Positions 1 through 64,000 of a stretch of 64,000 nt of DNA are shown piece by piece (position 1 is the first letter of the stretch; the number at the start of each line of letters is the position of its first letter). The DNA is from Rhodospirillales bacterium. GTDB lineage: Bacteria; Pseudomonadota; Alphaproteobacteria; Rhodospirillales; UBA2165. The stretch is taken from assembly GCA_028823885.1 (NCBI GenBank), contig JAPPFK010000140.1, positions 394 through 64,393 on the forward strand, in the 5' to 3' direction. The notes under the pieces were generated by a model that saw only the letters and a list, made by a program, of their open reading frames with translations, made no database searches and was not told the origin of the DNA. The position numbers were made by a program, and so were the translations under genes.

Positions 1-585
1 CTCGGCTCCTGGTCGGCCAACCAGGAGGTGTTCGATTACGTCTCCGAACGCCTGACCAGCGGCATCTATCGCGGCGTCGGCGAGTTCCATCTGTTCGATC
101 CGCTGGAGGCCAGGTCCCGCCAGGTCCGGGGACTGGTCAAGCTGGCCGTCGAGAAGGACCTGTGGCTGCAGGTCCATTCGGGGGCCGCGCCGGTCAGGGC
201 GCTCTACGCCATCGACCCCCGGGTCAAGATTCTCTGGGCCCATCTCGGCATGACCGAGCCCGCGGACGTGGTGATGGAGATGATGGATTCCTATCCCGAT
301 ATGCTGAGCGAAACCTCGTTCCGCGGCGGCGAGATCGGCAGCGGCCCGGACGGGATCGACCCGGCGTGGCGCGAGGTGATGATCAAGCATGCGGACCGGA
401 TCATGATCGGCTCCGACACCTATGTCACGCCGCGCTGGGATGAATACGCCTCCCTGGTGGACGAGCACCGCGCCTGGCTCTCGCGATTGCCGGACGAGGT
501 CGCCCGGAAGATCGCCTACCGGAACGCGGTCCGGGTGTTCGGCCCCGGCAGGGGAACCGGTTTCCCCCCGGACTCCCCGGACTGA
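1..585 (+). CDS. Amidohydrolase-superfamily (TIM-barrel metallo-hydrolase) protein, 5'-truncated by the window edge
   Basis: Frame is open from position 1 (LGSWSANQEVFDY...). Metal-ligand-like motifs GVGEFHL, LQVHS, LWAHLG, IMIGSDTY and a typical C-terminal KIAYRNA. Confidence 0.7.
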   Translation, partial: LGSWSANQEVFDYVSERLTSGIYRGVGEFHLFDPLEARSRQVRGLVKLAVEKDLWLQVHSGAAPVRALYAIDPRVKILWAHLGMTEPADVVMEMMDSYPDMLSETSFRGGEIGSGPDGIDPAWREVMIKHADRIMIGSDTYVTPRWDEYASLVDEHRAWLSRLPDEVARKIAYRNAVRVFGPGRGTGFPPDSPD

Positions 586-593
586 TCGGGGCT

Positions 594-622
594 TTGACAA
601 GCCGCCCGGAAGCCGATTTAGT
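594..622 (+). promoter_or_regulatory. Candidate sigma70 promoter for the FAA-hydrolase gene
   Basis: TTGACA (594-599), 17-bp spacer, TTTAGT (617-622); 38 bp before the ATG at 661. Confidence 0.5.
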
Positions 623-660
623 CGCCTCCGAATTCTTGTGAGAGAGGAACCCGAAAGACC

Positions 661-1368
661 ATGGCTCACGTCATCCCTATCGAAGACCGCCCCCAACTTC
701 CCATCGAGGGGAGCGGCGATACGTTTCCGATCCGCCGGATCTACTGTGTCGGGCGAAACTACCGCGCCCACGCCATCGAGATGGGCGCCGACCCGGACCG
801 GGAGCCGCCGTTTTTCTTCATGAAGCCGGCGGACGCGATCGTCCAGAACGGTGCGACCATTTCGTATCCCTCCAAGACCGGGAATCTTCACTACGAAATC
901 GAACTGGTCGCGGCCATCGGCCGCGGCGGCGGCAACATCGCCGAAGGCGACGCGCTGGACCATGTCTGGGGCTACGGCGTGGGCATCGATCTCACCCGCC
1001 GGGACGTGCAGCAGGCGGCGAAGGACATGGGGCGTCCCTGGGACATGGGAAAGGGCTTCGACGAATCGGCGCCGTGCACGGCGCTCCGCCCGGCCGCCGA
1101 CGTGGGCCATCCCGACACCGGCAACGGCGCCATCTGGATCAAGGTGGACGGCGAGGTGAAGCAGGAGAGCACGCTGGACAAGCACATCTGGAACGTCGCC
1201 GAGACCATCGCCCATCTGTCCGAATACGTCACCCTGGAGCCCGGCGACCTGATCTTTATGGGAACCCCGGACGGGGTCGGTCCGGTCGAACCGGGCCAGA
1301 CCATGGAAGGCCATATCGACGGCGTCGGCGACATTGCCATCCGGGTCGCTAAGCCGACATCAGGCTGA
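661..1368 (+). CDS. Fumarylacetoacetate hydrolase family protein (YcgM/NagK acylpyruvate-hydrolase-like)
   Basis: RIYCVGRNYRAHAIEM, PFFFMKP, LHYEIEL, GIDLTRRD, KGFD and GDLIFMGTP motifs. Confidence 0.9.
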   Translation: MAHVIPIEDRPQLPIEGSGDTFPIRRIYCVGRNYRAHAIEMGADPDREPPFFFMKPADAIVQNGATISYPSKTGNLHYEIELVAAIGRGGGNIAEGDALDHVWGYGVGIDLTRRDVQQAAKDMGRPWDMGKGFDESAPCTALRPAADVGHPDTGNGAIWIKVDGEVKQESTLDKHIWNVAETIAHLSEYVTLEPGDLIFMGTPDGVGPVEPGQTMEGHIDGVGDIAIRVAKPTSG

Positions 1369-2104
1369 ACGCCCGGTAAAGGAATACGGCGCCGATCGCC
1401 ATGGCGGCGCCCTGGGTCAGCCAGCGGAACTGATGGTCGGACATGGCGACCACCACGCGGCGGGCGAGAACGTTGCCGAAATAGGCGAGGGGCACCACGG
1501 CGGCGAAGACCCACAGCGGCAGGATGAGGTCGCCGTCCTCCACCAGGCGCAATATGAGAACGAAATAGATCACCTTGGCCGTGTGGCTGAGGACCTGGGT
1601 GAAGCCCTTGGTGGCGTGGACCTGGAACCGGTCGAGCGGGCTCTTGACGAAAAACACGTCGAGCAGGGGACCCGACACTCCGGCCAGCATCATGGTGCCG
1701 ACGTTGGTGAACCCGCAGACCGCCGGCATGAACGGCTTGGTGATGTCGAGCGCCAGGTTCCTGGGCGTCAGAAAATTGGCGAACGGCAGAATGCCCAGCA
1801 GCAGAAAGACGAGAATTTTATTGGTGACGAAAACGAAGGCGGCGAACAGGAACAGGCACGCCGCCGCCCCCGTCAGGTAGCCGCCCAGGATGTTCCACTG
1901 GATATGCTCCCGGTAGATCCAGGCCCGCGTGCCGTTGGAGGCGATCTGGGTGACCCCGTGGAGGATCATCGCCACGGAGACCGGCAGCACCCAGACGAAG
2001 ACGCCCATCAGGATGGTGCCGCCGGCGAGGCTCAACACCCCGCTGATGAAGGACGTGCCGATGACGGCCGCGAGAAGCGCGGCGATGCCGCCGAGTGAAA
2101 TCAA
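1349..2104 (-). CDS. TauE/SafE (DUF81) family sulfite/anion exporter
   Basis: TTG start; about 250 aa with many hydrophobic segments; FISGVLSLAGG and GVSGPLL repeats typical of TauE. Confidence 0.8.
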   Translation of the reverse strand: MISLGGIAALLAAVIGTSFISGVLSLAGGTILMGVFVWVLPVSVAMILHGVTQIASNGTRAWIYREHIQWNILGGYLTGAAACLFLFAAFVFVTNKILVFLLLGILPFANFLTPRNLALDITKPFMPAVCGFTNVGTMMLAGVSGPLLDVFFVKSPLDRFQVHATKGFTQVLSHTAKVIYFVLILRLVEDGDLILPLWVFAAVVPLAYFGNVLARRVVVAMSDHQFRWLTQGAAMAIGAVFLYRAFSLMSA

Positions 2105-2159
2105 TGGTGCCCCCGGGATGGTTCGGCAGCGCCCCTGTGCCTCAATCCGGGCGTCCCGG

Positions 2160-3017
2160 TTATTCGCCCGGCTGCCGGGCTTGCTGTTGGGCCTGGGCCG
2201 GCTGCGCGGCCTTGCCGTGACCGCCGTGGGTCTCCATGGATGCCTCGAACTCGGCGATGGCTTCCGAGCCTTCGGAGAACAGGCCGGGCTTCTTGTTGAA
2301 CGCCCCGTTCTCGCGATAGAACTTGTCCACCTTCAGGTGCCGCTGAGCCATGCCGGGGCTCGCCTTGACGAAGTCGTAAAGCGCCACGAAACCGCCGGTC
2401 CACATGGTGCGGACGGTGGTGTAGAGGCCGCGCGCGGCCTTTAGTTTCTTGACGTCGGCGTTCTCGTAGGTGTGGAGCTGGTCCCGCTGCTCGAGCGCCG
2501 TCCGCAAATCGTCGGCGGTCGCCCAATTGCACCGGTAATGGATCGTGCCGTCGGGCCGGATCACATAGAGGATGTTGGGCATCATGCCGTATTGCTTGTG
2601 GAAGCTCCCCTCGACGTCGTCCACCAGGACCCGGCGGTGCTCGTTGTAGCGGGGTTTCACCAGCCTGGCCGCCTCGACCTTCTCGTCGAAGTCCTGGTGC
2701 GGGCCGAGGCGCTCGCCCGGGTGGGCCTCGCGGACATAGATCAGCAGGAAGACCACATCGGGGTGATCGTTCTGGATCGCCTTCATGTCCGGAATGTTCT
2801 TGGTGTACATGGAGCAGGTCGAGGACCCGGTCTCGATCACCACCCACTTGCCGGAAAAGTCCGAAAGCCTGACCGGTTCGCCGGTCTCCAGATCCGTCAA
2901 GGCGGCGTCGACATACGGTTCACCCGCCGACGGTCCGGCGAACACATCCCAATCATAGTGTTTCACCGTGAAATGGGCGTTGTTGTAAACCATCGGCGGT
3001 TTTTGCGGTGCGTTCAT
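2160..3017 (-). CDS. Iodothyronine-deiodinase-like thioredoxin-fold protein (Cys form)
   Basis: Likely start ATG 3017 (MNAPQKPP) after GGGAG. Contains VIETGSSTCSMY and FLLIYVREAHPGE, resembling the deiodinase FGSxT(U/C)P and FLxxYIxEAHP motifs. Confidence 0.7.
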   Translation of the reverse strand: MNAPQKPPMVYNNAHFTVKHYDWDVFAGPSAGEPYVDAALTDLETGEPVRLSDFSGKWVVIETGSSTCSMYTKNIPDMKAIQNDHPDVVFLLIYVREAHPGERLGPHQDFDEKVEAARLVKPRYNEHRRVLVDDVEGSFHKQYGMMPNILYVIRPDGTIHYRCNWATADDLRTALEQRDQLHTYENADVKKLKAARGLYTTVRTMWTGGFVALYDFVKASPGMAQRHLKVDKFYRENGAFNKKPGLFSEGSEAIAEFEASMETHGGHGKAAQPAQAQQQARQPGE

Positions 3018-3183
3018 CGATGAGCTCCCAATTGGAATAAGTGCCGTGATTTTGCGGCTCGAAAACCGCAAAAGGCCGAAGAATTTCTTGTCTGTGGGAG
3101 AGGTTCTGAACCGTCCCGCATACCAAGTCAACCATACCACAGGGTGAAAGAGGGAGCCGAGGCTTTGCGAAACCGCCAAAGCG

Positions 3184-3300
3184 CGTCATGGCCGGGCCCA
3201 CTGGACCGGCTTTGCCGGGCCAGCCGGCAAAGTGGCCCGGCCATCCACGTGTAGCGCCGGCCGCCAAGCGTGGATCACCGGGTCAAGCCCGGTGATGACG
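3184..3300. repeat. CGTC-tagged REP dimer (REPIN-like) of the alphaproteobacterial type
   Basis: Ends CGTC...GACG. Arm 1 is CGTCATGGCCGGGCC...GGCCCGGCCATCCACG; arm 2 is CGTGGATCACCGGGTCAAGCCCGGTGATGACG. Each arm has its own hairpin. Confidence 0.8.
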
Positions 3301-3351
3301 GCTTGCGGTCCAACCGCTCGCCGGGGGAGGGTCAGAGAGGGGCGCAGGGCG

Positions 3352-5085
3352 TCAGAATATGGGAGGTTCCGGCGTTTCGGCGCCGGCGTGCAGGAAGTCG
3401 AGATCGCACCCCTTGTTCGCCTGGGTCACGTGCCGGGCGTACAGCGCGGTGTAGCCCCGCTCATACGGGAACGGCCGGGGCGTCCATGCCTTTCGGCGCG
3501 CTTCCATCTCGTCGTCCGGAATATCGGCGTTCAAGCGGCGCCCGGGGATGTCGAGATCGATCATGTCGCCGGTTTGGATGAGCGCCAGGTTGCCGCCGAC
3601 CTGCGCCTCGGGGGCGACGTGCAGAATGCAGGTGCCGTAGGCGGTGCCGCTCATCCGGCAGTCGGAAATCCGCACCATGTCGCGCACCCCCTTCTCCAGC
3701 AGCTTCTTGGGAATCGGCAGCATGCCCCATTCGGGCATGCCGGGCGCGCCGATGGGCCCCGCATATTTCAGCACCAGCACCGAGTCCTCGGTGACGTCCA
3801 GGCCGGGGTCGTCGATGCGGTCGTGGAGGTCCTGGTAGCCCTCGAACACCACCGCCGGACCCCGATGGACATGGAACCTGGGATCGGCCGCGGTTTGCTT
3901 GATCACACACCCGTCGGTGGCGATGTTCCCCCTGAGTATGGCCGTACCGCCTTCGTGATAGAGCGGATTGTCGAGGGGGCGGATGACCTCGTCGAGATAG
4001 ACCTCGGCGCCCTCGAGGTTGTCGGCGAGCGTTCCCCCGGTGACCGTTTTCTGGGTCAGATCGAGCTGGCCGGTCAGCCGGGTCATCAGCCCGCGCAGTC
4101 CGCCCGCGTAGTAGAAGTCCTCCATCAGGTATTTGCCCGAGGGTTTGATATCGAGAATGACCGGGGTCTTCTTGGAGATCTCGTCGAAGCGCTCCAGCGT
4201 GAGTTCGATCCCGGCCCGCCCGGCGACGGCGATCAGATGGATCATGGCATTGGTCGAACCGCCGAGGGCCATATCGATGACCGTGGCGTTGTCGAAGGAA
4301 GCCCGGGTGAGGATGTCGGAGGGTTTCAGGTCTTCCCACACCATGTCGACGATCCGCCGGCCGCTGGCCGCGGCCATCAGCGCGTGGCTGGAATCGACCG
4401 CGGGAATCGATGAGGCGCCCGGCAGGGTCATTCCCAGGGTCTCGGCAATGGACATCATGGTCGCGGCGGTGCCCATGACCATGCAGGTGCCGGCGGAACG
4501 GGAGAGACCGCCGACGACATTCTCCATCGTCTCGTCGTCGATCAGGCCGGCCCGCCGGTCGGCCCAATAGCGGAGCACGTCGGTGCCGCTGCCCAGGGTC
4601 TCTCCGGCGAAGAAGCCGCGCAGCATGGGGCCGGCGGGCACGTAGATCGCCGGCAGGTCCATGGTCAGCGCCGCCATGAGGAGGGCAGGGGTGGTCTTGT
4701 CGCAGCCGCCCATCAGGACGACGCCGTCGACGGGATGGCAGCGGATCAGTTCCTCCGCCTCCATGGCCAGGAAGTTGCGGTAAAGCATGGTCGACGGCTT
4801 GACCATGATTTCGCCCAAGGACATGGCGGGCAATTCGATGGGGAAGCCGCCGGCCTCGTAGACGCCCCGTTTGATCTCCTCGGCCCGCTGCTTGAAGTGG
4901 GAGTGACAGGTGTTCATGTCGCTCCACGTATTGATGATGCCGATCTTGGGCTTGCCGGTGAAGTCTTCGCCCGAATAGCCCATTTGGCGGGAGCGCGCGC
5001 GGTGGCTGACGGAACGCATGTCGCTCGGCCCGTACCACCGTTGGCTGCGAAGGTCTTCGAGTTTCTTCCGGGTTTTTGTGGCCAC
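3352..5085 (-). CDS. IlvD/Edd-family dehydratase, L-arabinonate (sugar-acid) dehydratase-like
   Basis: GTG start; INTWSDMNTCH, MLYRN, GGCDKTTP, GTCMVMGTA, LGGSTNA, GMPEWG and RMSGT motifs. Confidence 0.88.
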   Translation of the reverse strand: MATKTRKKLEDLRSQRWYGPSDMRSVSHRARSRQMGYSGEDFTGKPKIGIINTWSDMNTCHSHFKQRAEEIKRGVYEAGGFPIELPAMSLGEIMVKPSTMLYRNFLAMEAEELIRCHPVDGVVLMGGCDKTTPALLMAALTMDLPAIYVPAGPMLRGFFAGETLGSGTDVLRYWADRRAGLIDDETMENVVGGLSRSAGTCMVMGTAATMMSIAETLGMTLPGASSIPAVDSSHALMAAASGRRIVDMVWEDLKPSDILTRASFDNATVIDMALGGSTNAMIHLIAVAGRAGIELTLERFDEISKKTPVILDIKPSGKYLMEDFYYAGGLRGLMTRLTGQLDLTQKTVTGGTLADNLEGAEVYLDEVIRPLDNPLYHEGGTAILRGNIATDGCVIKQTAADPRFHVHRGPAVVFEGYQDLHDRIDDPGLDVTEDSVLVLKYAGPIGAPGMPEWGMLPIPKKLLEKGVRDMVRISDCRMSGTAYGTCILHVAPEAQVGGNLALIQTGDMIDLDIPGRRLNADIPDDEMEARRKAWTPRPFPYERGYTALYARHVTQANKGCDLDFLHAGAETPEPPIF

Positions 5086-5218
5086 GGCGCATTCCCCTCT
5101 GAGGCGGCTTAATAGGTGTTTCGGTACTCACGAATCGGATTTAATAGGCGATCGCCGGAACACCGGCAAACGGTTTCGGGACGGTCCCGGCGCTGCCGGC
5201 GTGGCGGTTAGGGCGTAA

Positions 5219-6025
5219 ATGTTTTTTTTCCTCTCAAAGGTTCTCTGGTTCCTTGCCGATCCGGGAAATCACATTGTCATCGGTCTGCTGCTGGTGACCG
5301 CCGCGCTGTTGCTGCGATGGCGCAGGACCTTCCGGACCCTGTTGTTCCTGCTTGTCGGCTACGCCTTGGTCATCGGTTTCCTGCCCGTCGGCAAGACCAT
5401 GCGGGCGGCGTTGGAGAACCGGATACCCGTTCCGCGGAGTTTGCCGGACAGGGTAGATGGTATTGTTGTCCTCGGCGGCGTGGTCGATCAGTTTCTCAGC
5501 GAAGCGAGGGGACAGACCGCCATCGGCGGCGCGGTCGAGCGGGTCACCGTGAGCGCCCGGCTCGCCGCGCAATATCCCGACGCCCGCATCGTCTATTCCG
5601 GCGGGTCCGGGGTGCTGGGGCGGCAGGAGTTGAAGGAAGCAAACTATATCAAGCCCATATTCGCTCAGCTCGGCGTGAAGTCGTCCCGTTTGATAATCGA
5701 GGATCAATCCCGGAACACCGCGGAAAACGCAACTCTGACCAGAGAACTGGTCGAGCCGGCGACGGAAGAAACGTGGATACTGGTGACATCGGCGTTTCAC
5801 ATGCCGCGGGCGCTTGGCGCTTTTCGGCGTGCCGGCTGGTCGGTTATCCCTTATCCCGTCGACTATTCGACGGAACCCGATCAGGGGTTTCGTTTGACCG
5901 GCAGCTTTACGGCCGGGTTTATCGTCTTCGGGGCGTCGCTTCGGGAGTGGATAGGATTGGTTGCCTATCGCTTCACGGATCGTACCGATGCATTTTTCCC
6001 GGCCGCGGGGATGGAGAAACCATGA
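5219..6025 (+). CDS. YdcF/DUF218 (ElyC/SanA-like) membrane-anchored protein
   Basis: N-terminal TM segments; VVLGG, YSGG, SRNTAENA, LVTSAFHMPRA and PYPVDY motifs. Confidence 0.88.
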   Translation: MFFFLSKVLWFLADPGNHIVIGLLLVTAALLLRWRRTFRTLLFLLVGYALVIGFLPVGKTMRAALENRIPVPRSLPDRVDGIVVLGGVVDQFLSEARGQTAIGGAVERVTVSARLAAQYPDARIVYSGGSGVLGRQELKEANYIKPIFAQLGVKSSRLIIEDQSRNTAENATLTRELVEPATEETWILVTSAFHMPRALGAFRRAGWSVIPYPVDYSTEPDQGFRLTGSFTAGFIVFGASLREWIGLVAYRFTDRTDAFFPAAGMEKP

Positions 6026-6106
6026 CCCGGCAGTCTTTCGTTAATCTCTCGCGCTTAAAAGGCGGATGTTGTACTGCTCGTTGTCAATTGGGTGGAGTTG
6101 GTGTGA

Positions 6107-7099
6107 ATGAAAACCTGCTTTAGGACCTTGGCGTTTGGCCTGTTGGGAGGCTTGGCCGCCGTTGGCGTTGACGGCGGGGCGATTGCCCGGGAGGCTTCAA
6201 AACCATTCGGGCCGTGGCTTGACGAGTTGAAGGCCGAGGCGGCGCGGAAGGGCATCCGGGCCAAGACCCTCGACGCGGTAATCCCGACCGTCAAACCCAT
6301 CCCGCGGGTGATCGAATTGGATCGCCGGCAGCCCGAATTCACGCTGACCCTGCAACAATACATGGACCGGGTGGTGCCCAATTCGAGAGTCAAAAAGGGC
6401 CGTTCGAAATTCCGGGAAAATGCCACATTGTTGACAGAAATCGGGCGCAAATTCGGCGTTCAGCCGCGCTTTATTGTTGCGTTTTGGGGCGTGGAAACGG
6501 ATTTCGGCCGTCTGGATGGAGGCTTTCCCGTGATTTCGGCGCTGGCGACCTTGGCCCATGACGGCCGCCGGTCCAAGTTCTTCCGCGGCGAACTTATCCG
6601 TTCGCTCAGAATCGTCGACCAGGGTCACATCGCCCACACCAACATGAAGGGTTCGTGGGCGGGCGCCATGGGTCAATTCCAATTCATGCCTTCGAGTTTC
6701 GAGAGATTTGCCGTCGACTATGACGGAGACGGGCGCCGGGATATCTGGCGCAACCGGCGGGATGCATTCGCTTCCGCCGCGAACTACCTCTCCAAATCGG
6801 GCTGGAAGCCGGACCAGACCTGGGGACGCGAGGTCAGATTGCCGGCGGGGTTCGACATGAGATTGGCCGGTCTCAAGGTCCGCAAGGGTATCAGGGATTG
6901 GCAGGCCCTGGGCGTCCGCCGGGCCGACGGAACCGACCTGCCGACGCGAAATCTTCAGTCCTCGGTCGTTCTGCCCGAAAAGACCAAGGGCCGCGCATTC
7001 CTGGCCTACAACAATTACCGGGTGATTTTGCGATGGAACCGGTCTTCGTTTTTTGCCGTGGCGATCGGCTCCCTTGCCGACCGCATAGGCGGGAGTTGA
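6107..7099 (+). CDS. mltB: Lytic murein transglycosylase B family
   Basis: WGVETDFG (catalytic Glu), GSWAGAMGQFQFMPSS, DYDGDGRRD, SAANYL and YNN motifs; signal peptide. Confidence 0.92.
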   Translation: MKTCFRTLAFGLLGGLAAVGVDGGAIAREASKPFGPWLDELKAEAARKGIRAKTLDAVIPTVKPIPRVIELDRRQPEFTLTLQQYMDRVVPNSRVKKGRSKFRENATLLTEIGRKFGVQPRFIVAFWGVETDFGRLDGGFPVISALATLAHDGRRSKFFRGELIRSLRIVDQGHIAHTNMKGSWAGAMGQFQFMPSSFERFAVDYDGDGRRDIWRNRRDAFASAANYLSKSGWKPDQTWGREVRLPAGFDMRLAGLKVRKGIRDWQALGVRRADGTDLPTRNLQSSVVLPEKTKGRAFLAYNNYRVILRWNRSSFFAVAIGSLADRIGGS

Positions 7100-7103
7100 G
7101 GCG

Positions 7104-8078
7104 ATGGCGGCCAATCGGATCAAACCGCTGATTTTGAGCCTCGGGGCGTTGTTTCTGCTTTCCGCATGTGCCGAAACCCAGCTTATCGCCCACACCGCCA
7201 AGCGGATGTCCAAACCGGAACCGCGGAGTTCGGTGTTCGGCAAATACAAGGTCGGCAATCCATACCAAATCAAGGGTGTTTGGTATTACCCCAAGGAGAG
7301 CTTCGATCACGTCGAGACCGGGATCGCCTCCTGGTATGGGCGCAAATTCCACTTGAAGAAAACCGCTAACGGCGAAGTTTTCGACATGAACGAGCTGACG
7401 GCGGCGCACCGGACGCTGCAAATGCCGTCGTTCGTCCAGGTGACGAACCTGGAGAACGGCCGGTCGCTGAAGCTTCGGGTCAACGACCGGGGTCCGTTTG
7501 CTCACGGGCGAATAATCGATGTATCCCGCCGCGCCGCGCAACTCCTGGGTTTTGAACGCAAGGGCACGGCGCGTGTCCGGGTGCGGGTCCTGGGCGCCGA
7601 AAGCCGGGCGATCGCGCAACGGCTCACCGGCTCCGGGACGCAGGTGGCCCGGGCCAACCTGCCGATCCGCTCGGATGTGCAGGTCGCCAAACCCGGCGTG
7701 GCGTCGCAAACCCTGGCGCCGCCGCCGGGCGCCGTCTCGAACGCGCCGGTGGAAGCTGCTCCGCGGCGCCGGGTTGCCGTCCGCCAGGAGAGGGTGACCG
7801 TCGCACCGCCTCAGCCTGATGGTCTGGTGACCGTTGAAAGTGTGGCGGACACGGATATCTATGTTCAGGCCGGGGCATTTGTCCGATGGGACAATGCCAA
7901 CCGGGTCAAGCACAGGTTGTTTCAAATCCGTGATGTGAAGATCACATCGTATATTATTGGCGGAAAAGAATTTTTTAGAGTCCGGTCGGGGCCGCATCGC
8001 CATGTGGCCGAGGCCGATAGAGTGCTGGAAATCATGATTCATCTGGGCTACGACAACGCGCAAATTATCGTCGATTAA
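7104..8078 (+). CDS. rlpA: Septal ring lytic transglycosylase RlpA lipoprotein with SPOR domain
   Basis: Lipobox LLSAC; GIASWYG, TANGEVFD, LTAAHRTL, VNDRGPF and RIIDVS motifs; C-terminal YVQAGAF SPOR domain. Confidence 0.93.
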   Translation: MAANRIKPLILSLGALFLLSACAETQLIAHTAKRMSKPEPRSSVFGKYKVGNPYQIKGVWYYPKESFDHVETGIASWYGRKFHLKKTANGEVFDMNELTAAHRTLQMPSFVQVTNLENGRSLKLRVNDRGPFAHGRIIDVSRRAAQLLGFERKGTARVRVRVLGAESRAIAQRLTGSGTQVARANLPIRSDVQVAKPGVASQTLAPPPGAVSNAPVEAAPRRRVAVRQERVTVAPPQPDGLVTVESVADTDIYVQAGAFVRWDNANRVKHRLFQIRDVKITSYIIGGKEFFRVRSGPHRHVAEADRVLEIMIHLGYDNAQIIVD

Positions 8079-8096
8079 GGCGTGAGGCGGGAAGGA

Positions 8097-9248
8097 ATGA
8101 CAAGCGTGCGGATCAACAAATTTGCCGTTGCCGCCGTGGCGGCTCTGACTCTGAGCGTCACCGCCGTTCAGGCGGCGGGCACCATCGAAACCTCGGCCAG
8201 ACAGGCGATACTGCTCGATACGACCACCGGCGCCGTCTTGTTCGAGAAGAACGCCGATCAGCCCATGCCGCCGTCGTCGATGGGTAAAATCATGACCGTC
8301 TACAAGGTCTTCGAATATTTGAAGGATGGCCGGTTGTCCCTGGACGACAGGTTCGTCGTCTCCGAGAAAGCGTGGCGGAAGCAAGGCTCCAAGATGTTCG
8401 TGCGGGTGAATTCCCGGGTGAAGGTCGAGGACCTGATCCGGGGGATCGTCGTGCAATCGGGGAATGACGCCAGCATCGTCGTCGCCGAGGGGCTCTCGGG
8501 CAGCGAAGGGGCATTCGCGGAGGAACTCAACCGCACGGCCAAGGAACTCGGAATGACCAATTCGCATTTCGTCAATTCCAGCGGCTGGCCGGATCCCGAG
8601 CATCGCACCACCGCCCGGGATCTCGCCAGGCTCTCTCAGGCGACAATCGAGAATTTCCCCGAGTACTACCACTACTATGCCGAAAAGGCGTTCACCTATA
8701 GCGGCATCCGCCAGCCCAATCGGAACCCCACGCTCTACCGGAACATCGGCTCCGACGGTCTGAAAACGGGTCACACGGAAGAAGCGGGCTACGGCCTTGC
8801 CGCCAGCGCGGTTCGTAATGGCCGGCGGCTGATTCTGGTCGTCAACGGTCTGCCGAGCAAAAAGGCCCGGGCCATCGAATCCGAGCGCATGTTCGATTGG
8901 GGCTTCCGGGAGTTCAACAATTACGCCTTGTTCAAATCCGGCGAGACGGTCGCCGATGCCGAGGTTTGGATGGGTGCCGCCGGCAGTGTGCCGTTGGTCA
9001 TCAAGCAGGACGTCCTGCTGACCCTGTCCCGCAAGGCCCGGCGGGGCATGAAAGTGAGCGTTCTCTACGATGGTCCGTTTGCGGCGCCCGTGGCCCAGGG
9101 TACGCCGCTGGCGACGCTGAAAATCGACGCGGCAGGGCAGGAACCGGTCAAGTATCCCCTGTTCGCGGGCTCCAGCGTTCCCCGCCTTGGCATGTTCTCC
9201 CGCCTCGGCGCCGCTTTCAAATTCGTCCTGTGGGGCGAATCCGGTTGA
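8097..9248 (+). CDS. dacA: D-alanyl-D-alanine carboxypeptidase (PBP5/6 family)
   Basis: SxxK (SMGK), SGN and KTG motifs; ATG 8097 follows GGAAGGA. Confidence 0.92.
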   Translation: MTSVRINKFAVAAVAALTLSVTAVQAAGTIETSARQAILLDTTTGAVLFEKNADQPMPPSSMGKIMTVYKVFEYLKDGRLSLDDRFVVSEKAWRKQGSKMFVRVNSRVKVEDLIRGIVVQSGNDASIVVAEGLSGSEGAFAEELNRTAKELGMTNSHFVNSSGWPDPEHRTTARDLARLSQATIENFPEYYHYYAEKAFTYSGIRQPNRNPTLYRNIGSDGLKTGHTEEAGYGLAASAVRNGRRLILVVNGLPSKKARAIESERMFDWGFREFNNYALFKSGETVADAEVWMGAAGSVPLVIKQDVLLTLSRKARRGMKVSVLYDGPFAAPVAQGTPLATLKIDAAGQEPVKYPLFAGSSVPRLGMFSRLGAAFKFVLWGESG

Positions 9249-9290
9249 CCGGAACCGGCCAACCTCCGACCCTGTGACGGAGAACATCCC

Positions 9291-9941
9291 ATGGCCGGAA
9301 AATTCATCACACTCGAAGGCGGTGAGGGGGCGGGCAAGTCCACTCAGGCGCCGCGGCTTGCCGCCCACTTGGAAAGCGCGGGTCATACCGTGTGCATTAC
9401 CCGCGAGCCGGGCGGGGCGCCCGGCGCCGAGGCCATTCGGGAGCTGCTGGTAACCGGCGATCCCGGGCGTTGGGACGCCGCGGCCGAAACGCTTTTGCAT
9501 TACGCCGCGCGCCGAAACCACCTCACGGACACCATACGGCCGGCATTGGCCCGCGGAGAATGGGTGGTCTGTGACCGGTTTGCCGATTCGACCCTGGCCT
9601 ACCAGGGGTATGTCGGCGGCGTGGACAAGGATTTTATTTCGGAGATTCATGCCCAGGTGGCCGGTGATTTGACCCCTGATCTCACGCTGATCCTGGATCT
9701 GCCGCCGGAGGCGGGACTGGCCCGCGCTCAGGCCCGTTCTCAGGCCCGTTCTCAGGCCCGGGGTGAGGGCGAGGACCGTTACGAACGGATGGGGTTGGAT
9801 TTTCATCGGCGGCTCCGGGCGGCGTTCCTGGAGATCGCCGCCAACGAGCCGGAACGCTGCATGGTCGTCGACGCCGACGGCGATATGGAGACCGTTGCCG
9901 CGCGGATCAAGAGCGCCGTCGAGGACAGGCTGGAAATCTGA
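9291..9941 (+). CDS. tmk: Thymidylate kinase
   Basis: EGGEGAGKST P-loop, TREPGG, DRF and STLAYQG motifs. Confidence 0.96.
   Translation: MAGKFITLEGGEGAGKSTQAPRLAAHLESAGHTVCITREPGGAPGAEAIRELLVTGDPGRWDAAAETLLHYAARRNHLTDTIRPALARGEWVVCDRFADSTLAYQGYVGGVDKDFISEIHAQVAGDLTPDLTLILDLPPEAGLARAQARSQARSQARGEGEDRYERMGLDFHRRLRAAFLEIAANEPERCMVVDADGDMETVAARIKSAVEDRLEI
9727..9762 (+). repeat. 12-bp tandem repeat (CTCAGGCCCGTT) x3, in frame inside tmk
   Basis: Units at 9727, 9739 and 9751; the third ends GG. Encodes QARSQARSQARG. Confidence 0.9.
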
Positions 9942-10972
9942 TGGCCGACGAAGAGGAACCCGTTCCCGAACCCCGGGAAACCCATATTCTCCTCGGTCAG
10001 GCGGAGGCTGAGCGCGAGTTTCTGCACGCTTTCGATACCGGCCGTCCGGCGCACGCCTGGCTGATCACCGGCCGCCAAGGAATTGGCAAGGCGACGCTCG
10101 CCTTTCGTCTCGCCCGGACCATCCTGTCCGGTGAGGCGCCCGACGCCCATGATCCCGAGGCCGCGCTTTTCCGGCGGGTCGCGTCGGGCGGACACGCCGA
10201 TCTCCTGGTCGTCGAGCGGGCGGTCGTTGAGCGGGACAAGGACGAGAATCCGGTCAAGCGCCGGGCCGAGATTACCGTCGACGATGTCCGGGGCGTCCGC
10301 GAGTTCCTTTCCAAGACCCCGGCCGAGGGCGGTTGGCGGGTGGTGGTCATCGACAGCGCGGATCAGATGAACACCAACGCGGCCAACGCCGTTTTGAAGA
10401 TTCTCGAGGAGCCGCCGTCCCGTGCAATGTTGCTGTTGCTGGCCCACAATCCGGGCCGCTTGCTGCCGACCATCATCTCCCGCTGCCGCCGGCTGCCGGC
10501 CAAGCCCCTGGGCGAGGAAGATCTGGTCGAACTGCTGGTCCGGCTGCGCCCGGAGATGAGCATCGAGGACCAGCAAATCCTGGTGCAAACCGCCGACGGC
10601 AGTATCGGCCGCGCGCTCGGCTATTCGAAGGGGGGCGGGTTGGGCCTCTATCGCGACGCGGTCGCCTTGTTGGAAAACCTGCCGGGCCTCGACGTGGCGG
10701 GTGTCCACAAATTGGCCGACGGCGTTGCCCGGGACAAAACCGGCGAGGCCTTCCAGACCGTCGGCGACCTCATGCGATGGTGGGTTCACCGAACCATCGA
10801 CGGCCAGGTTCGCGGTTCCGTTTCGGCTTCCGCCGCCGGTCTTGATCGCTGGTTTGAGGTATGGGAAAAGAACAACCGCTTGTTCGAGCGGGCCGACAGC
10901 GTGAACCTCGACCATAAACAAGTGATATTGAACGCCTTTGCGGCCATTGACGCCGCCCATTCATCATCGTAG
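9941..10972 (+). CDS. holB: DNA polymerase III subunit delta'
   Basis: [39 protein letters not shown] and LLPTIISRC motifs; follows tmk. Confidence 0.93.
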
Positions 10973-11010
10973 AGACCCTCGGGCCCACTGGCCTTTCCGG
11001 GAGAATATTC

Positions 11011-12564
11011 GTGGCCGACAAGACGCCCTATTACATCACCACGGCGATAGCCTACGTCAACGGGCCGCCCCACCTCGGGCATGCCTATGAGGCGATCTCG
11101 ACGGACGTGATGGCGCGCTTCAAGCGTCTGGACGGATATGACGTGCATTTCCTGACCGGCACCGACGAGCACGGCCAGAAGGTCGAGAAATCGGCCATCG
11201 CGGCGGGCAAGGACACAAAGAGCTTCTGCGATGAAATCGCCGGCGCCGTCCGGGACATGGACGCCATGCTCAACGTCTCCAACGATGATTTCATCCGCAC
11301 CACCGAGCCCCGGCACTATGCGGCAAGCCAGGGGATCTGGAAGCTGCTGGACGATGCGGGCGACATCTATCTCGGCAAGTACGAGGGCTGGTATTCGGTG
11401 CGCGACGAGGCCTATTTCGACGAGAGCGAACTGACCGACGGGCCGGACGGCAAACTGGCGCCCTCGGGCGCGCCGGTCGAGTGGGTGGAGGAGCCCAGCT
11501 ACTTCTTTAAGCTTTCGGAATATACCCAGCCCCTGTTGGACCATTACGAGGCCAATCCGGACTTCATTCTGCCCGCGACGCGCCGCAACGAGGTGGTGAG
11601 CTTCGTCAGCCAGGGGCTGCGCGATCTCTCCATATCGCGGACCACGTTCAAGTGGGGCGTGCCGGTGCCGGGCGACGCAGACCACATCATGTATGTGTGG
11701 CTGGATGCGCTGACCAACTACATCACCGGTCTGGGTTTCCCGGGCCGGGACGGGATGTTCGCCACCCACTGGCCGGCGGACCTGCACGTCATCGGCAAGG
11801 ATATCGTCCGCTTCCACGCGGTCTATTGGCCGGCGTTCCTGATGAGCGCCGGAATCCCCCTGCCGAAGCGGGTGTTCGGGCACGGCTTCCTCAATATCGA
11901 GGGGGAGAAAATGTCCAAGTCCCTCGGCAACGTGCTGTCGCCCGATGCCCTGGTCGGCGAGTTCGGTCTCGACCAGATCCGCTATTTCCTGCTTCGCGAG
12001 GTGCCCTACGGCAACGACGGCTCGTTCTCGCGCGAAGGCATCATTCAGCGGATCAACAGCGATCTCGCCAACGATCTCGGCAATCTCGCCCAGCGGGTGC
12101 TGTCGATGATCAACAACTACTGCGATGCGGCGGTGCCGGCGCCCGGCGAGTTCACCGGCGAGGATCGGGCCCTGCTGGAGCAGGCCCACGGTGCGCTGGA
12201 AGCGGCACGGTCTCATTTCGAGGTGCAGGCCTTCCATGAGGCGCTCGAGGTCATATGGAAGATCGTCCGGGCGGCCAACGCCTATGTGGACCGTCAGGCG
12301 CCCTGGGAACTCAGAAAGACCGATCCGGAACGGATGGCGACCGTGCTCTACGTGCTGGCCGAGGTGATCCGGCATCTGGGTATCCTGTGTCAGCCGTACA
12401 TGCCGGATTCCTCGGCACGTCTGCTGGACCAACTGGAGATTGCCGCGGACAAGCGGGATTTCGCCGCCTTGGGCCCGGATGACGCGCTCGCCGCCGGTAC
12501 CGCGTTGCCCAAACCGTCGGGTATTTTCCCGCGCTACGTCGAAGAGGCCGCGAAGGCCGGGTAG
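11011..12564 (+). CDS. metG: Methionine--tRNA ligase (short form)
   Basis: GTG start; HLGH (HIGH), [23 protein letters not shown] and KMSKS motifs. Confidence 0.97.
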
Positions 12565-12572
12565 GGGGCTTC

Positions 12573-13349
12573 ATGCTCGTCGACAGCCATTGCCATCTGG
12601 ACTATCCCGACTTCGCCGAAGAACTGCCCGCCGTGCTTGAGCGCGCCAAGGCCGCCGGCGTCGGGCATATGGTGACCATCTGCACCCAATTGTCCAAGTT
12701 CGACGGGGTCAAGGCGGTCGCCGAGGCCCACGACAACATCTACTGCTCGGTCGGTATTCATCCCCATGACGCCGGAAAAGAGCCTCGAACCACGGTTCGG
12801 GAACTGGTCGAACTGACCGGCCACCCGAAAGTGGTGGGCATCGGCGAAACCGGGCTCGATTTCTACTATGACAACAGCCCCCGGGACGACCAGGAAGCCA
12901 GCTTCCGCATTCATATCGGGGCTGCCCGGGAAACCGGCCTGCCGCTGATCATTCACACCCGGGACGCCGACGACAAGACCATCGAAATCCTCGACCAGGA
13001 GCAGGAAAAGGGTGCGTTTCCGGGCCTTATCCACTGTTTTTCGGTGGGCCGCGGGGTTGCCGAGGCGGCCATCCGGCACGGCATGTACATCTCGCTGTCG
13101 GGCATCCTGACGTTCAAGAACTCGGACGAACTGCGGGATATCGTCAAGGATCTGCCCCTCGACCGGTTGCTGGTCGAAACCGATGCGCCGTTCCTGGCGC
13201 CGGTGCCCAAACGCGGCAAGCGCAACGAGCCGTCCTTCGTCCGGCATACGGCCGAATTTGCGGCGGATTTGCTGGGAATTCCGTTTGCCGAGCTGGAACG
13301 AGCGACCACGGACAACTTCTTCCGGCTGTTTTCCAAAGCGGCGGCCTGA
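12573..13349 (+). CDS. tatD: TatD family nuclease
   Basis: DSHCHL, GIHP, IGETGLD, IIHTR and ETDAPFL motifs. Confidence 0.93.
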   Translation: MLVDSHCHLDYPDFAEELPAVLERAKAAGVGHMVTICTQLSKFDGVKAVAEAHDNIYCSVGIHPHDAGKEPRTTVRELVELTGHPKVVGIGETGLDFYYDNSPRDDQEASFRIHIGAARETGLPLIIHTRDADDKTIEILDQEQEKGAFPGLIHCFSVGRGVAEAAIRHGMYISLSGILTFKNSDELRDIVKDLPLDRLLVETDAPFLAPVPKRGKRNEPSFVRHTAEFAADLLGIPFAELERATTDNFFRLFSKAAA

Positions 13350-13360
13350 GGCGCAATTCC

Positions 13361-14140
13361 GTGCGGGTCACCATTCTCGGCGCCGGCAGTTCAGGCGGAA
13401 CGCCGCTGATCGGCGTCGGCTGGGGCGATTGCGCTCCGGAAAACCCCAGAAACCGCCGGACGCGGCCCTCCATCCTCATCGAACAGGACGAAACGGTCAT
13501 TCTGGTGGATACGTCGCCGGATTTGCGGGAGCAGTTGCTCCGCGCGGATGTTCAGCGCCTGGATGCGGTTCTCTATACCCACGCCCATGCCGACCATCTG
13601 CACGGGATTGACGATCTGCGGGCCATCAATCGGGCCCACAGCACCGATATTCCCATCTATCTGGACGCACCGACGCTGCGCGAAATCGAGACCCGGTTCG
13701 GCTACGTGCTCACGCCGCTGCCGGACGGCACGGATTTCTATTTCAAGCCCGTCCTGGCGCCCAATTTGATTCGCGCCGGCGATACATTCGCCGTCAACGG
13801 GATCGAAATCACGTGTTTCGACCAGGATCACGGCGTGGCCGGCCGGACCCTCGGGTTTCGGATCGGCGGCTTTGCATACACCACGGACGCGGTCGAACTG
13901 CCGGATGAGGCTTTCGATGCCTTAAGGGGTCTCGATACCTGGGTGGTCGGCGCGCTGGGCAGCGCTGAGCATCCGACCCATGCCCACGTGGACAAGGCGG
14001 TCGCGTGGATCGAACGGGCAGGGCCGCGCTGCGGCGTCATCAGCCACATGTCACACCGCCTGGATTACGCCAAATTGGCGGCATCATTGCCGCCGAATAT
14101 CGAGCCGGCCTATGACGGGATGGTGCTTGAAATAAGCTAG
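13361..14140 (+). CDS. MBL-fold metallo-hydrolase (PhnP/YcfJ-like)
   Basis: GTG start; THAHADHLHGIDD motif, DQDHG, YTTD, HPTHAH; conserved metG-tatD-MBL order. Confidence 0.9.
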   Translation: MRVTILGAGSSGGTPLIGVGWGDCAPENPRNRRTRPSILIEQDETVILVDTSPDLREQLLRADVQRLDAVLYTHAHADHLHGIDDLRAINRAHSTDIPIYLDAPTLREIETRFGYVLTPLPDGTDFYFKPVLAPNLIRAGDTFAVNGIEITCFDQDHGVAGRTLGFRIGGFAYTTDAVELPDEAFDALRGLDTWVVGALGSAEHPTHAHVDKAVAWIERAGPRCGVISHMSHRLDYAKLAASLPPNIEPAYDGMVLEIS

Positions 14141-14216
14141 AACAATTCCTTATTTATCGCCGTAACGACGATAATCAACCCATTGATAATTAATAAGTTT
14201 AAGATTTGTCGCATAT

Positions 14217-14244
14217 AAAATACATAATATATATTATGCGACAA
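14217..14244 (-). other. dif: dif-like XerCD chromosome dimer resolution site
   Basis: Minus strand reads TTGTCGCATAA-TATATA-TTATGTATTTT, 19/28 identical to E. coli dif (GGTGCGCATAATGTATATTATGTTAAAT) and 18/19 over positions 5-23. It is intergenic and AT-rich, and KOPS polarity flips around it. Confidence 0.85.
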
Positions 14245-14583
14245 TTGGGTGTGGGTTGATGCGGCACATCAGGTCCGGGCCGGTCGGGCAAGGGTCTCTC
14301 CCCCGGCGGTTCGCGGCAAAATGCCAGGAAGCCGGGATCGGCGTTGATCGCGCCTTTCGATCGAGTTCACTAGGCTGGAATCCGGGAAAAATTCCCAAAA
14401 ATGCCGCACTCTCCCGAGGTCCAGCGGCATTGAAGGACTTTCCTCGAAAGTACTGGTATTTTGCCCGGTAAACCGGCGCAGCCCGGGTTTGTGCCCCGAT
14501 ATTTCGTGTCACGCGGACGCGGGCTTGCCCGGCGCCGGGATTGATGTACTAAGGGGGTTGGCTCTCGCACAGGAATTGTTCCC

Positions 14584-15384
14584 ATGACCGAACACACGAT
14601 AGATCGCCTCAAATGGATTATGGCCCGGCTGCGTGACCCGGAGACCGGCTGCCCATGGGATGTGGAGCAGAACTTCGCCTCCATCGCGCCCTACACCATC
14701 GAAGAGGCATATGAGGTGGCGGACGCGATCGAGGCAGGCGATATGGAGGCCTTGAAGGACGAACTCGGCGATTTGCTGTTGCAGGTGATTTTTCATTCCC
14801 AGATGGCCGATGAGCGGCGGGTCTTCGACTTCGACGACGTAACGGAGACCATTTCCGACAAAATGGTCCGCCGGCACCCCCACGTGTTCGAAGATGAACA
14901 TGTGGGCGATGCCGAGGCGCAGACCCGGGCGTGGGAAGAAACCAAGGCCCGCGAGCGCAAGGCCAGGGCGGCCGACGATCCGGACCACAGCGCGCTTGAC
15001 GGCGTGGCCAAGGGTCTCCCTGCCCTGCTCCGCGCGCTCAAACTGCAGAAGCGGGCGGCGCGGGTCGGTTTCGACTGGCCCGGCGCGGAGGGAGCGCTGG
15101 CCAAACTTCGCGAGGAAATCGATGAGCTTTCGCAAGAGGTCCGCCGCCCGGGCGCCGACAAGGAGAAACTGGCCGACGAGCTGGGCGATGTCCTGTTTTC
15201 GGTGGTGAATCTGGCCCGAAAGCTGGGCATGGACCCCGAAGCGGCGCTGCGTCACGGCAACGCCAAATTCGAGCGCCGGTTCAGGATCATGGAGCGGCGG
15301 CTGAAATCGGCCGGCCGGGACCTGAACGGGGCCGGACTCGATGAAATGGAAGCCGAGTGGCGGCAGGCAAAGGCCGCCGAATAG
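14584..15384 (+). CDS. mazG: Nucleoside triphosphate pyrophosphohydrolase MazG
   Basis: LRDPETGCPWD, IEEAYEVADAI, ELGDLLLQV, RRHPHVF, and a second domain with ELGDVLF. Confidence 0.96.
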   Translation: MTEHTIDRLKWIMARLRDPETGCPWDVEQNFASIAPYTIEEAYEVADAIEAGDMEALKDELGDLLLQVIFHSQMADERRVFDFDDVTETISDKMVRRHPHVFEDEHVGDAEAQTRAWEETKARERKARAADDPDHSALDGVAKGLPALLRALKLQKRAARVGFDWPGAEGALAKLREEIDELSQEVRRPGADKEKLADELGDVLFSVVNLARKLGMDPEAALRHGNAKFERRFRIMERRLKSAGRDLNGAGLDEMEAEWRQAKAAE

Positions 15385-15454
15385 CGCGGAACCCCTCGCG
15401 CCCGGCGGATCGATTCCACCGACGATCCGGCTCCGGGGCTGGTTGCCTCCGGCC

Positions 15455-16270
15455 CTAGATCGCCTTCAGCAGCCGGTCGAGTTCGTTCCAGCCGGCGTTG
15501 TCCGGCGCCAGCAGAAGTCGCTCGTGCTGGATGCCCATGGGCCTGTACGCCGATCCGTCCTCGACAAACCGGCTGCAGCCGCCGGCTTCCCCGTGAATGA
15601 GAATGCCCGCGGCATGGTCCCAGGGCTTGAGCATGGCGTATTCGGCGAAATGGAGCCTGCCGAGGGCGAGGTCCATATATTCGCGGCCCGTGCATCCGTA
15701 TCGGGTAACGCGGGCGGGGACCGCACCGGGTTCGGCGGTTTCGCCGTGCCGGTGAAGGCGTTCCCGCCGCCGCTTGTTCATTGAGCCGGTCATGTTGCCG
15801 ACGGACGTGTCTTGCGGGATGCGGACTTGTCCCTCCCCGGTCCAGGCGCCCTCTCCCCTGGCCGCCATCAGCATCACATCGTTCAGCGGATCGTAGATCC
15901 ATCCGCGCACCGTTTCACCCTTGTCCGCGAGTGCGATGATCACGGCGAAACAATGAAGCCCATGGGCGAAGTTGCGGGTGCCGTCCAGCGGATCGACGAT
16001 CCACGCCGGGACATCTCCGGCGAGCCGGTCGAGCACCGCAAGGTCGGCGGAGACGGCTTCCTCGCCGACGACGACGGTCCCGGGCGCCATCCGGGAGAGC
16101 GCTTCCGTGAACCGCGCTTCGGATGCCAGATCCGCCGCTGTCACCAGTTCGCCGGACTGCTTGTCCGACAGATGATGGCTCTCGAGCCGGTTGAACAGCG
16201 GCATGATCTCGGCGGCGCAGACCTCGCGGATGAGGTCGGCCACCGTCTCGAAGGGCGGCAGGTCTGTCAT
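15455..16270 (-). CDS. Inositol monophosphatase family protein
   Basis: LVTAAD, GEE, IVDPLDGTRNF and WDHAAG motifs. Confidence 0.9.
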   Translation of the reverse strand: MTDLPPFETVADLIREVCAAEIMPLFNRLESHHLSDKQSGELVTAADLASEARFTEALSRMAPGTVVVGEEAVSADLAVLDRLAGDVPAWIVDPLDGTRNFAHGLHCFAVIIALADKGETVRGWIYDPLNDVMLMAARGEGAWTGEGQVRIPQDTSVGNMTGSMNKRRRERLHRHGETAEPGAVPARVTRYGCTGREYMDLALGRLHFAEYAMLKPWDHAAGILIHGEAGGCSRFVEDGSAYRPMGIQHERLLLAPDNAGWNELDRLLKAI

Positions 16271-16284
16271 CGTGGGGCCGCGCC

Positions 16285-16554
16285 TCAGGGGGCGTAGATT
16301 TCCCGGTCCTGGTGGTAAGCGTCGGTAAATGCCGAATGCAGCCGCGCCGCCTCGTCATTGAAGTCGGCGTGCTGCATCAGCGCCTTGGTCACGTAAACGG
16401 CGAAGGTGACGGCTTCGCCCTTGCCGCGCAGTCCGTGATCTTCGGAGAGCTCCGCCAGATATTCGTGGATTTGCTTGCGGGCCATGATGTTGAGTTGGCG
16501 CTTGACGAAGCGGTTCTTTCGCCGCCACTTGCGCTGGGCTTCGACGGTTGCCAT
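16285..16554 (-). CDS. Small hypothetical protein, possibly ribbon-helix-helix DNA-binding
   Basis: ATG preceded by GGAGG; 89 aa; basic N-terminus then a strand-helix-G-helix pattern (RQLNIMA / KQIHEYLAELSEDHG / GEAVTFAV). Confidence 0.7.
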   Translation of the reverse strand: MATVEAQRKWRRKNRFVKRQLNIMARKQIHEYLAELSEDHGLRGKGEAVTFAVYVTKALMQHADFNDEAARLHSAFTDAYHQDREIYAP

Positions 16555-16644
16555 GCAACCTCCTGTGGGTTCCTGACCTGGTGGATTATTTTCTACTAGT
16601 AGACTAACCCGAAATCGGCCCGATGCAAGCCGGGAATTCCAGGC

Positions 16645-17949
16645 TCAATCGCCGGTCCGCCGCTGTTCCAGCCTGTCCGCGTCGGACGGGTCCAGCCGCA
16701 CCGTCAATTCGACGCTGTCTTCGCCATCGGTCCGGCTGATCACCTCTCCCTTCTTGTAGAGCCAGGAAAGCGTCTTGCCGTCCGCCCACGGCAGGCGGAG
16801 GCTGACCTCCCGGCGTTGCGCCGACAGGGTGTCATCGAGGGTCCGGCGCAGGTCGTCGCACCCCTCCCCGGTCATCGCCGAGAGCAGAATAATCGGGTTG
16901 TTGCTCCGTACGGCGCGGTTGCCGAGCGCGGCCCGGCCCTCGTCGTCCAGGCGGTCCGCCTTGTTCAGGACCTCGACCAATGGCCGGTCGCTTTGTTCGC
17001 CGGCACCCAGATCATCCAGCACTTCGAGGACATCGTCCTTTTGCGCCTCGGTATCGGGGTGCACGATATCGCGGACATGGATCAGGATATCCGCTTCGGT
17101 GACTTCCTCCAGCGTGGCGCGGAAGGCGTCCACCAGCTCGTGCGGCAGGTCCGACACGAACCCCACCGTATCGGAAAGGATGGCCGCCCGGCCCGACGGC
17201 AGCACCATTTCCCGCATGGTCGGATCCAATGTGGCGAAGAGCCGGTCCTTCGATGCCACCTTTGCCGACGTGAGCGTGTTGAACAGGGTCGATTTGCCGG
17301 CGTTGGTATAGCCGACCAGCGCGATCACCGGGTACGGCACGCGCCGGCGCGATTCCCGGTGCAGCCCGCGGGTCCGGCGGACTTCGGCGAGGTCTTTCTT
17401 GAGGCGGGTGATTCGATCGTCGATCATCCGGCGGTCGGCCTCGATCTGGGTTTCGCCGGGACCGCCCATGAACCCGAACCCGCCCCGCTGGCGTTCCAAG
17501 TGGGTCCAGGAGCGAACCAGGCGGCTTCTCTGATAGCTGAGTGCCGCCAGTTCCACCTGCAACGTGCCTTCCCGGGTCCGCGCGCGGGCGCCGAAGATTT
17601 CAAGAATCAGGCCGGTGCGGTCGATGACCTTGCACGACCATGCCCGTTCCAGATTGCGCTGCTGACCCGGTGTCAGCGCGGCGTCGACTACCGCCACGTC
17701 GATGTGGTCGGCGCGCACCTGATCCCCGATCCGCTCGACGGTCCCCTTGCCGAACAGCGTCGACGGGCGGACCTTCGTCACACCGACGATTTCGGATGCC
17801 GCAACGATCAAATCGATGGCCTGGGCAAGGCCGACACACTCGTCCAGCCGTGCCTCGGGTGTCCGGGCCCGCGCCGGTCGCTCCTTCAGAAAAGGATGAA
17901 CAACCAGGCAACGGCCGCTGGCCGGTCGTTGCTCGTCGCCGGAACTCAG
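16645..17949 (-). CDS. hflX: Ribosome-associated GTPase HflX (probable CTG start at 17949)
   Basis: GYTNAGKS, LFATLDPT, DTVGF and NKAD motifs. The frame stays open upstream of the TTG at 17811 and encodes the conserved N-terminus (CLVVHP...EARLDECVGLAQAID). Confidence 0.93.
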   Translation of the reverse strand: MSSGDEQRPASGRCLVVHPFLKERPARARTPEARLDECVGLAQAIDLIVAASEIVGVTKVRPSTLFGKGTVERIGDQVRADHIDVAVVDAALTPGQQRNLERAWSCKVIDRTGLILEIFGARARTREGTLQVELAALSYQRSRLVRSWTHLERQRGGFGFMGGPGETQIEADRRMIDDRITRLKKDLAEVRRTRGLHRESRRRVPYPVIALVGYTNAGKSTLFNTLTSAKVASKDRLFATLDPTMREMVLPSGRAAILSDTVGFVSDLPHELVDAFRATLEEVTEADILIHVRDIVHPDTEAQKDDVLEVLDDLGAGEQSDRPLVEVLNKADRLDDEGRAALGNRAVRSNNPIILLSAMTGEGCDDLRRTLDDTLSAQRREVSLRLPWADGKTLSWLYKKGEVISRTDGEDSVELTVRLDPSDADRLEQRRTGD

Positions 17950-17955
17950 TCCTGA

Positions 17956-18246
17956 TTACTCCTCGGCGGGCGCCGACTCGGCGGGCGGTGCCGCGGCGGC
18001 GGCGCCCTCGTCGCGGTCGGCCTCGAACAGCTGGATCGGACCCGACGGCATGACTGTCGATATTGCGTGTTTGTAGACCAGCTGCGTGTGTCCGTCCCGG
18101 CGCAGGAGTACCGAGAAATTATCGAACCACGTAATAATGCCTTGCAGTTTCACGCCATTGACCAGAAATACGGTCACCGGTGTCTTGTTTTTGCGGACGT
18201 AGTTGAGGAACACGTCCTGCACATTTTGAGATTTTTCGGCCGCCAC
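17956..18246 (-). CDS. hfq: RNA chaperone Hfq
   Basis: GTG start; [27 protein letters not shown] and YKHAISTV motifs; acidic tail. Confidence 0.98.
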
Positions 18247-18380
18247 TTTTTTGCCCCCCTGATCTCAGACGTCAGATTACCGGGCTTCGCCGCTCAGACG
18301 GCAAGCTTCGCCCTTGTGGGCCAAAAGCCCACTTTCAGGCGCCTATCCTACACGACTCCCCCTTTGCGGGAAGCCCTTTC

Positions 18381-19043
18381 TTATTGTGCGGCTATAACGG
18401 ATGTGAACGCCGCGAGATCGGCGAAATGCGCGGCATAGGTGATTCCGCCTAATTCGTTGGCATTAAACGCTTTTTCGCCAATCAGCACCCCTGTGCAGCC
18501 GCAGGCCGTGGCGAATCTCATATCGATTCCGGTATCTCCGATGTACCAGACTTTCACGCCCGGCCTTATCCCGGTCTCTTCAAGCACCAGATCCATCGCC
18601 GCGCGCGCTGGTTTGTCCTCCGCCGCATCGCCCGCGCCCACGGCCCTAACGATGTACCCTCTCCAGTCCAGGTGATCGATCTCGGCCCGCAGCAGGGGGC
18701 CCTGCTTGTTGCTGACCACGCCGACATGAGGCGCGGCTGCGTTGGCGGCCGCGAGCGCGTCCTCGGCGCCTCCCAGGACGGTGGTCCCCTCCAGATGGTG
18801 GGCCTCCACGTGTTCGTAGAATATTCGTCCGGCCTCTTCCCATCGGTCGCCGAACATTTCCGGGAACGCATCCCGCATGGATTTCCGGACCCGCGCCAAC
18901 ATCTCCTCATAGGTCCAGGTATCGTGCCCCATGGCTTCGAGGGTCGCGTTCATGGCGTTGTGGATCGATGGCCAGCAGTCGACCAGCGTTCCGTCCCAGT
19001 CAAAAATGATCGCTTCGGGGGGTTCCGTCGGCAGCATATTCAA
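18381..19043 (-). CDS. HAD-family hydrolase (phosphoglycolate-phosphatase-like)
   Basis: IFDWDGTLVD, VVSNK, KPA and IGDTGID motifs; start could be 19037. Confidence 0.88.
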   Translation of the reverse strand: MNMLPTEPPEAIIFDWDGTLVDCWPSIHNAMNATLEAMGHDTWTYEEMLARVRKSMRDAFPEMFGDRWEEAGRIFYEHVEAHHLEGTTVLGGAEDALAAANAAAPHVGVVSNKQGPLLRAEIDHLDWRGYIVRAVGAGDAAEDKPARAAMDLVLEETGIRPGVKVWYIGDTGIDMRFATACGCTGVLIGEKAFNANELGGITYAAHFADLAAFTSVIAAQ

Positions 19044-19912
19044 TCGGCCGCGCCATTCGCGCCCTGAGCGTCCATATGGGCTTCGTAGGCGTGATAGAGG
19101 CCGCGGGTGACCTCCCCGGCCTCGCCGTTGCCGATGACCGTATCATCGATGGCCACCACCGGCTTCACGTAAGACGTCGAGCTGGTGAGAAAGGCTTCCT
19201 TTGCCTGCTTGGCTTCCTCCACGCTGAAAGCCCGCTCGACCAGCCGGACGCCGGCTTTTTCCGCCAGTTCGATGACCGCGATGCGGGTGATCCCGCCGAG
19301 GATGAAGTTGTCGAGATGGCGGGTGATCAGGTCGCCGTCCTTGGTGACGATCCAGGCGTTCGCCGCGGACCCCTCGGTAATGACGCCGTCGTCGTCGACC
19401 AGCCAGGCGTCGCCGGCGCCGGAATCCAGTGCCGACTGTTTGGCCAGGACGTTCGGCAGCAGCGATATGGATTTGATGTCGCACCGCCGCCAGCGAATAT
19501 CGGGAACCGTGACCACCGAAATTCCCTTGAGTCCGGTCTCGGGATCAGGCTGACGGACGGGCAACGCATAGACCACGAGGGAGCTCTCCGCCCCGGCCGG
19601 AAAGGGATGATCGCGGGGCGCAACGCCCCGGGTGATCTGGAGGTACACCTTGCCGTCCCGGACACGATTACGGCGGATGATCTCGCGCATGATGAACTTG
19701 AGGGGCTGCCCGGAAACCGGCGCGGCGAGCCTCAGTTCCCCGAGCGACCGGTCCAGCCGGTCGAGATGATGGTCTTCGTCGACCAGGCCCCCGCCCCGCA
19801 CCGCGATCACCTCGTAAACGCCGTCGGCGAACTGGTATCCGCGGTCTTCGACATGGACCGCCGCCTCCCGGTGCGGCAGGTACTGGCCGTTGACGTAGGT
19901 AATTCTCGGCAT
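19040..19912 (-). CDS. dat: D-amino-acid transaminase (PLP class IV)
   Basis: Start MPRITYVNG at 19912; EDRGYQFADGVYEV, RCDIKS (PLP Lys), TEGSAAN, ILGGITR and EAFLTSST motifs. Confidence 0.92.
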   Translation of the reverse strand: MPRITYVNGQYLPHREAAVHVEDRGYQFADGVYEVIAVRGGGLVDEDHHLDRLDRSLGELRLAAPVSGQPLKFIMREIIRRNRVRDGKVYLQITRGVAPRDHPFPAGAESSLVVYALPVRQPDPETGLKGISVVTVPDIRWRRCDIKSISLLPNVLAKQSALDSGAGDAWLVDDDGVITEGSAANAWIVTKDGDLITRHLDNFILGGITRIAVIELAEKAGVRLVERAFSVEEAKQAKEAFLTSSTSYVKPVVAIDDTVIGNGEAGEVTRGLYHAYEAHMDAQGANGAAD

Positions 19913-19919
19913 GGCGCGG

Positions 19920-21296
19920 CTAGAAAAACTCCAGGCGGACGGAGAACATCTTCTCGACTTCCTTAACCGCCTCGCTTCGCGCGAACAAGACAATCCGGTC
20001 GCCGACTTCCACCACGGTCGAGCCGCGGGGCAAAATAACCTCGTTCTCCCTGACAACCGAGCCCAAAATGACATCGTCGGGCAGTTCGGCCTCGCGCAGC
20101 GGTTTGCCGATCAGGCCCGATGTATCCATGGCTTCGGCCTCGATCAATTCGCCGAACCCGTCCCGCAACGTGTTTACCGAATGAATACGGCCGCGCCGGA
20201 CATGCTGAAGGATCGTGGAGACCGTGATGTTGCGGGGGCTGACCGCGACATCGACCCCGAGGGATGAGATCAACGGCGTGTAGGCGCCGCTGTTGACCAA
20301 GGTAATGGCGCGGCCGCTGCCCAGCCGTTTGGCCAGCAGCGAAGCCAGAATGTTGGTCTCGTCGTCGTTCGTCACGGCGACCACGGCTTCCGCGGTTCCC
20401 ACATTGGCCTCTTCCAGGATATCGGCCTCGAGGACATCGCCTTCGAGCACCACGGACCGCTTCAGCGTCCGCGCCGCCGCCTCGGCGCGCACCTTGTCCG
20501 CTTCGATCACCTTGAGATTCACCGAAGGATTGTTCTCTTCGATCGCCTGGGCCAGGAACTGGCCGATGTTTCCGCCGCCGAATATGACCAGACGGCGCGC
20601 CTCGGCTTCTTCATGCCCGAAGGCGGCCATTGCGCGCGGCACATGGTCACTCTCGGCGACGAAGTAAACCTCGTCTCCCGGCAACATTTCGTCGTCGGCC
20701 GACGGAATCCACGCCTCGTTGTCCCGCGCCAGGCCGATGATCACCACGTTGAGATCGGGGAACAGCTGGGTGAGCTGACGCAGCGGCGTATTGACGATCG
20801 GGCAGTCCTCCTCGCATCGGACGCCGATAAGTTTCACCCTGCCGTCGGCCAGCGGGATCATGTCGAAGACGCCGGGGACCTCGAGGCGGCGGCCGATGGC
20901 TTCCGCAACCTCGCGCTCCGGCGAGATCACCACGTCGATGGGCATGTGATCGCGGCTGTACAGATTCGCCCACATGGGGTTGAGATAGCCCTGTTGGCGG
21001 ATACGGGCGATCTTGGTGGTCACGTCGAACAACGAGTGGGCGACCTGGCAGGCCACCATGTTGACTTCATCGGCCTGGGTGACGGCAATCAACAGATCAG
21101 CGTCCGCGGCGCCGGCCCGGGCGAGGATTTCCGGGTGCGAGGCGAAGCCGGTGATCGCTTTCACATCGAGCGTATCGGAAATCTTTCGAATGAGTTCGGG
21201 CGACTGATCGACAACTGTGATGTCGTTGTCTTCCTGAGCGAGGTAGCGGGTGATATTGAAGCCGACCTGCCCGGCGCCGCAGACGATAACCTTCAT
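19920..21296 (-). CDS. trkA: Trk potassium uptake protein TrkA
   Basis: Two RCK domains, GAGQVG and GGGNIG; VTQADEVN and TNDDETN. Confidence 0.96.
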   Translation of the reverse strand: MKVIVCGAGQVGFNITRYLAQEDNDITVVDQSPELIRKISDTLDVKAITGFASHPEILARAGAADADLLIAVTQADEVNMVACQVAHSLFDVTTKIARIRQQGYLNPMWANLYSRDHMPIDVVISPEREVAEAIGRRLEVPGVFDMIPLADGRVKLIGVRCEEDCPIVNTPLRQLTQLFPDLNVVIIGLARDNEAWIPSADDEMLPGDEVYFVAESDHVPRAMAAFGHEEAEARRLVIFGGGNIGQFLAQAIEENNPSVNLKVIEADKVRAEAAARTLKRSVVLEGDVLEADILEEANVGTAEAVVAVTNDDETNILASLLAKRLGSGRAITLVNSGAYTPLISSLGVDVAVSPRNITVSTILQHVRRGRIHSVNTLRDGFGELIEAEAMDTSGLIGKPLREAELPDDVILGSVVRENEVILPRGSTVVEVGDRIVLFARSEAVKEVEKMFSVRLEFF

Positions 21297-21328
21297 CTAT
21301 CCAGTTCCGTTAATGCCCGGCCCGGCGG

Positions 21329-22738
21329 TCAGTTGCCGGCGCTGCGCGCCCGGTCTTCGGACTGGACGCCCAGCGATTTGAGTTTTCGATGGAGTGCCGA
21401 GCGCTCCATGCCGACAAAAACGGCGGTGCGGGAGATATTGCCGCCGAACCGGGTGACTTGCGCCATCAGGTATTCCCGCTCAAAAATTTCACGCGCCTCG
21501 CGCAGCGGCAGACCCATGATTTCCGAATTGTCATTGCCGAGCTCGACCGCCGACGCGCCGGAACGGATCTCATTGGGAACCATGTCGGAGCGGATCGGGT
21601 CGTCGCTCTCGCCGGGCGCCATGATCAGGAGACGTTCGACCACATTCTTAAGTTCGCGCACGTTGCCGGGCCATTCGTAGGCCTGCAGCGTCGCAATGGC
21701 GTCTTCGGCGAATTCGCGGGGCGGGTTACCGACATTTTCCGCCGTCCGTTCCATGAAAAACCTGGCCAGGGCGGGGATATCTTCCCGGCATTCCCTGAGC
21801 GGCGGGACTTCCAGCGGCACCACCCTGAGGCGGTAAAACAGATCCTCGCGGAACCTGCCTTCGCTCATCAGTTGGCTCAGGTCCTTGGTCGACGCCGCCA
21901 TGACCCGGACGTCCACCTCGACGCGGGTCGTGCCGCCCACCCGCTGAAACGTCTGCTCCTGCAGCGCCCGAACGATCTTGCCCTGCGTTTCGATGGGCAT
22001 ATCGGCGACTTCGTCGAGAAACAGGGTCCCGTTGTGCGCTTGTTCGAAAGTACCGATCAGATGCTGGTTTTCGCCCCCGTCCCCGGTTCCGCCCTCGCGG
22101 CCGAACAGGCTGAGCTCGAACCCATCGGCCTGCAGGGTGGCGCAATTGACCGAGATAAACGGGCCCGCCGACCGGTTGGAGTTGGCGTGCAGCAGGCGGG
22201 CGACCACGTCCTTGCCTGCGCCCGCCGGGCCGGTGATCAGGACCCGGCTGTTGGCCGGCGCGACCCGGGCGATGGATTGCCGAAGTTGGGTGATGGCGGG
22301 CGAATTGCCGACCAACTCGATGTCGCCCCCGGCGCGGCGCCGGAGCTCTTCGTTCTCGCGCTTCAAGGTTGCGGCCTCGACCGCACGATTGACGACCATA
22401 ATCATCCGGTCGGCCGTAAAAGGCTTCTCGATGAAATCGTAGGCGCCGAGATTGATCGAGGTGACGGCGGTTTCGATATTTCCGTGCCCGCTCATCATCA
22501 CGACCGGCAGCGAGGGGTGCGATTGACGAACCGCTTCGAGGATCTGCATCCCGTCCAGCTTGCTCCCTTCGAGCCAAATATCCAGCAGCATCAGGCTTGG
22601 CCGGCGGATTTCGATCATCGCCATCGCGCTGTCGGAATCATGCGCTTCCCTCGTCTGGTGCCCCTCGTCTTCGAGGATCCCAGCGGTCAGCATTCGGATG
22701 TCTGCCTCGTCGTCGACGATTAGAATGTCATGCGCCAT
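21329..22738 (-). CDS. ntrX: Response regulator NtrX
   Basis: REC domain (LLDIWL, SGHGNIETAV), AAA+ domain lacking GAFTGA, HTH (RSALHRKL); follows ntrY. Confidence 0.94.
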   Translation of the reverse strand: MAHDILIVDDEADIRMLTAGILEDEGHQTREAHDSDSAMAMIEIRRPSLMLLDIWLEGSKLDGMQILEAVRQSHPSLPVVMMSGHGNIETAVTSINLGAYDFIEKPFTADRMIMVVNRAVEAATLKRENEELRRRAGGDIELVGNSPAITQLRQSIARVAPANSRVLITGPAGAGKDVVARLLHANSNRSAGPFISVNCATLQADGFELSLFGREGGTGDGGENQHLIGTFEQAHNGTLFLDEVADMPIETQGKIVRALQEQTFQRVGGTTRVEVDVRVMAASTKDLSQLMSEGRFREDLFYRLRVVPLEVPPLRECREDIPALARFFMERTAENVGNPPREFAEDAIATLQAYEWPGNVRELKNVVERLLIMAPGESDDPIRSDMVPNEIRSGASAVELGNDNSEIMGLPLREAREIFEREYLMAQVTRFGGNISRTAVFVGMERSALHRKLKSLGVQSEDRARSAGN

Positions 22739-25010
22739 GGGCTACGGTCGTGTTCTCCGTGGATTCGTCCGGATCCGGGTTGGTGCCGTTGTCCGCAACG
22801 GCTTCCCGCCCGAACATCAATGAGATACGGGCTCCGCCCTCATCTCGGTCCTGCAATACTAGATCACCTTGGTGATCTTCCATAATTTTCTTCACGATCG
22901 CCAGCCCCAGCCCCGTCCCCTTTGAGCGGGTCGTGACGTAAGGCTCTGCAAGCCGGTCGATTAATTGGTTGGGGAGCCCGCTCCCGTTATCCTCGATTTG
23001 GACGATAACATGGCGCGCGGTGTCATTGATGGTCACGGAGATGACGCCGTTCGAGGCTGATTCGGATTCGCCGAATTTGGCGCGGATCGCTTCAGCTGCA
23101 TTCTTGAGAACGTTGGTCAATGCCCGCGAGATTTGTTGACGGTCGCAATTGAGCCGCAGCGGTTCTTCGGGGAGTTCCGCTTGATAGCTGATCTCCGGGC
23201 ATCGATTGCGCTCGAGGAAGACGGCTTCGCGGCATAGTTCGGTGAGGTTTTGAGGCTTGCGGTCCGGCTGCGGCATCCGTGCGAAGGCCGAGAACTCATC
23301 GACCATCCGGCCAATGTCCTCGACCTGCCGTACGATCGTCTCGGTGCAACTGGTGAAAACTTCCGGATCGCTGACCACTTCGTTCCGATACTTGCGGCGC
23401 AATCGCTCCGCCGAGAGTTGGATGGGGGTCAGGGGATTTTTGATTTCATGGGCGATGCGCCGCGCGATATCCGCCCAGGCGGCTTTTCGCTGTGCCGAAA
23501 CCAGCTCGGTCACGTCATCGAACGTAACGACGAAGCCGATCGCCTTGCCGTCGAGCCGTTCGGCCGCAATGCTGACAACCAGGGTTCGCTGGCGGCCGCC
23601 CCGTTCAATCGTCAATTCGGCGTTTGCGGGCTTTCCAGGGGCGGCCGCTGCGCCGGCAAACAGCTCCGCCATTTCCGGAACCACCTCGACCAGGGGCCGA
23701 CCCAGCGCATTGTCGAGGTCGGTCTCGAGCAACTCGGATGCACGCCGGTTGGGCAGATTGATGCCGCCGTCGGCGTCCATGCCGATCACGCCGGCCGAGA
23801 CACCGCCGAGAACGGTCTCGGTAAATTGGCGCCGCTCATCCAGTTGACGGTTGGCGGCGACCAGCCCTTCCTGCTGGGTGTTGATCTGCTCGGTCATGCG
23901 GTTGAAGGCCCGGCTCAGCATACCGATTTCGTCGCTCGGACTGCCGCTGCCCTCGGTTTGGACGCGGGCCGAAAGATCGCCGGACCGGATCCGTTCGGCG
24001 GCGTCGATGAGTTTGCCAATGGGTGTCGCCAATTGGTTGGCCACTGTCCAACCCGTCCAGACCGCGGCCAAAAGCAGCAGCAGCGCCACCAGCGCAAACA
24101 CGGCCAGAAAACGGATCTGCAACTCTTCCCGGCTGTCCTCCAATTGCTGGTACTGGGTTGCGGCGCCGCGGGTCATGGACAGGTGGTCGAGGACCTGCGG
24201 TTCAACGAGGCGGCCGACCAGCAGGTACGCGTCCGGGAAGGCCTCCAAACGAATTCCGGCGCGCACCCGGTCGTCGGAGTCGCTGGACAGTATCTGCACC
24301 TCGCCGGGTCGGGTTTGGGTAAATATTTTGCCGAGCAGATCCTGTCCGGCCACATCGAACCCGAGAGACACGCTGAGGCCCGCCGACATCAGGGTGTTGC
24401 CCGCGCCGTCAACCACCGCCGCCTCGGGAAGGCCCCGGATGAGCGCTTGGGTTTGCATCAGCTGACGGAAGAATCGTTGATCGACGCGAATCCGGGGCGC
24501 CGCGCGGTTGAGGTCGTTGGCCATCGCCAGCGCGTCGCCGCGGATATTCCGCTGGTGCTCGCGCAGATAGGCCGTCGCCACCGCCTGAGACTCGTTGATC
24601 GCCGTCCGCACGCGATCGCTGAACCACGACTCGATGCCGTAGTTGAGAAACAGGCCGGAGAACACGGCCACCAGGATGGCCGGGATGACCGCCACCAGGC
24701 TGAACAAGACCACCAGCCGGATATGCAAACGGGTTGCGGCGCCGCCGGCGGTCCGGCGGGACCAATTGCGGACGATCCTCCGGGCGATCAGCACGCCGAG
24801 CGCCAGGGCCAGAATGACATCCAGGTTCAGTAGAATGATCACCGTGGTGAAATCGGTCTCGAGCGGGCCGAGATCGCGCATGGCGATCACGGTGGCGATC
24901 CCGGACACGCCCAGGGCCACGACCAAAATCACCGCCAGAACGCGATTCACATGCATCCGGCGAAGTCGGACCCGGATGCGTCTGATCTTGTAGCTCGTCG
25001 TGTTCGCCAT
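22728..25010 (-). CDS. ntrY: Sensor histidine kinase NtrY
   Basis: TM segments, HAMP (DEIGMLSRAFNRM), PAS, AWADIARRIAHEIKNPLTPIQL and GTGLGLAIV. Confidence 0.95.
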   Translation of the reverse strand: MANTTSYKIRRIRVRLRRMHVNRVLAVILVVALGVSGIATVIAMRDLGPLETDFTTVIILLNLDVILALALGVLIARRIVRNWSRRTAGGAATRLHIRLVVLFSLVAVIPAILVAVFSGLFLNYGIESWFSDRVRTAINESQAVATAYLREHQRNIRGDALAMANDLNRAAPRIRVDQRFFRQLMQTQALIRGLPEAAVVDGAGNTLMSAGLSVSLGFDVAGQDLLGKIFTQTRPGEVQILSSDSDDRVRAGIRLEAFPDAYLLVGRLVEPQVLDHLSMTRGAATQYQQLEDSREELQIRFLAVFALVALLLLLAAVWTGWTVANQLATPIGKLIDAAERIRSGDLSARVQTEGSGSPSDEIGMLSRAFNRMTEQINTQQEGLVAANRQLDERRQFTETVLGGVSAGVIGMDADGGINLPNRRASELLETDLDNALGRPLVEVVPEMAELFAGAAAAPGKPANAELTIERGGRQRTLVVSIAAERLDGKAIGFVVTFDDVTELVSAQRKAAWADIARRIAHEIKNPLTPIQLSAERLRRKYRNEVVSDPEVFTSCTETIVRQVEDIGRMVDEFSAFARMPQPDRKPQNLTELCREAVFLERNRCPEISYQAELPEEPLRLNCDRQQISRALTNVLKNAAEAIRAKFGESESASNGVISVTINDTARHVIVQIEDNGSGLPNQLIDRLAEPYVTTRSKGTGLGLAIVKKIMEDHQGDLVLQDRDEGGARISLMFGREAVADNGTNPDPDESTENTTVAHGA

Positions 25011-25071
25011 GATATGGCCTGTTCCCCGCAGACACCCGGTGACGGGCGCCGCCGGTGATTCACTCCCTCCC

Positions 25072-26505
25072 CTATTTCGGACTTCTCAGGACAGGGATGT
25101 TGAGTTCGCGAATTTTCTTCCTGAGCGTGTTCCGATTCAATCCCAGCAACTTGGCGGCGCGCAGCTGGTTGCCCCGCGTCGCTTCCAGCGACAGCGAGAT
25201 AAGCGGCCGCTCGACCTCTTTCAGCACCCGGTCATAGAGCCCGGCCGGGGGCATGACATTGCCGTGCGCCGCAAAGTAGTCTCTCAAATGAATCTCGACG
25301 GCGTCGCCGATACCGTTGCCGGCGCGGTTGGCCGGTTCCGGCGGCGGCGATTCGGCCAGCTCGGCCTCGATCGCCTGGATGCCGATCGTTTCCTCCGAAT
25401 AAAGCGCGGCGAGCCGGCGGACCAAGTTTTCCATCTCGCGCACATTGCCCGGCCAATGATAGGCCTGCATTCGATCGAGGGCCGATTCGTCGATGCTCTT
25501 CCACGGCAAGCCCTCGTCGGCGCATTGGCCTAGGAAATGGCTGACCAGCTCCGGAATGTCCTCCCGGCGCTCGCGCAATGCAGGCATTCTGATCGGCACC
25601 ACGTTCAGCCGGTAATACAGGTCTTCACGAAACAAACCCTGGCGAATGAGCTGGGTCAGATCACGGTGCGTGGCGGCGATAATCCGGACATTGGCCTTGA
25701 TGGGCGTCCGCCCGCCGACCGTCGTGTATTCGCCTCCCTGCAGGACCCGGAGCAAACGGGTCTGAGCTTCGGCGGGCATGTCCCCGATTTCATCGAGGAA
25801 CAGGGTGCCGCCCTCGGCCTGCTCGAAGCTGCCGGATGCTCGCGCGGTCGCGCCGGTGAATGATCCCTTTTCGTGACCGAACAATTCGCTCTCGATGAGT
25901 TCGCGGGGGATCGCCGCCATGTTGAGGGCAATGAACGGGTGATGCTTGCGCTTGCCGTAGTCGTGCAGCGCGCGGGCGGCCAGTTCCTTGCCGGTGCCCG
26001 ACTCGCCGGAAATCAGGACCGTGAGGTCCGTGCCCATCAGCCGCGCAAGGGAGCGATACACCTCCTGCATGGCCGCCGAGCGGCCGATCAGGGGCAGCGA
26101 TTCGCCGCCGCCCTGCTTCGGCGCATCCTGGGGCTCGGGTGTGGTCTCCAATGCCCGCCGCACGACGCTGATCAGTTCGTTGAGGTCGAACGGCTTGGGG
26201 AGATACTCGAAGGCGCCCCGTTGGGTGGCGTTGACCGCGGTCATCATCGTATTTTGGGCGCTCATCACGATGACGCGAAGTTCCGGGCGAATTTTCTTGA
26301 TCCGGGGTATGAGGTCGAGGCCGTTCTCGTCGGGCATCACGACGTCGGTAACGACCACGTTGCCCTCGCCGTCGTTAACCCACTTCCACAGGGTGGCCGC
26401 GTTTCCGGTCGTCCGGACCTCGTAGCCGACGCGGCCCAGCGCCTGGCTGACCACCGTGCGGATGGCGCCGTCGTCGTCCGCGACGAGTATGGTGGAATTA
26501 GTCAT
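25072..26505 (-). CDS. ntrC: Nitrogen regulation protein NR(I), NtrC
   Basis: Start MTNSTILV at 26505; [28 protein letters not shown] and [10 protein letters not shown] motifs. Confidence 0.96.
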
Positions 26506-27619
26506 CGATTTCTTCCTGAGGTTGCTGGGCGACCGCAAGCATCACCTTGAACATCGTCCGGCCCGGGACACTATCGAACTCGATGACGCCGCCGTGGTCG
26601 TCGACCATCTTGGCGACCAGTGCGAGCCCAAGACCGCTGCCCTTGGGTTTCCCGGTCACGAAGGGGTCGAACAGGTGATCCCGCAAGTCTTCCGGAATGC
26701 CGTCTCCGTTATCCTGCACCGAAACGACAAGCGGAAGGTTGGTGCGGGTGGATAGTCCGGGGACGGCGAACCTCACGCTGTGCTGGTAGGCCGTGGCAAT
26801 CGTTATTTCGCCCCCTTTTTCCGGCGTCGCTTCGGCGGCGTTCTTGACCAAATTCAGAAAAATCTGAACCAGCTGGTCGAAATCGCCGTCCACCGCCGGC
26901 AGGGACGGATCATATATTTCACGGATCCGCACATGGCTCGCGAAGCCGGTGCGGGCCAGCGTGATGACCCGCTCCAATACCTGGTGGATGTTTACCGCGG
27001 TCCGCTCCAGGGGGCGCTGGTCGGAAAACACCTCCATGCGATCGACGAGCGCCGTGATCCTGTCGGTTTCGTCGCAAATCAGGCGGGTAAGCGTCTTGTC
27101 CTCGGGCTCGGAATTCTGTTCCAGGAGCTGTGCCGCGCCGCGGATGCCGGAGAGCGGGTTCTTCACCTCGTGGGCCAGCATGGCGGCCATCGCGGTCACC
27201 GAGCGCGCCGAGTTGCGGTGGGTCAATTGGCGCTCGATCTTGTCGGCAATGGACCGCTCGAAAAACGCCAGCACCACATGATCCGGCTGGTCGCCCAGCC
27301 GCCCCGCCTGCACATTGACGAAATGCTTGTTGATCCGGGGGGATTCCAGGGTCAGACCGTATTCCGACACGGCCGCGCCGACTTCGCGGACCAGATCGAT
27401 GATGGTGAATACCGGACTGTCCTCGGGCAACAGGGTATGGAGCGGCGTCCCGAAAAGCTGTCCGGCACTGGCCGAAAGAAACTGTTCGCCCCGGCTGTTG
27501 AGAAAGACGATCCGGTTGGATGAGTCGACGACGACGACCGCCGATTCCAGCGCGTTCAGGATCCCGTCAACATCTATGGGTGTTGGCGGCGGTACCGATA
27601 TGGCGAGGTCCTGGTTCAC
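26498..27619 (-). CDS. ntrB: Nitrogen regulation sensor kinase NtrB
   Basis: PAS domain plus [18 protein letters not shown] and GSGLGL. Start GTG 27619 overlaps the dusB stop (GTGA); 27628 is an alternative. Confidence 0.93.
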
Positions 27620-28602
27620 GCGGCGCACCGCTCCGCCAGCGGCTCGTAGAAGCCGTTTATGGCCGCCTTGACCGCCGCCGGGTCGGTCATCCGCATGACG
27701 TTGTCGCGGAAGCCGGCCGAATTGTGCAGCCCCCGGCTATACCAGCCGATGTGTTTCCGGGCGATGCGCGCACCGCGCTCGGTGCCGTAATGGGAGAGAA
27801 TGTCGTCGTAGTGGCCCAGCAATGTCCGGTGTTGGACGGAAATATCCGGGTCCGGCAGTCTCTTGCCTGTTTCGAGATAGTGCTCGATCTGGCCAAGAAA
27901 CCACGGCCGGCCATAGGAGCCGCGGCCGACCATGACCCCGTCGGCGCCGGATTGTTCGAGCAGCGCGCCTGCGTCTTCGACCGAATTGACGTCGCCGTTT
28001 CCGATGACCGGAATGCCGACCGCCTCCTTGACCTTGCGGATAAACGCCCAGTCGGCATGTCCCTTGTAGAATTGGCAGCGGGTCCGGCCATGGACCGTCA
28101 GCATCTTGACGCCCGCCGCCTCGGCAATCCTCGCCAGCCGGGGCGCATTGCGCGACGAATCGTCCCAGCCGGTGCGCATCTTGAGGGTGACCGGGAGATC
28201 GACCGCGTTCACCACGGCTTCGATGAGTTTGCCGGCAAGCGCCTCGTCGCGCATCAGCGCCGAGCCGGCGTGGCCATTCGTCACCTTCTTGACCGGACAT
28301 CCCATGTTGATATCGATGATCGCCGCCCCGCGGTCCGCATTGAGCCGCGCCGCCTCGGCCATGGGTTCCGGCTCGCAGCCGGCCAGCTGGACCGCCATCG
28401 GAAACTCCTCGGCGCAGTTGCTGGCCATCTTCATGGTCTTCTTGTTGGCATAAATCATCGCCATGCTGGCGATCATCTCGGAGATCACCAGCCCGGCGCC
28501 GTGACGTTTGACCAGGCGCCGGTACGGCATGTCGGTTACGCCCGACATGGGCGCCAGCAACACACGGGAGGTCAGCCGGATCGGGCCGATTTCAATGGGC
28601 AT
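27616..28602 (-). CDS. dusB: tRNA-dihydrouridine synthase B (NifR3)
   Basis: Start MPIEIG at 28602; LAPMSG, INMGCP, VTLKMR and HGRTR motifs; classic nifR3-ntrBC operon. Confidence 0.95.
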
Positions 28603-28621
28603 GGAATGACTCGCCGAAATT

Positions 28622-28638
28622 TGCCCATAAATTGAGCA
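28622..28638. promoter_or_regulatory. Candidate NtrC-type operator upstream of dusB-ntrBC
   Basis: TGCCCA-TAAAT-TGAGCA, a 17-bp near-palindrome of GC-N11-GC form, 20 bp upstream of the dusB ATG. Confidence 0.45.
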
Positions 28639-28684
28639 TTTTTGCCAAGAAAGCAACGATTTGCTGGGCCGAAAAGGCGTTTTT

Positions 28685-29485
28685 TTATGCGAGCAGAATG
28701 TCGGTTACCAGTTTCACTCCCGGATAACCGAGGGTGAGCAACAGATAGGCCAACAGGACCAGCCGGGCTGCCGAGCGTCCCCGGATGCCTGTGCGAAAGT
28801 GCAGAAACAGCAGAAGTCCGACGACGACGAATACCCCGAGGGTGAGCACCGTCTTGTGGTCAAACGCGATCAACCGGCCGGATGTCGAGTAGAGGGTGGC
28901 CATTCCCGTTGCCAAACCGGCGGCGAGAACCGCTTCGCCGGCCATCAGAAGCCGCACGGCAAGGCGCTCGCTATCGGCAACCGATGGAAGCCGGCGTGAC
29001 AGGCCGGTGGCCTGCCGGCGTTTGAGCGAGCGTTCCTGGAGCATCGCCGCAAGGGCGGCGATGGCCGCCAGGGTCACCAAACCGTAGGTCGCGACGGAAA
29101 CCGCGATGTGGGTGCCGATCCAGGCCAACGGGGCGCCGCCGGCGAGCGGCCGTGACGGCGCCTGACCCCAGATGGTCGCCAGCACGGCGAGGAGGATCAG
29201 GTAGGGCACCAACAGCGGCGTCAAACGCCACCCTTGTCGGGATACGAGGGCGACAAATGCATAGATCACCAGACAGGTAACGACGGTCAGCCAAAGCGCC
29301 GTGGAGAGGCCGGTTTGCCATCCCTCGGCCTGGCGGACGTAGACCCAAAGGGCCGGCCCGACGATGGCCACCGCCATCACGGCCCAGTACACCCCGTCCC
29401 GCGCGGGCGCCTTCCGGAGCGCCACGATGGCTGCCGGGACAAGCGCCAGAAGCGCCGCGAGGTTGAGAATGAAACTTGTCGACAT
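28685..29485 (-). CDS. CcsA/YpjD-like cytochrome c assembly family inner-membrane protein
   Basis: About 8 TM segments; [15 protein letters not shown] and terminal [16 protein letters not shown] pattern. Confidence 0.8.
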
Positions 29486-29613
29486 ATCGAAGTTACGGCC
29501 CGGGTCCCGGCTTGCATATATTCCGGCAGAGACCTACGCCCTCGCCCGCTCCTTGGCAAGCCGCCCTGCGCATTCTACGTTGAAACGATACCCCTGACCA
29601 TCGGACGACGAAT

Positions 29614-30768
29614 TTGCCGAACCCACGTCACATCGCCGCGCTGATCGTCTCTGCCGGGCGCGGGCATCGTTTCGGCGGCGAGACGCCCAAGCAATATCTG
29701 CCGTTGGGGCCGAAATCCGTGTTGGCGCGCAGCATCGAGGCGTTCCTGGGGCATCCGTCGGTAACCCAGGTTCGCGCCGTCATCCACCCGGACGATGCAG
29801 AGCTGTACGAGGCCGCGCTGAACCGGATCGACGTTCCGCCGCCGATCTTCGGCGGACCCGAGCGGCAGGATTCGGTGCGTCTCGGTCTGCAGGAACTCGC
29901 CGAGGCGCGGCCTGACGTGGTCTTGATTCACGACGCCGTCCGGCCCTTGGTGCCGGCCGGACTGATCGATCGCGTCGTTGCCGCGGTCGGGCCCGGCGTT
30001 GCGGCACTGCCGGCCTTGCCTGTGACCGACACGTTGAAACGCGCCGTCGACGGGACCGTTACCGGGACCGTCGACCGATCCGCGTTGTGGCGCGCACAGA
30101 CGCCGCAAGGCTTTGTGTTCCAGGAGATTTTGTCCGCTCACGAAGCGGCTGCCGGTAATGCGCTGACCGATGATGCCGCCGTGGCCGAGGCAGCCGGATT
30201 GCGGGTCGAAATGGTTGAAGGGGCCGAGGAAAACCTCAAAATCACCACGCAGGAGGATCTGGAGAGAGTTCGCAGCATGATTGGCGCGGAACCAGCCACC
30301 CGGGTCGGAACCGGGTACGATGTGCACCGGTTCACCCAAGGGGACCGGGTGATCCTTTGCGGCATCGAAATCCCGCACAGCGCGGCATTGGAGGGTCATT
30401 CCGATGCGGATGTCGGGTTGCATGCCTTGACCGATGCGCTTCTGGGCGCCGCCGGATTTGGCGATATCGGCACGTTCTTTCCGCCGTCGGATGAACGGTG
30501 GCGCGACGCGCCTTCTCACATTTTCCTCTCTCACGCGGCCGGCATGATCGCCGAGCGGGGCGGATCGGTGGTAAATGCCGACATCACGATCGTTTGCGAG
30601 AAACCGAGGATCGGTCCCTACCGCGAGCAAATGCGCGCACGGGTGGCCGAAATTCTGAACGTCGACGAGAGCGCCGTGAACATCAAGGGGACGACAACCG
30701 AGCGGCTCGGGTTTGCCGGGCGCGAAGAGGGCATAGCGGCCCAAGCAGTGGCCACGATTAAATTGTGA
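29614..30768 (+). CDS. ispDF: Bifunctional IspD/IspF
   Basis: TTG start; AGRGHRFGG..PKQY, HDAVRP, AQTPQGF; IspF domain GYDVHRF, HSDADV, IKGTTTE. Confidence 0.96.
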   Translation: MPNPRHIAALIVSAGRGHRFGGETPKQYLPLGPKSVLARSIEAFLGHPSVTQVRAVIHPDDAELYEAALNRIDVPPPIFGGPERQDSVRLGLQELAEARPDVVLIHDAVRPLVPAGLIDRVVAAVGPGVAALPALPVTDTLKRAVDGTVTGTVDRSALWRAQTPQGFVFQEILSAHEAAAGNALTDDAAVAEAAGLRVEMVEGAEENLKITTQEDLERVRSMIGAEPATRVGTGYDVHRFTQGDRVILCGIEIPHSAALEGHSDADVGLHALTDALLGAAGFGDIGTFFPPSDERWRDAPSHIFLSHAAGMIAERGGSVVNADITIVCEKPRIGPYREQMRARVAEILNVDESAVNIKGTTTERLGFAGREEGIAAQAVATIKL

Positions 30769-30780
30769 TAAATCAAATAA

Positions 30781-31095
30781 TTACGATGTTTCTTCGACAA
30801 TCCAGTTAAGAAATTTCCCGGCCCCCCGCCCGATGCCGATCTCGATGGCGCAAGGCGTGTCGTAGGAATGAAGCTGCCCGATCCTCGCGATCACGTCGCC
30901 GACCCGTTCGCTCCGTGTCTTGACGATCATTGCCACCTCCGGTTCCCGTTGAACCGCGCCCTCCCATCGGTAGATGGATGTCATTTCACCCAGAATATTG
31001 GCGCACGCCGCCAAACGCTCCTTGACCAGGGCAGTTCCGATCTTCTCCGCTTCATCGCGGCTGGCGGCGGTCATATAGATCAGCGAAACAGTCAT
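30781..31095 (-). CDS. cutA: Divalent-cation tolerance protein CutA
   Basis: LVKERLAACAN, SIYRWEG and HSYDTPC motifs. Confidence 0.93.
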   Translation of the reverse strand: MTVSLIYMTAASRDEAEKIGTALVKERLAACANILGEMTSIYRWEGAVQREPEVAMIVKTRSERVGDVIARIGQLHSYDTPCAIEIGIGRGAGKFLNWIVEETS

Positions 31096-31149
31096 TTCCG
31101 GGCCCTCCTTGGAACCGAGGTTAATCTAATCTAGGATGGGCCGTTCGTC

Positions 31150-31443
31150 ATGGCTCAGGGAGGAACCGCCATGGAACTCCATGCCCGAAACGGGCGTGAA
31201 CAAACGGTCTCCGCGTCCGGCGTGCGGCCGAGCGCGGCGCAGCGCCGCTGGCTTGAACGCGGGCTCGATCAGGCGGGGGGCAAGCTGCCGCTGTTCGATT
31301 CCGAGGGACAGAAGGTTTCCCGGCGGACGGTGGAAAGCTGCATCAAGCAGGGCTGGGCCGAATCGTGGTTCGACAATCCGCTCAAAAAGGATTGGATGGT
31401 CTGTAAACTGACCGAACAGGGCCGCCGGGCCGTGCGCCGCTGA
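31150..31443 (+). CDS. Small hypothetical protein (winged-helix-like C-terminus)
   Basis: Compact ORF ending 7 bp before queF; GGKLPLFD...CIKQGWAE...CKLTEQGR. Start could be 31171. Confidence 0.7.
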   Translation: MAQGGTAMELHARNGREQTVSASGVRPSAAQRRWLERGLDQAGGKLPLFDSEGQKVSRRTVESCIKQGWAESWFDNPLKKDWMVCKLTEQGRRAVRR

Positions 31444-31450
31444 CCACTGA

Positions 31451-31915
31451 ATGTCAGGGGAAGAATATACCGGGCTCGACCAGCTGGGCCGCCATGCGGC
31501 GCTGCCCGAATCGCCCGAGGCGGCGGTGTTGGAAAAAGTTCCCAACCCCCATCCGGGGGACGCCTACGTCGTCCGCTTCACCTGCCCCGAATTCACGTCC
31601 GTCTGTCCGGTGACGGGCCAGCCCGATTTCGCGCACCTGGTGATCGATTACGTGCCCGGGCCGTCACTGGTGGAAAGCAAGTCGCTGAAGCTCTACCTGG
31701 GCTCGTTCCGCAATCACGCCGCCTTCCACGAGGATTGCACCGTCGGCATCGCCAAGCGGCTGCAGGCCGAAATCGAACCGCGATGGCTGCGTATCGGCGG
31801 CTATTGGTATCCCCGGGGCGGAATGCCGATCGACGTGTTTTATCAACTGGGCGAACTGCCCGGGGACGTTTGGCTGCCGGACCAGGGGGTCGCGCCCTAT
31901 CGGGGACGCGGCTAA
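31451..31915 (+). CDS. queF: PreQ0 reductase (preQ1 synthase)
   Basis: [28 protein letters not shown] and PRGG motifs. Confidence 0.97.
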
Positions 31916-31926
31916 TTCGGCGAAGC

Positions 31927-32262
31927 TCAGGCGTCGAGGATGATCTCGCCGTGGCGCAGACTTACCGAAAGCTTGACCAGGCTTTGACCTTCGGCCGGGC
32001 CGCCGACACAGCGGCCATCGTCGATGGCGAACAAGGCGCCATGTTTGCCGCAACGGATCAGCGTATTGGTGCCGTTGAAAAATTGCCCGGGGATCTGGTC
32101 GATGAAGTCCTGGGCGTGCGGGCACCAGTTCAAATAGGCGAATACCTCGCCGTCCTTGTGGACGACGAAGATGTTTCGTTGTTTGCCGTCGACGCGGGCG
32201 ACCAGGGCCTTCGCGGCACCGTCTGCCAGTTCGTCCAGCCGCATCAGCGTTTGTTCAGCCAT
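31927..32262 (-). CDS. Stand-alone Rieske [2Fe-2S] protein
   Basis: NWCPH and IRCGKHGALF Rieske boxes; probable start MAEQTL at 32262. Confidence 0.88.
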   Translation of the reverse strand: MAEQTLMRLDELADGAAKALVARVDGKQRNIFVVHKDGEVFAYLNWCPHAQDFIDQIPGQFFNGTNTLIRCGKHGALFAIDDGRCVGGPAEGQSLVKLSVSLRHGEIILDA

Positions 32263-32409
32263 CGGGCGTTTCCGGACTGTGATTTTGATTCCGGCAACCG
32301 TTTGCCGTTCCACCGGTCAAATTGCAACCGAAATCAGCGATGGAAACCGCGGCGGCCCCGGCCCGCAAATGAACTCGGGGCCCCGCCGCCGGCGAGGCCC
32401 CGTCAATGT

Positions 32410-32486
32410 TGGTCGGGGAGACAGGATTTGAACCTGCGACCTTTCGACCCCCAGTCGAATGCGCTACCAGGCTGCGCCACTCCCCG
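32410..32486 (-). tRNA. tRNA-Pro(GGG)
   Basis: 77 nt: CGGGGAG acceptor stem, TGGCGCAGCCTGGTAGCGC D-arm, TTCGA-CTGGGGG-TCGAA anticodon arm, GGTTCAAATCC T-arm, encoded CCA. Confidence 0.96.
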
Positions 32487-32509
32487 ACAGGTCCCTTGAA
32501 GGGGCGCGA

Positions 32510-32538
32510 ACTATACTCAGCGGCCCGCCCAAGGGCAA
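32510..32538 (-). promoter_or_regulatory. Candidate sigma70 promoter of tRNA-Pro
   Basis: TTGCCC-17 bp-TATAGT on the minus strand, 23 bp before the tRNA 5' end. Confidence 0.6.
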
Positions 32539-32553
32539 TGCGCCGGTGCCGAA

Positions 32554-32949
32554 TTAAACGAGTTTCCTGATGTCCTCGAGTTCGGCGAGGATTTGCCGCA
32601 ACGCCGCTTTTTCGCTATCGCCGAGGCCGCCGTCGGCAACCCGTGGCGACGCCTTTTCGGCTCCATCGGCGCCCCGGCCCGATTCCTGTTTCAGCAGTTT
32701 CTGCACACCCTTGATGGTGTAGCCGTCGTCATAGAGCAGTCCGCGGATACGCCTCAGAAGATCGATATCCTCGGGCCGGTAATAGCGTCTGCCCCCGCCC
32801 CGCTTCAGCGGTCTGATCTGCGAAAATTTGCCTTCCCAGAATCGGAGAACGTGTTGCGGCAAATCGAGCTCGGCCGCCACCTCGCTGATGGTCCGGAACG
32901 CACTTGCGGATTTGTTGGACCGCCGCGCGGGCGGTGCTTCTGCCGACAA
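32554..32949 (-). CDS. MerR-like HTH protein (ihfA-linked; probable ZapT-type)
   Basis: [22 protein letters not shown]...GGRRYYR...GYTIKGVQ; conserved ihfA-merR-tRNAPro order. Confidence 0.88.
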
Positions 32950-32960
32950 TGGTTCGGCCC

Positions 32961-33272
32961 TTAATCGAGTGGGTCAGGTCCGGCGCCGCCGATGCGAGCC
33001 TTCAACACCTGGGACGGACGGAAAACAAGCACCCGGCGCGGCAGGATCGGGACCTCCTCACCGGTTTTTGGGTTGCGGCCAATGCGCTGACCCTTGTTGC
33101 GGATCGTGAAGCTGCCGAACGACGAAATCTTCACCGAATCGCCATTGGCAAGAGTTTCTGAAATTTTCGCTAGAACCAATTCGAGAAGATCCGCCGATTC
33201 GTTCCGCGACAGACCGACTTCTTGGTAGACCGCCTCGCTCAATTGCTGACGGGTAATCGTCTCTCCAGCCAT
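32961..33272 (-). CDS. ihfA: Integration host factor alpha
   Basis: [21 protein letters not shown] and RRVLVFRPS motifs. Confidence 0.97.
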
Positions 33273-33302
33273 CAGGCCATCCTTTGCCCATCCCCTGTAG
33301 GA

Positions 33303-33331
33303 AACCTAAACCGGCCCGATTATGCCGTCAA
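33303..33331 (-). promoter_or_regulatory. Candidate sigma70 promoter for ihfA
   Basis: TTGACG-17 bp-TAGGTT on the minus strand, 30 bp above the ATG. Confidence 0.5.
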
Positions 33332-33388
33332 TATCAGAGGGATGGCAGAAACGGATAATGGGTGAAACAAGCGACGGCTGTCGCTATT

Positions 33389-34366
33389 TTACCATCGAAC
33401 CAGGGCCGCTCCCCAGGTCAACCCGCCGCCCATCGCTTCCATCAGGATGAGATCGCCCTCCTTGATCCGGCCATCGCGGCGGGCGGCGTCGAGCGCCAAG
33501 GGGATGGAGGCCGCCGAGGTATTGGCGTGATCCTGCACCGTCAGCACTATCTTGTCGGTTTCCATGCCCAATTTCCTCGCGGTCGAATCGATGATCCGCT
33601 TGTTGGCCTGATGGGGTACGAGCCAATCGATTGCCGACGAGTCCAGCCCGTTCTCGTCCAACGCCTCGGTCACGACGTTCGCCAGATTGGTCACTGCGTG
33701 CTTGAAGACTTCCTTCCCCTGCATGCGGATGAAGCCGGACTGACCGGTGGTCGATGGGCCGCCGTCGCAATAAAGCAGCTCCGCCAGGCGCCCGTCGGAG
33801 TGGAGATGGGTAGACAGAAGGCCGCTTTCCGTGCCGAGACCGTTCTCCAGCTCCACACCTTTCATCACCACCGCACCGGCGCCGTCGCCGAACAGCACAC
33901 AGGTCGCCCGGTCATCCCAGTCGAGCAGGCGGGAGAGCGTGTCCGCACCGATCACCAGGGCGGTTTTGGATTGGCCCGATTTGATGAGTCCGTCGGCCAC
34001 GGACATGCCGTAAATGAACCCGGAGCACACGGCCTGGACATCGAACGCGGCGCCGCCGTTCAGGTCGAGTTTGGCCTGTACCTGGACCGCGGTCGCGGGA
34101 AAGGTCCGGTCGGGAGTAGTGGTCCCGACGATTATCAAATCCACCTCGGAGGCATCCACGCCCGCGTCGTCCAGGGCCCGCCTGGCCGCCTCGTAGGCCA
34201 TATCCGAGGTGTGTTCGTTTTCCGCCGCAACGCGGCGCTGGCGGATACCGGTCCGGGCGGCGATCCACTCATCGGAGGTGTCGACCCGTTCGGACAACTC
34301 GTCATTGGTGACGATTTTTTGCGGAAGATATGAGCCGCTGCCCACCAATCGTGAATGAATACTCAT
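33389..34366 (-). CDS. fabH: 3-oxoacyl-ACP synthase III
   Basis: AVCSGF, FGDGAGA, PHQAN and [10 protein letters not shown] motifs. Confidence 0.96.
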
Positions 34367-35412
34367 TGGACCGCCGCCTCCTCCATGGTTGCTTCCGCTG
34401 CGATCAATTCTTCCAGATCCTCGCGTATGCGCTCGTTGAATTCCCGGCGCACCAAATTGACGGCCGCGACAACGGCATTGGCGAACCCTACACCATCAGT
34501 GCCGCCGTGGCTCTTTATACAGATTCCGTTCAGGCCCACCAACATGGCACCGTTATACTGCCGGGGATCAAACCGGTCCCGCATTGTTTGGAGGGCGGGC
34601 CGCGCGATCAAGGCGCCGAGCCGCGTGCGGAACGAACTCAGAAGCGATTCCTTCAGGTAGTGACCGAACAGCTGGACAGCCCCTTCGGCCGTTTTGAGCG
34701 CGATGTTTCCCGTGAAACCGTCGGTTACGATGACGTCCACCGTGCCGGCGCTCAGATCGTCGCCTTCCACGAAGCCGTGAAATTTTATCGGTAGCGGTGA
34801 GGCGGCCAGGATCGCCGAAGCTTTCTTGACGTGCTCATTGCCTTTGAGTCCCTCGACTCCGACGTTGAGAATGCCGATGGACGGCTGCTTGAGGCCCAGT
34901 TCGTTTCTGGCAAATACTTCACCCATGACCGCGAATTGAACGAGGTTGTCCGCGTCGCACTCGATATTTGCGCCGAGGTCGAGCATCACGGTCTGTCCGC
35001 GGAGTGTCGGAAATGCGGTCGCGATGGCCGGCCGCGCAATGCCGGGGAGCGTCCTCAGCACGATGGTCGCCATTGCCATCAGCGCGCCGGTATTTCCCGC
35101 GGAAACGACCGCATGCGCCTCACCCGCGTCGACCGCGTCGATCGCCAACCTCATGCTCGAGTTTTTTCCGGTCCGCAAGGCGGTGGTTGGTTTGTCGTCC
35201 ATACTGACCGCCTCCGACGTGTGGCGGATCGTGCAGGCGCGAGCCGTCTCGGCGTCCGCTTCGATGAGCGGCCTTAGCTGCGATTCATCGCCAAAGACGA
35301 GAAATTCTACGTCGGGCATCCGCCGGCGGGCCAGCGACAGGCCTTCGACGATCATGCCGGGAGCATTGTCCCCTCCCATGCCGTCGACAGCGACAATGAT
35401 GGCGTCAGGCAC
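34363..35412 (-). CDS. plsX: Phosphate acyltransferase PlsX
   Basis: GTG start; [26 protein letters not shown] and KSHG motifs. Confidence 0.96.
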
Positions 35413-35439
35413 GGAGGGCCTCCGGCGGCATGACCGGAG

Positions 35440-35625
35440 CTAAGCTACGGAATCGATATCGACGACTTCGCGTCCATCGTAGTAGCCGCAGGAAGGGCAC
35501 ACGTGATGCGGCCGCTTCAGTTCGCCGCAGTTGGGGCACTCGCCCCGCGCCTGGGAGGTCAGCCGATCGTGGGCGCGTCGCATGTTTCTGCGCGACCGGG
35601 ACACCTTCTTTTTCGGAACCGCCAT
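35440..35625 (-). CDS. rpmF: 50S ribosomal protein L32
   Basis: [19 protein letters not shown]; CxxC...CxxC zinc form. Confidence 0.97.
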
Positions 35626-35755
35626 GGTTACGACTCTCGTGATGCAATTCTTGGATCAATTGATCTTTCCGATCAGGAGCGCGCTTCATATACAAATTCA
35701 CCGCCCGGGGCAAGCGGCATAATCCCCCATTCTAGCCGCAAAAACGGCTCCGGTG

Positions 35756-36313
35756 TCAGTTTTTGCGGTCGAGCATGTTTTTGAGCGCGGCAAACGGTTT
35801 GGCGGTGACGGACTCCGCCGGTTCGGCGCCCTCCGAAGAGGTATAGCCGTTGAACTCGGCGTCGGGCGCCCTGGGGAACGGGTTTATCTCCAGCCCCAGC
35901 CGCTCCGCGGCGACTTCGCCGATATCGATGATCCCGTCAATGATCGGCTCGTCGGGGTCGTCTTCGTCCCATCCCACGTCCAATTCCGCCTCTTCTTCAG
36001 TGCCAGCCTCGGTCGAAAAAGTGCAATGAAACCGGTGATTTATGGAGTCATGGACCGGTTCCAGGGTTACCACGCAGGGCTGTTCGACTTCGGCCTCGAT
36101 CCGGCCTTCCACGTGGACTTGCACGTTGCCGGCCACCGGCTTCAACACGAACTCGGCAGAAAATCGCACCAGCTCGTTCAGATCGAAGCGGCGGGCCAGC
36201 GCCGCCCGCTCGTCGCTGTCGGGTGCGATCCGAAACCGGTTGTCGCCGGCCTCCAACGACGTCACCTGGATAGGCCGCGAAAACTCGGTGACGGGCTTTC
36301 CTTCAGCCGTCAC
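35756..36313 (-). CDS. YceD/DUF177 family protein
   Basis: Probable GTG start at 36313; QPCVVTLEP, IDIGEVAAERLGLEINPFPR and KPFAALK motifs; upstream of rpmF. Confidence 0.88.
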   Translation of the reverse strand: MTAEGKPVTEFSRPIQVTSLEAGDNRFRIAPDSDERAALARRFDLNELVRFSAEFVLKPVAGNVQVHVEGRIEAEVEQPCVVTLEPVHDSINHRFHCTFSTEAGTEEEAELDVGWDEDDPDEPIIDGIIDIGEVAAERLGLEINPFPRAPDAEFNGYTSSEGAEPAESVTAKPFAALKNMLDRKN

Positions 36314-36860
36314 CGCTCGAATTCTCCGAATCGGCGGGCGAGAATGCCAGTGCGCCGGCATAAAGGTCGTCGAGCGGCCATTCCTCGGATCGGGAAATCT
36401 CGGCGAGCACGTACGCGGCCATCGCTTCGGCAAGAGCAGGCCGCACGTCCTCGCTGCGGTAAAGGTTTCTTTTCAACGCCGCGGCCATCCGCGCCTGGTC
36501 GCCGCGGGCCTCCTCGTAGGCCGCGATACGTCCGTAGAACAGGCTTGCAAGTTCCTTGACCTTTTTGCCGACACGCAGGTCGCCGACCCCCATCTCGCGA
36601 AGATTCCCGTCCATATCGGCGAACATGAGGTCGAACAGCATCTGGCCCAGCCGCGTGCCTTGCCTGGCTCCGGTGCGCAGGCGTCGGAGGACGATGAAGG
36701 CAAGCAGCGAAATCATGTCGAACCGTCCCTCAACGGTATCCGGAACGCCGTACTCGACGTAGAAAACCGGGTTGCGGGCATGGGCAACGATGACGCCGTA
36801 AAGCCCGTGGACGGCATCCTTCTCCTTGGCGCGCGTTGTGAAGAGGTCGAGAATTCCCAT
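36303..36860 (-). CDS. Ubiquinol-cytochrome c chaperone (Cbp3/UQCC1) family
   Basis: Start MGILDLF at 36860; YGVPDTVEGRF, LREMGVGDLRV and FYGR motifs. Confidence 0.9.
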   Translation of the reverse strand: MGILDLFTTRAKEKDAVHGLYGVIVAHARNPVFYVEYGVPDTVEGRFDMISLLAFIVLRRLRTGARQGTRLGQMLFDLMFADMDGNLREMGVGDLRVGKKVKELASLFYGRIAAYEEARGDQARMAAALKRNLYRSEDVRPALAEAMAAYVLAEISRSEEWPLDDLYAGALAFSPADSENSSGDG

Positions 36861-36982
36861 TGAATGTCTGGGGGCCTTTGGTTTACACGATATATGCGAG
36901 GATGTTCGCCTTCTTCTGGCGCGTCCGGGGATGTGGTCTTCCAAATACGCTTGTGGCAGGTGAATTGCCACACTTATTGAGA

Positions 36983-37477
36983 ATGGCTCTTGTGAAACAG
37001 AAATATTTTTCGGGCAAGCGGATGCTGATTGTGCTGACAGCCGCCGCCCTCCTCGCCGCGTGCGCCCCGCGGATCGACATCCGCGGCAACCTGCCGGACC
37101 CGGATTTGCTGGCGGAACTCGAAATCGGTGCTCTCAATAAACAGCAGGTCGAGGAGATGTTCGGGTCGCCCTCCAGCGTTTCCACCTTCGGCAGCGAGAA
37201 CTGGTACTACATCAGTGAACGGACCGAGACGACCGCCTTCTATGCGCCTGAAGTGGTCGACCGCAAAATCGTGGTGATCAGCTTCAATGACAAAGGGGTT
37301 GTCCGCGACTTCGCCTCGCTCGGCCTCGAGGACGGCCGGATCATCGAGCTGGTGGAACGCAAAACACCGACCGCCGGTCACGAGATCACCTTCCTGCAGC
37401 AGCTGTTTGGCAACCTCGGGCGATTCGAGAGCAGCGGCGATGCCCCGGGGGCGGCCCGTGTCCCCGGCGGCAAATAG
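36983..37477 (+). CDS. bamE: Outer-membrane assembly lipoprotein BamE (SmpA/OmlA)
   Basis: Lipobox LAAC; FGSPS, WYYIS and TFLQQLFGNLGR motifs. Start could be 37022. Confidence 0.92.
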   Translation: MALVKQKYFSGKRMLIVLTAAALLAACAPRIDIRGNLPDPDLLAELEIGALNKQQVEEMFGSPSSVSTFGSENWYYISERTETTAFYAPEVVDRKIVVISFNDKGVVRDFASLGLEDGRIIELVERKTPTAGHEITFLQQLFGNLGRFESSGDAPGAARVPGGK

Positions 37478-37504
37478 CCTGACGCCAAACGCTGGACGAT
37501 TTCG

Positions 37505-37541
37505 AAAAAAAAAGGCCGTGAGGCTGCCGCCCCACGGCCTT
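37505..37541 (-). terminator. Intrinsic terminator after hppA (convergent with bamE)
   Basis: 10-bp stem AAAGGCCGTG/CACGGCCTTT, with a 9-A run that reads as a U-tract on the minus strand. Confidence 0.75.
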
Positions 37542-37563
37542 TGGGTCGTTCGGCTGCGGCGGG

Positions 37564-39663
<2,100 letters not shown>

Positions 39664-39867
39664 GGTCGGGTCAACCTTTGTGTGATGCGTAACTCTTGGG
39701 ATTGGCTCGGGTCGGCGCGCCCGTCAAAATCGCGTCCTCCGAACGGGGCAGCCTGAAAAGCGGGGGGAAAATGCCAGAACCGCCCTCGGAAGGCAACAGC
39801 GGTCCGGAACGGATCAAGTTTGGCCGATCGAGCGCGAAATTGGGCCCTGCCGGACGGGCCGGTCAAG

Positions 39868-40851
39868 CTAGAAATGCCGAAATCCGGCGGACCCGATCCC
39901 GATGCTGTTGCCGGCATGATCGAGTACGCGAAGCTCGCTCCCGGGTTTGATGGCGCCGATCCGGGTTATTGGGAGCGCCAATCGTTCGGCGAGCGCGCCG
40001 ATTTCGCTCTCCGCCGCGGGTGGCGCGGAGAACAGGAGTTCGTAATCGTCACCGCCGGTGATCAGCCGGGCCGGCCATGCCGGATCATCCGCCGCCAGCC
40101 GGACCCCGGTTTCCGACAGCGGGACGGCCGGCAATTCGATTACGGCGCCGGTCGAGGATTGCTCGCATATATGGCCGAGGTCGGCGGCCAGGCCATCCGA
40201 AACGTCAATGGCGCCGGTGGCCAGCCCAAAGAGCGCGTTCCCGAGGGCGATGCGCGGCTCGGGCAGCCGATAGGCGGATATGGCGGCCGCTTCGAGCGAA
40301 TCGTCGCCGATCGACAGCTCACCCCGGAGTACCCGAAGTCCAAGGCCGGCATCGCCGATGGCGCCGGACACCCAGATGTCGTCACCGGCACGGGCGCCTC
40401 CCCGGGTCAGTTGCCTTCCCTCGCCGACTTCGCCGACGGCCGTAACGCTGAGGGTCGTTGCCCCCGGCGCGGCCACGGTGTCGCCGCCGATCAGCGTCAC
40501 GCCGAAGCGCTGCTGATCCTCGGCGAGGCCCGACGCGAAGGCCGCCAGCCAATTTTCATCCCGGTCCCGGCCCAGCGCCAGCGCCAGCGTGTAGGCGCGG
40601 GGAGCGGCTCCCATGGCGGCGAGATCGGAGAGATTGACCCGCAGGGCCTTCCTGGCGATTTGGTCCGGCGGGTCATCGGGGAGGAAGTGGACACCCTCGG
40701 CAATGGTGTCGGCCGTCACGACGAATGAATGCCCGTCCGCCGGTTTGATTACGGCGGCATCGTCACCCAGGCCCAAGGCGCCCGGTTCGCCGTCGGCCAG
40801 GGGCGCGAAATAGCGGCGGATAAGGTCGAACTCGTCCGGCCGGCCGTTCAT
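39868..40851 (-). CDS. thiL: Thiamine-monophosphate kinase
   Basis: Start MNGRPDEFDLI at 40851; GDDAA, NLSDLAAMGA, GGDT, DVSDGL and GGDDYEL motifs. Confidence 0.95.
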   Translation of the reverse strand: MNGRPDEFDLIRRYFAPLADGEPGALGLGDDAAVIKPADGHSFVVTADTIAEGVHFLPDDPPDQIARKALRVNLSDLAAMGAAPRAYTLALALGRDRDENWLAAFASGLAEDQQRFGVTLIGGDTVAAPGATTLSVTAVGEVGEGRQLTRGGARAGDDIWVSGAIGDAGLGLRVLRGELSIGDDSLEAAAISAYRLPEPRIALGNALFGLATGAIDVSDGLAADLGHICEQSSTGAVIELPAVPLSETGVRLAADDPAWPARLITGGDDYELLFSAPPAAESEIGALAERLALPITRIGAIKPGSELRVLDHAGNSIGIGSAGFRHF

Positions 40852-40852
40852 G

Positions 40853-41347
40853 TCACTTTGCGTCCATTTCGGCGCCCCGCAACACCCGCGCAAGCCGGTC
40901 GAGCACGCCGTTGACCAGCGCGGGTTCTCCCTCGCTGAAAAATGCGTGGGCCATGTTGAGGTATTCGTTGACCACGACCTTTGCGGGGACCTCCGGCATT
41001 TGGAAGAGCTCGAACGCCGCCGCGCGGAGGAGGTTGCGGAGCAAGATGTCGAGGCTGTCGGGCGTCCGCCCTCCGTCCAATGAACCGGCAATCATCTCGT
41101 CGAGTTTCGCCGCATCGCCCGAGACGCCGCGGACGATTTTCTTGAACTTCGGCTTGTCCGGTTGGGCGCTGGCGCCGGCTTCGGGGATTTCAATCCATCG
41201 ATTGCTCACCACGTCGAGGACCACGTCGTCGAGCCTGGCGTGCGAGATTTCCATCTCGTAAAGGGCCTGAACGGCGGCCAGACGGGCGGCCTGGGTTGCC
41301 CCGGTACCTTGTCCAGCCTTGTTGCGGGGGGGTGCGGATGCGGTCAT
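40853..41347 (-). CDS. nusB: Transcription antitermination factor NusB
   Basis: ARLAAVQALY, VVVNEY and LVNGVLD motifs; start MTASAPP at 41347 is inferred. Confidence 0.93.
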   Translation of the reverse strand: MTASAPPRNKAGQGTGATQAARLAAVQALYEMEISHARLDDVVLDVVSNRWIEIPEAGASAQPDKPKFKKIVRGVSGDAAKLDEMIAGSLDGGRTPDSLDILLRNLLRAAAFELFQMPEVPAKVVVNEYLNMAHAFFSEGEPALVNGVLDRLARVLRGAEMDAK

Positions 41348-41369
41348 CTGGCGGTCCAGCCTCTTGACC

Positions 41370-41819
41370 TTACGGGACGGCCGGCGGATGGGTGCGTTTG
41401 ATTTCGGCCATCCGGAGGCACGCGGCGGCCGCCCGGCCGCCGATATCCCGCTGGCCGGGATCGGCACGTTCCCACGCCTGGTCCCGGTTTTCGCAGGTCA
41501 GGATGCCGAACCCGTGGGCAACCCGTTCCAGCGTGCTGAAATCCATCAGCGCGCGGCTCACCTCCCGGCAGATGTGATCGTAGTGATCCGTCTCGCCCCG
41601 GATGACGCAGCCGAGAGAGAGAAATCCCAAATAATCCGGATCGGCGTCGTAGGCCATCTGCATGGCGGCGGGGATTTCGAATACCCCGGGAACGTCGATC
41701 CGTTCCGAGGCGATCCCGGCCTTGCCGAGTTCGGCCTCCGCGCCGGCGGTCAGCGCATCGGCAATATCGGCGTAGAAGCGCGCCTCGACGATCAGAACCC
41801 GGCCGGCCTCAGCTGCCAT
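41370..41819 (-). CDS. ribH: 6,7-dimethyl-8-ribityllumazine synthase
   Basis: VEARFY, VPGVFEIP, GCVIRGETDHY and GFGILT motifs. Confidence 0.95.
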   Translation of the reverse strand: MAAEAGRVLIVEARFYADIADALTAGAEAELGKAGIASERIDVPGVFEIPAAMQMAYDADPDYLGFLSLGCVIRGETDHYDHICREVSRALMDFSTLERVAHGFGILTCENRDQAWERADPGQRDIGGRAAAACLRMAEIKRTHPPAVP

Positions 41820-42954
41820 AAAAGTCTTCCCCGACCGGGATACCCTCGCTGATGCTGATTTTCAGCGGTTGCCGGCCGACCACCGTCAAACCGAAGCCAT
41901 CCAGCCCGATGATGGTCCGCTGGGAGTTGGACAGCAGCACCATTTCCCTGACCCCCAGGTCCAGGAGGATCTGCGCGCCGATGCCGTAGTCACGCAAGGT
42001 CGGCGACGAGGGCGACTGGGTTTCCAGGGTGGTGCGTATGCGGTCCGAAAGGACGGTATTGCTGGCATTTCGGATCATCACGATGACCCCCCGCCCCTCC
42101 GCCTCGATCATCTCCATGGCGAGGTGGAGCTCCAGGGTCTTCTCGGCGCTGAAGATGTCATCGAACACGTTGAAGGCATGCATCCGGACCATGACCGGGC
42201 CGGGCGTCGACGGATCGCCCTTGACCAGCGCCAGCTGCTCCACGTCGTTGGCGGTATCCCGGTAGACAATGGTGCGGAATTCATGGCCGGAGATCGTCTT
42301 CAGCGGCGCCTCGATACCCGGCTTGACGATGCGGTCATGCTTCAGCCGGTAGGCAATGAGGTCGGCGATGGTGGCGATTTTGAGCCCGTGGCGCTGGGCG
42401 AACGGCACCAGATCGGGCATCCGCGCCATGGTGCCGTCTTCCCGCATGATCTCGCAAACCACCCCCGACGGCGTCAGTCCGGCGAGCCGCGCGACATCGA
42501 TGGCCGCCTCCGTATGGCCGGCGCGCGCCAGAACGCCGCCGTCGCGCGCCATAAGCGGGAAGATGTGCCCGGGGCTGACGATGTCGTCCTTCCCTTTCGC
42601 CGAGTCGATGGCCGTGGCAATGGTCCGGGCCCGGTCCGGCGCCGAAATTCCCGTGCTGATCCCGTCCCGGGCCTCGATGGATACGGTGAATGCCGTCTGA
42701 TGCCGGGACAGATTGTCACTGGTCATCAACGGCAGACCCAGATCCCGCACCCGATCGGCGGTCATGGCGAGACAGATCAGCCCCCGGCCGTGGGTCGCCA
42801 TGAAGTTGATCGCGTCGGGCGTCGCCATTTGCGCCGGGACAATGAGATCGCCTTCGTTCTCCCGCTCCTCGTCATCGGTCAGGATGAACATTTTGCCGTT
42901 GCGGGCGTCCTCGATGATCTCCTCGATCGAAGACAGGTACTCGGTGTCGGACAC
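41809..42954 (-). CDS. ribB: DHBP synthase with degenerate GTP cyclohydrolase II-like C-terminal domain
   Basis: DDEERENEGDL, TAFTVSIEA, GHTEA and VCEIM motifs; the C-domain lacks the GCHII zinc cysteines. Probable GTG start at 42954. Confidence 0.93.
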   Translation of the reverse strand: MSDTEYLSSIEEIIEDARNGKMFILTDDEERENEGDLIVPAQMATPDAINFMATHGRGLICLAMTADRVRDLGLPLMTSDNLSRHQTAFTVSIEARDGISTGISAPDRARTIATAIDSAKGKDDIVSPGHIFPLMARDGGVLARAGHTEAAIDVARLAGLTPSGVVCEIMREDGTMARMPDLVPFAQRHGLKIATIADLIAYRLKHDRIVKPGIEAPLKTISGHEFRTIVYRDTANDVEQLALVKGDPSTPGPVMVRMHAFNVFDDIFSAEKTLELHLAMEMIEAEGRGVIVMIRNASNTVLSDRIRTTLETQSPSSPTLRDYGIGAQILLDLGVREMVLLSNSQRTIIGLDGFGLTVVGRQPLKISISEGIPVGEDFYGS

Positions 42955-42958
42955 GGGG

Positions 42959-43546
42959 CTATTCCTTTCCCAGGAGGCGGGCAACATAGCGTGCCAAAAG
43001 GTCGATTTCCAGGTTCACGAGATCGCCCTTTTTCCGGGTCCCGAAGGTGGTTACGGACCGGGTGTGGGGGATAATGTTCACCTCGAACCAATCGCCGCCG
43101 GCTTCATTGACGGTCAATGAAACCCCGTCGACGGTGACCGAGCCTTTTTGCGCAACGTAGCGCTTCAGGCCGTCCGGCACTCGAATACGAAAACAGGCCG
43201 AGTCGGAGACCGGCGTGACCGAGAGAATTTCACCGACCCCGTCCACGTGGCCGAGCACCATATGGCCGCCCAGCTCGTCGTCGGCCCGCAATGGCCGTTC
43301 GAAGTTGACCGGCGTTCCCTCGGTCCAGCGGCCGAGCGTGGTAACCCGAAGCGTCTCGCCCGAAACGGTCGCGGCAAACCAGCCCTCGCCCTTTTCGGTT
43401 ACCGTCAGGCACGCGCCGGAGCAGGCGATGGAGGCTCCGATCTCGACGGCGGTCATGTCGTAGCCGGTTTCGAACTCGAACCGGGCGTCTTCGCCGGCCT
43501 CCACGGAACGCACTTTGCCAAGATCGGTCACGATGCCGGTAAACAT
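42959..43546 (-). CDS. ribE: Riboflavin synthase (alpha chain; ribE/ribC)
   Basis: MFTGIV N-terminus; GACLTV, GGHMVLGHVD and GVSLTVN motifs. Confidence 0.96.
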   Translation of the reverse strand: MFTGIVTDLGKVRSVEAGEDARFEFETGYDMTAVEIGASIACSGACLTVTEKGEGWFAATVSGETLRVTTLGRWTEGTPVNFERPLRADDELGGHMVLGHVDGVGEILSVTPVSDSACFRIRVPDGLKRYVAQKGSVTVDGVSLTVNEAGGDWFEVNIIPHTRSVTTFGTRKKGDLVNLEIDLLARYVARLLGKE

Positions 43547-43555
43547 GCAGTTATC

Positions 43556-44656
43556 CTAGTCGGCTGCCGCGCCGCCGACCGGCGCGGCATAGGTTTCCTT
43601 GACGTCCTTCCCGACGGCCTCGACGTCAATCAGCTCGAAGCAAGGCGCGCGGGTCATGTCCTCCAGCCCGAGGGGCCCGAATTGGGCCAATGCGTCTCCG
43701 CCCATCGCCGTCGGGCCTCGGAACACCACCAGGCGGTCGACAAGGCCGGCGTCGAGAAACAATGCCGCAACACCGGCGCCGCCCTCGATCAGCACCCGTG
43801 TCAGTCCCCGCGCCGCGAGAGCCTCGGCCGCCGACCAGGGATCGACCCCCGAGCCGGAACCGGACCGAGGCACCTGTATCACTACAGCGCCACGTTCCCC
43901 GTACGGCGCCAGTTCCGCCTCGGATTTGCCGTCCCCTGTCATGATCCACAACGGCGCTTCCGGCGTGCCTCGAACCAGATTGCAGTCGAGGGGTGTCCGC
44001 AGGTTCGAATCGAGGACGATGCGCGCCTGGCGTCCGGCCTGCGCGCCGGGCAGCCGGCAGGTCAATCGGGGATCGTCGGCGAGCACGGTTCCGATGCCGA
44101 CCAGCGTCGCGTCGTGATCGAGCCGCATTTGGTGTGCGGCCGCGCGGGAGTCCTCGCCGGTGATCCACTTGCTTTGCCCCGACGCCAGGGCGATCCGACC
44201 GTCGATGCTGGTCGCGGACTTGAGCGTAAACAATGGACGCGACCGCGTCCGGGCCAGCAAGTACCCGGCGTTCAGATCGGCCGCCAATTGCGCACAGCAC
44301 CCCTCCTCGACCGATATGCCGGCCTCCCGCAGGCGTTCATGGCCGCCGCCGTCGACCCGGGCATCCGGGTCGCCGATTGCCGCTACGACGCGTGAAATTC
44401 CGGCATCGATCAACGCTTCCGCACAGGGGGGCGTCCCGCCGTGATGCGCACAGGGTTCCAGCGTCACGTAGGCCGTCGCGCCCTTGGCGGCGGGCCCGGC
44501 GCGCCGCAGCGCCTCGGTTTCCGCGTGCGGCCGGCCGCCCGGCTGGGTCCAGCCGCGGCCGACGGCCAGACCATCCTTGACGATGACGCACCCGACGGCG
44601 GGATTGGGCCAAACGTTGCCCAGTCCCCGCCGGGCCAGCGAAAGAGCGGCCCGCAT
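43556..44656 (-). CDS. ribD: Bifunctional deaminase/reductase RibD
   Basis: Start MRAAL at 44656; PNPAVGC, HAE, EPCAHHGGTPPC, SIDGRIA and IEGGA motifs. Confidence 0.95.
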   Translation of the reverse strand: MRAALSLARRGLGNVWPNPAVGCVIVKDGLAVGRGWTQPGGRPHAETEALRRAGPAAKGATAYVTLEPCAHHGGTPPCAEALIDAGISRVVAAIGDPDARVDGGGHERLREAGISVEEGCCAQLAADLNAGYLLARTRSRPLFTLKSATSIDGRIALASGQSKWITGEDSRAAAHQMRLDHDATLVGIGTVLADDPRLTCRLPGAQAGRQARIVLDSNLRTPLDCNLVRGTPEAPLWIMTGDGKSEAELAPYGERGAVVIQVPRSGSGSGVDPWSAAEALAARGLTRVLIEGGAGVAALFLDAGLVDRLVVFRGPTAMGGDALAQFGPLGLEDMTRAPCFELIDVEAVGKDVKETYAAPVGGAAAD

Positions 44657-44696
44657 GTACGAAACGTCTTGGGAGGTAAAGGCGCGATTTCCCGGT

Positions 44697-45149
44697 TTAG
44701 TCGTCGCCCAATGTTCCGACGAAATCCTCGAAATCCTTTGCTTCGCGGAAGTTCCGATAGACCGAGGCGAACCTGACGTAGGCCACCTGATCCAAGTCGG
44801 CCAGAACGTCCATGACGATCTCGCCGATGACCTTGGACGGCACTTCGGTCTCTCCCAGGCTTTCCAGCCGCCGCTGGATGGAATTGACGATGCGTTCGAT
44901 CTGATCCTCGTCAACAGGGCGTTTTTGCAGCGCGACCCGCAGGGACCGCGTGAGCTTCTCGCGATCGAAGAGTTCTTTTTTGCCGTCCTTTTTGATCACG
45001 CTGATCTCGCGCAGCTGAACGCGCTCCATTGTCGTCCACCGGGCGCCGCATTCAGGGCACGATCGTCTCCGGCGGATTACCGAGTTGTCCTCGGTGGGAC
45101 GGGAGTCCTTCACCTGGGTGTCGTTATGACCGCAAAATGGGCAACGCAT
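44697..45149 (-). CDS. nrdR: Transcriptional repressor NrdR
   Basis: [22 protein letters not shown] cone and [11 protein letters not shown]. Confidence 0.97.
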
Positions 45150-45184
45150 GATTCAAAACCCCCTGAAGGCCTAAGCGCTAACGG

Positions 45185-46498
45185 TTAGAGGCCCGGATAA
45201 ATCGGGAAACGGGCGCACAGTTCGGAAACCTCGGCCCGGACCCGCTTCTCGACGGCTTCGTTTCCTTCGGGTCCGTTCCCGGCAAGTCCGTCGAGAACCT
45301 CGGCGATGAGTTCACCGACCTGGCGGAACTCGCCGGGACCAAACCCGCGGGTTGTTCCGGCCGGTGCCCCCAGCCGTATGCCCGAGGTGACCATCGGCTT
45401 CTCCGGGTCGAAGGGAATGGCGTTTTTGTTGCAGGTAATCCCTGCCCGTCCGAGACTGTCTTCGGTGATGTCGCCGGTCAGCCCCTTGGGCCGCAAATCC
45501 ACCAGCATCAGGTGCGTATCGGTGCCGCCGGAGACGATGTCGCATCCCCGCTCGGACAGGACGGACGCCAGTGTCTTGGCGTTCTCGACAACGGCCTGGG
45601 CGTAGCTCTTGAAGTCGGGACGCAGGGCCTCGCCAAAGGCGACGGCCTTGGCCGCGATCACATGCATCAGCGGCCCGCCCTGCAGGCCCGGGAAGATAGC
45701 CGAGTTGATCTTTTTGATGATGTCGGCGTCGTTGGTCAGGATCATGCCGCCGCGAGGCCCCCGCAGCGTCTTGTGGGTGGTCGTGGTGGCGATATGGGCG
45801 TGGGGAAACGGGCTCGGATGAACGCCGGCCGCGACCAGGCCGGCGAAATGGGCCATGTCGACCATCAACAGGGCGCCGGCCTCGTCGGCGATCGCGCGAA
45901 AGCGCTCGAAATCGATGATCCGCGGATAGGCCGAGCCGCCGGCCAGAATCATCTTCGGCCGATGCTCTTTGGCCAGCGCCTCGACCTCGTCGAAATCGAT
46001 CAGGGCGTCCTGCTTCCTGACGCCATACTGGACGGCATCGAACCATTTGCCCGACAGATTGGGTTTCGCGCCATGGGTCAGATGCCCGCCCGCCGCCAGC
46101 GACATACCGAGGATGGTATCGCCCGGCTGCAGGAGCGCCAGCATCACGCCTTGATTTGCCTGGCTGCCCGAGTGCGGCTGGACGTTGGCAAAGGCGCAGC
46201 CGAACAATTTTGCCGCGCGCTCGATGGCAATTTCCTCGGCCACATCCACATGCTCGCAGCCGCCGTAGTAGCGGCGGCCGGGGTAGCCTTCGGCATACTT
46301 GTTCGTCAGAACCGACCCTTGGGCCTCCAGAACCGCACGGGAGACAATGTTTTCGGACGCGATCAACTCTATCCGGTCCTGTTGGCGCGCAAGCTCTGCC
46401 CGAACCGAGTTGAATACATCCGGATCGCTGTCACCGATCCCCTCCCCGAAAAACGCCGTCATCCGGGAGGCGGCCGAATTGGCGCTCGCTACGGTCAT
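45185..46498 (-). CDS. glyA: Serine hydroxymethyltransferase
   Basis: [37 protein letters not shown] and GLQGGP motifs. Confidence 0.97.
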
Positions 46499-46898
46499 CC
46501 AGTGAAATCCTTCCTCGGCTATTCAGCGGTGAATCCTGTGAACACAGGCCCAAAATGGCGCCATGCAATACCATATATCGGAAGGCCTTGCCAACCGAAC
46601 ACTAGGGGTCGCGGGGAAGCCAATATTTTGCCGATTGGGGCAATATTCGAAAATTCGAAGGTCACGGCGCGCCGGAGTTGGCCAGGGATGCCAAGGGACA
46701 CAGAGACCGACCGGCGGGAGACCAAAAGACAGGCAATTATATGAGACGATTGTCGATGGAGCATTACCAGCCGCCTGCCAGCGATTATTGTATTCTATTG
46801 CACTAATACACCGTGGTTTTTGTTGTTTCGCGATCGAACTGCCGCTAACGTCGTCGGGAACAGTCAGATAAATTATAAATTGCTCTGGAGCGGAAACG

Positions 46899-47342
46899 AT
46901 GAGCGACAGTGACTCGCGGGACGTCGATCGCGGCGAAATTCTGCGGATGGCGGTTGAAGTGGTCTCGTCCTACGTCGGCCGCAATCAGATCGCCGGGGAC
47001 CAAATTCCCGAACTCATCAACACGGTTTACCGTTCGATGGCGGGTCTGGCGAACCCGGACGGCCGCGAGGACCAGGAAGTCTCCAAACCAGCGGTCGCCG
47101 TACGGCGCTCGATCACACCCGACTACATCATTTGCCTGGAAGACGGCAAAAGGCTGAAGATGCTCAAGCGGCACCTCCGGACGACATACGGAATGACGCC
47201 CGAGGAATATCGGGCCAAATGGAAGCTGCCGCACGACTACCCGATGGTCGCGCCCAACTATGCCAAGCAGCGTTCGGAGTTCGCCAAGAACATCGGTCTC
47301 GGCAGGAAATCCGGCCGCCCCAAATCCCGAAAAAGCGCATAA
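46899..47342 (+). CDS. mucR: MucR/Ros family nucleoid-associated regulator
   Basis: VVSSYV, PAVAVRRSITPDYIICLEDG, LKRHL and YPMVAPNY motifs. Confidence 0.94.
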   Translation: MSDSDSRDVDRGEILRMAVEVVSSYVGRNQIAGDQIPELINTVYRSMAGLANPDGREDQEVSKPAVAVRRSITPDYIICLEDGKRLKMLKRHLRTTYGMTPEEYRAKWKLPHDYPMVAPNYAKQRSEFAKNIGLGRKSGRPKSRKSA

Positions 47343-47403
47343 AGCCGACCCGTGCTAAGGTGATGGTCCGGTTGTCGGGCTAATTGCGGCGGGGCATGTA
47401 TTC

Positions 47404-48173
<770 letters not shown>

Positions 48174-48177
<4 letters not shown>

Positions 48178-48881
48178 CGGTGGTCCTGAAGGTTGCCGAT
48201 GTCCGCGGCGGCTATGGCGGCGCCGACATTCTCAACGGAACCGACCTCAAGCTCGACGAAGGGGAAATCGTCGTCATCATCGGGCCGAACGGGGCCGGCA
48301 AGTCCACCCTCATGAAAGCCGTGTTCGGGCTGGCCACGATCCGGTCCGGCAGCGTCTCTTTTTTTGACCGGGCCATCACCGGCATGCGGGCGGACCAGGT
48401 CGCCAAACTGGGAATGAGCTACGTGCCTCAGGAGCGCAATGTCTTCGCCTCTCTGACGGTAAACGAGAACCTGGAGATGGGCGCTTATCTCCGGGACGAT
48501 GATTTCGGACCTCAGATCGAGCGGATCTACGAGCTTTTCCCGCCCCTCAGGGAACGCCGCCGGCAACAGGCCGGCACGCTGTCGGGCGGCGAACGGCAGA
48601 TGCTCGCCATGGGCCGGGCGCTGATGCTCGATCCGAAACTCCTGCTGCTGGACGAACCGACGGCGGCGCTGTCACCCCGCTATGCCGCCGAGACCTTCGA
48701 GCGGATCAGGGAAATCAACGCTCTCGGCATCACCATCCTGATGGTCGAGCAGAACGCCCGTCAGGCGCTGGAGCATGCCGATCGCGGCGTCGTGCTGGTG
48801 ATGGGCGAAAACCGGTTCGAGGCGCCGGGACCGGAACTTCTGGCCAACCGGGAGGTGGCCGAAATGTATTTGGGGGGATGA
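48174..48881 (+). CDS. ABC transporter ATP-binding protein, LivF-like
   Basis: ATG 48174 overlaps the upstream stop; GPNGAGKST, LSGGERQMLAMGRAL and VEQN motifs. Confidence 0.92.
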
Positions 48882-48887
48882 GCGAAA

Positions 48888-49748
48888 TTGACCGATCTCC
48901 TTCAGCTCCTGGTCTTCGGGATCGTGTTCGGCAGCATCCTGACTCTCGGCGCCATCGGCGTGTCGCTGATCTTCGGGATCCTCCGCTTCGCTCATTTCGC
49001 CCACGGCGACATGATGACGGTCGGCGCCTACTTCGCCCTGGTTTTCGTCGTGCAGGCAGGCTGGCCCATCTACATGGCGCTGCCGGCGGCGATGATCGGC
49101 GCGGCAGTCCTCGCGATCCTGATCGACCAGTCGGTTTACCGGAGGTTACGGCGCACCGCGCCGGTGATCCTGCTGATTTCGTCCTTCGGCATGGCGCTGC
49201 TGCTCCGCGCCGCGGCGCAGCTCATCTGGGGCACGGACAACCAGGTCTATCAGCCGGGCATCAACGTGCCTTACGTGGTCTTCGACATCCGCATCAAGCC
49301 GGACCATCTGGTGATCGTCGGCGCCTCGGTCATCCTGGTGTTCGCGTTCCACCTGTTCCTCAAGATGACGCGCATGGGCAAAGCCATGCGGGCGATGAGC
49401 GACAACGTCGATCTGGCACGGGTCAGCGGCATCGACAGCGAGCGGGTGGTGATCTGGACCTGGGTCATCGGCGGCGCGCTGGCCGCGGCGGCGGGCGTCT
49501 TGCTGGCGCTCGATACGCGGCTCAATCCACAGCTTGGCTGGAACGTCCTGCTTCCCATCTTCGCGGCGACCATCGTCGGCGGCATCGGCCGGGTCTACGG
49601 CGCCATCGCCGGCGGCATGTTCATCGGCATCGCGACCGAACTCTCCACGGCGGTTCTCCTGCCGGCCTATAAGCCGGCGGTGGCGTTCACCCTGATGGTG
49701 CTGGTGCTGATTTTGCGGCCCCAGGGACTGGTGAGGGGCATGAACTGA
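48888..49748 (+). CDS. ABC transporter permease, LivH-like
   Basis: TTG start; FAHGDMM, GKAMRA and GGIG motifs. Confidence 0.9.
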   Translation: MTDLLQLLVFGIVFGSILTLGAIGVSLIFGILRFAHFAHGDMMTVGAYFALVFVVQAGWPIYMALPAAMIGAAVLAILIDQSVYRRLRRTAPVILLISSFGMALLLRAAAQLIWGTDNQVYQPGINVPYVVFDIRIKPDHLVIVGASVILVFAFHLFLKMTRMGKAMRAMSDNVDLARVSGIDSERVVIWTWVIGGALAAAAGVLLALDTRLNPQLGWNVLLPIFAATIVGGIGRVYGAIAGGMFIGIATELSTAVLLPAYKPAVAFTLMVLVLILRPQGLVRGMN

Positions 49749-50683
49749 TGGAACTCGGCGGCATCATCGAATACGGCCTGTTTTTCCTGAGTTTTGTCGG
49801 GATCTACGCCCTTCTCAGCCTCGGGCTCAACCTGCAATGGGGCCTGACGGGCCAGTTCAATATCGGCATCGCCGGCTTTTTCGCCGTCGGCGCCTATACC
49901 AGCGCCATCCTGACCACGGCGCCGAGCCCCCATCATCTCGGCGGCTTCGGCATGCCCCTGGCTGTCGGGCTCGTCTTCGCCATGGTGTTGGCCGGGCTGG
50001 TCGCCGTGCTCGTGGGCCTGCTGACGGTCCGCCTCAGGACCGACTATCTGGCCATCGCCACCATCGGCATCGCCGAGATCATTCGCCTGGGGCTGAAAAA
50101 CGAGGAATGGCTGACCAACGGGGTCCGGGGCATCCCCGGAATCCCCCGCCCCTTCGCCGAGACCCTCGGGCAGAGCGATGGGGTGTTCCTGCTGGTCGTC
50201 GTGGTGCTGATCCTGATGGTCTACCTCGCCCTCGAGGCGGCACGGCGCTCCCCGTGGGGGCGGGTGTTGCGGGCCATCCGCGAGAACGAGGACGGCGTGC
50301 GCGCGGCCGGCAAACACATCGAGCGGTTCCGCCTCGAAGCGTTTGTCGTCGGCTCCATGATCATGGGCCTCGGCGGCGCCCTTTTCGCGCACTTCGTGGG
50401 CTTTATCAGTCCCGAGGCCTTCACGCCGGAATTCGCGACCTTCCTCGTCTGGGTGATGCTGATCGCCGGCGGGAGCGGCAACAACAAGGGCGCGGTCCTC
50501 GGGGCATTGATCATCTGGCTGGTCTGGACCGGCACCGAGTTCCTCACCAGCATGGCGCCGCCCGAATACGTGACCCAGGCCGGCGCCCTCAGGCTCCTGA
50601 TGATCGGGATATTGGTGCAGGTGATCCTGCTGGTCCGGCCGGACGGCCTGTTGCCCGAAGAGACCGCCGACCGCACAAAATAA
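49748..50683 (+). CDS. ABC transporter permease, LivM-like
   Basis: GQFNIG, LRTDYLAIAT, GRVLRAIRE and GGSGN motifs. Confidence 0.9.
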   Translation: MELGGIIEYGLFFLSFVGIYALLSLGLNLQWGLTGQFNIGIAGFFAVGAYTSAILTTAPSPHHLGGFGMPLAVGLVFAMVLAGLVAVLVGLLTVRLRTDYLAIATIGIAEIIRLGLKNEEWLTNGVRGIPGIPRPFAETLGQSDGVFLLVVVVLILMVYLALEAARRSPWGRVLRAIRENEDGVRAAGKHIERFRLEAFVVGSMIMGLGGALFAHFVGFISPEAFTPEFATFLVWVMLIAGGSGNNKGAVLGALIIWLVWTGTEFLTSMAPPEYVTQAGALRLLMIGILVQVILLVRPDGLLPEETADRTK

Positions 50684-50710
50684 AAGCGGCCCGCCGAAGC
50701 GGACCGCTTT
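50683..50710. terminator. Bidirectional terminator-like hairpin between the permease operon and the SBP gene
   Basis: AAAGCGGcCCGC-CGAA-GCGGaCCGCTTT between convergent genes. Confidence 0.7.
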
Positions 50711-50753
50711 CATTGTTCGCCCGACATGGATTTATCCGGGGCTTATCCGGGAT

Positions 50754-51959
50754 TTATTTGGGCTCGAACACCTTCTTCGTGACGATCTTGCCGCCTTCGA
50801 TCTCCCAGTGGCCGTAGGTGCCCGCAACGTCGCCGTTCTTGTCGATGTTCTGGGGCCCGGAGGCGCCGACATAGTCGATATCCTCGCCCGCCTTGATGGC
50901 CTTCACCGCTTCGGCGAACTGGCCCGGACCCACCTTCTTGCCGGGCGGGTTGGCGACCGAGCGCAGCGCATCGCGGATCGCCTTGGGGTCGTTGGTGCCC
51001 GCCTTGACGGCCGCGAGGCCGGCAAGAATTGTGGCGTCATAGGCGCTGTCGATGAACGGCCGCGGCGGCAGTTCTCCGTACTTCTTCTCGTACAATTTTC
51101 GGAAGTTGTCCTGGGCCGCGCTTTTGGATTCCGGCGCCGTGGCGTAGGTGCCGTTCAGGAACCGGGCGCCGATCGCCTCGATCAGCTTCTCGTGCTTCAT
51201 CCCGTCGGTGAAGACGAACTTGTCGAAGAAGCCGCCTTCGAGGCTCTGTTTGATGATCGGAATGCCGTCTTCGGGGTAGGCGATCAACAGCAGGCGCTCC
51301 GGCTTGCCCTTCGCCGCTTTTTGGATTTCGCCCCGGTAGGATGCCTGTTTCTCTTCATAGCCGATGGACGCGACCACCTTGCCCTTGAAGTTCTTGGAGA
51401 ACGCCTCGGCCAGGCCTTTGCCGTAGTCATTGTTGACGTAGATGATGCTGACCGATTTCAGGTTCTTCTCGGCCGCCACCTGGGCCAGCGCGATGCCTTG
51501 CACGGCGTCCGTCGGAACGGTCCGGAACAGGAAGTCGTTATCGGCCAGGCCGGTGATGACCGGCGACGTGGAGGCGCTCGATATTTGCGTCACGCCCGAC
51601 TTGCTGGTGACCGAACTGGCGATCGGGATGGTGACGCCGCTGGACAATGCGCCGATGACCGCCTGGACCTTGTCCACGGACACCAATCGCTTGGCCGCGT
51701 CGACGCCGGCCTGCGGCGAAGTCTGGGTATCGCCGACGCTGAGCGCCACCTTGCCGCCATTGACGCCGCCCGCGGCATTCATTTCGTCGACGGCCAGTTT
51801 GACGCCGTTGAGCGACGCCCCGCCATAGGCCTGCAGGCCGCCGGTCATAGGCATGAGCGCGCCCAGTTTCAGGCCCTCGGCCTGAGCCTGGGTTGCCGGT
51901 CCGGCAGCCACCGCAACGGCGACCAACGCGATACCGGCCATGCGTGAAATTTGAACCAT
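50754..51959 (-). CDS. ABC substrate-binding protein, Liv/PBP1 type
   Basis: Signal peptide AQA-E; LKLGALMPMTG, FLFRT and YDA motifs; probable start MVQISR at 51959. Confidence 0.9.
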   Translation of the reverse strand: MVQISRMAGIALVAVAVAAGPATQAQAEGLKLGALMPMTGGLQAYGGASLNGVKLAVDEMNAAGGVNGGKVALSVGDTQTSPQAGVDAAKRLVSVDKVQAVIGALSSGVTIPIASSVTSKSGVTQISSASTSPVITGLADNDFLFRTVPTDAVQGIALAQVAAEKNLKSVSIIYVNNDYGKGLAEAFSKNFKGKVVASIGYEEKQASYRGEIQKAAKGKPERLLLIAYPEDGIPIIKQSLEGGFFDKFVFTDGMKHEKLIEAIGARFLNGTYATAPESKSAAQDNFRKLYEKKYGELPPRPFIDSAYDATILAGLAAVKAGTNDPKAIRDALRSVANPPGKKVGPGQFAEAVKAIKAGEDIDYVGASGPQNIDKNGDVAGTYGHWEIEGGKIVTKKVFEPK

Positions 51960-52276
51960 GTTTCCTCCTAACGATTCATGGGTTTCATGGGTCATGACAG
52001 AAAAACTCTACTCGGGGCGTGAACGGGGTGCAACGCCCGACAACGGCTGGGCATCCAATTGATCAGCAATATGACGAGCGAGGAGGGCCAATTTTTTTCC
52101 CGCGGTCCGGCGCGTCGTTCCTGTCGTCCCATCCAATGCCTGCGGCAGTGGTGTCTTGACACATGATGAACCGCCGTGGTCATTGGCTGCTCATCGGGCA
52201 GCAAATCAGCCTGCCGTTTCGCTGGCGCAGGGTAAATCCGCGTCATTGACCATCAAGGAAGAGGACCAGAGAAAAA

Positions 52277-54582
<2,306 letters not shown>

Positions 54583-54607
54583 TTCCCGGGTGTGGCGTTC
54601 GACGCGG

Positions 54608-56977
54608 ATGAAACGAGTTCTGAAATATGCGGCTTACCTGCTGGCGTTGGTGGTGGTGATCGCCGCCGGCGGCATCCTGTGGCTGCGGACCTCCCTCCCC
54701 CCGGCGGAGCGCGCGGTCTCCGACCCGCTGCTTCGGGGAACGGTCGAGGTATTGTTCGACGAAAAGGATGTCCCTTACATCTTCGCGGAAAATCGCCGGG
54801 ACGCCGCGTTTGCCTTGGGCTTCGCCCATGCGGAGAACCGGCTTTGGCAGATGGAATCCCAGCGCCGGCTGGCGGCGGGACGGCTCTCGGAAGTCCTGGG
54901 CGCCCGCACGGTTCGCATCGACCGTTTCATGCGGACCTTGGGTCTTTACCGATCCGCCGAGGCTTCGTTCGCCGGGCTCGAACCCGCAACCAAGGCCACG
55001 TTCGAAGCCTACGCCGCGGGTGTGAACCGCTGGCTCGAAACCCGCTCGGGCGCCCTGCCGCCCGAGTTCGTGGCTTTGCGTCATGAGCCCGAGAGTTGGC
55101 GGCCCGCGGACTCGCTGGTATGGGGCAAACTGATGGCCCTCAGGCTCAGCGGCAACTTCCAGGACGAACTGCAGCGGCTGCGGGCGATGAATGCCGGCCA
55201 TGACCTGGAGCGCCTGAAGGAATTATGGCCGGACTATCCGGGCGACGGGCCGGTCACCGGCTGGGGACGGCGGGCGGAAGCGGACCCCGGTTACATCGGT
55301 CGTCTGACGGCATCGACGGCCGATGCCGTCCCGCGTTTCCGCGGCGCGTCGAATTCCTGGGCGATCGGCGGCGCCCGGACCCGAAGCGGCAAGCCGCTGC
55401 TGGCGAACGATCCCCACCTCGGGTTCGGCGCGCCGATATTGTGGTATCTCGCCAAGATCGTCACGCCCGAGGGGAAATTGACCGGGGCGACGGTTCCGGG
55501 CGTGCCGCTGCATGTTCTGGGTCATACCGACGGTCTCGCCTGGGGCCTGACGACGACCCAGACCGATCTCCAGGACCTTTTCGTGGAGACCCTCGATCCC
55601 GGGCGGCCCGATCATTACCTCACCCCGGACGGCCCTCGTCCGTTCGAAACCCGGGTCGAAACATTGGAAGTGCGCGGCGGCGAGCCCGTGACCTTCACGG
55701 TTCGCTCGACCCATCGCGGGCCGGTCATCTCGGATCTGGAGCCCGGCGAAAATCTGACCGTTTCCCTGCAGGCCGTGTTCCTGCGCGGGGCCGATACGAC
55801 GGCCCAGTCCGTTCTCAAACTCAATCGCGCGCAAAATGCGGGGGAGCTGCGGGCCGCCCTCAGGGATTTCAAGGCGCCTCAGCAGAACGTCATTTACGCC
55901 GACACCGGCGGCGTATTCGGTTTCATTTCAGCCGGCACCGTGCCGATCCGCAAATCCGGGCGCGGATTCGTTCCCGCAGACGGCGCCTCCGGCGAGGCGG
56001 ACTGGACGGGCGTCATTCCGTTCGACGAACTGCCCCAGTCCGAAAACCCCGCCGAGGGGTTCGTCGCCAACGCCAACAACAAGGTGACGCCGGAGGGCTA
56101 CCCCTACTTCGTGACGGTGGACTGGACGGCGCCCTACCGGGCCCGGCGAATTGTCGAGACCCTGAGAAACCTCGAAAAAGCCACCGCCGGCCGGATGTCC
56201 GGCCTGCAGATGGATTCGGTCTCCCTGGCCGCACGGGATCTCCTTCCCTTGATGCTCGATTTTCAAACCCGGGATGGCGAACTCCAAAAGGTGATGGGCC
56301 TGCTGCGCCGGTGGGACGGCGGCATGAACATCGATCGTCCCGAACCGCTGATTTTCGACCGCTGGCTCCGGTCGTTGAACCGGGAACTGTATGCCGACGA
56401 CTTCGGCGGCGCATTCGGCGAGTTCTGGCGGAGGCGGCCCCTGTTCATCCGGAACGTTCTGACGGGCGTATCGCCCTCGTGGTGCGACGATGTCGCCACC
56501 CGGGCGCCCGAAACCTGCGCCGCGGCGCTGGAGGCCTCGCTCACGGCGGCGCTGGCGGAACTCGCCGAGGCCACCGGCACCTCGAACCCGGCGCGCTGGC
56601 GCTGGGGCGATCACCACGTCGCCCGGTTCCGCCATCAATTTTTCCAGCATGTGCCGGTCGTCCGCATGCTCACCGATCTGAGCACCCCGACATCCGGGGG
56701 AAACTTCACGGTCAACCGGGGGACGACCCGGATGCGCAATCCCCGCGCGCCGCACGACCACATTCACGGCGCGGGATATCGCGGCGTCTATGATCTCGCC
56801 GATCTCTCCCGGTCCCGGTTTGTCATCGCCACGGGGCAGTCGGGAAACCCGTTCTCTCCGCACTATCGCGACTTTCTGCCGCTGTGGGCGTCCGGCGGGC
56901 ACGTGACCCTCGACAAGACCAAACGGCAACTGGAACAATCGGCGGCCCGCCGCCATACTTTCCGGCCTCGGCAATGA
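54608..56977 (+). CDS. Penicillin acylase family (Ntn-hydrolase, S45) with N-terminal membrane anchor
   Basis: GFAHAENRLWQM, beta-chain start GASNSW, LANDPHL, PQQN..YAD, ANAN and GQSGNPFSPHY motifs. Confidence 0.92.
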   Translation: MKRVLKYAAYLLALVVVIAAGGILWLRTSLPPAERAVSDPLLRGTVEVLFDEKDVPYIFAENRRDAAFALGFAHAENRLWQMESQRRLAAGRLSEVLGARTVRIDRFMRTLGLYRSAEASFAGLEPATKATFEAYAAGVNRWLETRSGALPPEFVALRHEPESWRPADSLVWGKLMALRLSGNFQDELQRLRAMNAGHDLERLKELWPDYPGDGPVTGWGRRAEADPGYIGRLTASTADAVPRFRGASNSWAIGGARTRSGKPLLANDPHLGFGAPILWYLAKIVTPEGKLTGATVPGVPLHVLGHTDGLAWGLTTTQTDLQDLFVETLDPGRPDHYLTPDGPRPFETRVETLEVRGGEPVTFTVRSTHRGPVISDLEPGENLTVSLQAVFLRGADTTAQSVLKLNRAQNAGELRAALRDFKAPQQNVIYADTGGVFGFISAGTVPIRKSGRGFVPADGASGEADWTGVIPFDELPQSENPAEGFVANANNKVTPEGYPYFVTVDWTAPYRARRIVETLRNLEKATAGRMSGLQMDSVSLAARDLLPLMLDFQTRDGELQKVMGLLRRWDGGMNIDRPEPLIFDRWLRSLNRELYADDFGGAFGEFWRRRPLFIRNVLTGVSPSWCDDVATRAPETCAAALEASLTAALAELAEATGTSNPARWRWGDHHVARFRHQFFQHVPVVRMLTDLSTPTSGGNFTVNRGTTRMRNPRAPHDHIHGAGYRGVYDLADLSRSRFVIATGQSGNPFSPHYRDFLPLWASGGHVTLDKTKRQLEQSAARRHTFRPRQ

Positions 56978-56993
56978 TTGGAGGCGCGGAACC

Positions 56994-58154
56994 ATGAGCG
57001 GCCCGGACCGGAAGTCATTCGACACGCGGGTAATCCACGCCGGACAGGCGCCGGATGCCGGAACCGGTTCGGTGGTGACGCCCATCTACGCCACCGCGAC
57101 CTTTGCCCAGGAAAGCCCGGGCAAGACCAAGGGCTACGAGTACGCCCGGAGCGCCAACCCGACCCGGGACGCCTACGAGGCCTGCATCGCCGATCTCGAA
57201 AGCGGCGCCCACGGATTTGCCTTCGCGTCGGGGATGGCGGCGACCACGGCGGTCATCGATCTGCTCGATGCCGGCGACCGGGTTCTGGCGCTCCGGGACC
57301 TTTATGGCGGCACGACCCGCCTGTTCGAGCAGGTCCGCAAACGGACGGCGGGGTTGGTTTTCGATTACGCGGACGTCGGCGATGCCGGGGCGCTGGACGG
57401 CGCCATTCATCCGGACACCCGGCTGATCTGGCTGGAAACCCCCAGCAATCCCATGTTGAACCTCGTGGATCTGGCCGCCGTCGCATCGGTTGCGAGGTCA
57501 CGGGGTATCTTGACGGCGGTCGACAATACCTTCGCCACGCCATGGGCGCAGCGGCCCCTGGAACTGGGGATCGACATCGTCGTGCATTCGGCGACGAAGT
57601 ACCTCAACGGCCATTCCGACGTGATCGGCGGTGCCGTCGTGGTTGGCGACGATGACCTCGCGGAGCGCCTGGGTTTTCTCCAGAACGCCACCGGCGGCAT
57701 CGCCGGCCCGTTCGATTCCTTTCTTGTCCTGCGCGGATTGAAGACCCTGTCTGTCCGCATGGAACGTCATTGCGCCAACGCCTTGAAGATCGCCCGGTGG
57801 CTGGAAGACCGCCCGGAATTCAGCCGCGTTCTCTATCCGGGCCTCAGCTCTCATCCCGGCCACGAGATTTGCCGGACACAAATGAACGGGCGCGGCGGCG
57901 GCATGGTGACCGCCGTTCTGGACCGGGATTTGGCGGGGACGGTCCGGTTCCTGGAACGGTGCCGGGTATTTACCCTGGCCGAAAGTCTGGGCGGCGTGGA
58001 GAGTTTGATCGAGCATCCGGCGATCATGACCCATGCCTCGGTTCCCAAGGCGGTTCGCGAAGAGGTCGGTATCGCCGACGGCCTCGTCAGGCTGTCCGTC
58101 GGCATCGAGGACGCCGAGGATTTGATCGCCGATCTGCGGACGGCGTTGGATTGA
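56994..58154 (+). CDS. Cystathionine gamma-synthase/lyase family (MetB/CGL-like)
   Basis: YARSANPT, LETPSNP, HSATKYLNGHSD and LAESLGGVESL motifs. Confidence 0.92.
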   Translation: MSGPDRKSFDTRVIHAGQAPDAGTGSVVTPIYATATFAQESPGKTKGYEYARSANPTRDAYEACIADLESGAHGFAFASGMAATTAVIDLLDAGDRVLALRDLYGGTTRLFEQVRKRTAGLVFDYADVGDAGALDGAIHPDTRLIWLETPSNPMLNLVDLAAVASVARSRGILTAVDNTFATPWAQRPLELGIDIVVHSATKYLNGHSDVIGGAVVVGDDDLAERLGFLQNATGGIAGPFDSFLVLRGLKTLSVRMERHCANALKIARWLEDRPEFSRVLYPGLSSHPGHEICRTQMNGRGGGMVTAVLDRDLAGTVRFLERCRVFTLAESLGGVESLIEHPAIMTHASVPKAVREEVGIADGLVRLSVGIEDAEDLIADLRTALD

Positions 58155-58230
58155 GCCCGCCGATCGAACCGAACCGGAAAGCCCGCCCCGCGTTATCGCC
58201 CGCACCGGCCAAGCAACGAACTATTGAATT

Positions 58231-58737
58231 CTAATCCGATGTCCAGAACCGTTCGAAGCGATCACCCTCCCAATAAAAAATACTGGAGGCTTTCTCGTAG
58301 GTGATGAAATGGACCGCAGGGTTCTCCAACTCCCATCTCAATTTTTGACCGGGACGACAATCGGGACCAACTCCCCTAAGGCAGAGATGGTGATATACGC
58401 CGGGGTCGGCTGGTTGAATGCCGAGGCCCGAAACCGAGGAAACTTCGGTCAACTTGAATGCCCTGGCGTGACCGTGAAGACAGGCGAAGAGCGAAATTCC
58501 GTCGCCGATTCTTGCAAAAAACGCCCGGTCGGGTTCGCCGTCGCCATCGAAATCGGCGGTGACAATGAGGTCCCGTGTCCCTTGGTGCTCGCCGACGGTC
58601 CTCTCCGCCACTGTTTTTGAGAACACCTCCGGGCAGCGCTGGGCCCGCGCCTCATCGCTGTAAACGAAGGCTGCAAAGACCAATGCAAATACTAGAATGA
58701 GTCTAAACACTCGCATCGAAGATGAACGGCCAATCAT
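58231..58737 (-). CDS. Secreted hypothetical protein, tandem paralog B (4 Cys, DFDGDG motif)
   Basis: Signal peptide ending ARA-Q; aligns end to end with the neighbouring ORF. Start is 58737 or 58716. Confidence 0.75.
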   Translation of the reverse strand: MIGRSSSMRVFRLILVFALVFAAFVYSDEARAQRCPEVFSKTVAERTVGEHQGTRDLIVTADFDGDGEPDRAFFARIGDGISLFACLHGHARAFKLTEVSSVSGLGIQPADPGVYHHLCLRGVGPDCRPGQKLRWELENPAVHFITYEKASSIFYWEGDRFERFWTSD

Positions 58738-59157
58738 TACGTTGTCCCCCGCATCGGCCAAGTCACACATTATCGGATTCTACGACAGCCAGAACCTTTC
58801 GAAGCGATCACCCTCCCAATAAATAATACTAGCGGAGCTCTCGTAGTGGAAAAGATGGATCGCAGGGCCATCCACCTCCAATCTCAATTTTTCACCGGGA
58901 CGGCAATCGGGGCCGATTCCCTTGGCGCAGGCGCTGTCATATACGCCGGGATCGGCCAGTCGAATGCCAACACTCGCAATCGAATGAACCCGGGCCGCTT
59001 CGAAGGCCCTGGCTTGGCCGTGAAGACAGATGAAGAGCGAAGTCTTGTCGTCATTTGTTACGAAAAACGCGCGGTCGGGCTTACCGTTGCCATCGAAATC
59101 GGCGGTGACAATGAGGTCCCGTGTCCCTTGGTGCTCGCCGACGGTCCTCTCCGCCAC
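58543..59157. repeat. 69-bp exact direct repeat (58543-58611 and 59089-59157) within the tandem paralogs
   Basis: Base-by-base identity at offset 546. A second 26-bp identical tract lies at 58252-58277 / 58798-58823. Confidence 0.9.
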
Positions 59158-59280
59158 CCTCTTCTGGAACTCCGGGCAACTCTGGGCGTGCGCCTCATGG
59201 CTGTAGCCGATAACCGCAAAGACCAATGCGAACGCCAGAAAGGGTCTGGACACCAGCATCGAAGGAAAGCAACCAATCAT
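58780..59280 (-). CDS. Secreted hypothetical protein, tandem paralog A (4 Cys, DFDGNG motif)
   Basis: Signal peptide ending AHA-Q; aligns with paralog B. Start is 59280 or 59259. Confidence 0.75.
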   Translation of the reverse strand: MIGCFPSMLVSRPFLAFALVFAVIGYSHEAHAQSCPEFQKRVAERTVGEHQGTRDLIVTADFDGNGKPDRAFFVTNDDKTSLFICLHGQARAFEAARVHSIASVGIRLADPGVYDSACAKGIGPDCRPGEKLRLEVDGPAIHLFHYESSASIIYWEGDRFERFWLS

Positions 59281-59487
59281 TTTGGGTCATGCTCCACGCG
59301 GATGTGGTCCGGCTTGTCTTCTATATCGTAATCCGGCCCCAAGGATTCTCGAAGTTCCGAGACTGTCGCGTGCCGCCGGACAAACCGCCGTTGCCGCGCC
59401 TGGGGGGACTGGGCAGTTGCGAGAGGCCTCTTGCCGCGGCCCGTCCAATATGCCTAAGCTGGCCGAAGCCAAAACGGAAGCGGCGCG

Positions 59488-60234
59488 ATGAAACACAACA
59501 TAAACCGTCGGCCCACCGCCTTTTTCATAACCGCCCCCCTTCCCTGCCCCTACATTCCCGGCAACCTCGAACGCAGGATCGTCGCCGAGCTTTCGGGCTC
59601 CACGGCGCCCACGCTTCACGACACCCTGTCCCGGGTCGGGTTTCGCCGCAGCCACGGGCTGGTCTATGCCCCGGTCTGCTCGGGCTGCAACGCCTGTCTC
59701 GCCGTCCGAACCGTCGTTTCGGAATTCGAACCGTCCGCCTCGCAGCGCCGGGTATCCCGGGTGAACGAGGATTTGATCGAAGCGGTAAGGCCGGTCCGGG
59801 CGACCGCCGAGCAATTCGAATTGTTCGCCCAGTATCAGGACTCCCGCCACAACGGCGGCGACATGGCGACAATGGACTTTTACGACTACCAGGCCCTGAT
59901 CGAGGAGACCCCGGTCGATTCCGAGTTGATCGAATACCGTACCCCGGACCGCCGGCTGGTCGGGGCGTGCCTCGCGGACCGCATGGGCGACGGCCTCTCC
60001 GCGGTCTACAGCTATTTCCATCCAGCCGAGCCGCGCCGCAGTCTCGGAACCTACATGATACTGCGGCTCATCGAGCGGTCGCGGGACGCCGGGCTTCCCT
60101 ATGTCTATCTCGGCTATTGGATCGAGGACAGCCAGAAGATGTCCTACAAGGAACGTTTCAGGCCGCTTGAATATTACGCCGGCGATGGCTGGCGTTCGCT
60201 CGACGAGCGGCACGACTTTCCGGCGCTTGGCTAG
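59488..60234 (+). CDS. ate: Arginyl-tRNA--protein transferase family (Ate/Bpt, N-degron pathway)
   Basis: PCPY, GFRRSH, CSGCNAC..VR, LSAVYSYF, SLGTYMIL, YVYLGYWI and KMSYK motifs. Confidence 0.93.
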   Translation: MKHNINRRPTAFFITAPLPCPYIPGNLERRIVAELSGSTAPTLHDTLSRVGFRRSHGLVYAPVCSGCNACLAVRTVVSEFEPSASQRRVSRVNEDLIEAVRPVRATAEQFELFAQYQDSRHNGGDMATMDFYDYQALIEETPVDSELIEYRTPDRRLVGACLADRMGDGLSAVYSYFHPAEPRRSLGTYMILRLIERSRDAGLPYVYLGYWIEDSQKMSYKERFRPLEYYAGDGWRSLDERHDFPALG

Positions 60235-60361
60235 GCCGCGTTCCATTCCGGTTCACGAACATTTCTCATAGTTGCGCGCTACCGGAATGCGCATATACTT
60301 CAAGCAACTACGAGGCTTCACCAAAGGATCAATTTCCAAATGAGAGAAGGGAGACAATCTC

Positions 60362-61465
60362 ATGAAACGCCGTGAATTTATGAAGGGCGCAGCCGTCGCC
60401 GGTGCCGGTGCCGCAGTTGCCGCATCGACGCTGCCGAAACCGGCGATTGCCCAGGGGGCCAAAGAGCTGAAAATGGTCACCACGTGGCCGAAGAACTTTC
60501 CGGGCCTGGGAACCGGCGCGGAGCGGCTGGCGCGCAACATCACCGCGATGAGCGGCGGCTCGCTGACGGTAAAGGTGTTCGCGGCGGGCGAATTGGTGCC
60601 GCCGTTCGAATCCTTCGATGCCGTTTCCAGCGGCACCGCCGACATGTACCACGCCGCCGACTACTATTGGCAGGGCAAGTCCAAGGCCTTCAACTTCTAT
60701 GCGGCGGTTCCGTTCGGGCTCACCGCGACCGAGCAGGCCGCGTGGATCCACCATGGCGGCGGCCAGCAGCTATGGGACGAGTTGAGCAAGGGATTCGGCA
60801 TCAAGCCCTTCATGGCCGGCAACACCGGGGTTCAGATGGGCGGCTGGTTCAACAAGGAAGTCAACTCGCTCGAGGATTACAAGGGCCTGAAGATTCGCAT
60901 GCCGGGCCTGGGCGGCGAAGTCCTGCGCAGGATCGGGGCGGCGGCGGTTTCGCTGCCGGGTGGTGAAATCTTCCCGGCCTTGCAGTCGGGCGCCATCGAC
61001 GCCACCGAATGGGTCGGCCCGTGGAACGATCTGGCCTTCGGTTTCTACAAGGTCACCAAGTTCTACTACTATCCGGGCTTCCATGAGCCGGGCACGACTT
61101 TGAGTTCGGGTGTCAATCTCAAGACATGGGAAGGCCTCAGCGCCGACCACAAGGCGATCATCACCACGGCGATGGCGGCGGAGAACGACCTCAGCCTCTC
61201 CGAGTTCAATGCCCGCAACAACGGCGCGCTGAATACGCTGACCGGCAAGCACAAGGTCACCGTCAAGAAGTTCCCGGACCCGGTCTTGAACGAAATCGGC
61301 AAGGCATCGGGCGAGGTCGTCGGGGGTGTCCGCGCCGAGGGCGGCATCACGGCGAAGGTGCTCGACAGCTTCCTCGATTTCCGCAAACAGTCCATTGCCT
61401 GGTCCAAGCTCTCGGATCAGGCCTACTGGAATGCGCGGCTGCTGCCGTTCAAGTACGCGGGCTAA
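60362..61465 (+). CDS. TRAP substrate-binding protein (DctP, TakP-like) with Tat signal
   Basis: RREFMK Tat motif; MVTTWP, GNTGVQMGGWF, GLKIRMPG and ALQSGAIDATEWVGP motifs. Confidence 0.93.
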   Translation: MKRREFMKGAAVAGAGAAVAASTLPKPAIAQGAKELKMVTTWPKNFPGLGTGAERLARNITAMSGGSLTVKVFAAGELVPPFESFDAVSSGTADMYHAADYYWQGKSKAFNFYAAVPFGLTATEQAAWIHHGGGQQLWDELSKGFGIKPFMAGNTGVQMGGWFNKEVNSLEDYKGLKIRMPGLGGEVLRRIGAAAVSLPGGEIFPALQSGAIDATEWVGPWNDLAFGFYKVTKFYYYPGFHEPGTTLSSGVNLKTWEGLSADHKAIITTAMAAENDLSLSEFNARNNGALNTLTGKHKVTVKKFPDPVLNEIGKASGEVVGGVRAEGGITAKVLDSFLDFRKQSIAWSKLSDQAYWNARLLPFKYAG

Positions 61466-61477
61466 CCGCCTGGACAT

Positions 61478-61508
61478 GATGGCCCGCCCGGATATGAGGC
61501 GGGCCATC
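61478..61508. terminator. Intercistronic hairpin after the TRAP SBP gene
   Basis: GATGGCCCGCC-9 nt-GGCGGGCCATC, an 11-bp stem with no clear U-tract. Confidence 0.55.
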
Positions 61509-61531
61509 GTTCTTTCGAAGGAGGCTGCCGT

Positions 61532-62098
61532 TTGACTTCCCTGCAGCGCCTCGCCCAAGGCATCGACGGCTTCAACGATGTTGTCGGCAAGGCCGCGGCG
61601 TGGACCGCCTTGGCCATGGTGCTGATCCAGTTCATCGTGGTGGTCATGCGGTATGTGTTCGGCCTGGGTTCGATCATGATGCAGGAATCGGTGGTCTACC
61701 TGCATGCCTTCCTGTTCATGGTCGGGGCCGGGTACACGTTGCTTCATGGGGGTCATGTCCGGGTCGACGTCTTCTATCGGGAGGCGTCCGATCGCTGGAA
61801 ATCGTGGATCGATCTTGCCGGCGTCTTCGTGTTTCTCCTGCCGGTCTGCCTGCTGGTCTGGTGGTTTTCGTTTCCCTACGTCGAAAACTCCTGGAAGGTT
61901 TTCGAGGGGTCCAAGGAAACCAGCGGAATCCAAGGCGTCTTCCTTCTCAAGTCCGTCATTCTCGCATTCGCGTTTCTTGTGGCGATCCAGGGAGTGTCGA
62001 TGGCCATCCGGTCGTTCCTCAGGCTGCTCAGGCTCGCCGGCGTCGTAACGCCGGATCCCGGGACCCAAAGACCGGCCGGTCGCCCGGGGTCCCGCTGA
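61532..62098 (+). CDS. TRAP small permease (DctQ-like)
   Basis: TTG start after GGAGG; VVMRYVF, QESV and GHVRVDVFY motifs. Confidence 0.92.
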   Translation: MTSLQRLAQGIDGFNDVVGKAAAWTALAMVLIQFIVVVMRYVFGLGSIMMQESVVYLHAFLFMVGAGYTLLHGGHVRVDVFYREASDRWKSWIDLAGVFVFLLPVCLLVWWFSFPYVENSWKVFEGSKETSGIQGVFLLKSVILAFAFLVAIQGVSMAIRSFLRLLRLAGVVTPDPGTQRPAGRPGSR

Positions 62099-62099
62099 G

Positions 62100-63674
62100 G
62101 TGCCGTTTTCCGAAATCCTGACCATCATCATGTTCGTGGTGGTGTGTCTGTTCCTGATGGCCGGATTTCCGGTCGCGTTCACGCTCGCCGGCACGGCGCT
62201 GATCTTCGCCGGGATCGGATGGATTTTCGGGGTGTTCGATTTCTCCCTCTTCGGCGCCCTGCCGTCGAGGATCTTCGGCGGGGCGATGACCAACGAGCTG
62301 CTGATCGCGGTGCCGCTGTTCGTCTTCATGGGCGTGATGCTGGAGCGCTCCAAGGTGGCCGAGGAATTGCTGGATACCATGGGCCGGCTGTTCGGCACCT
62401 TGCGCGGCGGTCTCGGCATTTCGGTGTCCGTGGTCGGCGCGTTGCTGGCCGCCTCCACCGGCATCGTCGGCGCGACGGTGGTGACCATGGGCCTGCTGTC
62501 CCTGCCGACCATGCTGCGGCGCAAGTACGACCCCTCCCTCGCCTGCGGCTCCATCGCCGCCGCCGGCACGTTGGGACAGATCATCCCGCCGTCCATCGTT
62601 CTCGTCCTGCTGGGCGACCAGATCTCCAATGCCTATGTGGACGCTCAGCGCACGGTCGGGAATTTCTCCCCCGAGCCGGTCTCGGTCGGCGATCTGTTCG
62701 CCGGCGCGCTGCTGCCCGGCCTCGCCCTGGTCGGCATGTACATTCTCTACCAGCTCATCGTCGCGTTTCTGAAGCCGGATGCCTCCCCGGCGATCCCGAA
62801 GGAGGAACTCGATGACGGCGTGCCGCTGTTCGGCCGGGTGATGCGCGCCCTGGTGCCGCCCCTGGTGCTGATCGTCGCGGTGCTGGGCTCGATCCTTGCC
62901 GGCGTCGCGACCCCGACCGAGGCGGCGGCGGTCGGCTCCGTGGGCGCCTTGCTGCTCGCGGCGGTTCGGATTTCCGACAAGAGGCCGACCCCCATCTACC
63001 TGGCGGGGATCGCTCTCATCATCATGCTGTTTCTCACCAACACCATGGATCTCCGGGTGCTGCGGGACGAAATTCCCACCGGCGACATGGCCGCCATCGT
63101 CGCCGCGCTGATCTGTTCGGCGGTTCTCGCCTGGGGGATGGGGGTGGCGCTCATCCGGGTGACCCAGGACGCGGTGCTGACCCAGGTGGTGCGCTCGACC
63201 CTCGAAGTGTCGGCCATGGTCTTCGTCATTCTCATCGGCGCGTCGGTGTTCTCACTGGTCTTCCGCGGCCTCGGGGGCGACGACATGGTGCACGAGTTTC
63301 TCACCAACCTTCCGGGCGGCATCTACGGCGCCATGATCGTGGTCATGCTGGTGATGTTCGTGCTCGGCTTCTTCCTCGACTTCATCGAGATCACCTTCGT
63401 CGTCGTGCCGATCGTCGCGCCGGTGCTGCTGCAGTCGGATATCAGTCCCGTCTGGCTCGGCGTGATGATGGCGATGAACCTGCAGACGTCGTTCCTGACG
63501 CCGCCCTTCGGCTTTGCCTTGTTCTACCTGCGGGGTGTCGCGCCGCCCGAGGTCAAGACGACCCACATCTACAAGGGCGTGCTGCCCTTCGTCGCCATCC
63601 AGTTGATCGGGCTCGGCGTCCTCGCCGCCTTCCCCGGGCTCGCGACGTGGCTGCCCAAGCTGGTTTTCGGCTAG
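62100..63674 (+). CDS. TRAP large permease (DctM-like)
   Basis: GTG start; AVPLFVFMG, GTLGQIIPPSI, TPTEAAAVG and TPPFGFALFY motifs. Confidence 0.94.
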   Translation: MPFSEILTIIMFVVVCLFLMAGFPVAFTLAGTALIFAGIGWIFGVFDFSLFGALPSRIFGGAMTNELLIAVPLFVFMGVMLERSKVAEELLDTMGRLFGTLRGGLGISVSVVGALLAASTGIVGATVVTMGLLSLPTMLRRKYDPSLACGSIAAAGTLGQIIPPSIVLVLLGDQISNAYVDAQRTVGNFSPEPVSVGDLFAGALLPGLALVGMYILYQLIVAFLKPDASPAIPKEELDDGVPLFGRVMRALVPPLVLIVAVLGSILAGVATPTEAAAVGSVGALLLAAVRISDKRPTPIYLAGIALIIMLFLTNTMDLRVLRDEIPTGDMAAIVAALICSAVLAWGMGVALIRVTQDAVLTQVVRSTLEVSAMVFVILIGASVFSLVFRGLGGDDMVHEFLTNLPGGIYGAMIVVMLVMFVLGFFLDFIEITFVVVPIVAPVLLQSDISPVWLGVMMAMNLQTSFLTPPFGFALFYLRGVAPPEVKTTHIYKGVLPFVAIQLIGLGVLAAFPGLATWLPKLVFG

Positions 63675-64000
63675 GCCCTAAATCTTGCGATCAGTTTCCA
63701 CGCGCCCGGCAGCACCGCGGCGGCGAGGGCGATCTTGAACACTTCGCCCCAGAGGAACGGCAGCACGCCGAAGGCCCAGGCCTTCTCCCCGCCGATCAGC
63801 GCCGCGAGCCAGGCGTAGCCGGGCACGAAGATGATCGCCGTGCCGATGACCATGGCCGCAAGGGTCATGGGGATCGAGCGGTCCCAGCCCTTTTCGCCGA
63901 GCCAGCCGGCAATTCCGGCGGCGAGCACGAAGCCGACGAGATAGCCGCCCGTCGGGCCGGCCATGTAGGCGAGGCCGATGCCCTTCTCCGGCGTGCCCGC
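63671..64000 (-). CDS. bioY: BioY family biotin transporter, 5' part outside the window
   Basis: ...GIGLAYMAGPTGGYLVGF...PFLWGEVFK; the frame runs off the right end. Confidence 0.85.
   Translation of the reverse strand, partial: AGTPEKGIGLAYMAGPTGGYLVGFVLAAGIAGWLGEKGWDRSIPMTLAAMVIGTAIIFVPGYAWLAALIGGEKAWAFGVLPFLWGEVFKIALAAAVLPGAWKLIARFRA

What the first reader, a model, noticed from the sequence alone, without database searches (positions are those of the whole stretch)
14016..15025. Chromosome terminus: a dif site bracketed by a KOPS polarity switch
Seen: minus-strand 14217-14244 reads TTGTCGCATAA-TATATA-TTATGTATTTT, matching E. coli dif at 18 of 19 central positions. A manual scan found GGGNAGGG on the + strand only to the left (3323, 4683, 12559, 14016). 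It found the complement CCCTNCCC only to the right (15018, 15831, 16862, 25065, 45440, 46440, 54693, 59537, 59542). That is 13 of 13 pointing at this interval, including sites in the mostly + strand genes beyond 46.9 kb, so the polarity is not a by-product of gene orientation. The nine genes at 5219-14140 are all +, and 32 of 37 genes at 14.6-46.5 kb are -. Established: FtsK reads KOPS towards dif, where XerCD acts. Inference: this is the terminus/dif of the replicon, a feature standard annotation would miss.
Basis: partly seen in the sequence, partly recalled or inferred. Interest (0 to 1): 0.7.

Follow-up and report, generated by a model that had tools for sequence, protein, structure and literature searches.

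The report
Chromosome dimer-resolution (dif) site

Summary
The minus strand of 14217-14244 reads TTGTCGCATAA-TATATA-TTATGTATTTT. All 13 GGGNAGGG words in the window point at the interval that contains it. The 28-mer is a canonical XerC/XerD dif site. It matches E. coli dif at 18 of 19 central positions. Its XerC arm is identical to the one in the published dif predictions for Rhodospirillum rubrum and Magnetospirillum magneticum. It scores 50 bits against a matrix built from 115 dif sites; the next independent position in the window scores -16.

Related sponge-metagenome lineages show no change in 14218-14245, although both flanks vary densely. In loci chosen only for MazG homology, 17 of 19 with the MBL-hydrolase-then-mazG gene order carry a dif-like 28-mer between the two genes, in the same orientation as here. 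GGGNAGGG converges on those sites 75:14. Loci without such a site show 44:35.

One caveat applies to the polarity. Inside the window it is not specific to GGGNAGGG: all G-rich octamers of that composition are 74% polarised, independently of gene strand.

Whole-replicon tests were impossible, because only a metagenome fragment is available. These tests are uniqueness, position opposite oriC, and presence of xerC, xerD and ftsK.

Verdict: a real dif site and a new member of a known kind. Interest is low.

The parts
14217..14244 (-). dif site, 28 bp: TTGTCGCATAA-TATATA-TTATGTATTTT (G+C 5 of 28)
   Evidence: 50 bits; next independent position -16; invariant at 14218-14245 in related lineages
14234..14244 (-). 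XerC-binding arm TTGTCGCATAA (inferred by position in the consensus)
   Evidence: Identical to the XerC arm of the predicted R. rubrum and M. magneticum dif and of 16 of the 115 core-selected sites
14228..14233 (-). 6-bp central region TATATA, where strand exchange takes place (inferred)
   Evidence: TATATA in 34 and TGTATA in 81 of 115 sites
14217..14227 (-). XerD-binding arm TTATGTATTTT (inferred); the outermost base, 14217, varies in relatives
3324..3331 (+). GGGNAGGG (KOPS-type word) pointing right, towards dif
4683..4690 (+). GGGNAGGG pointing towards dif, inside a minus-strand gene (ilvD/edd family)
12559..12566 (+). GGGNAGGG pointing towards dif
14016..14023 (+). Innermost left GGGNAGGG, 194 nt from dif
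15018..15025 (-). Innermost right GGGNAGGG, inside the plus-strand mazG
15831..15838 (-). GGGNAGGG pointing left, towards dif
16862..16869 (-). GGGNAGGG pointing towards dif
25065..25072 (-). GGGNAGGG pointing towards dif
45440..45447 (-). GGGNAGGG pointing towards dif
46440..46447 (-). GGGNAGGG pointing towards dif
54693..54700 (-). GGGNAGGG pointing towards dif, inside a plus-strand gene
59537..59549 (-). Two overlapping GGGNAGGG words (59537-59544 and 59542-59549) pointing towards dif, in a plus-strand gene
13361..14140 (+). MBL-fold hydrolase gene, conserved left neighbour of dif (preceded by tmk-holB-metG-tatD)
14584..15384 (+). mazG, conserved right neighbour of dif (followed by suhB-like, hflX and hfq on the minus strand)

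Best explanation
14217-14244 (minus strand) is the chromosomal dif site of an uncultured, sponge-associated alphaproteobacterium of the Rhodospirillales type. It lies at the junction of the two replichores.

Proposed mechanism, inferred from E. coli, Vibrio and Caulobacter. When sister chromosomes form a dimer, septum-bound FtsK pumps DNA in the direction set by polarised G-rich words of the GGGNAGGG type. These words point at dif from both sides. XerC binds TTGTCGCATAA and XerD binds TTATGTATTTT. FtsK activates XerD, and a crossover across the TATATA centre resolves the dimer.

Shown here: the site, its consensus match, its selective conservation, its conserved gene neighbourhood, and the convergence of oligomer polarity on it. 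Inferred: protein binding, recombination, and FtsK reading of these particular words.
For: (1) Sequence. The site has the 11+6+11 architecture. It matches E. coli dif at 18 of 19 central positions, the predicted R. rubrum dif at 23 of 28 with an identical XerC arm, and an alphaproteobacterial MAG site (L021) at 27 of 28. The matrix score is 50 bits against -16 for the next independent position.

(2) The 21-nt core occurs once per locus in 120 genomes of many phyla. There GGGNAGGG points at it 188:20. It is both the most frequent and the most skewed of the 42 letter arrangements.

(3) Footprint in relatives that were not chosen by the site. Contigs from four other runs show no change in 14218-14245. 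They show 9 variable places in 14201-14217 and 7 in 14246-14257, and several lose all likeness exactly at the outer edge of the 28-mer.

(4) Non-circular synteny test. Of 19 MazG-selected metagenome loci with MBL followed by mazG, 17 have a dif-like 28-mer between them on the strand opposite to the genes, as here. KOPS there is 75:14 towards the site, against 44:35 in 25 loci with no site.

(5) In the window. GGGNAGGG is 13 of 13 towards the site. The G-rich octamer change point lies at 14016-14296 with a log-likelihood gain of 9.1. The cumulative GC-skew maximum is at about 16 kb. The polarity is independent of gene strand. Gene orientation switches at 15.4 kb.

(6) The genes are core chromosomal ones: tmk, holB, metG, tatD, hflX, hfq, ntrBCYX, fabH/plsX, the rib operon and glyA. 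There is no plasmid match.
Against: - No xerC, xerD or ftsK lies in the 64 kb, so presence of the machinery is unverified.
- Uniqueness and position opposite oriC are untested, because the source genome was not retrievable.
- GGGNAGGG is not over-represented in the window (13 against 14.4 expected). It is no more polarised than some other G-rich arrangements.
- The change-point likelihood is flat from about 12.5 to 18 kb.
- Mononucleotide GC skew to the right of the site is very weak.
- The outer XerD-arm bases (ATTTT) are among the less common variants.
Confidence: 0.88

Rival explanations
1. The 28-mer is a genuine Xer-type site but not the acting dimer-resolution site of the replicon. It could be a secondary or relict dif-like site, for example one left by a mobile element that integrates at dif (IMEX), with the working dif elsewhere.
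For: - Some chromosomes carry two dif-like sites (Azospirillum preprint).
- About a quarter of proteobacterial dif sites are flanked by mobility genes (PMC2731167).
- An extra inverted XerC-like arm abuts the site at 14206-14216.
- Whole-replicon uniqueness was not tested.
Against: - There is no room for an element: 76 nt separate the site from the MBL stop, and 339 nt separate it from the mazG start.
- There is no second dif-like site in the window.
- The site sits at the oligomer-polarity change point.
- It holds the same position in 17 of 19 protein-selected relatives.
- The 5-6.5 kb of extra DNA next to dif in some relatives encodes ordinary metabolic and transport genes, not phage or mobility genes.
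Confidence: 0.06
2. The polarity switch is real but is generic strand asymmetry of G-rich oligomers. GGGNAGGG is not specifically the word that guides FtsK in this organism. This concerns only the KOPS half of the claim and is compatible with the site being dif.
For: - All 42 arrangements together are 74% polarised.
- GGNGAGGG is 18:2 and GGGNGAGG is 17:3.
- GGGNAGGG is not enriched in the window.
- An unbiased k-mer scan of 64 kb does not single it out, although GGGAGGG is 11:0.
- In Azospirillum only the GGGCAGGG variant was retained as KOPS.
- Lactococcus uses a different motif (PMC3384302, title and abstract).
Against: - Around the homologous sites in other genomes, GGGNAGGG is the most abundant arrangement (2.7-2.8 times the mean) and is strongly skewed. 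It is 90% against 75% in the core-selected loci, where it is the most skewed, and 84% against 76% in the MazG-selected loci.
- The polarity far exceeds what the weak mononucleotide GC skew would give.
Confidence: 0.25
3. The A+T-rich palindrome is a transcription signal or a chance palindrome rather than a recombination site. It could be a terminator of the MBL gene or a promoter or operator of mazG.
For: - A 10-bp-stem hairpin at 14206-14244 folds at -8.5 kcal/mol, z = -3.8.
- Two weak sigma-70-like matches overlap it.
Against: - No terminator-like site was found.
- The outer hairpin arm is not conserved in close relatives, whereas the 28-mer is.
- The 28-mer matches dif across phyla and attracts KOPS convergence, which no transcription signal explains.
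Confidence: 0.02

Closest known systems
E. coli dif / XerCD-FtsK chromosome dimer resolution with KOPS (GGGNAGGG)
   Same: It has a 28-bp site with 11-bp XerC and XerD arms around a 6-bp centre. Of the 19 central positions, 18 are identical. It is intergenic and A+T-rich. It lies at a switch of GGGNAGGG polarity and of GC skew.
   Different: The outer arm positions differ (19 of 28 overall). The centre is TATATA, not TGTATA. GGGNAGGG is not over-represented in this window, and other G-rich words are as polarised. No recombinase or FtsK gene is in view.
Predicted dif of Rhodospirillales: Rhodospirillum rubrum TTGTCGCATAATGTATATTATGGATAGA (Kono 2011) and Magnetospirillum magneticum AMB-1 (Carnoy & Roten 2009)
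   Same: The XerC arm TTGTCGCATAA is identical. Identity to R. rubrum is 23 of 28. All are high-G+C alphaproteobacterial chromosomes.
   Different: The XerD arm's outer half differs (TTATGTATTTT against TTATGGATAGA and TTATGGCGACG). The centre differs by one base. Those sites were placed on complete chromosomes near the GC-skew shift point, which could not be done here.
dif sites of uncultured marine Alphaproteobacteria and SAR116 MAGs (L021, L003, L034, L036, L072, L088, L096)
   Same: Identity is 25-27 of 28, with TTGTCGCATAA-TATATA-TTATGTA shared. In L036 and L079 (SAR116) and in L031, L062, L024 and L086 (Rhodospirillales/Rhodospirillaceae) the site also lies between the MBL hydrolase gene and mazG, in the same orientation.
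   Different: Flanking non-coding DNA is unalignable. The genomes have much lower G+C (0.30-0.56). These sites are themselves unannotated predictions.

Membership tests
XerCD dif site (chromosome dimer resolution site) | 28-bp motif: two 11-bp partly palindromic arms around a 6-bp centre, matching the dif consensus | tested here: met
   18 of 19 central positions match E. coli; 50-bit matrix score
XerCD dif site (chromosome dimer resolution site) | Intergenic and of low G+C relative to the genome | tested here: met
   the site lies between the MBL stop (14140) and the mazG start (14584); G+C is 5 of 28 in a 63% G+C window
XerCD dif site (chromosome dimer resolution site) | One copy per replicon | tested here: inconclusive
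   Unique in the 64 kb; the rest of the replicon is not available
XerCD dif site (chromosome dimer resolution site) | Located at the replichore junction (GC-skew shift point, roughly opposite oriC) | tested here: inconclusive
   The local signals agree: cumulative GC-skew maximum at about 16 kb, oligomer change point at 14016-14296, gene-strand switch at 15.4 kb. Position relative to oriC cannot be tested on a fragment.
XerCD dif site (chromosome dimer resolution site) | Selective conservation of the 28-mer against diverging flanks in related genomes | tested here: met
   no change in 14218-14245; 16 variable places in the adjoining 29 nt; 17 of 19 syntenic relatives keep a dif-like site
XerCD dif site (chromosome dimer resolution site) | Cognate XerC and XerD recombinases encoded in the genome | not testable with these tools
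   No tyrosine recombinase appeared among the window's genes; the genome is not available
XerCD dif site (chromosome dimer resolution site) | XerC/XerD binding and FtsK-dependent recombination at the site | not testable with these tools
   Experimental; the organism is uncultured (sponge metagenome)
KOPS (FtsK-orienting polar sequences) | GGGNAGGG oriented towards dif on both sides | tested here: met
   4 of 4 on the left on +, 9 of 9 on the right on -
KOPS (FtsK-orienting polar sequences) | Over-representation of the word | tested here: not met
   13 observed against 14.4 +/- 3.8 in shuffles. In the window it is 13 against a mean of 9.7 for other arrangements. Around homologous sites elsewhere it is 2.7-2.8 times enriched.
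KOPS (FtsK-orienting polar sequences) | Skew beyond that of words of like composition and beyond gene-strand effects | tested here: inconclusive
   The skew is independent of gene strand. However, the 74% background polarity makes 13 of 13 only p of about 0.02, and two other arrangements are as skewed. The feature is clearly met in the pooled relatives.
KOPS (FtsK-orienting polar sequences) | Recognition by the FtsK gamma domain | not testable with these tools
   ftsK is not in the window; a biochemical test is needed

The most novel reading that the evidence does not exclude
The window's site carries a third arm. A copy of the XerC arm (TTGTCGCATAT, 14206-14216) abuts the outer end of the XerD arm in inverted orientation, giving a perfect 10-bp inverted repeat across the whole site. 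Relatives have only a partial version. At least two positions (14206, 14211) are derived in this lineage, and both changes increase complementarity. The most novel reading not excluded is that this is a scar or product of a Xer-mediated or template-switch (quasipalindrome-correction) event at dif. It could also be an extra XerC-binding half-site that modulates synapsis.

Separately, dif appears anchored between tatD-MBL and mazG-hflX-hfq across Rhodospirillales- and SAR116-type lineages whose MBL and MazG proteins are only 37-65% identical to the window's. That is an unusually stable terminus neighbourhood.
Probability: 0.1. Interest if true: 0.4.

Novelty: new member of a known kind. Interest (0 to 1): 0.2.

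Why it matters
Locating dif fixes the replichore junction of an uncultured sponge symbiont's chromosome. That helps in orienting and closing MAG assemblies, in reading coverage-based growth estimates, and in spotting elements that integrate at dif.

The one observation of wider interest is a by-product. In a broad set of alphaproteobacterial lineages dif keeps the same neighbours (tatD-MBL | mazG-hflX-hfq) and the same orientation. Accessory genes are inserted next to it in some lineages. The MBL-mazG intergenic region can therefore serve as a cheap marker for the terminus in fragmentary assemblies of this group. None of this changes what is known about how Xer recombination works.

Tried and rejected
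1. Finding the source genome for whole-replicon tests failed. Exact-protein look-up found only a 7.8-kb Logan contig from a sponge metagenome.

2. A plasmid or chromid origin was rejected: there are no meaningful plasmid matches, and the gene content is core chromosomal.

3. The invariant core in alignment A1 is circular evidence, because those loci were selected by the core. It is not used as evidence of conservation. It was replaced by the Logan-contig comparison and the MazG-selected loci.

4. An unbiased k-mer polarity scan of the window is underpowered and confounded by codon usage, so it gave no clear KOPS call.

5. An integrated mobile element (IMEX) at dif was rejected for the window, which has no space and no second site. 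It was also rejected for the 5-6.5 kb insertions in L131 and L188, which encode metabolic and transport genes.

6. A terminator or regulatory hairpin was rejected.

7. Rfam found only a tRNA at 32413-32486 and nothing in the dif intergenic region.

8. The 11-nt perfect inverted repeat bracketing the whole intergenic region (14140-14150 and 14571-14581) is not conserved in relatives and is probably chance.

9. Jensen 2006 (Caulobacter dif) is not held.

10. My crude GC3 gene caller mis-called several genes. For example, 19076-19966 + is wrong, because 19040-20074 - has the Pfam hit. I also wrongly removed 29614-30768 +, which is ispDF. The strand tallies carry that small error.
Full report
**1. 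The observation**

Plus strand 14217-14244 is AAAATACATAATATATATTATGCGACAA, so the minus strand reads TTGTCGCATAA-TATATA-TTATGTATTTT. The 28-mer has no second match in the window at up to three mismatches. E. coli dif is GGTGCGCATAATGTATATTATGTTAAAT (Kono et al. 2011 supplement). The window's site therefore matches 18 of the 19 central positions and 19 of 28 overall.

GGGNAGGG occurs 13 times. Four lie on + at 3324, 4683, 12559 and 14016. Nine lie on - at 15018, 15831, 16862, 25065, 45440, 46440, 54693, 59537 and 59542. The nine genes at 5219-14140 are on +. About 31 of 36 genes between 14.6 and 46.5 kb are on -.

**2. Is the polarity more than chance?**

The count of GGGNAGGG is not enriched: 13 against 14.4 +/- 3.8 in shuffles. 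I counted all 42 arrangements of the same letters (six G, one A, one N, with N internal). Together they point towards a split at 14230 in 305 cases and away in 107, which is 74%. GGNGAGGG (18:2) and GGGNGAGG (17:3) are as polarised as GGGNAGGG (13:0). Against that background, 13 of 13 has p of about 0.02 rather than 2^-13.

The polarity is still real, and it is not a gene-strand effect:

| Side of dif | Genes on | Motif on + : on - |
|---|---|---|
| Right | + | 32:74 |
| Right | - | 43:131 |
| Left | + | 39:12 |
| Left | - | 14:10 |

After collapsing overlapping hits, the maximum-likelihood change point lies between 14016 and 14296. That bracket contains the 28-mer. The log-likelihood gain is 9.1 over no change point, but the surface is flat from about 12.5 to 18 kb. 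Cumulative GC skew peaks at about 16 kb. Mononucleotide skew is weak, especially on the right, so the oligomer polarity is much stronger than base composition alone would give.

**3. What the 28-mer is**

Each locus had one match. The loci came from Proteobacteria, Desulfobacterota, Erysipelotrichales, the PVC group and others. The 115 full sites show the usual dif pattern: variable XerC outer bases and TTATGTA(A/T)(A/T)NT in the XerD arm. Several alphaproteobacterial MAGs are 25-27 of 28 identical to the window.

Published predictions for Rhodospirillales share the window's XerC arm exactly. R. rubrum is TTGTCGCATAATGTATATTATGGATAGA. M. magneticum is the reverse complement of CGTCGCCATAATATACATTATGCGACAA. 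A matrix from the 115 sites scores the window's site at 50 bits. The next non-overlapping position scores -16.

In those 120 loci GGGNAGGG points at the core 188:20. It is the most frequent arrangement (208 against a mean of 76) and the most skewed (90% against 75%) of the 42. This shows that the core marks true KOPS convergence points elsewhere.

**4. Conservation that is not circular**

The source is a sponge metagenome. Contigs of related lineages in four other runs were found through shared 31-mers over 13000-16000, not through the site. They show no difference anywhere in 14218-14245. They show nine variable places in 14201-14217 and seven in 14246-14257. Several contigs lose all likeness to the window exactly at 14212-14218. 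The footprint therefore coincides with the 28-mer, and only its outermost XerD-arm base (14217) is free to vary.

For a second test I fetched 80 metagenome loci by MazG homology alone. Of 19 loci that have the MBL hydrolase gene followed by mazG, 17 carry a dif-like 28-mer between the two genes. It is always on the strand opposite to the genes, as in the window, apart from one weak ambiguous case. GGGNAGGG points at these sites 75:14. In 25 loci without a dif-like site, measured around a mock site upstream of mazG, it is 44:35.

The same neighbourhood is seen in Rhodospirillales, Rhodospirillaceae and SAR116 MAGs from the first scan (L031, L062, L024, L086, L036, L079). L039 and L100, both labelled only Alphaproteobacteria, show it in part.

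**5. Context**

To the left of the site are mltB-like, rlpA-like and dacC-like genes, then tmk, holB, metG, tatD and the MBL hydrolase gene. To the right are mazG, a suhB-like gene, hflX, hfq, trkA, ntrX, ntrY, ntrC, ntrB, dusB, ispDF, an ihfA-like gene, fabH, plsX, a H+-pyrophosphatase gene, thiL, nusB, the rib operon, nrdR and glyA. This is a core alphaproteobacterial chromosome, and there is no plasmid match. No xerC, xerD or ftsK lies in the window.

**6. Mechanism**

By homology of the site with the E. coli, Vibrio and Caulobacter systems (PMC3025954, PMC2731167, PMC5357621):
- XerC would bind 14234-14244 and XerD would bind 14217-14227.
- Exchange would occur across 14228-14233.
- FtsK, steered by the polarised G-rich words, would activate XerD at the septum.

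All of this is inference. What is shown is the site, its conservation, its neighbourhood and the polarity convergence.

**7. Rivals**

- A relict or secondary Xer site is unlikely. There is no space for an integrated element and no second site, and the position is conserved.
- A terminator or regulatory hairpin is excluded. No terminator-like site was found. The outer arm of the hairpin at 14206-14244 is not conserved, whereas the 28-mer is.
- One question stays open: whether GGGNAGGG, rather than a related G-rich word, is what FtsK reads in this organism. In Azospirillum only GGGCAGGG was retained as KOPS.

**8. Novelty and score**

Predicting dif from a consensus, GC skew and KOPS is established practice. 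This site is a new member of a known kind.

Two minor points may deserve a note. One is the deep conservation of the tatD-MBL | dif | mazG-hflX-hfq neighbourhood. The other is a lineage-specific inverted copy of the XerC arm abutting the XerD arm.

Whole-replicon tests remain undone for lack of a genome. These are uniqueness, position opposite oriC, and presence of the Xer and FtsK genes. Interest 0.2. Confidence that this is the chromosome's dif: 0.88.

Noticed in passing
window 14206-14216 (with 14235-14244): TTGTCGCATAT, an inverted copy of the XerC arm, directly abuts the outer end of the XerD arm. It gives a perfect 10-bp inverted repeat spanning the whole dif site (DNA hairpin -8.5 kcal/mol, z = -3.8). 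Close relatives differ at 14206, 14207, 14209, 14211, 13 and 14214. All sampled relatives share G at 14206 and A at 14211, so at least two changes in this lineage increased complementarity. It may be quasipalindrome correction or a Xer-related scar. It is not conserved, so it is probably not functional.
   Followed up: partly
window 13361-15384; loci L031, L062, L039, L024, L086, L036, L079, L122-L200: dif keeps the same neighbours (tatD-MBL hydrolase on the XerD-arm side, mazG-hflX-hfq on the XerC-arm side) and the same orientation across Rhodospirillales- and SAR116-type lineages. Their MBL and MazG proteins are only 37-65% identical to the window's. In MazG-selected loci, 17 of 19 with MBL followed by mazG have the site between them.
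   Followed up: yes
L127, L131, L132, L169, L188 (between the MBL gene and mazG): In these relatives 5-6.5 kb of extra DNA sits immediately beside dif, on either side of it. In L188 it encodes a pxpABC-like 5-oxoprolinase, an OYE-type reductase and a LMW phosphatase. In L131 it encodes a heavy-metal P-type ATPase, an adenylate cyclase, an LTXXQ protein and a DOPA-dioxygenase-like protein. These are accessory cargo, not phage or mobility genes, and there is no second dif-like site. The dif flanks look like an insertion hot spot.
   Followed up: partly
window 14288-14511: Relatives (X2, X3, X7) lack most of this G+C-rich stretch upstream of mazG. One has 71 nt where the window has 222. A short block near 14292-14320 (GGGTCTCTCCCC..GCGGTTCGC) is kept. 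A 13-nt inverted repeat (14315-14327 and 14453-14465) lies inside it. There is no Rfam match and no other copy in the window. The nature of the extra segment is unknown.
   Followed up: partly
window 14140-14150 and 14571-14581: A perfect 11-nt inverted repeat (GAACAATTCCT / AGGAATTGTTC) brackets the entire MBL-mazG intergenic region, from just after the MBL stop to just before the mazG start. Both arms vary in close relatives, so it is probably chance.
   Followed up: partly
window 14180-14196 and L062: A short A+T-rich block, CATTGATAAT(A)ATTAAT, upstream of the XerD arm is shared with the Rhodospirillales MAG L062 although the rest of the spacer is unalignable. Its function is unknown.
   Followed up: no
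window 13361-14140: The MBL-fold hydrolase next to dif carries a precomputed hit to PF23023 (Anti-Pycsar_Apyc1) as well as Lactamase_B_2. It is a conserved housekeeping neighbour of tatD here, so the anti-defence label is probably only fold similarity.
   Followed up: no
window 46.9-64 kb: Gene orientation turns mostly + beyond 46.9 kb (mucR/ros, liv-type ABC transporter, metabolic genes, TRAP transporter). G-rich oligomer polarity stays that of the right replichore, so this block is transcribed mainly head-on to replication.
   Followed up: partly
L131 (contig Ga0080064_1000001, 2,281,163 bp): A syntenic relative with a dif-like site (AGATCGCATAATGTATATTATGGAAAAT, about 845.6 kb on the contig) lies on a 2.28-Mb metagenome contig that may be a near-complete chromosome. 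It would allow a replicon-scale test, but only 20 kb could be fetched.
   Followed up: no
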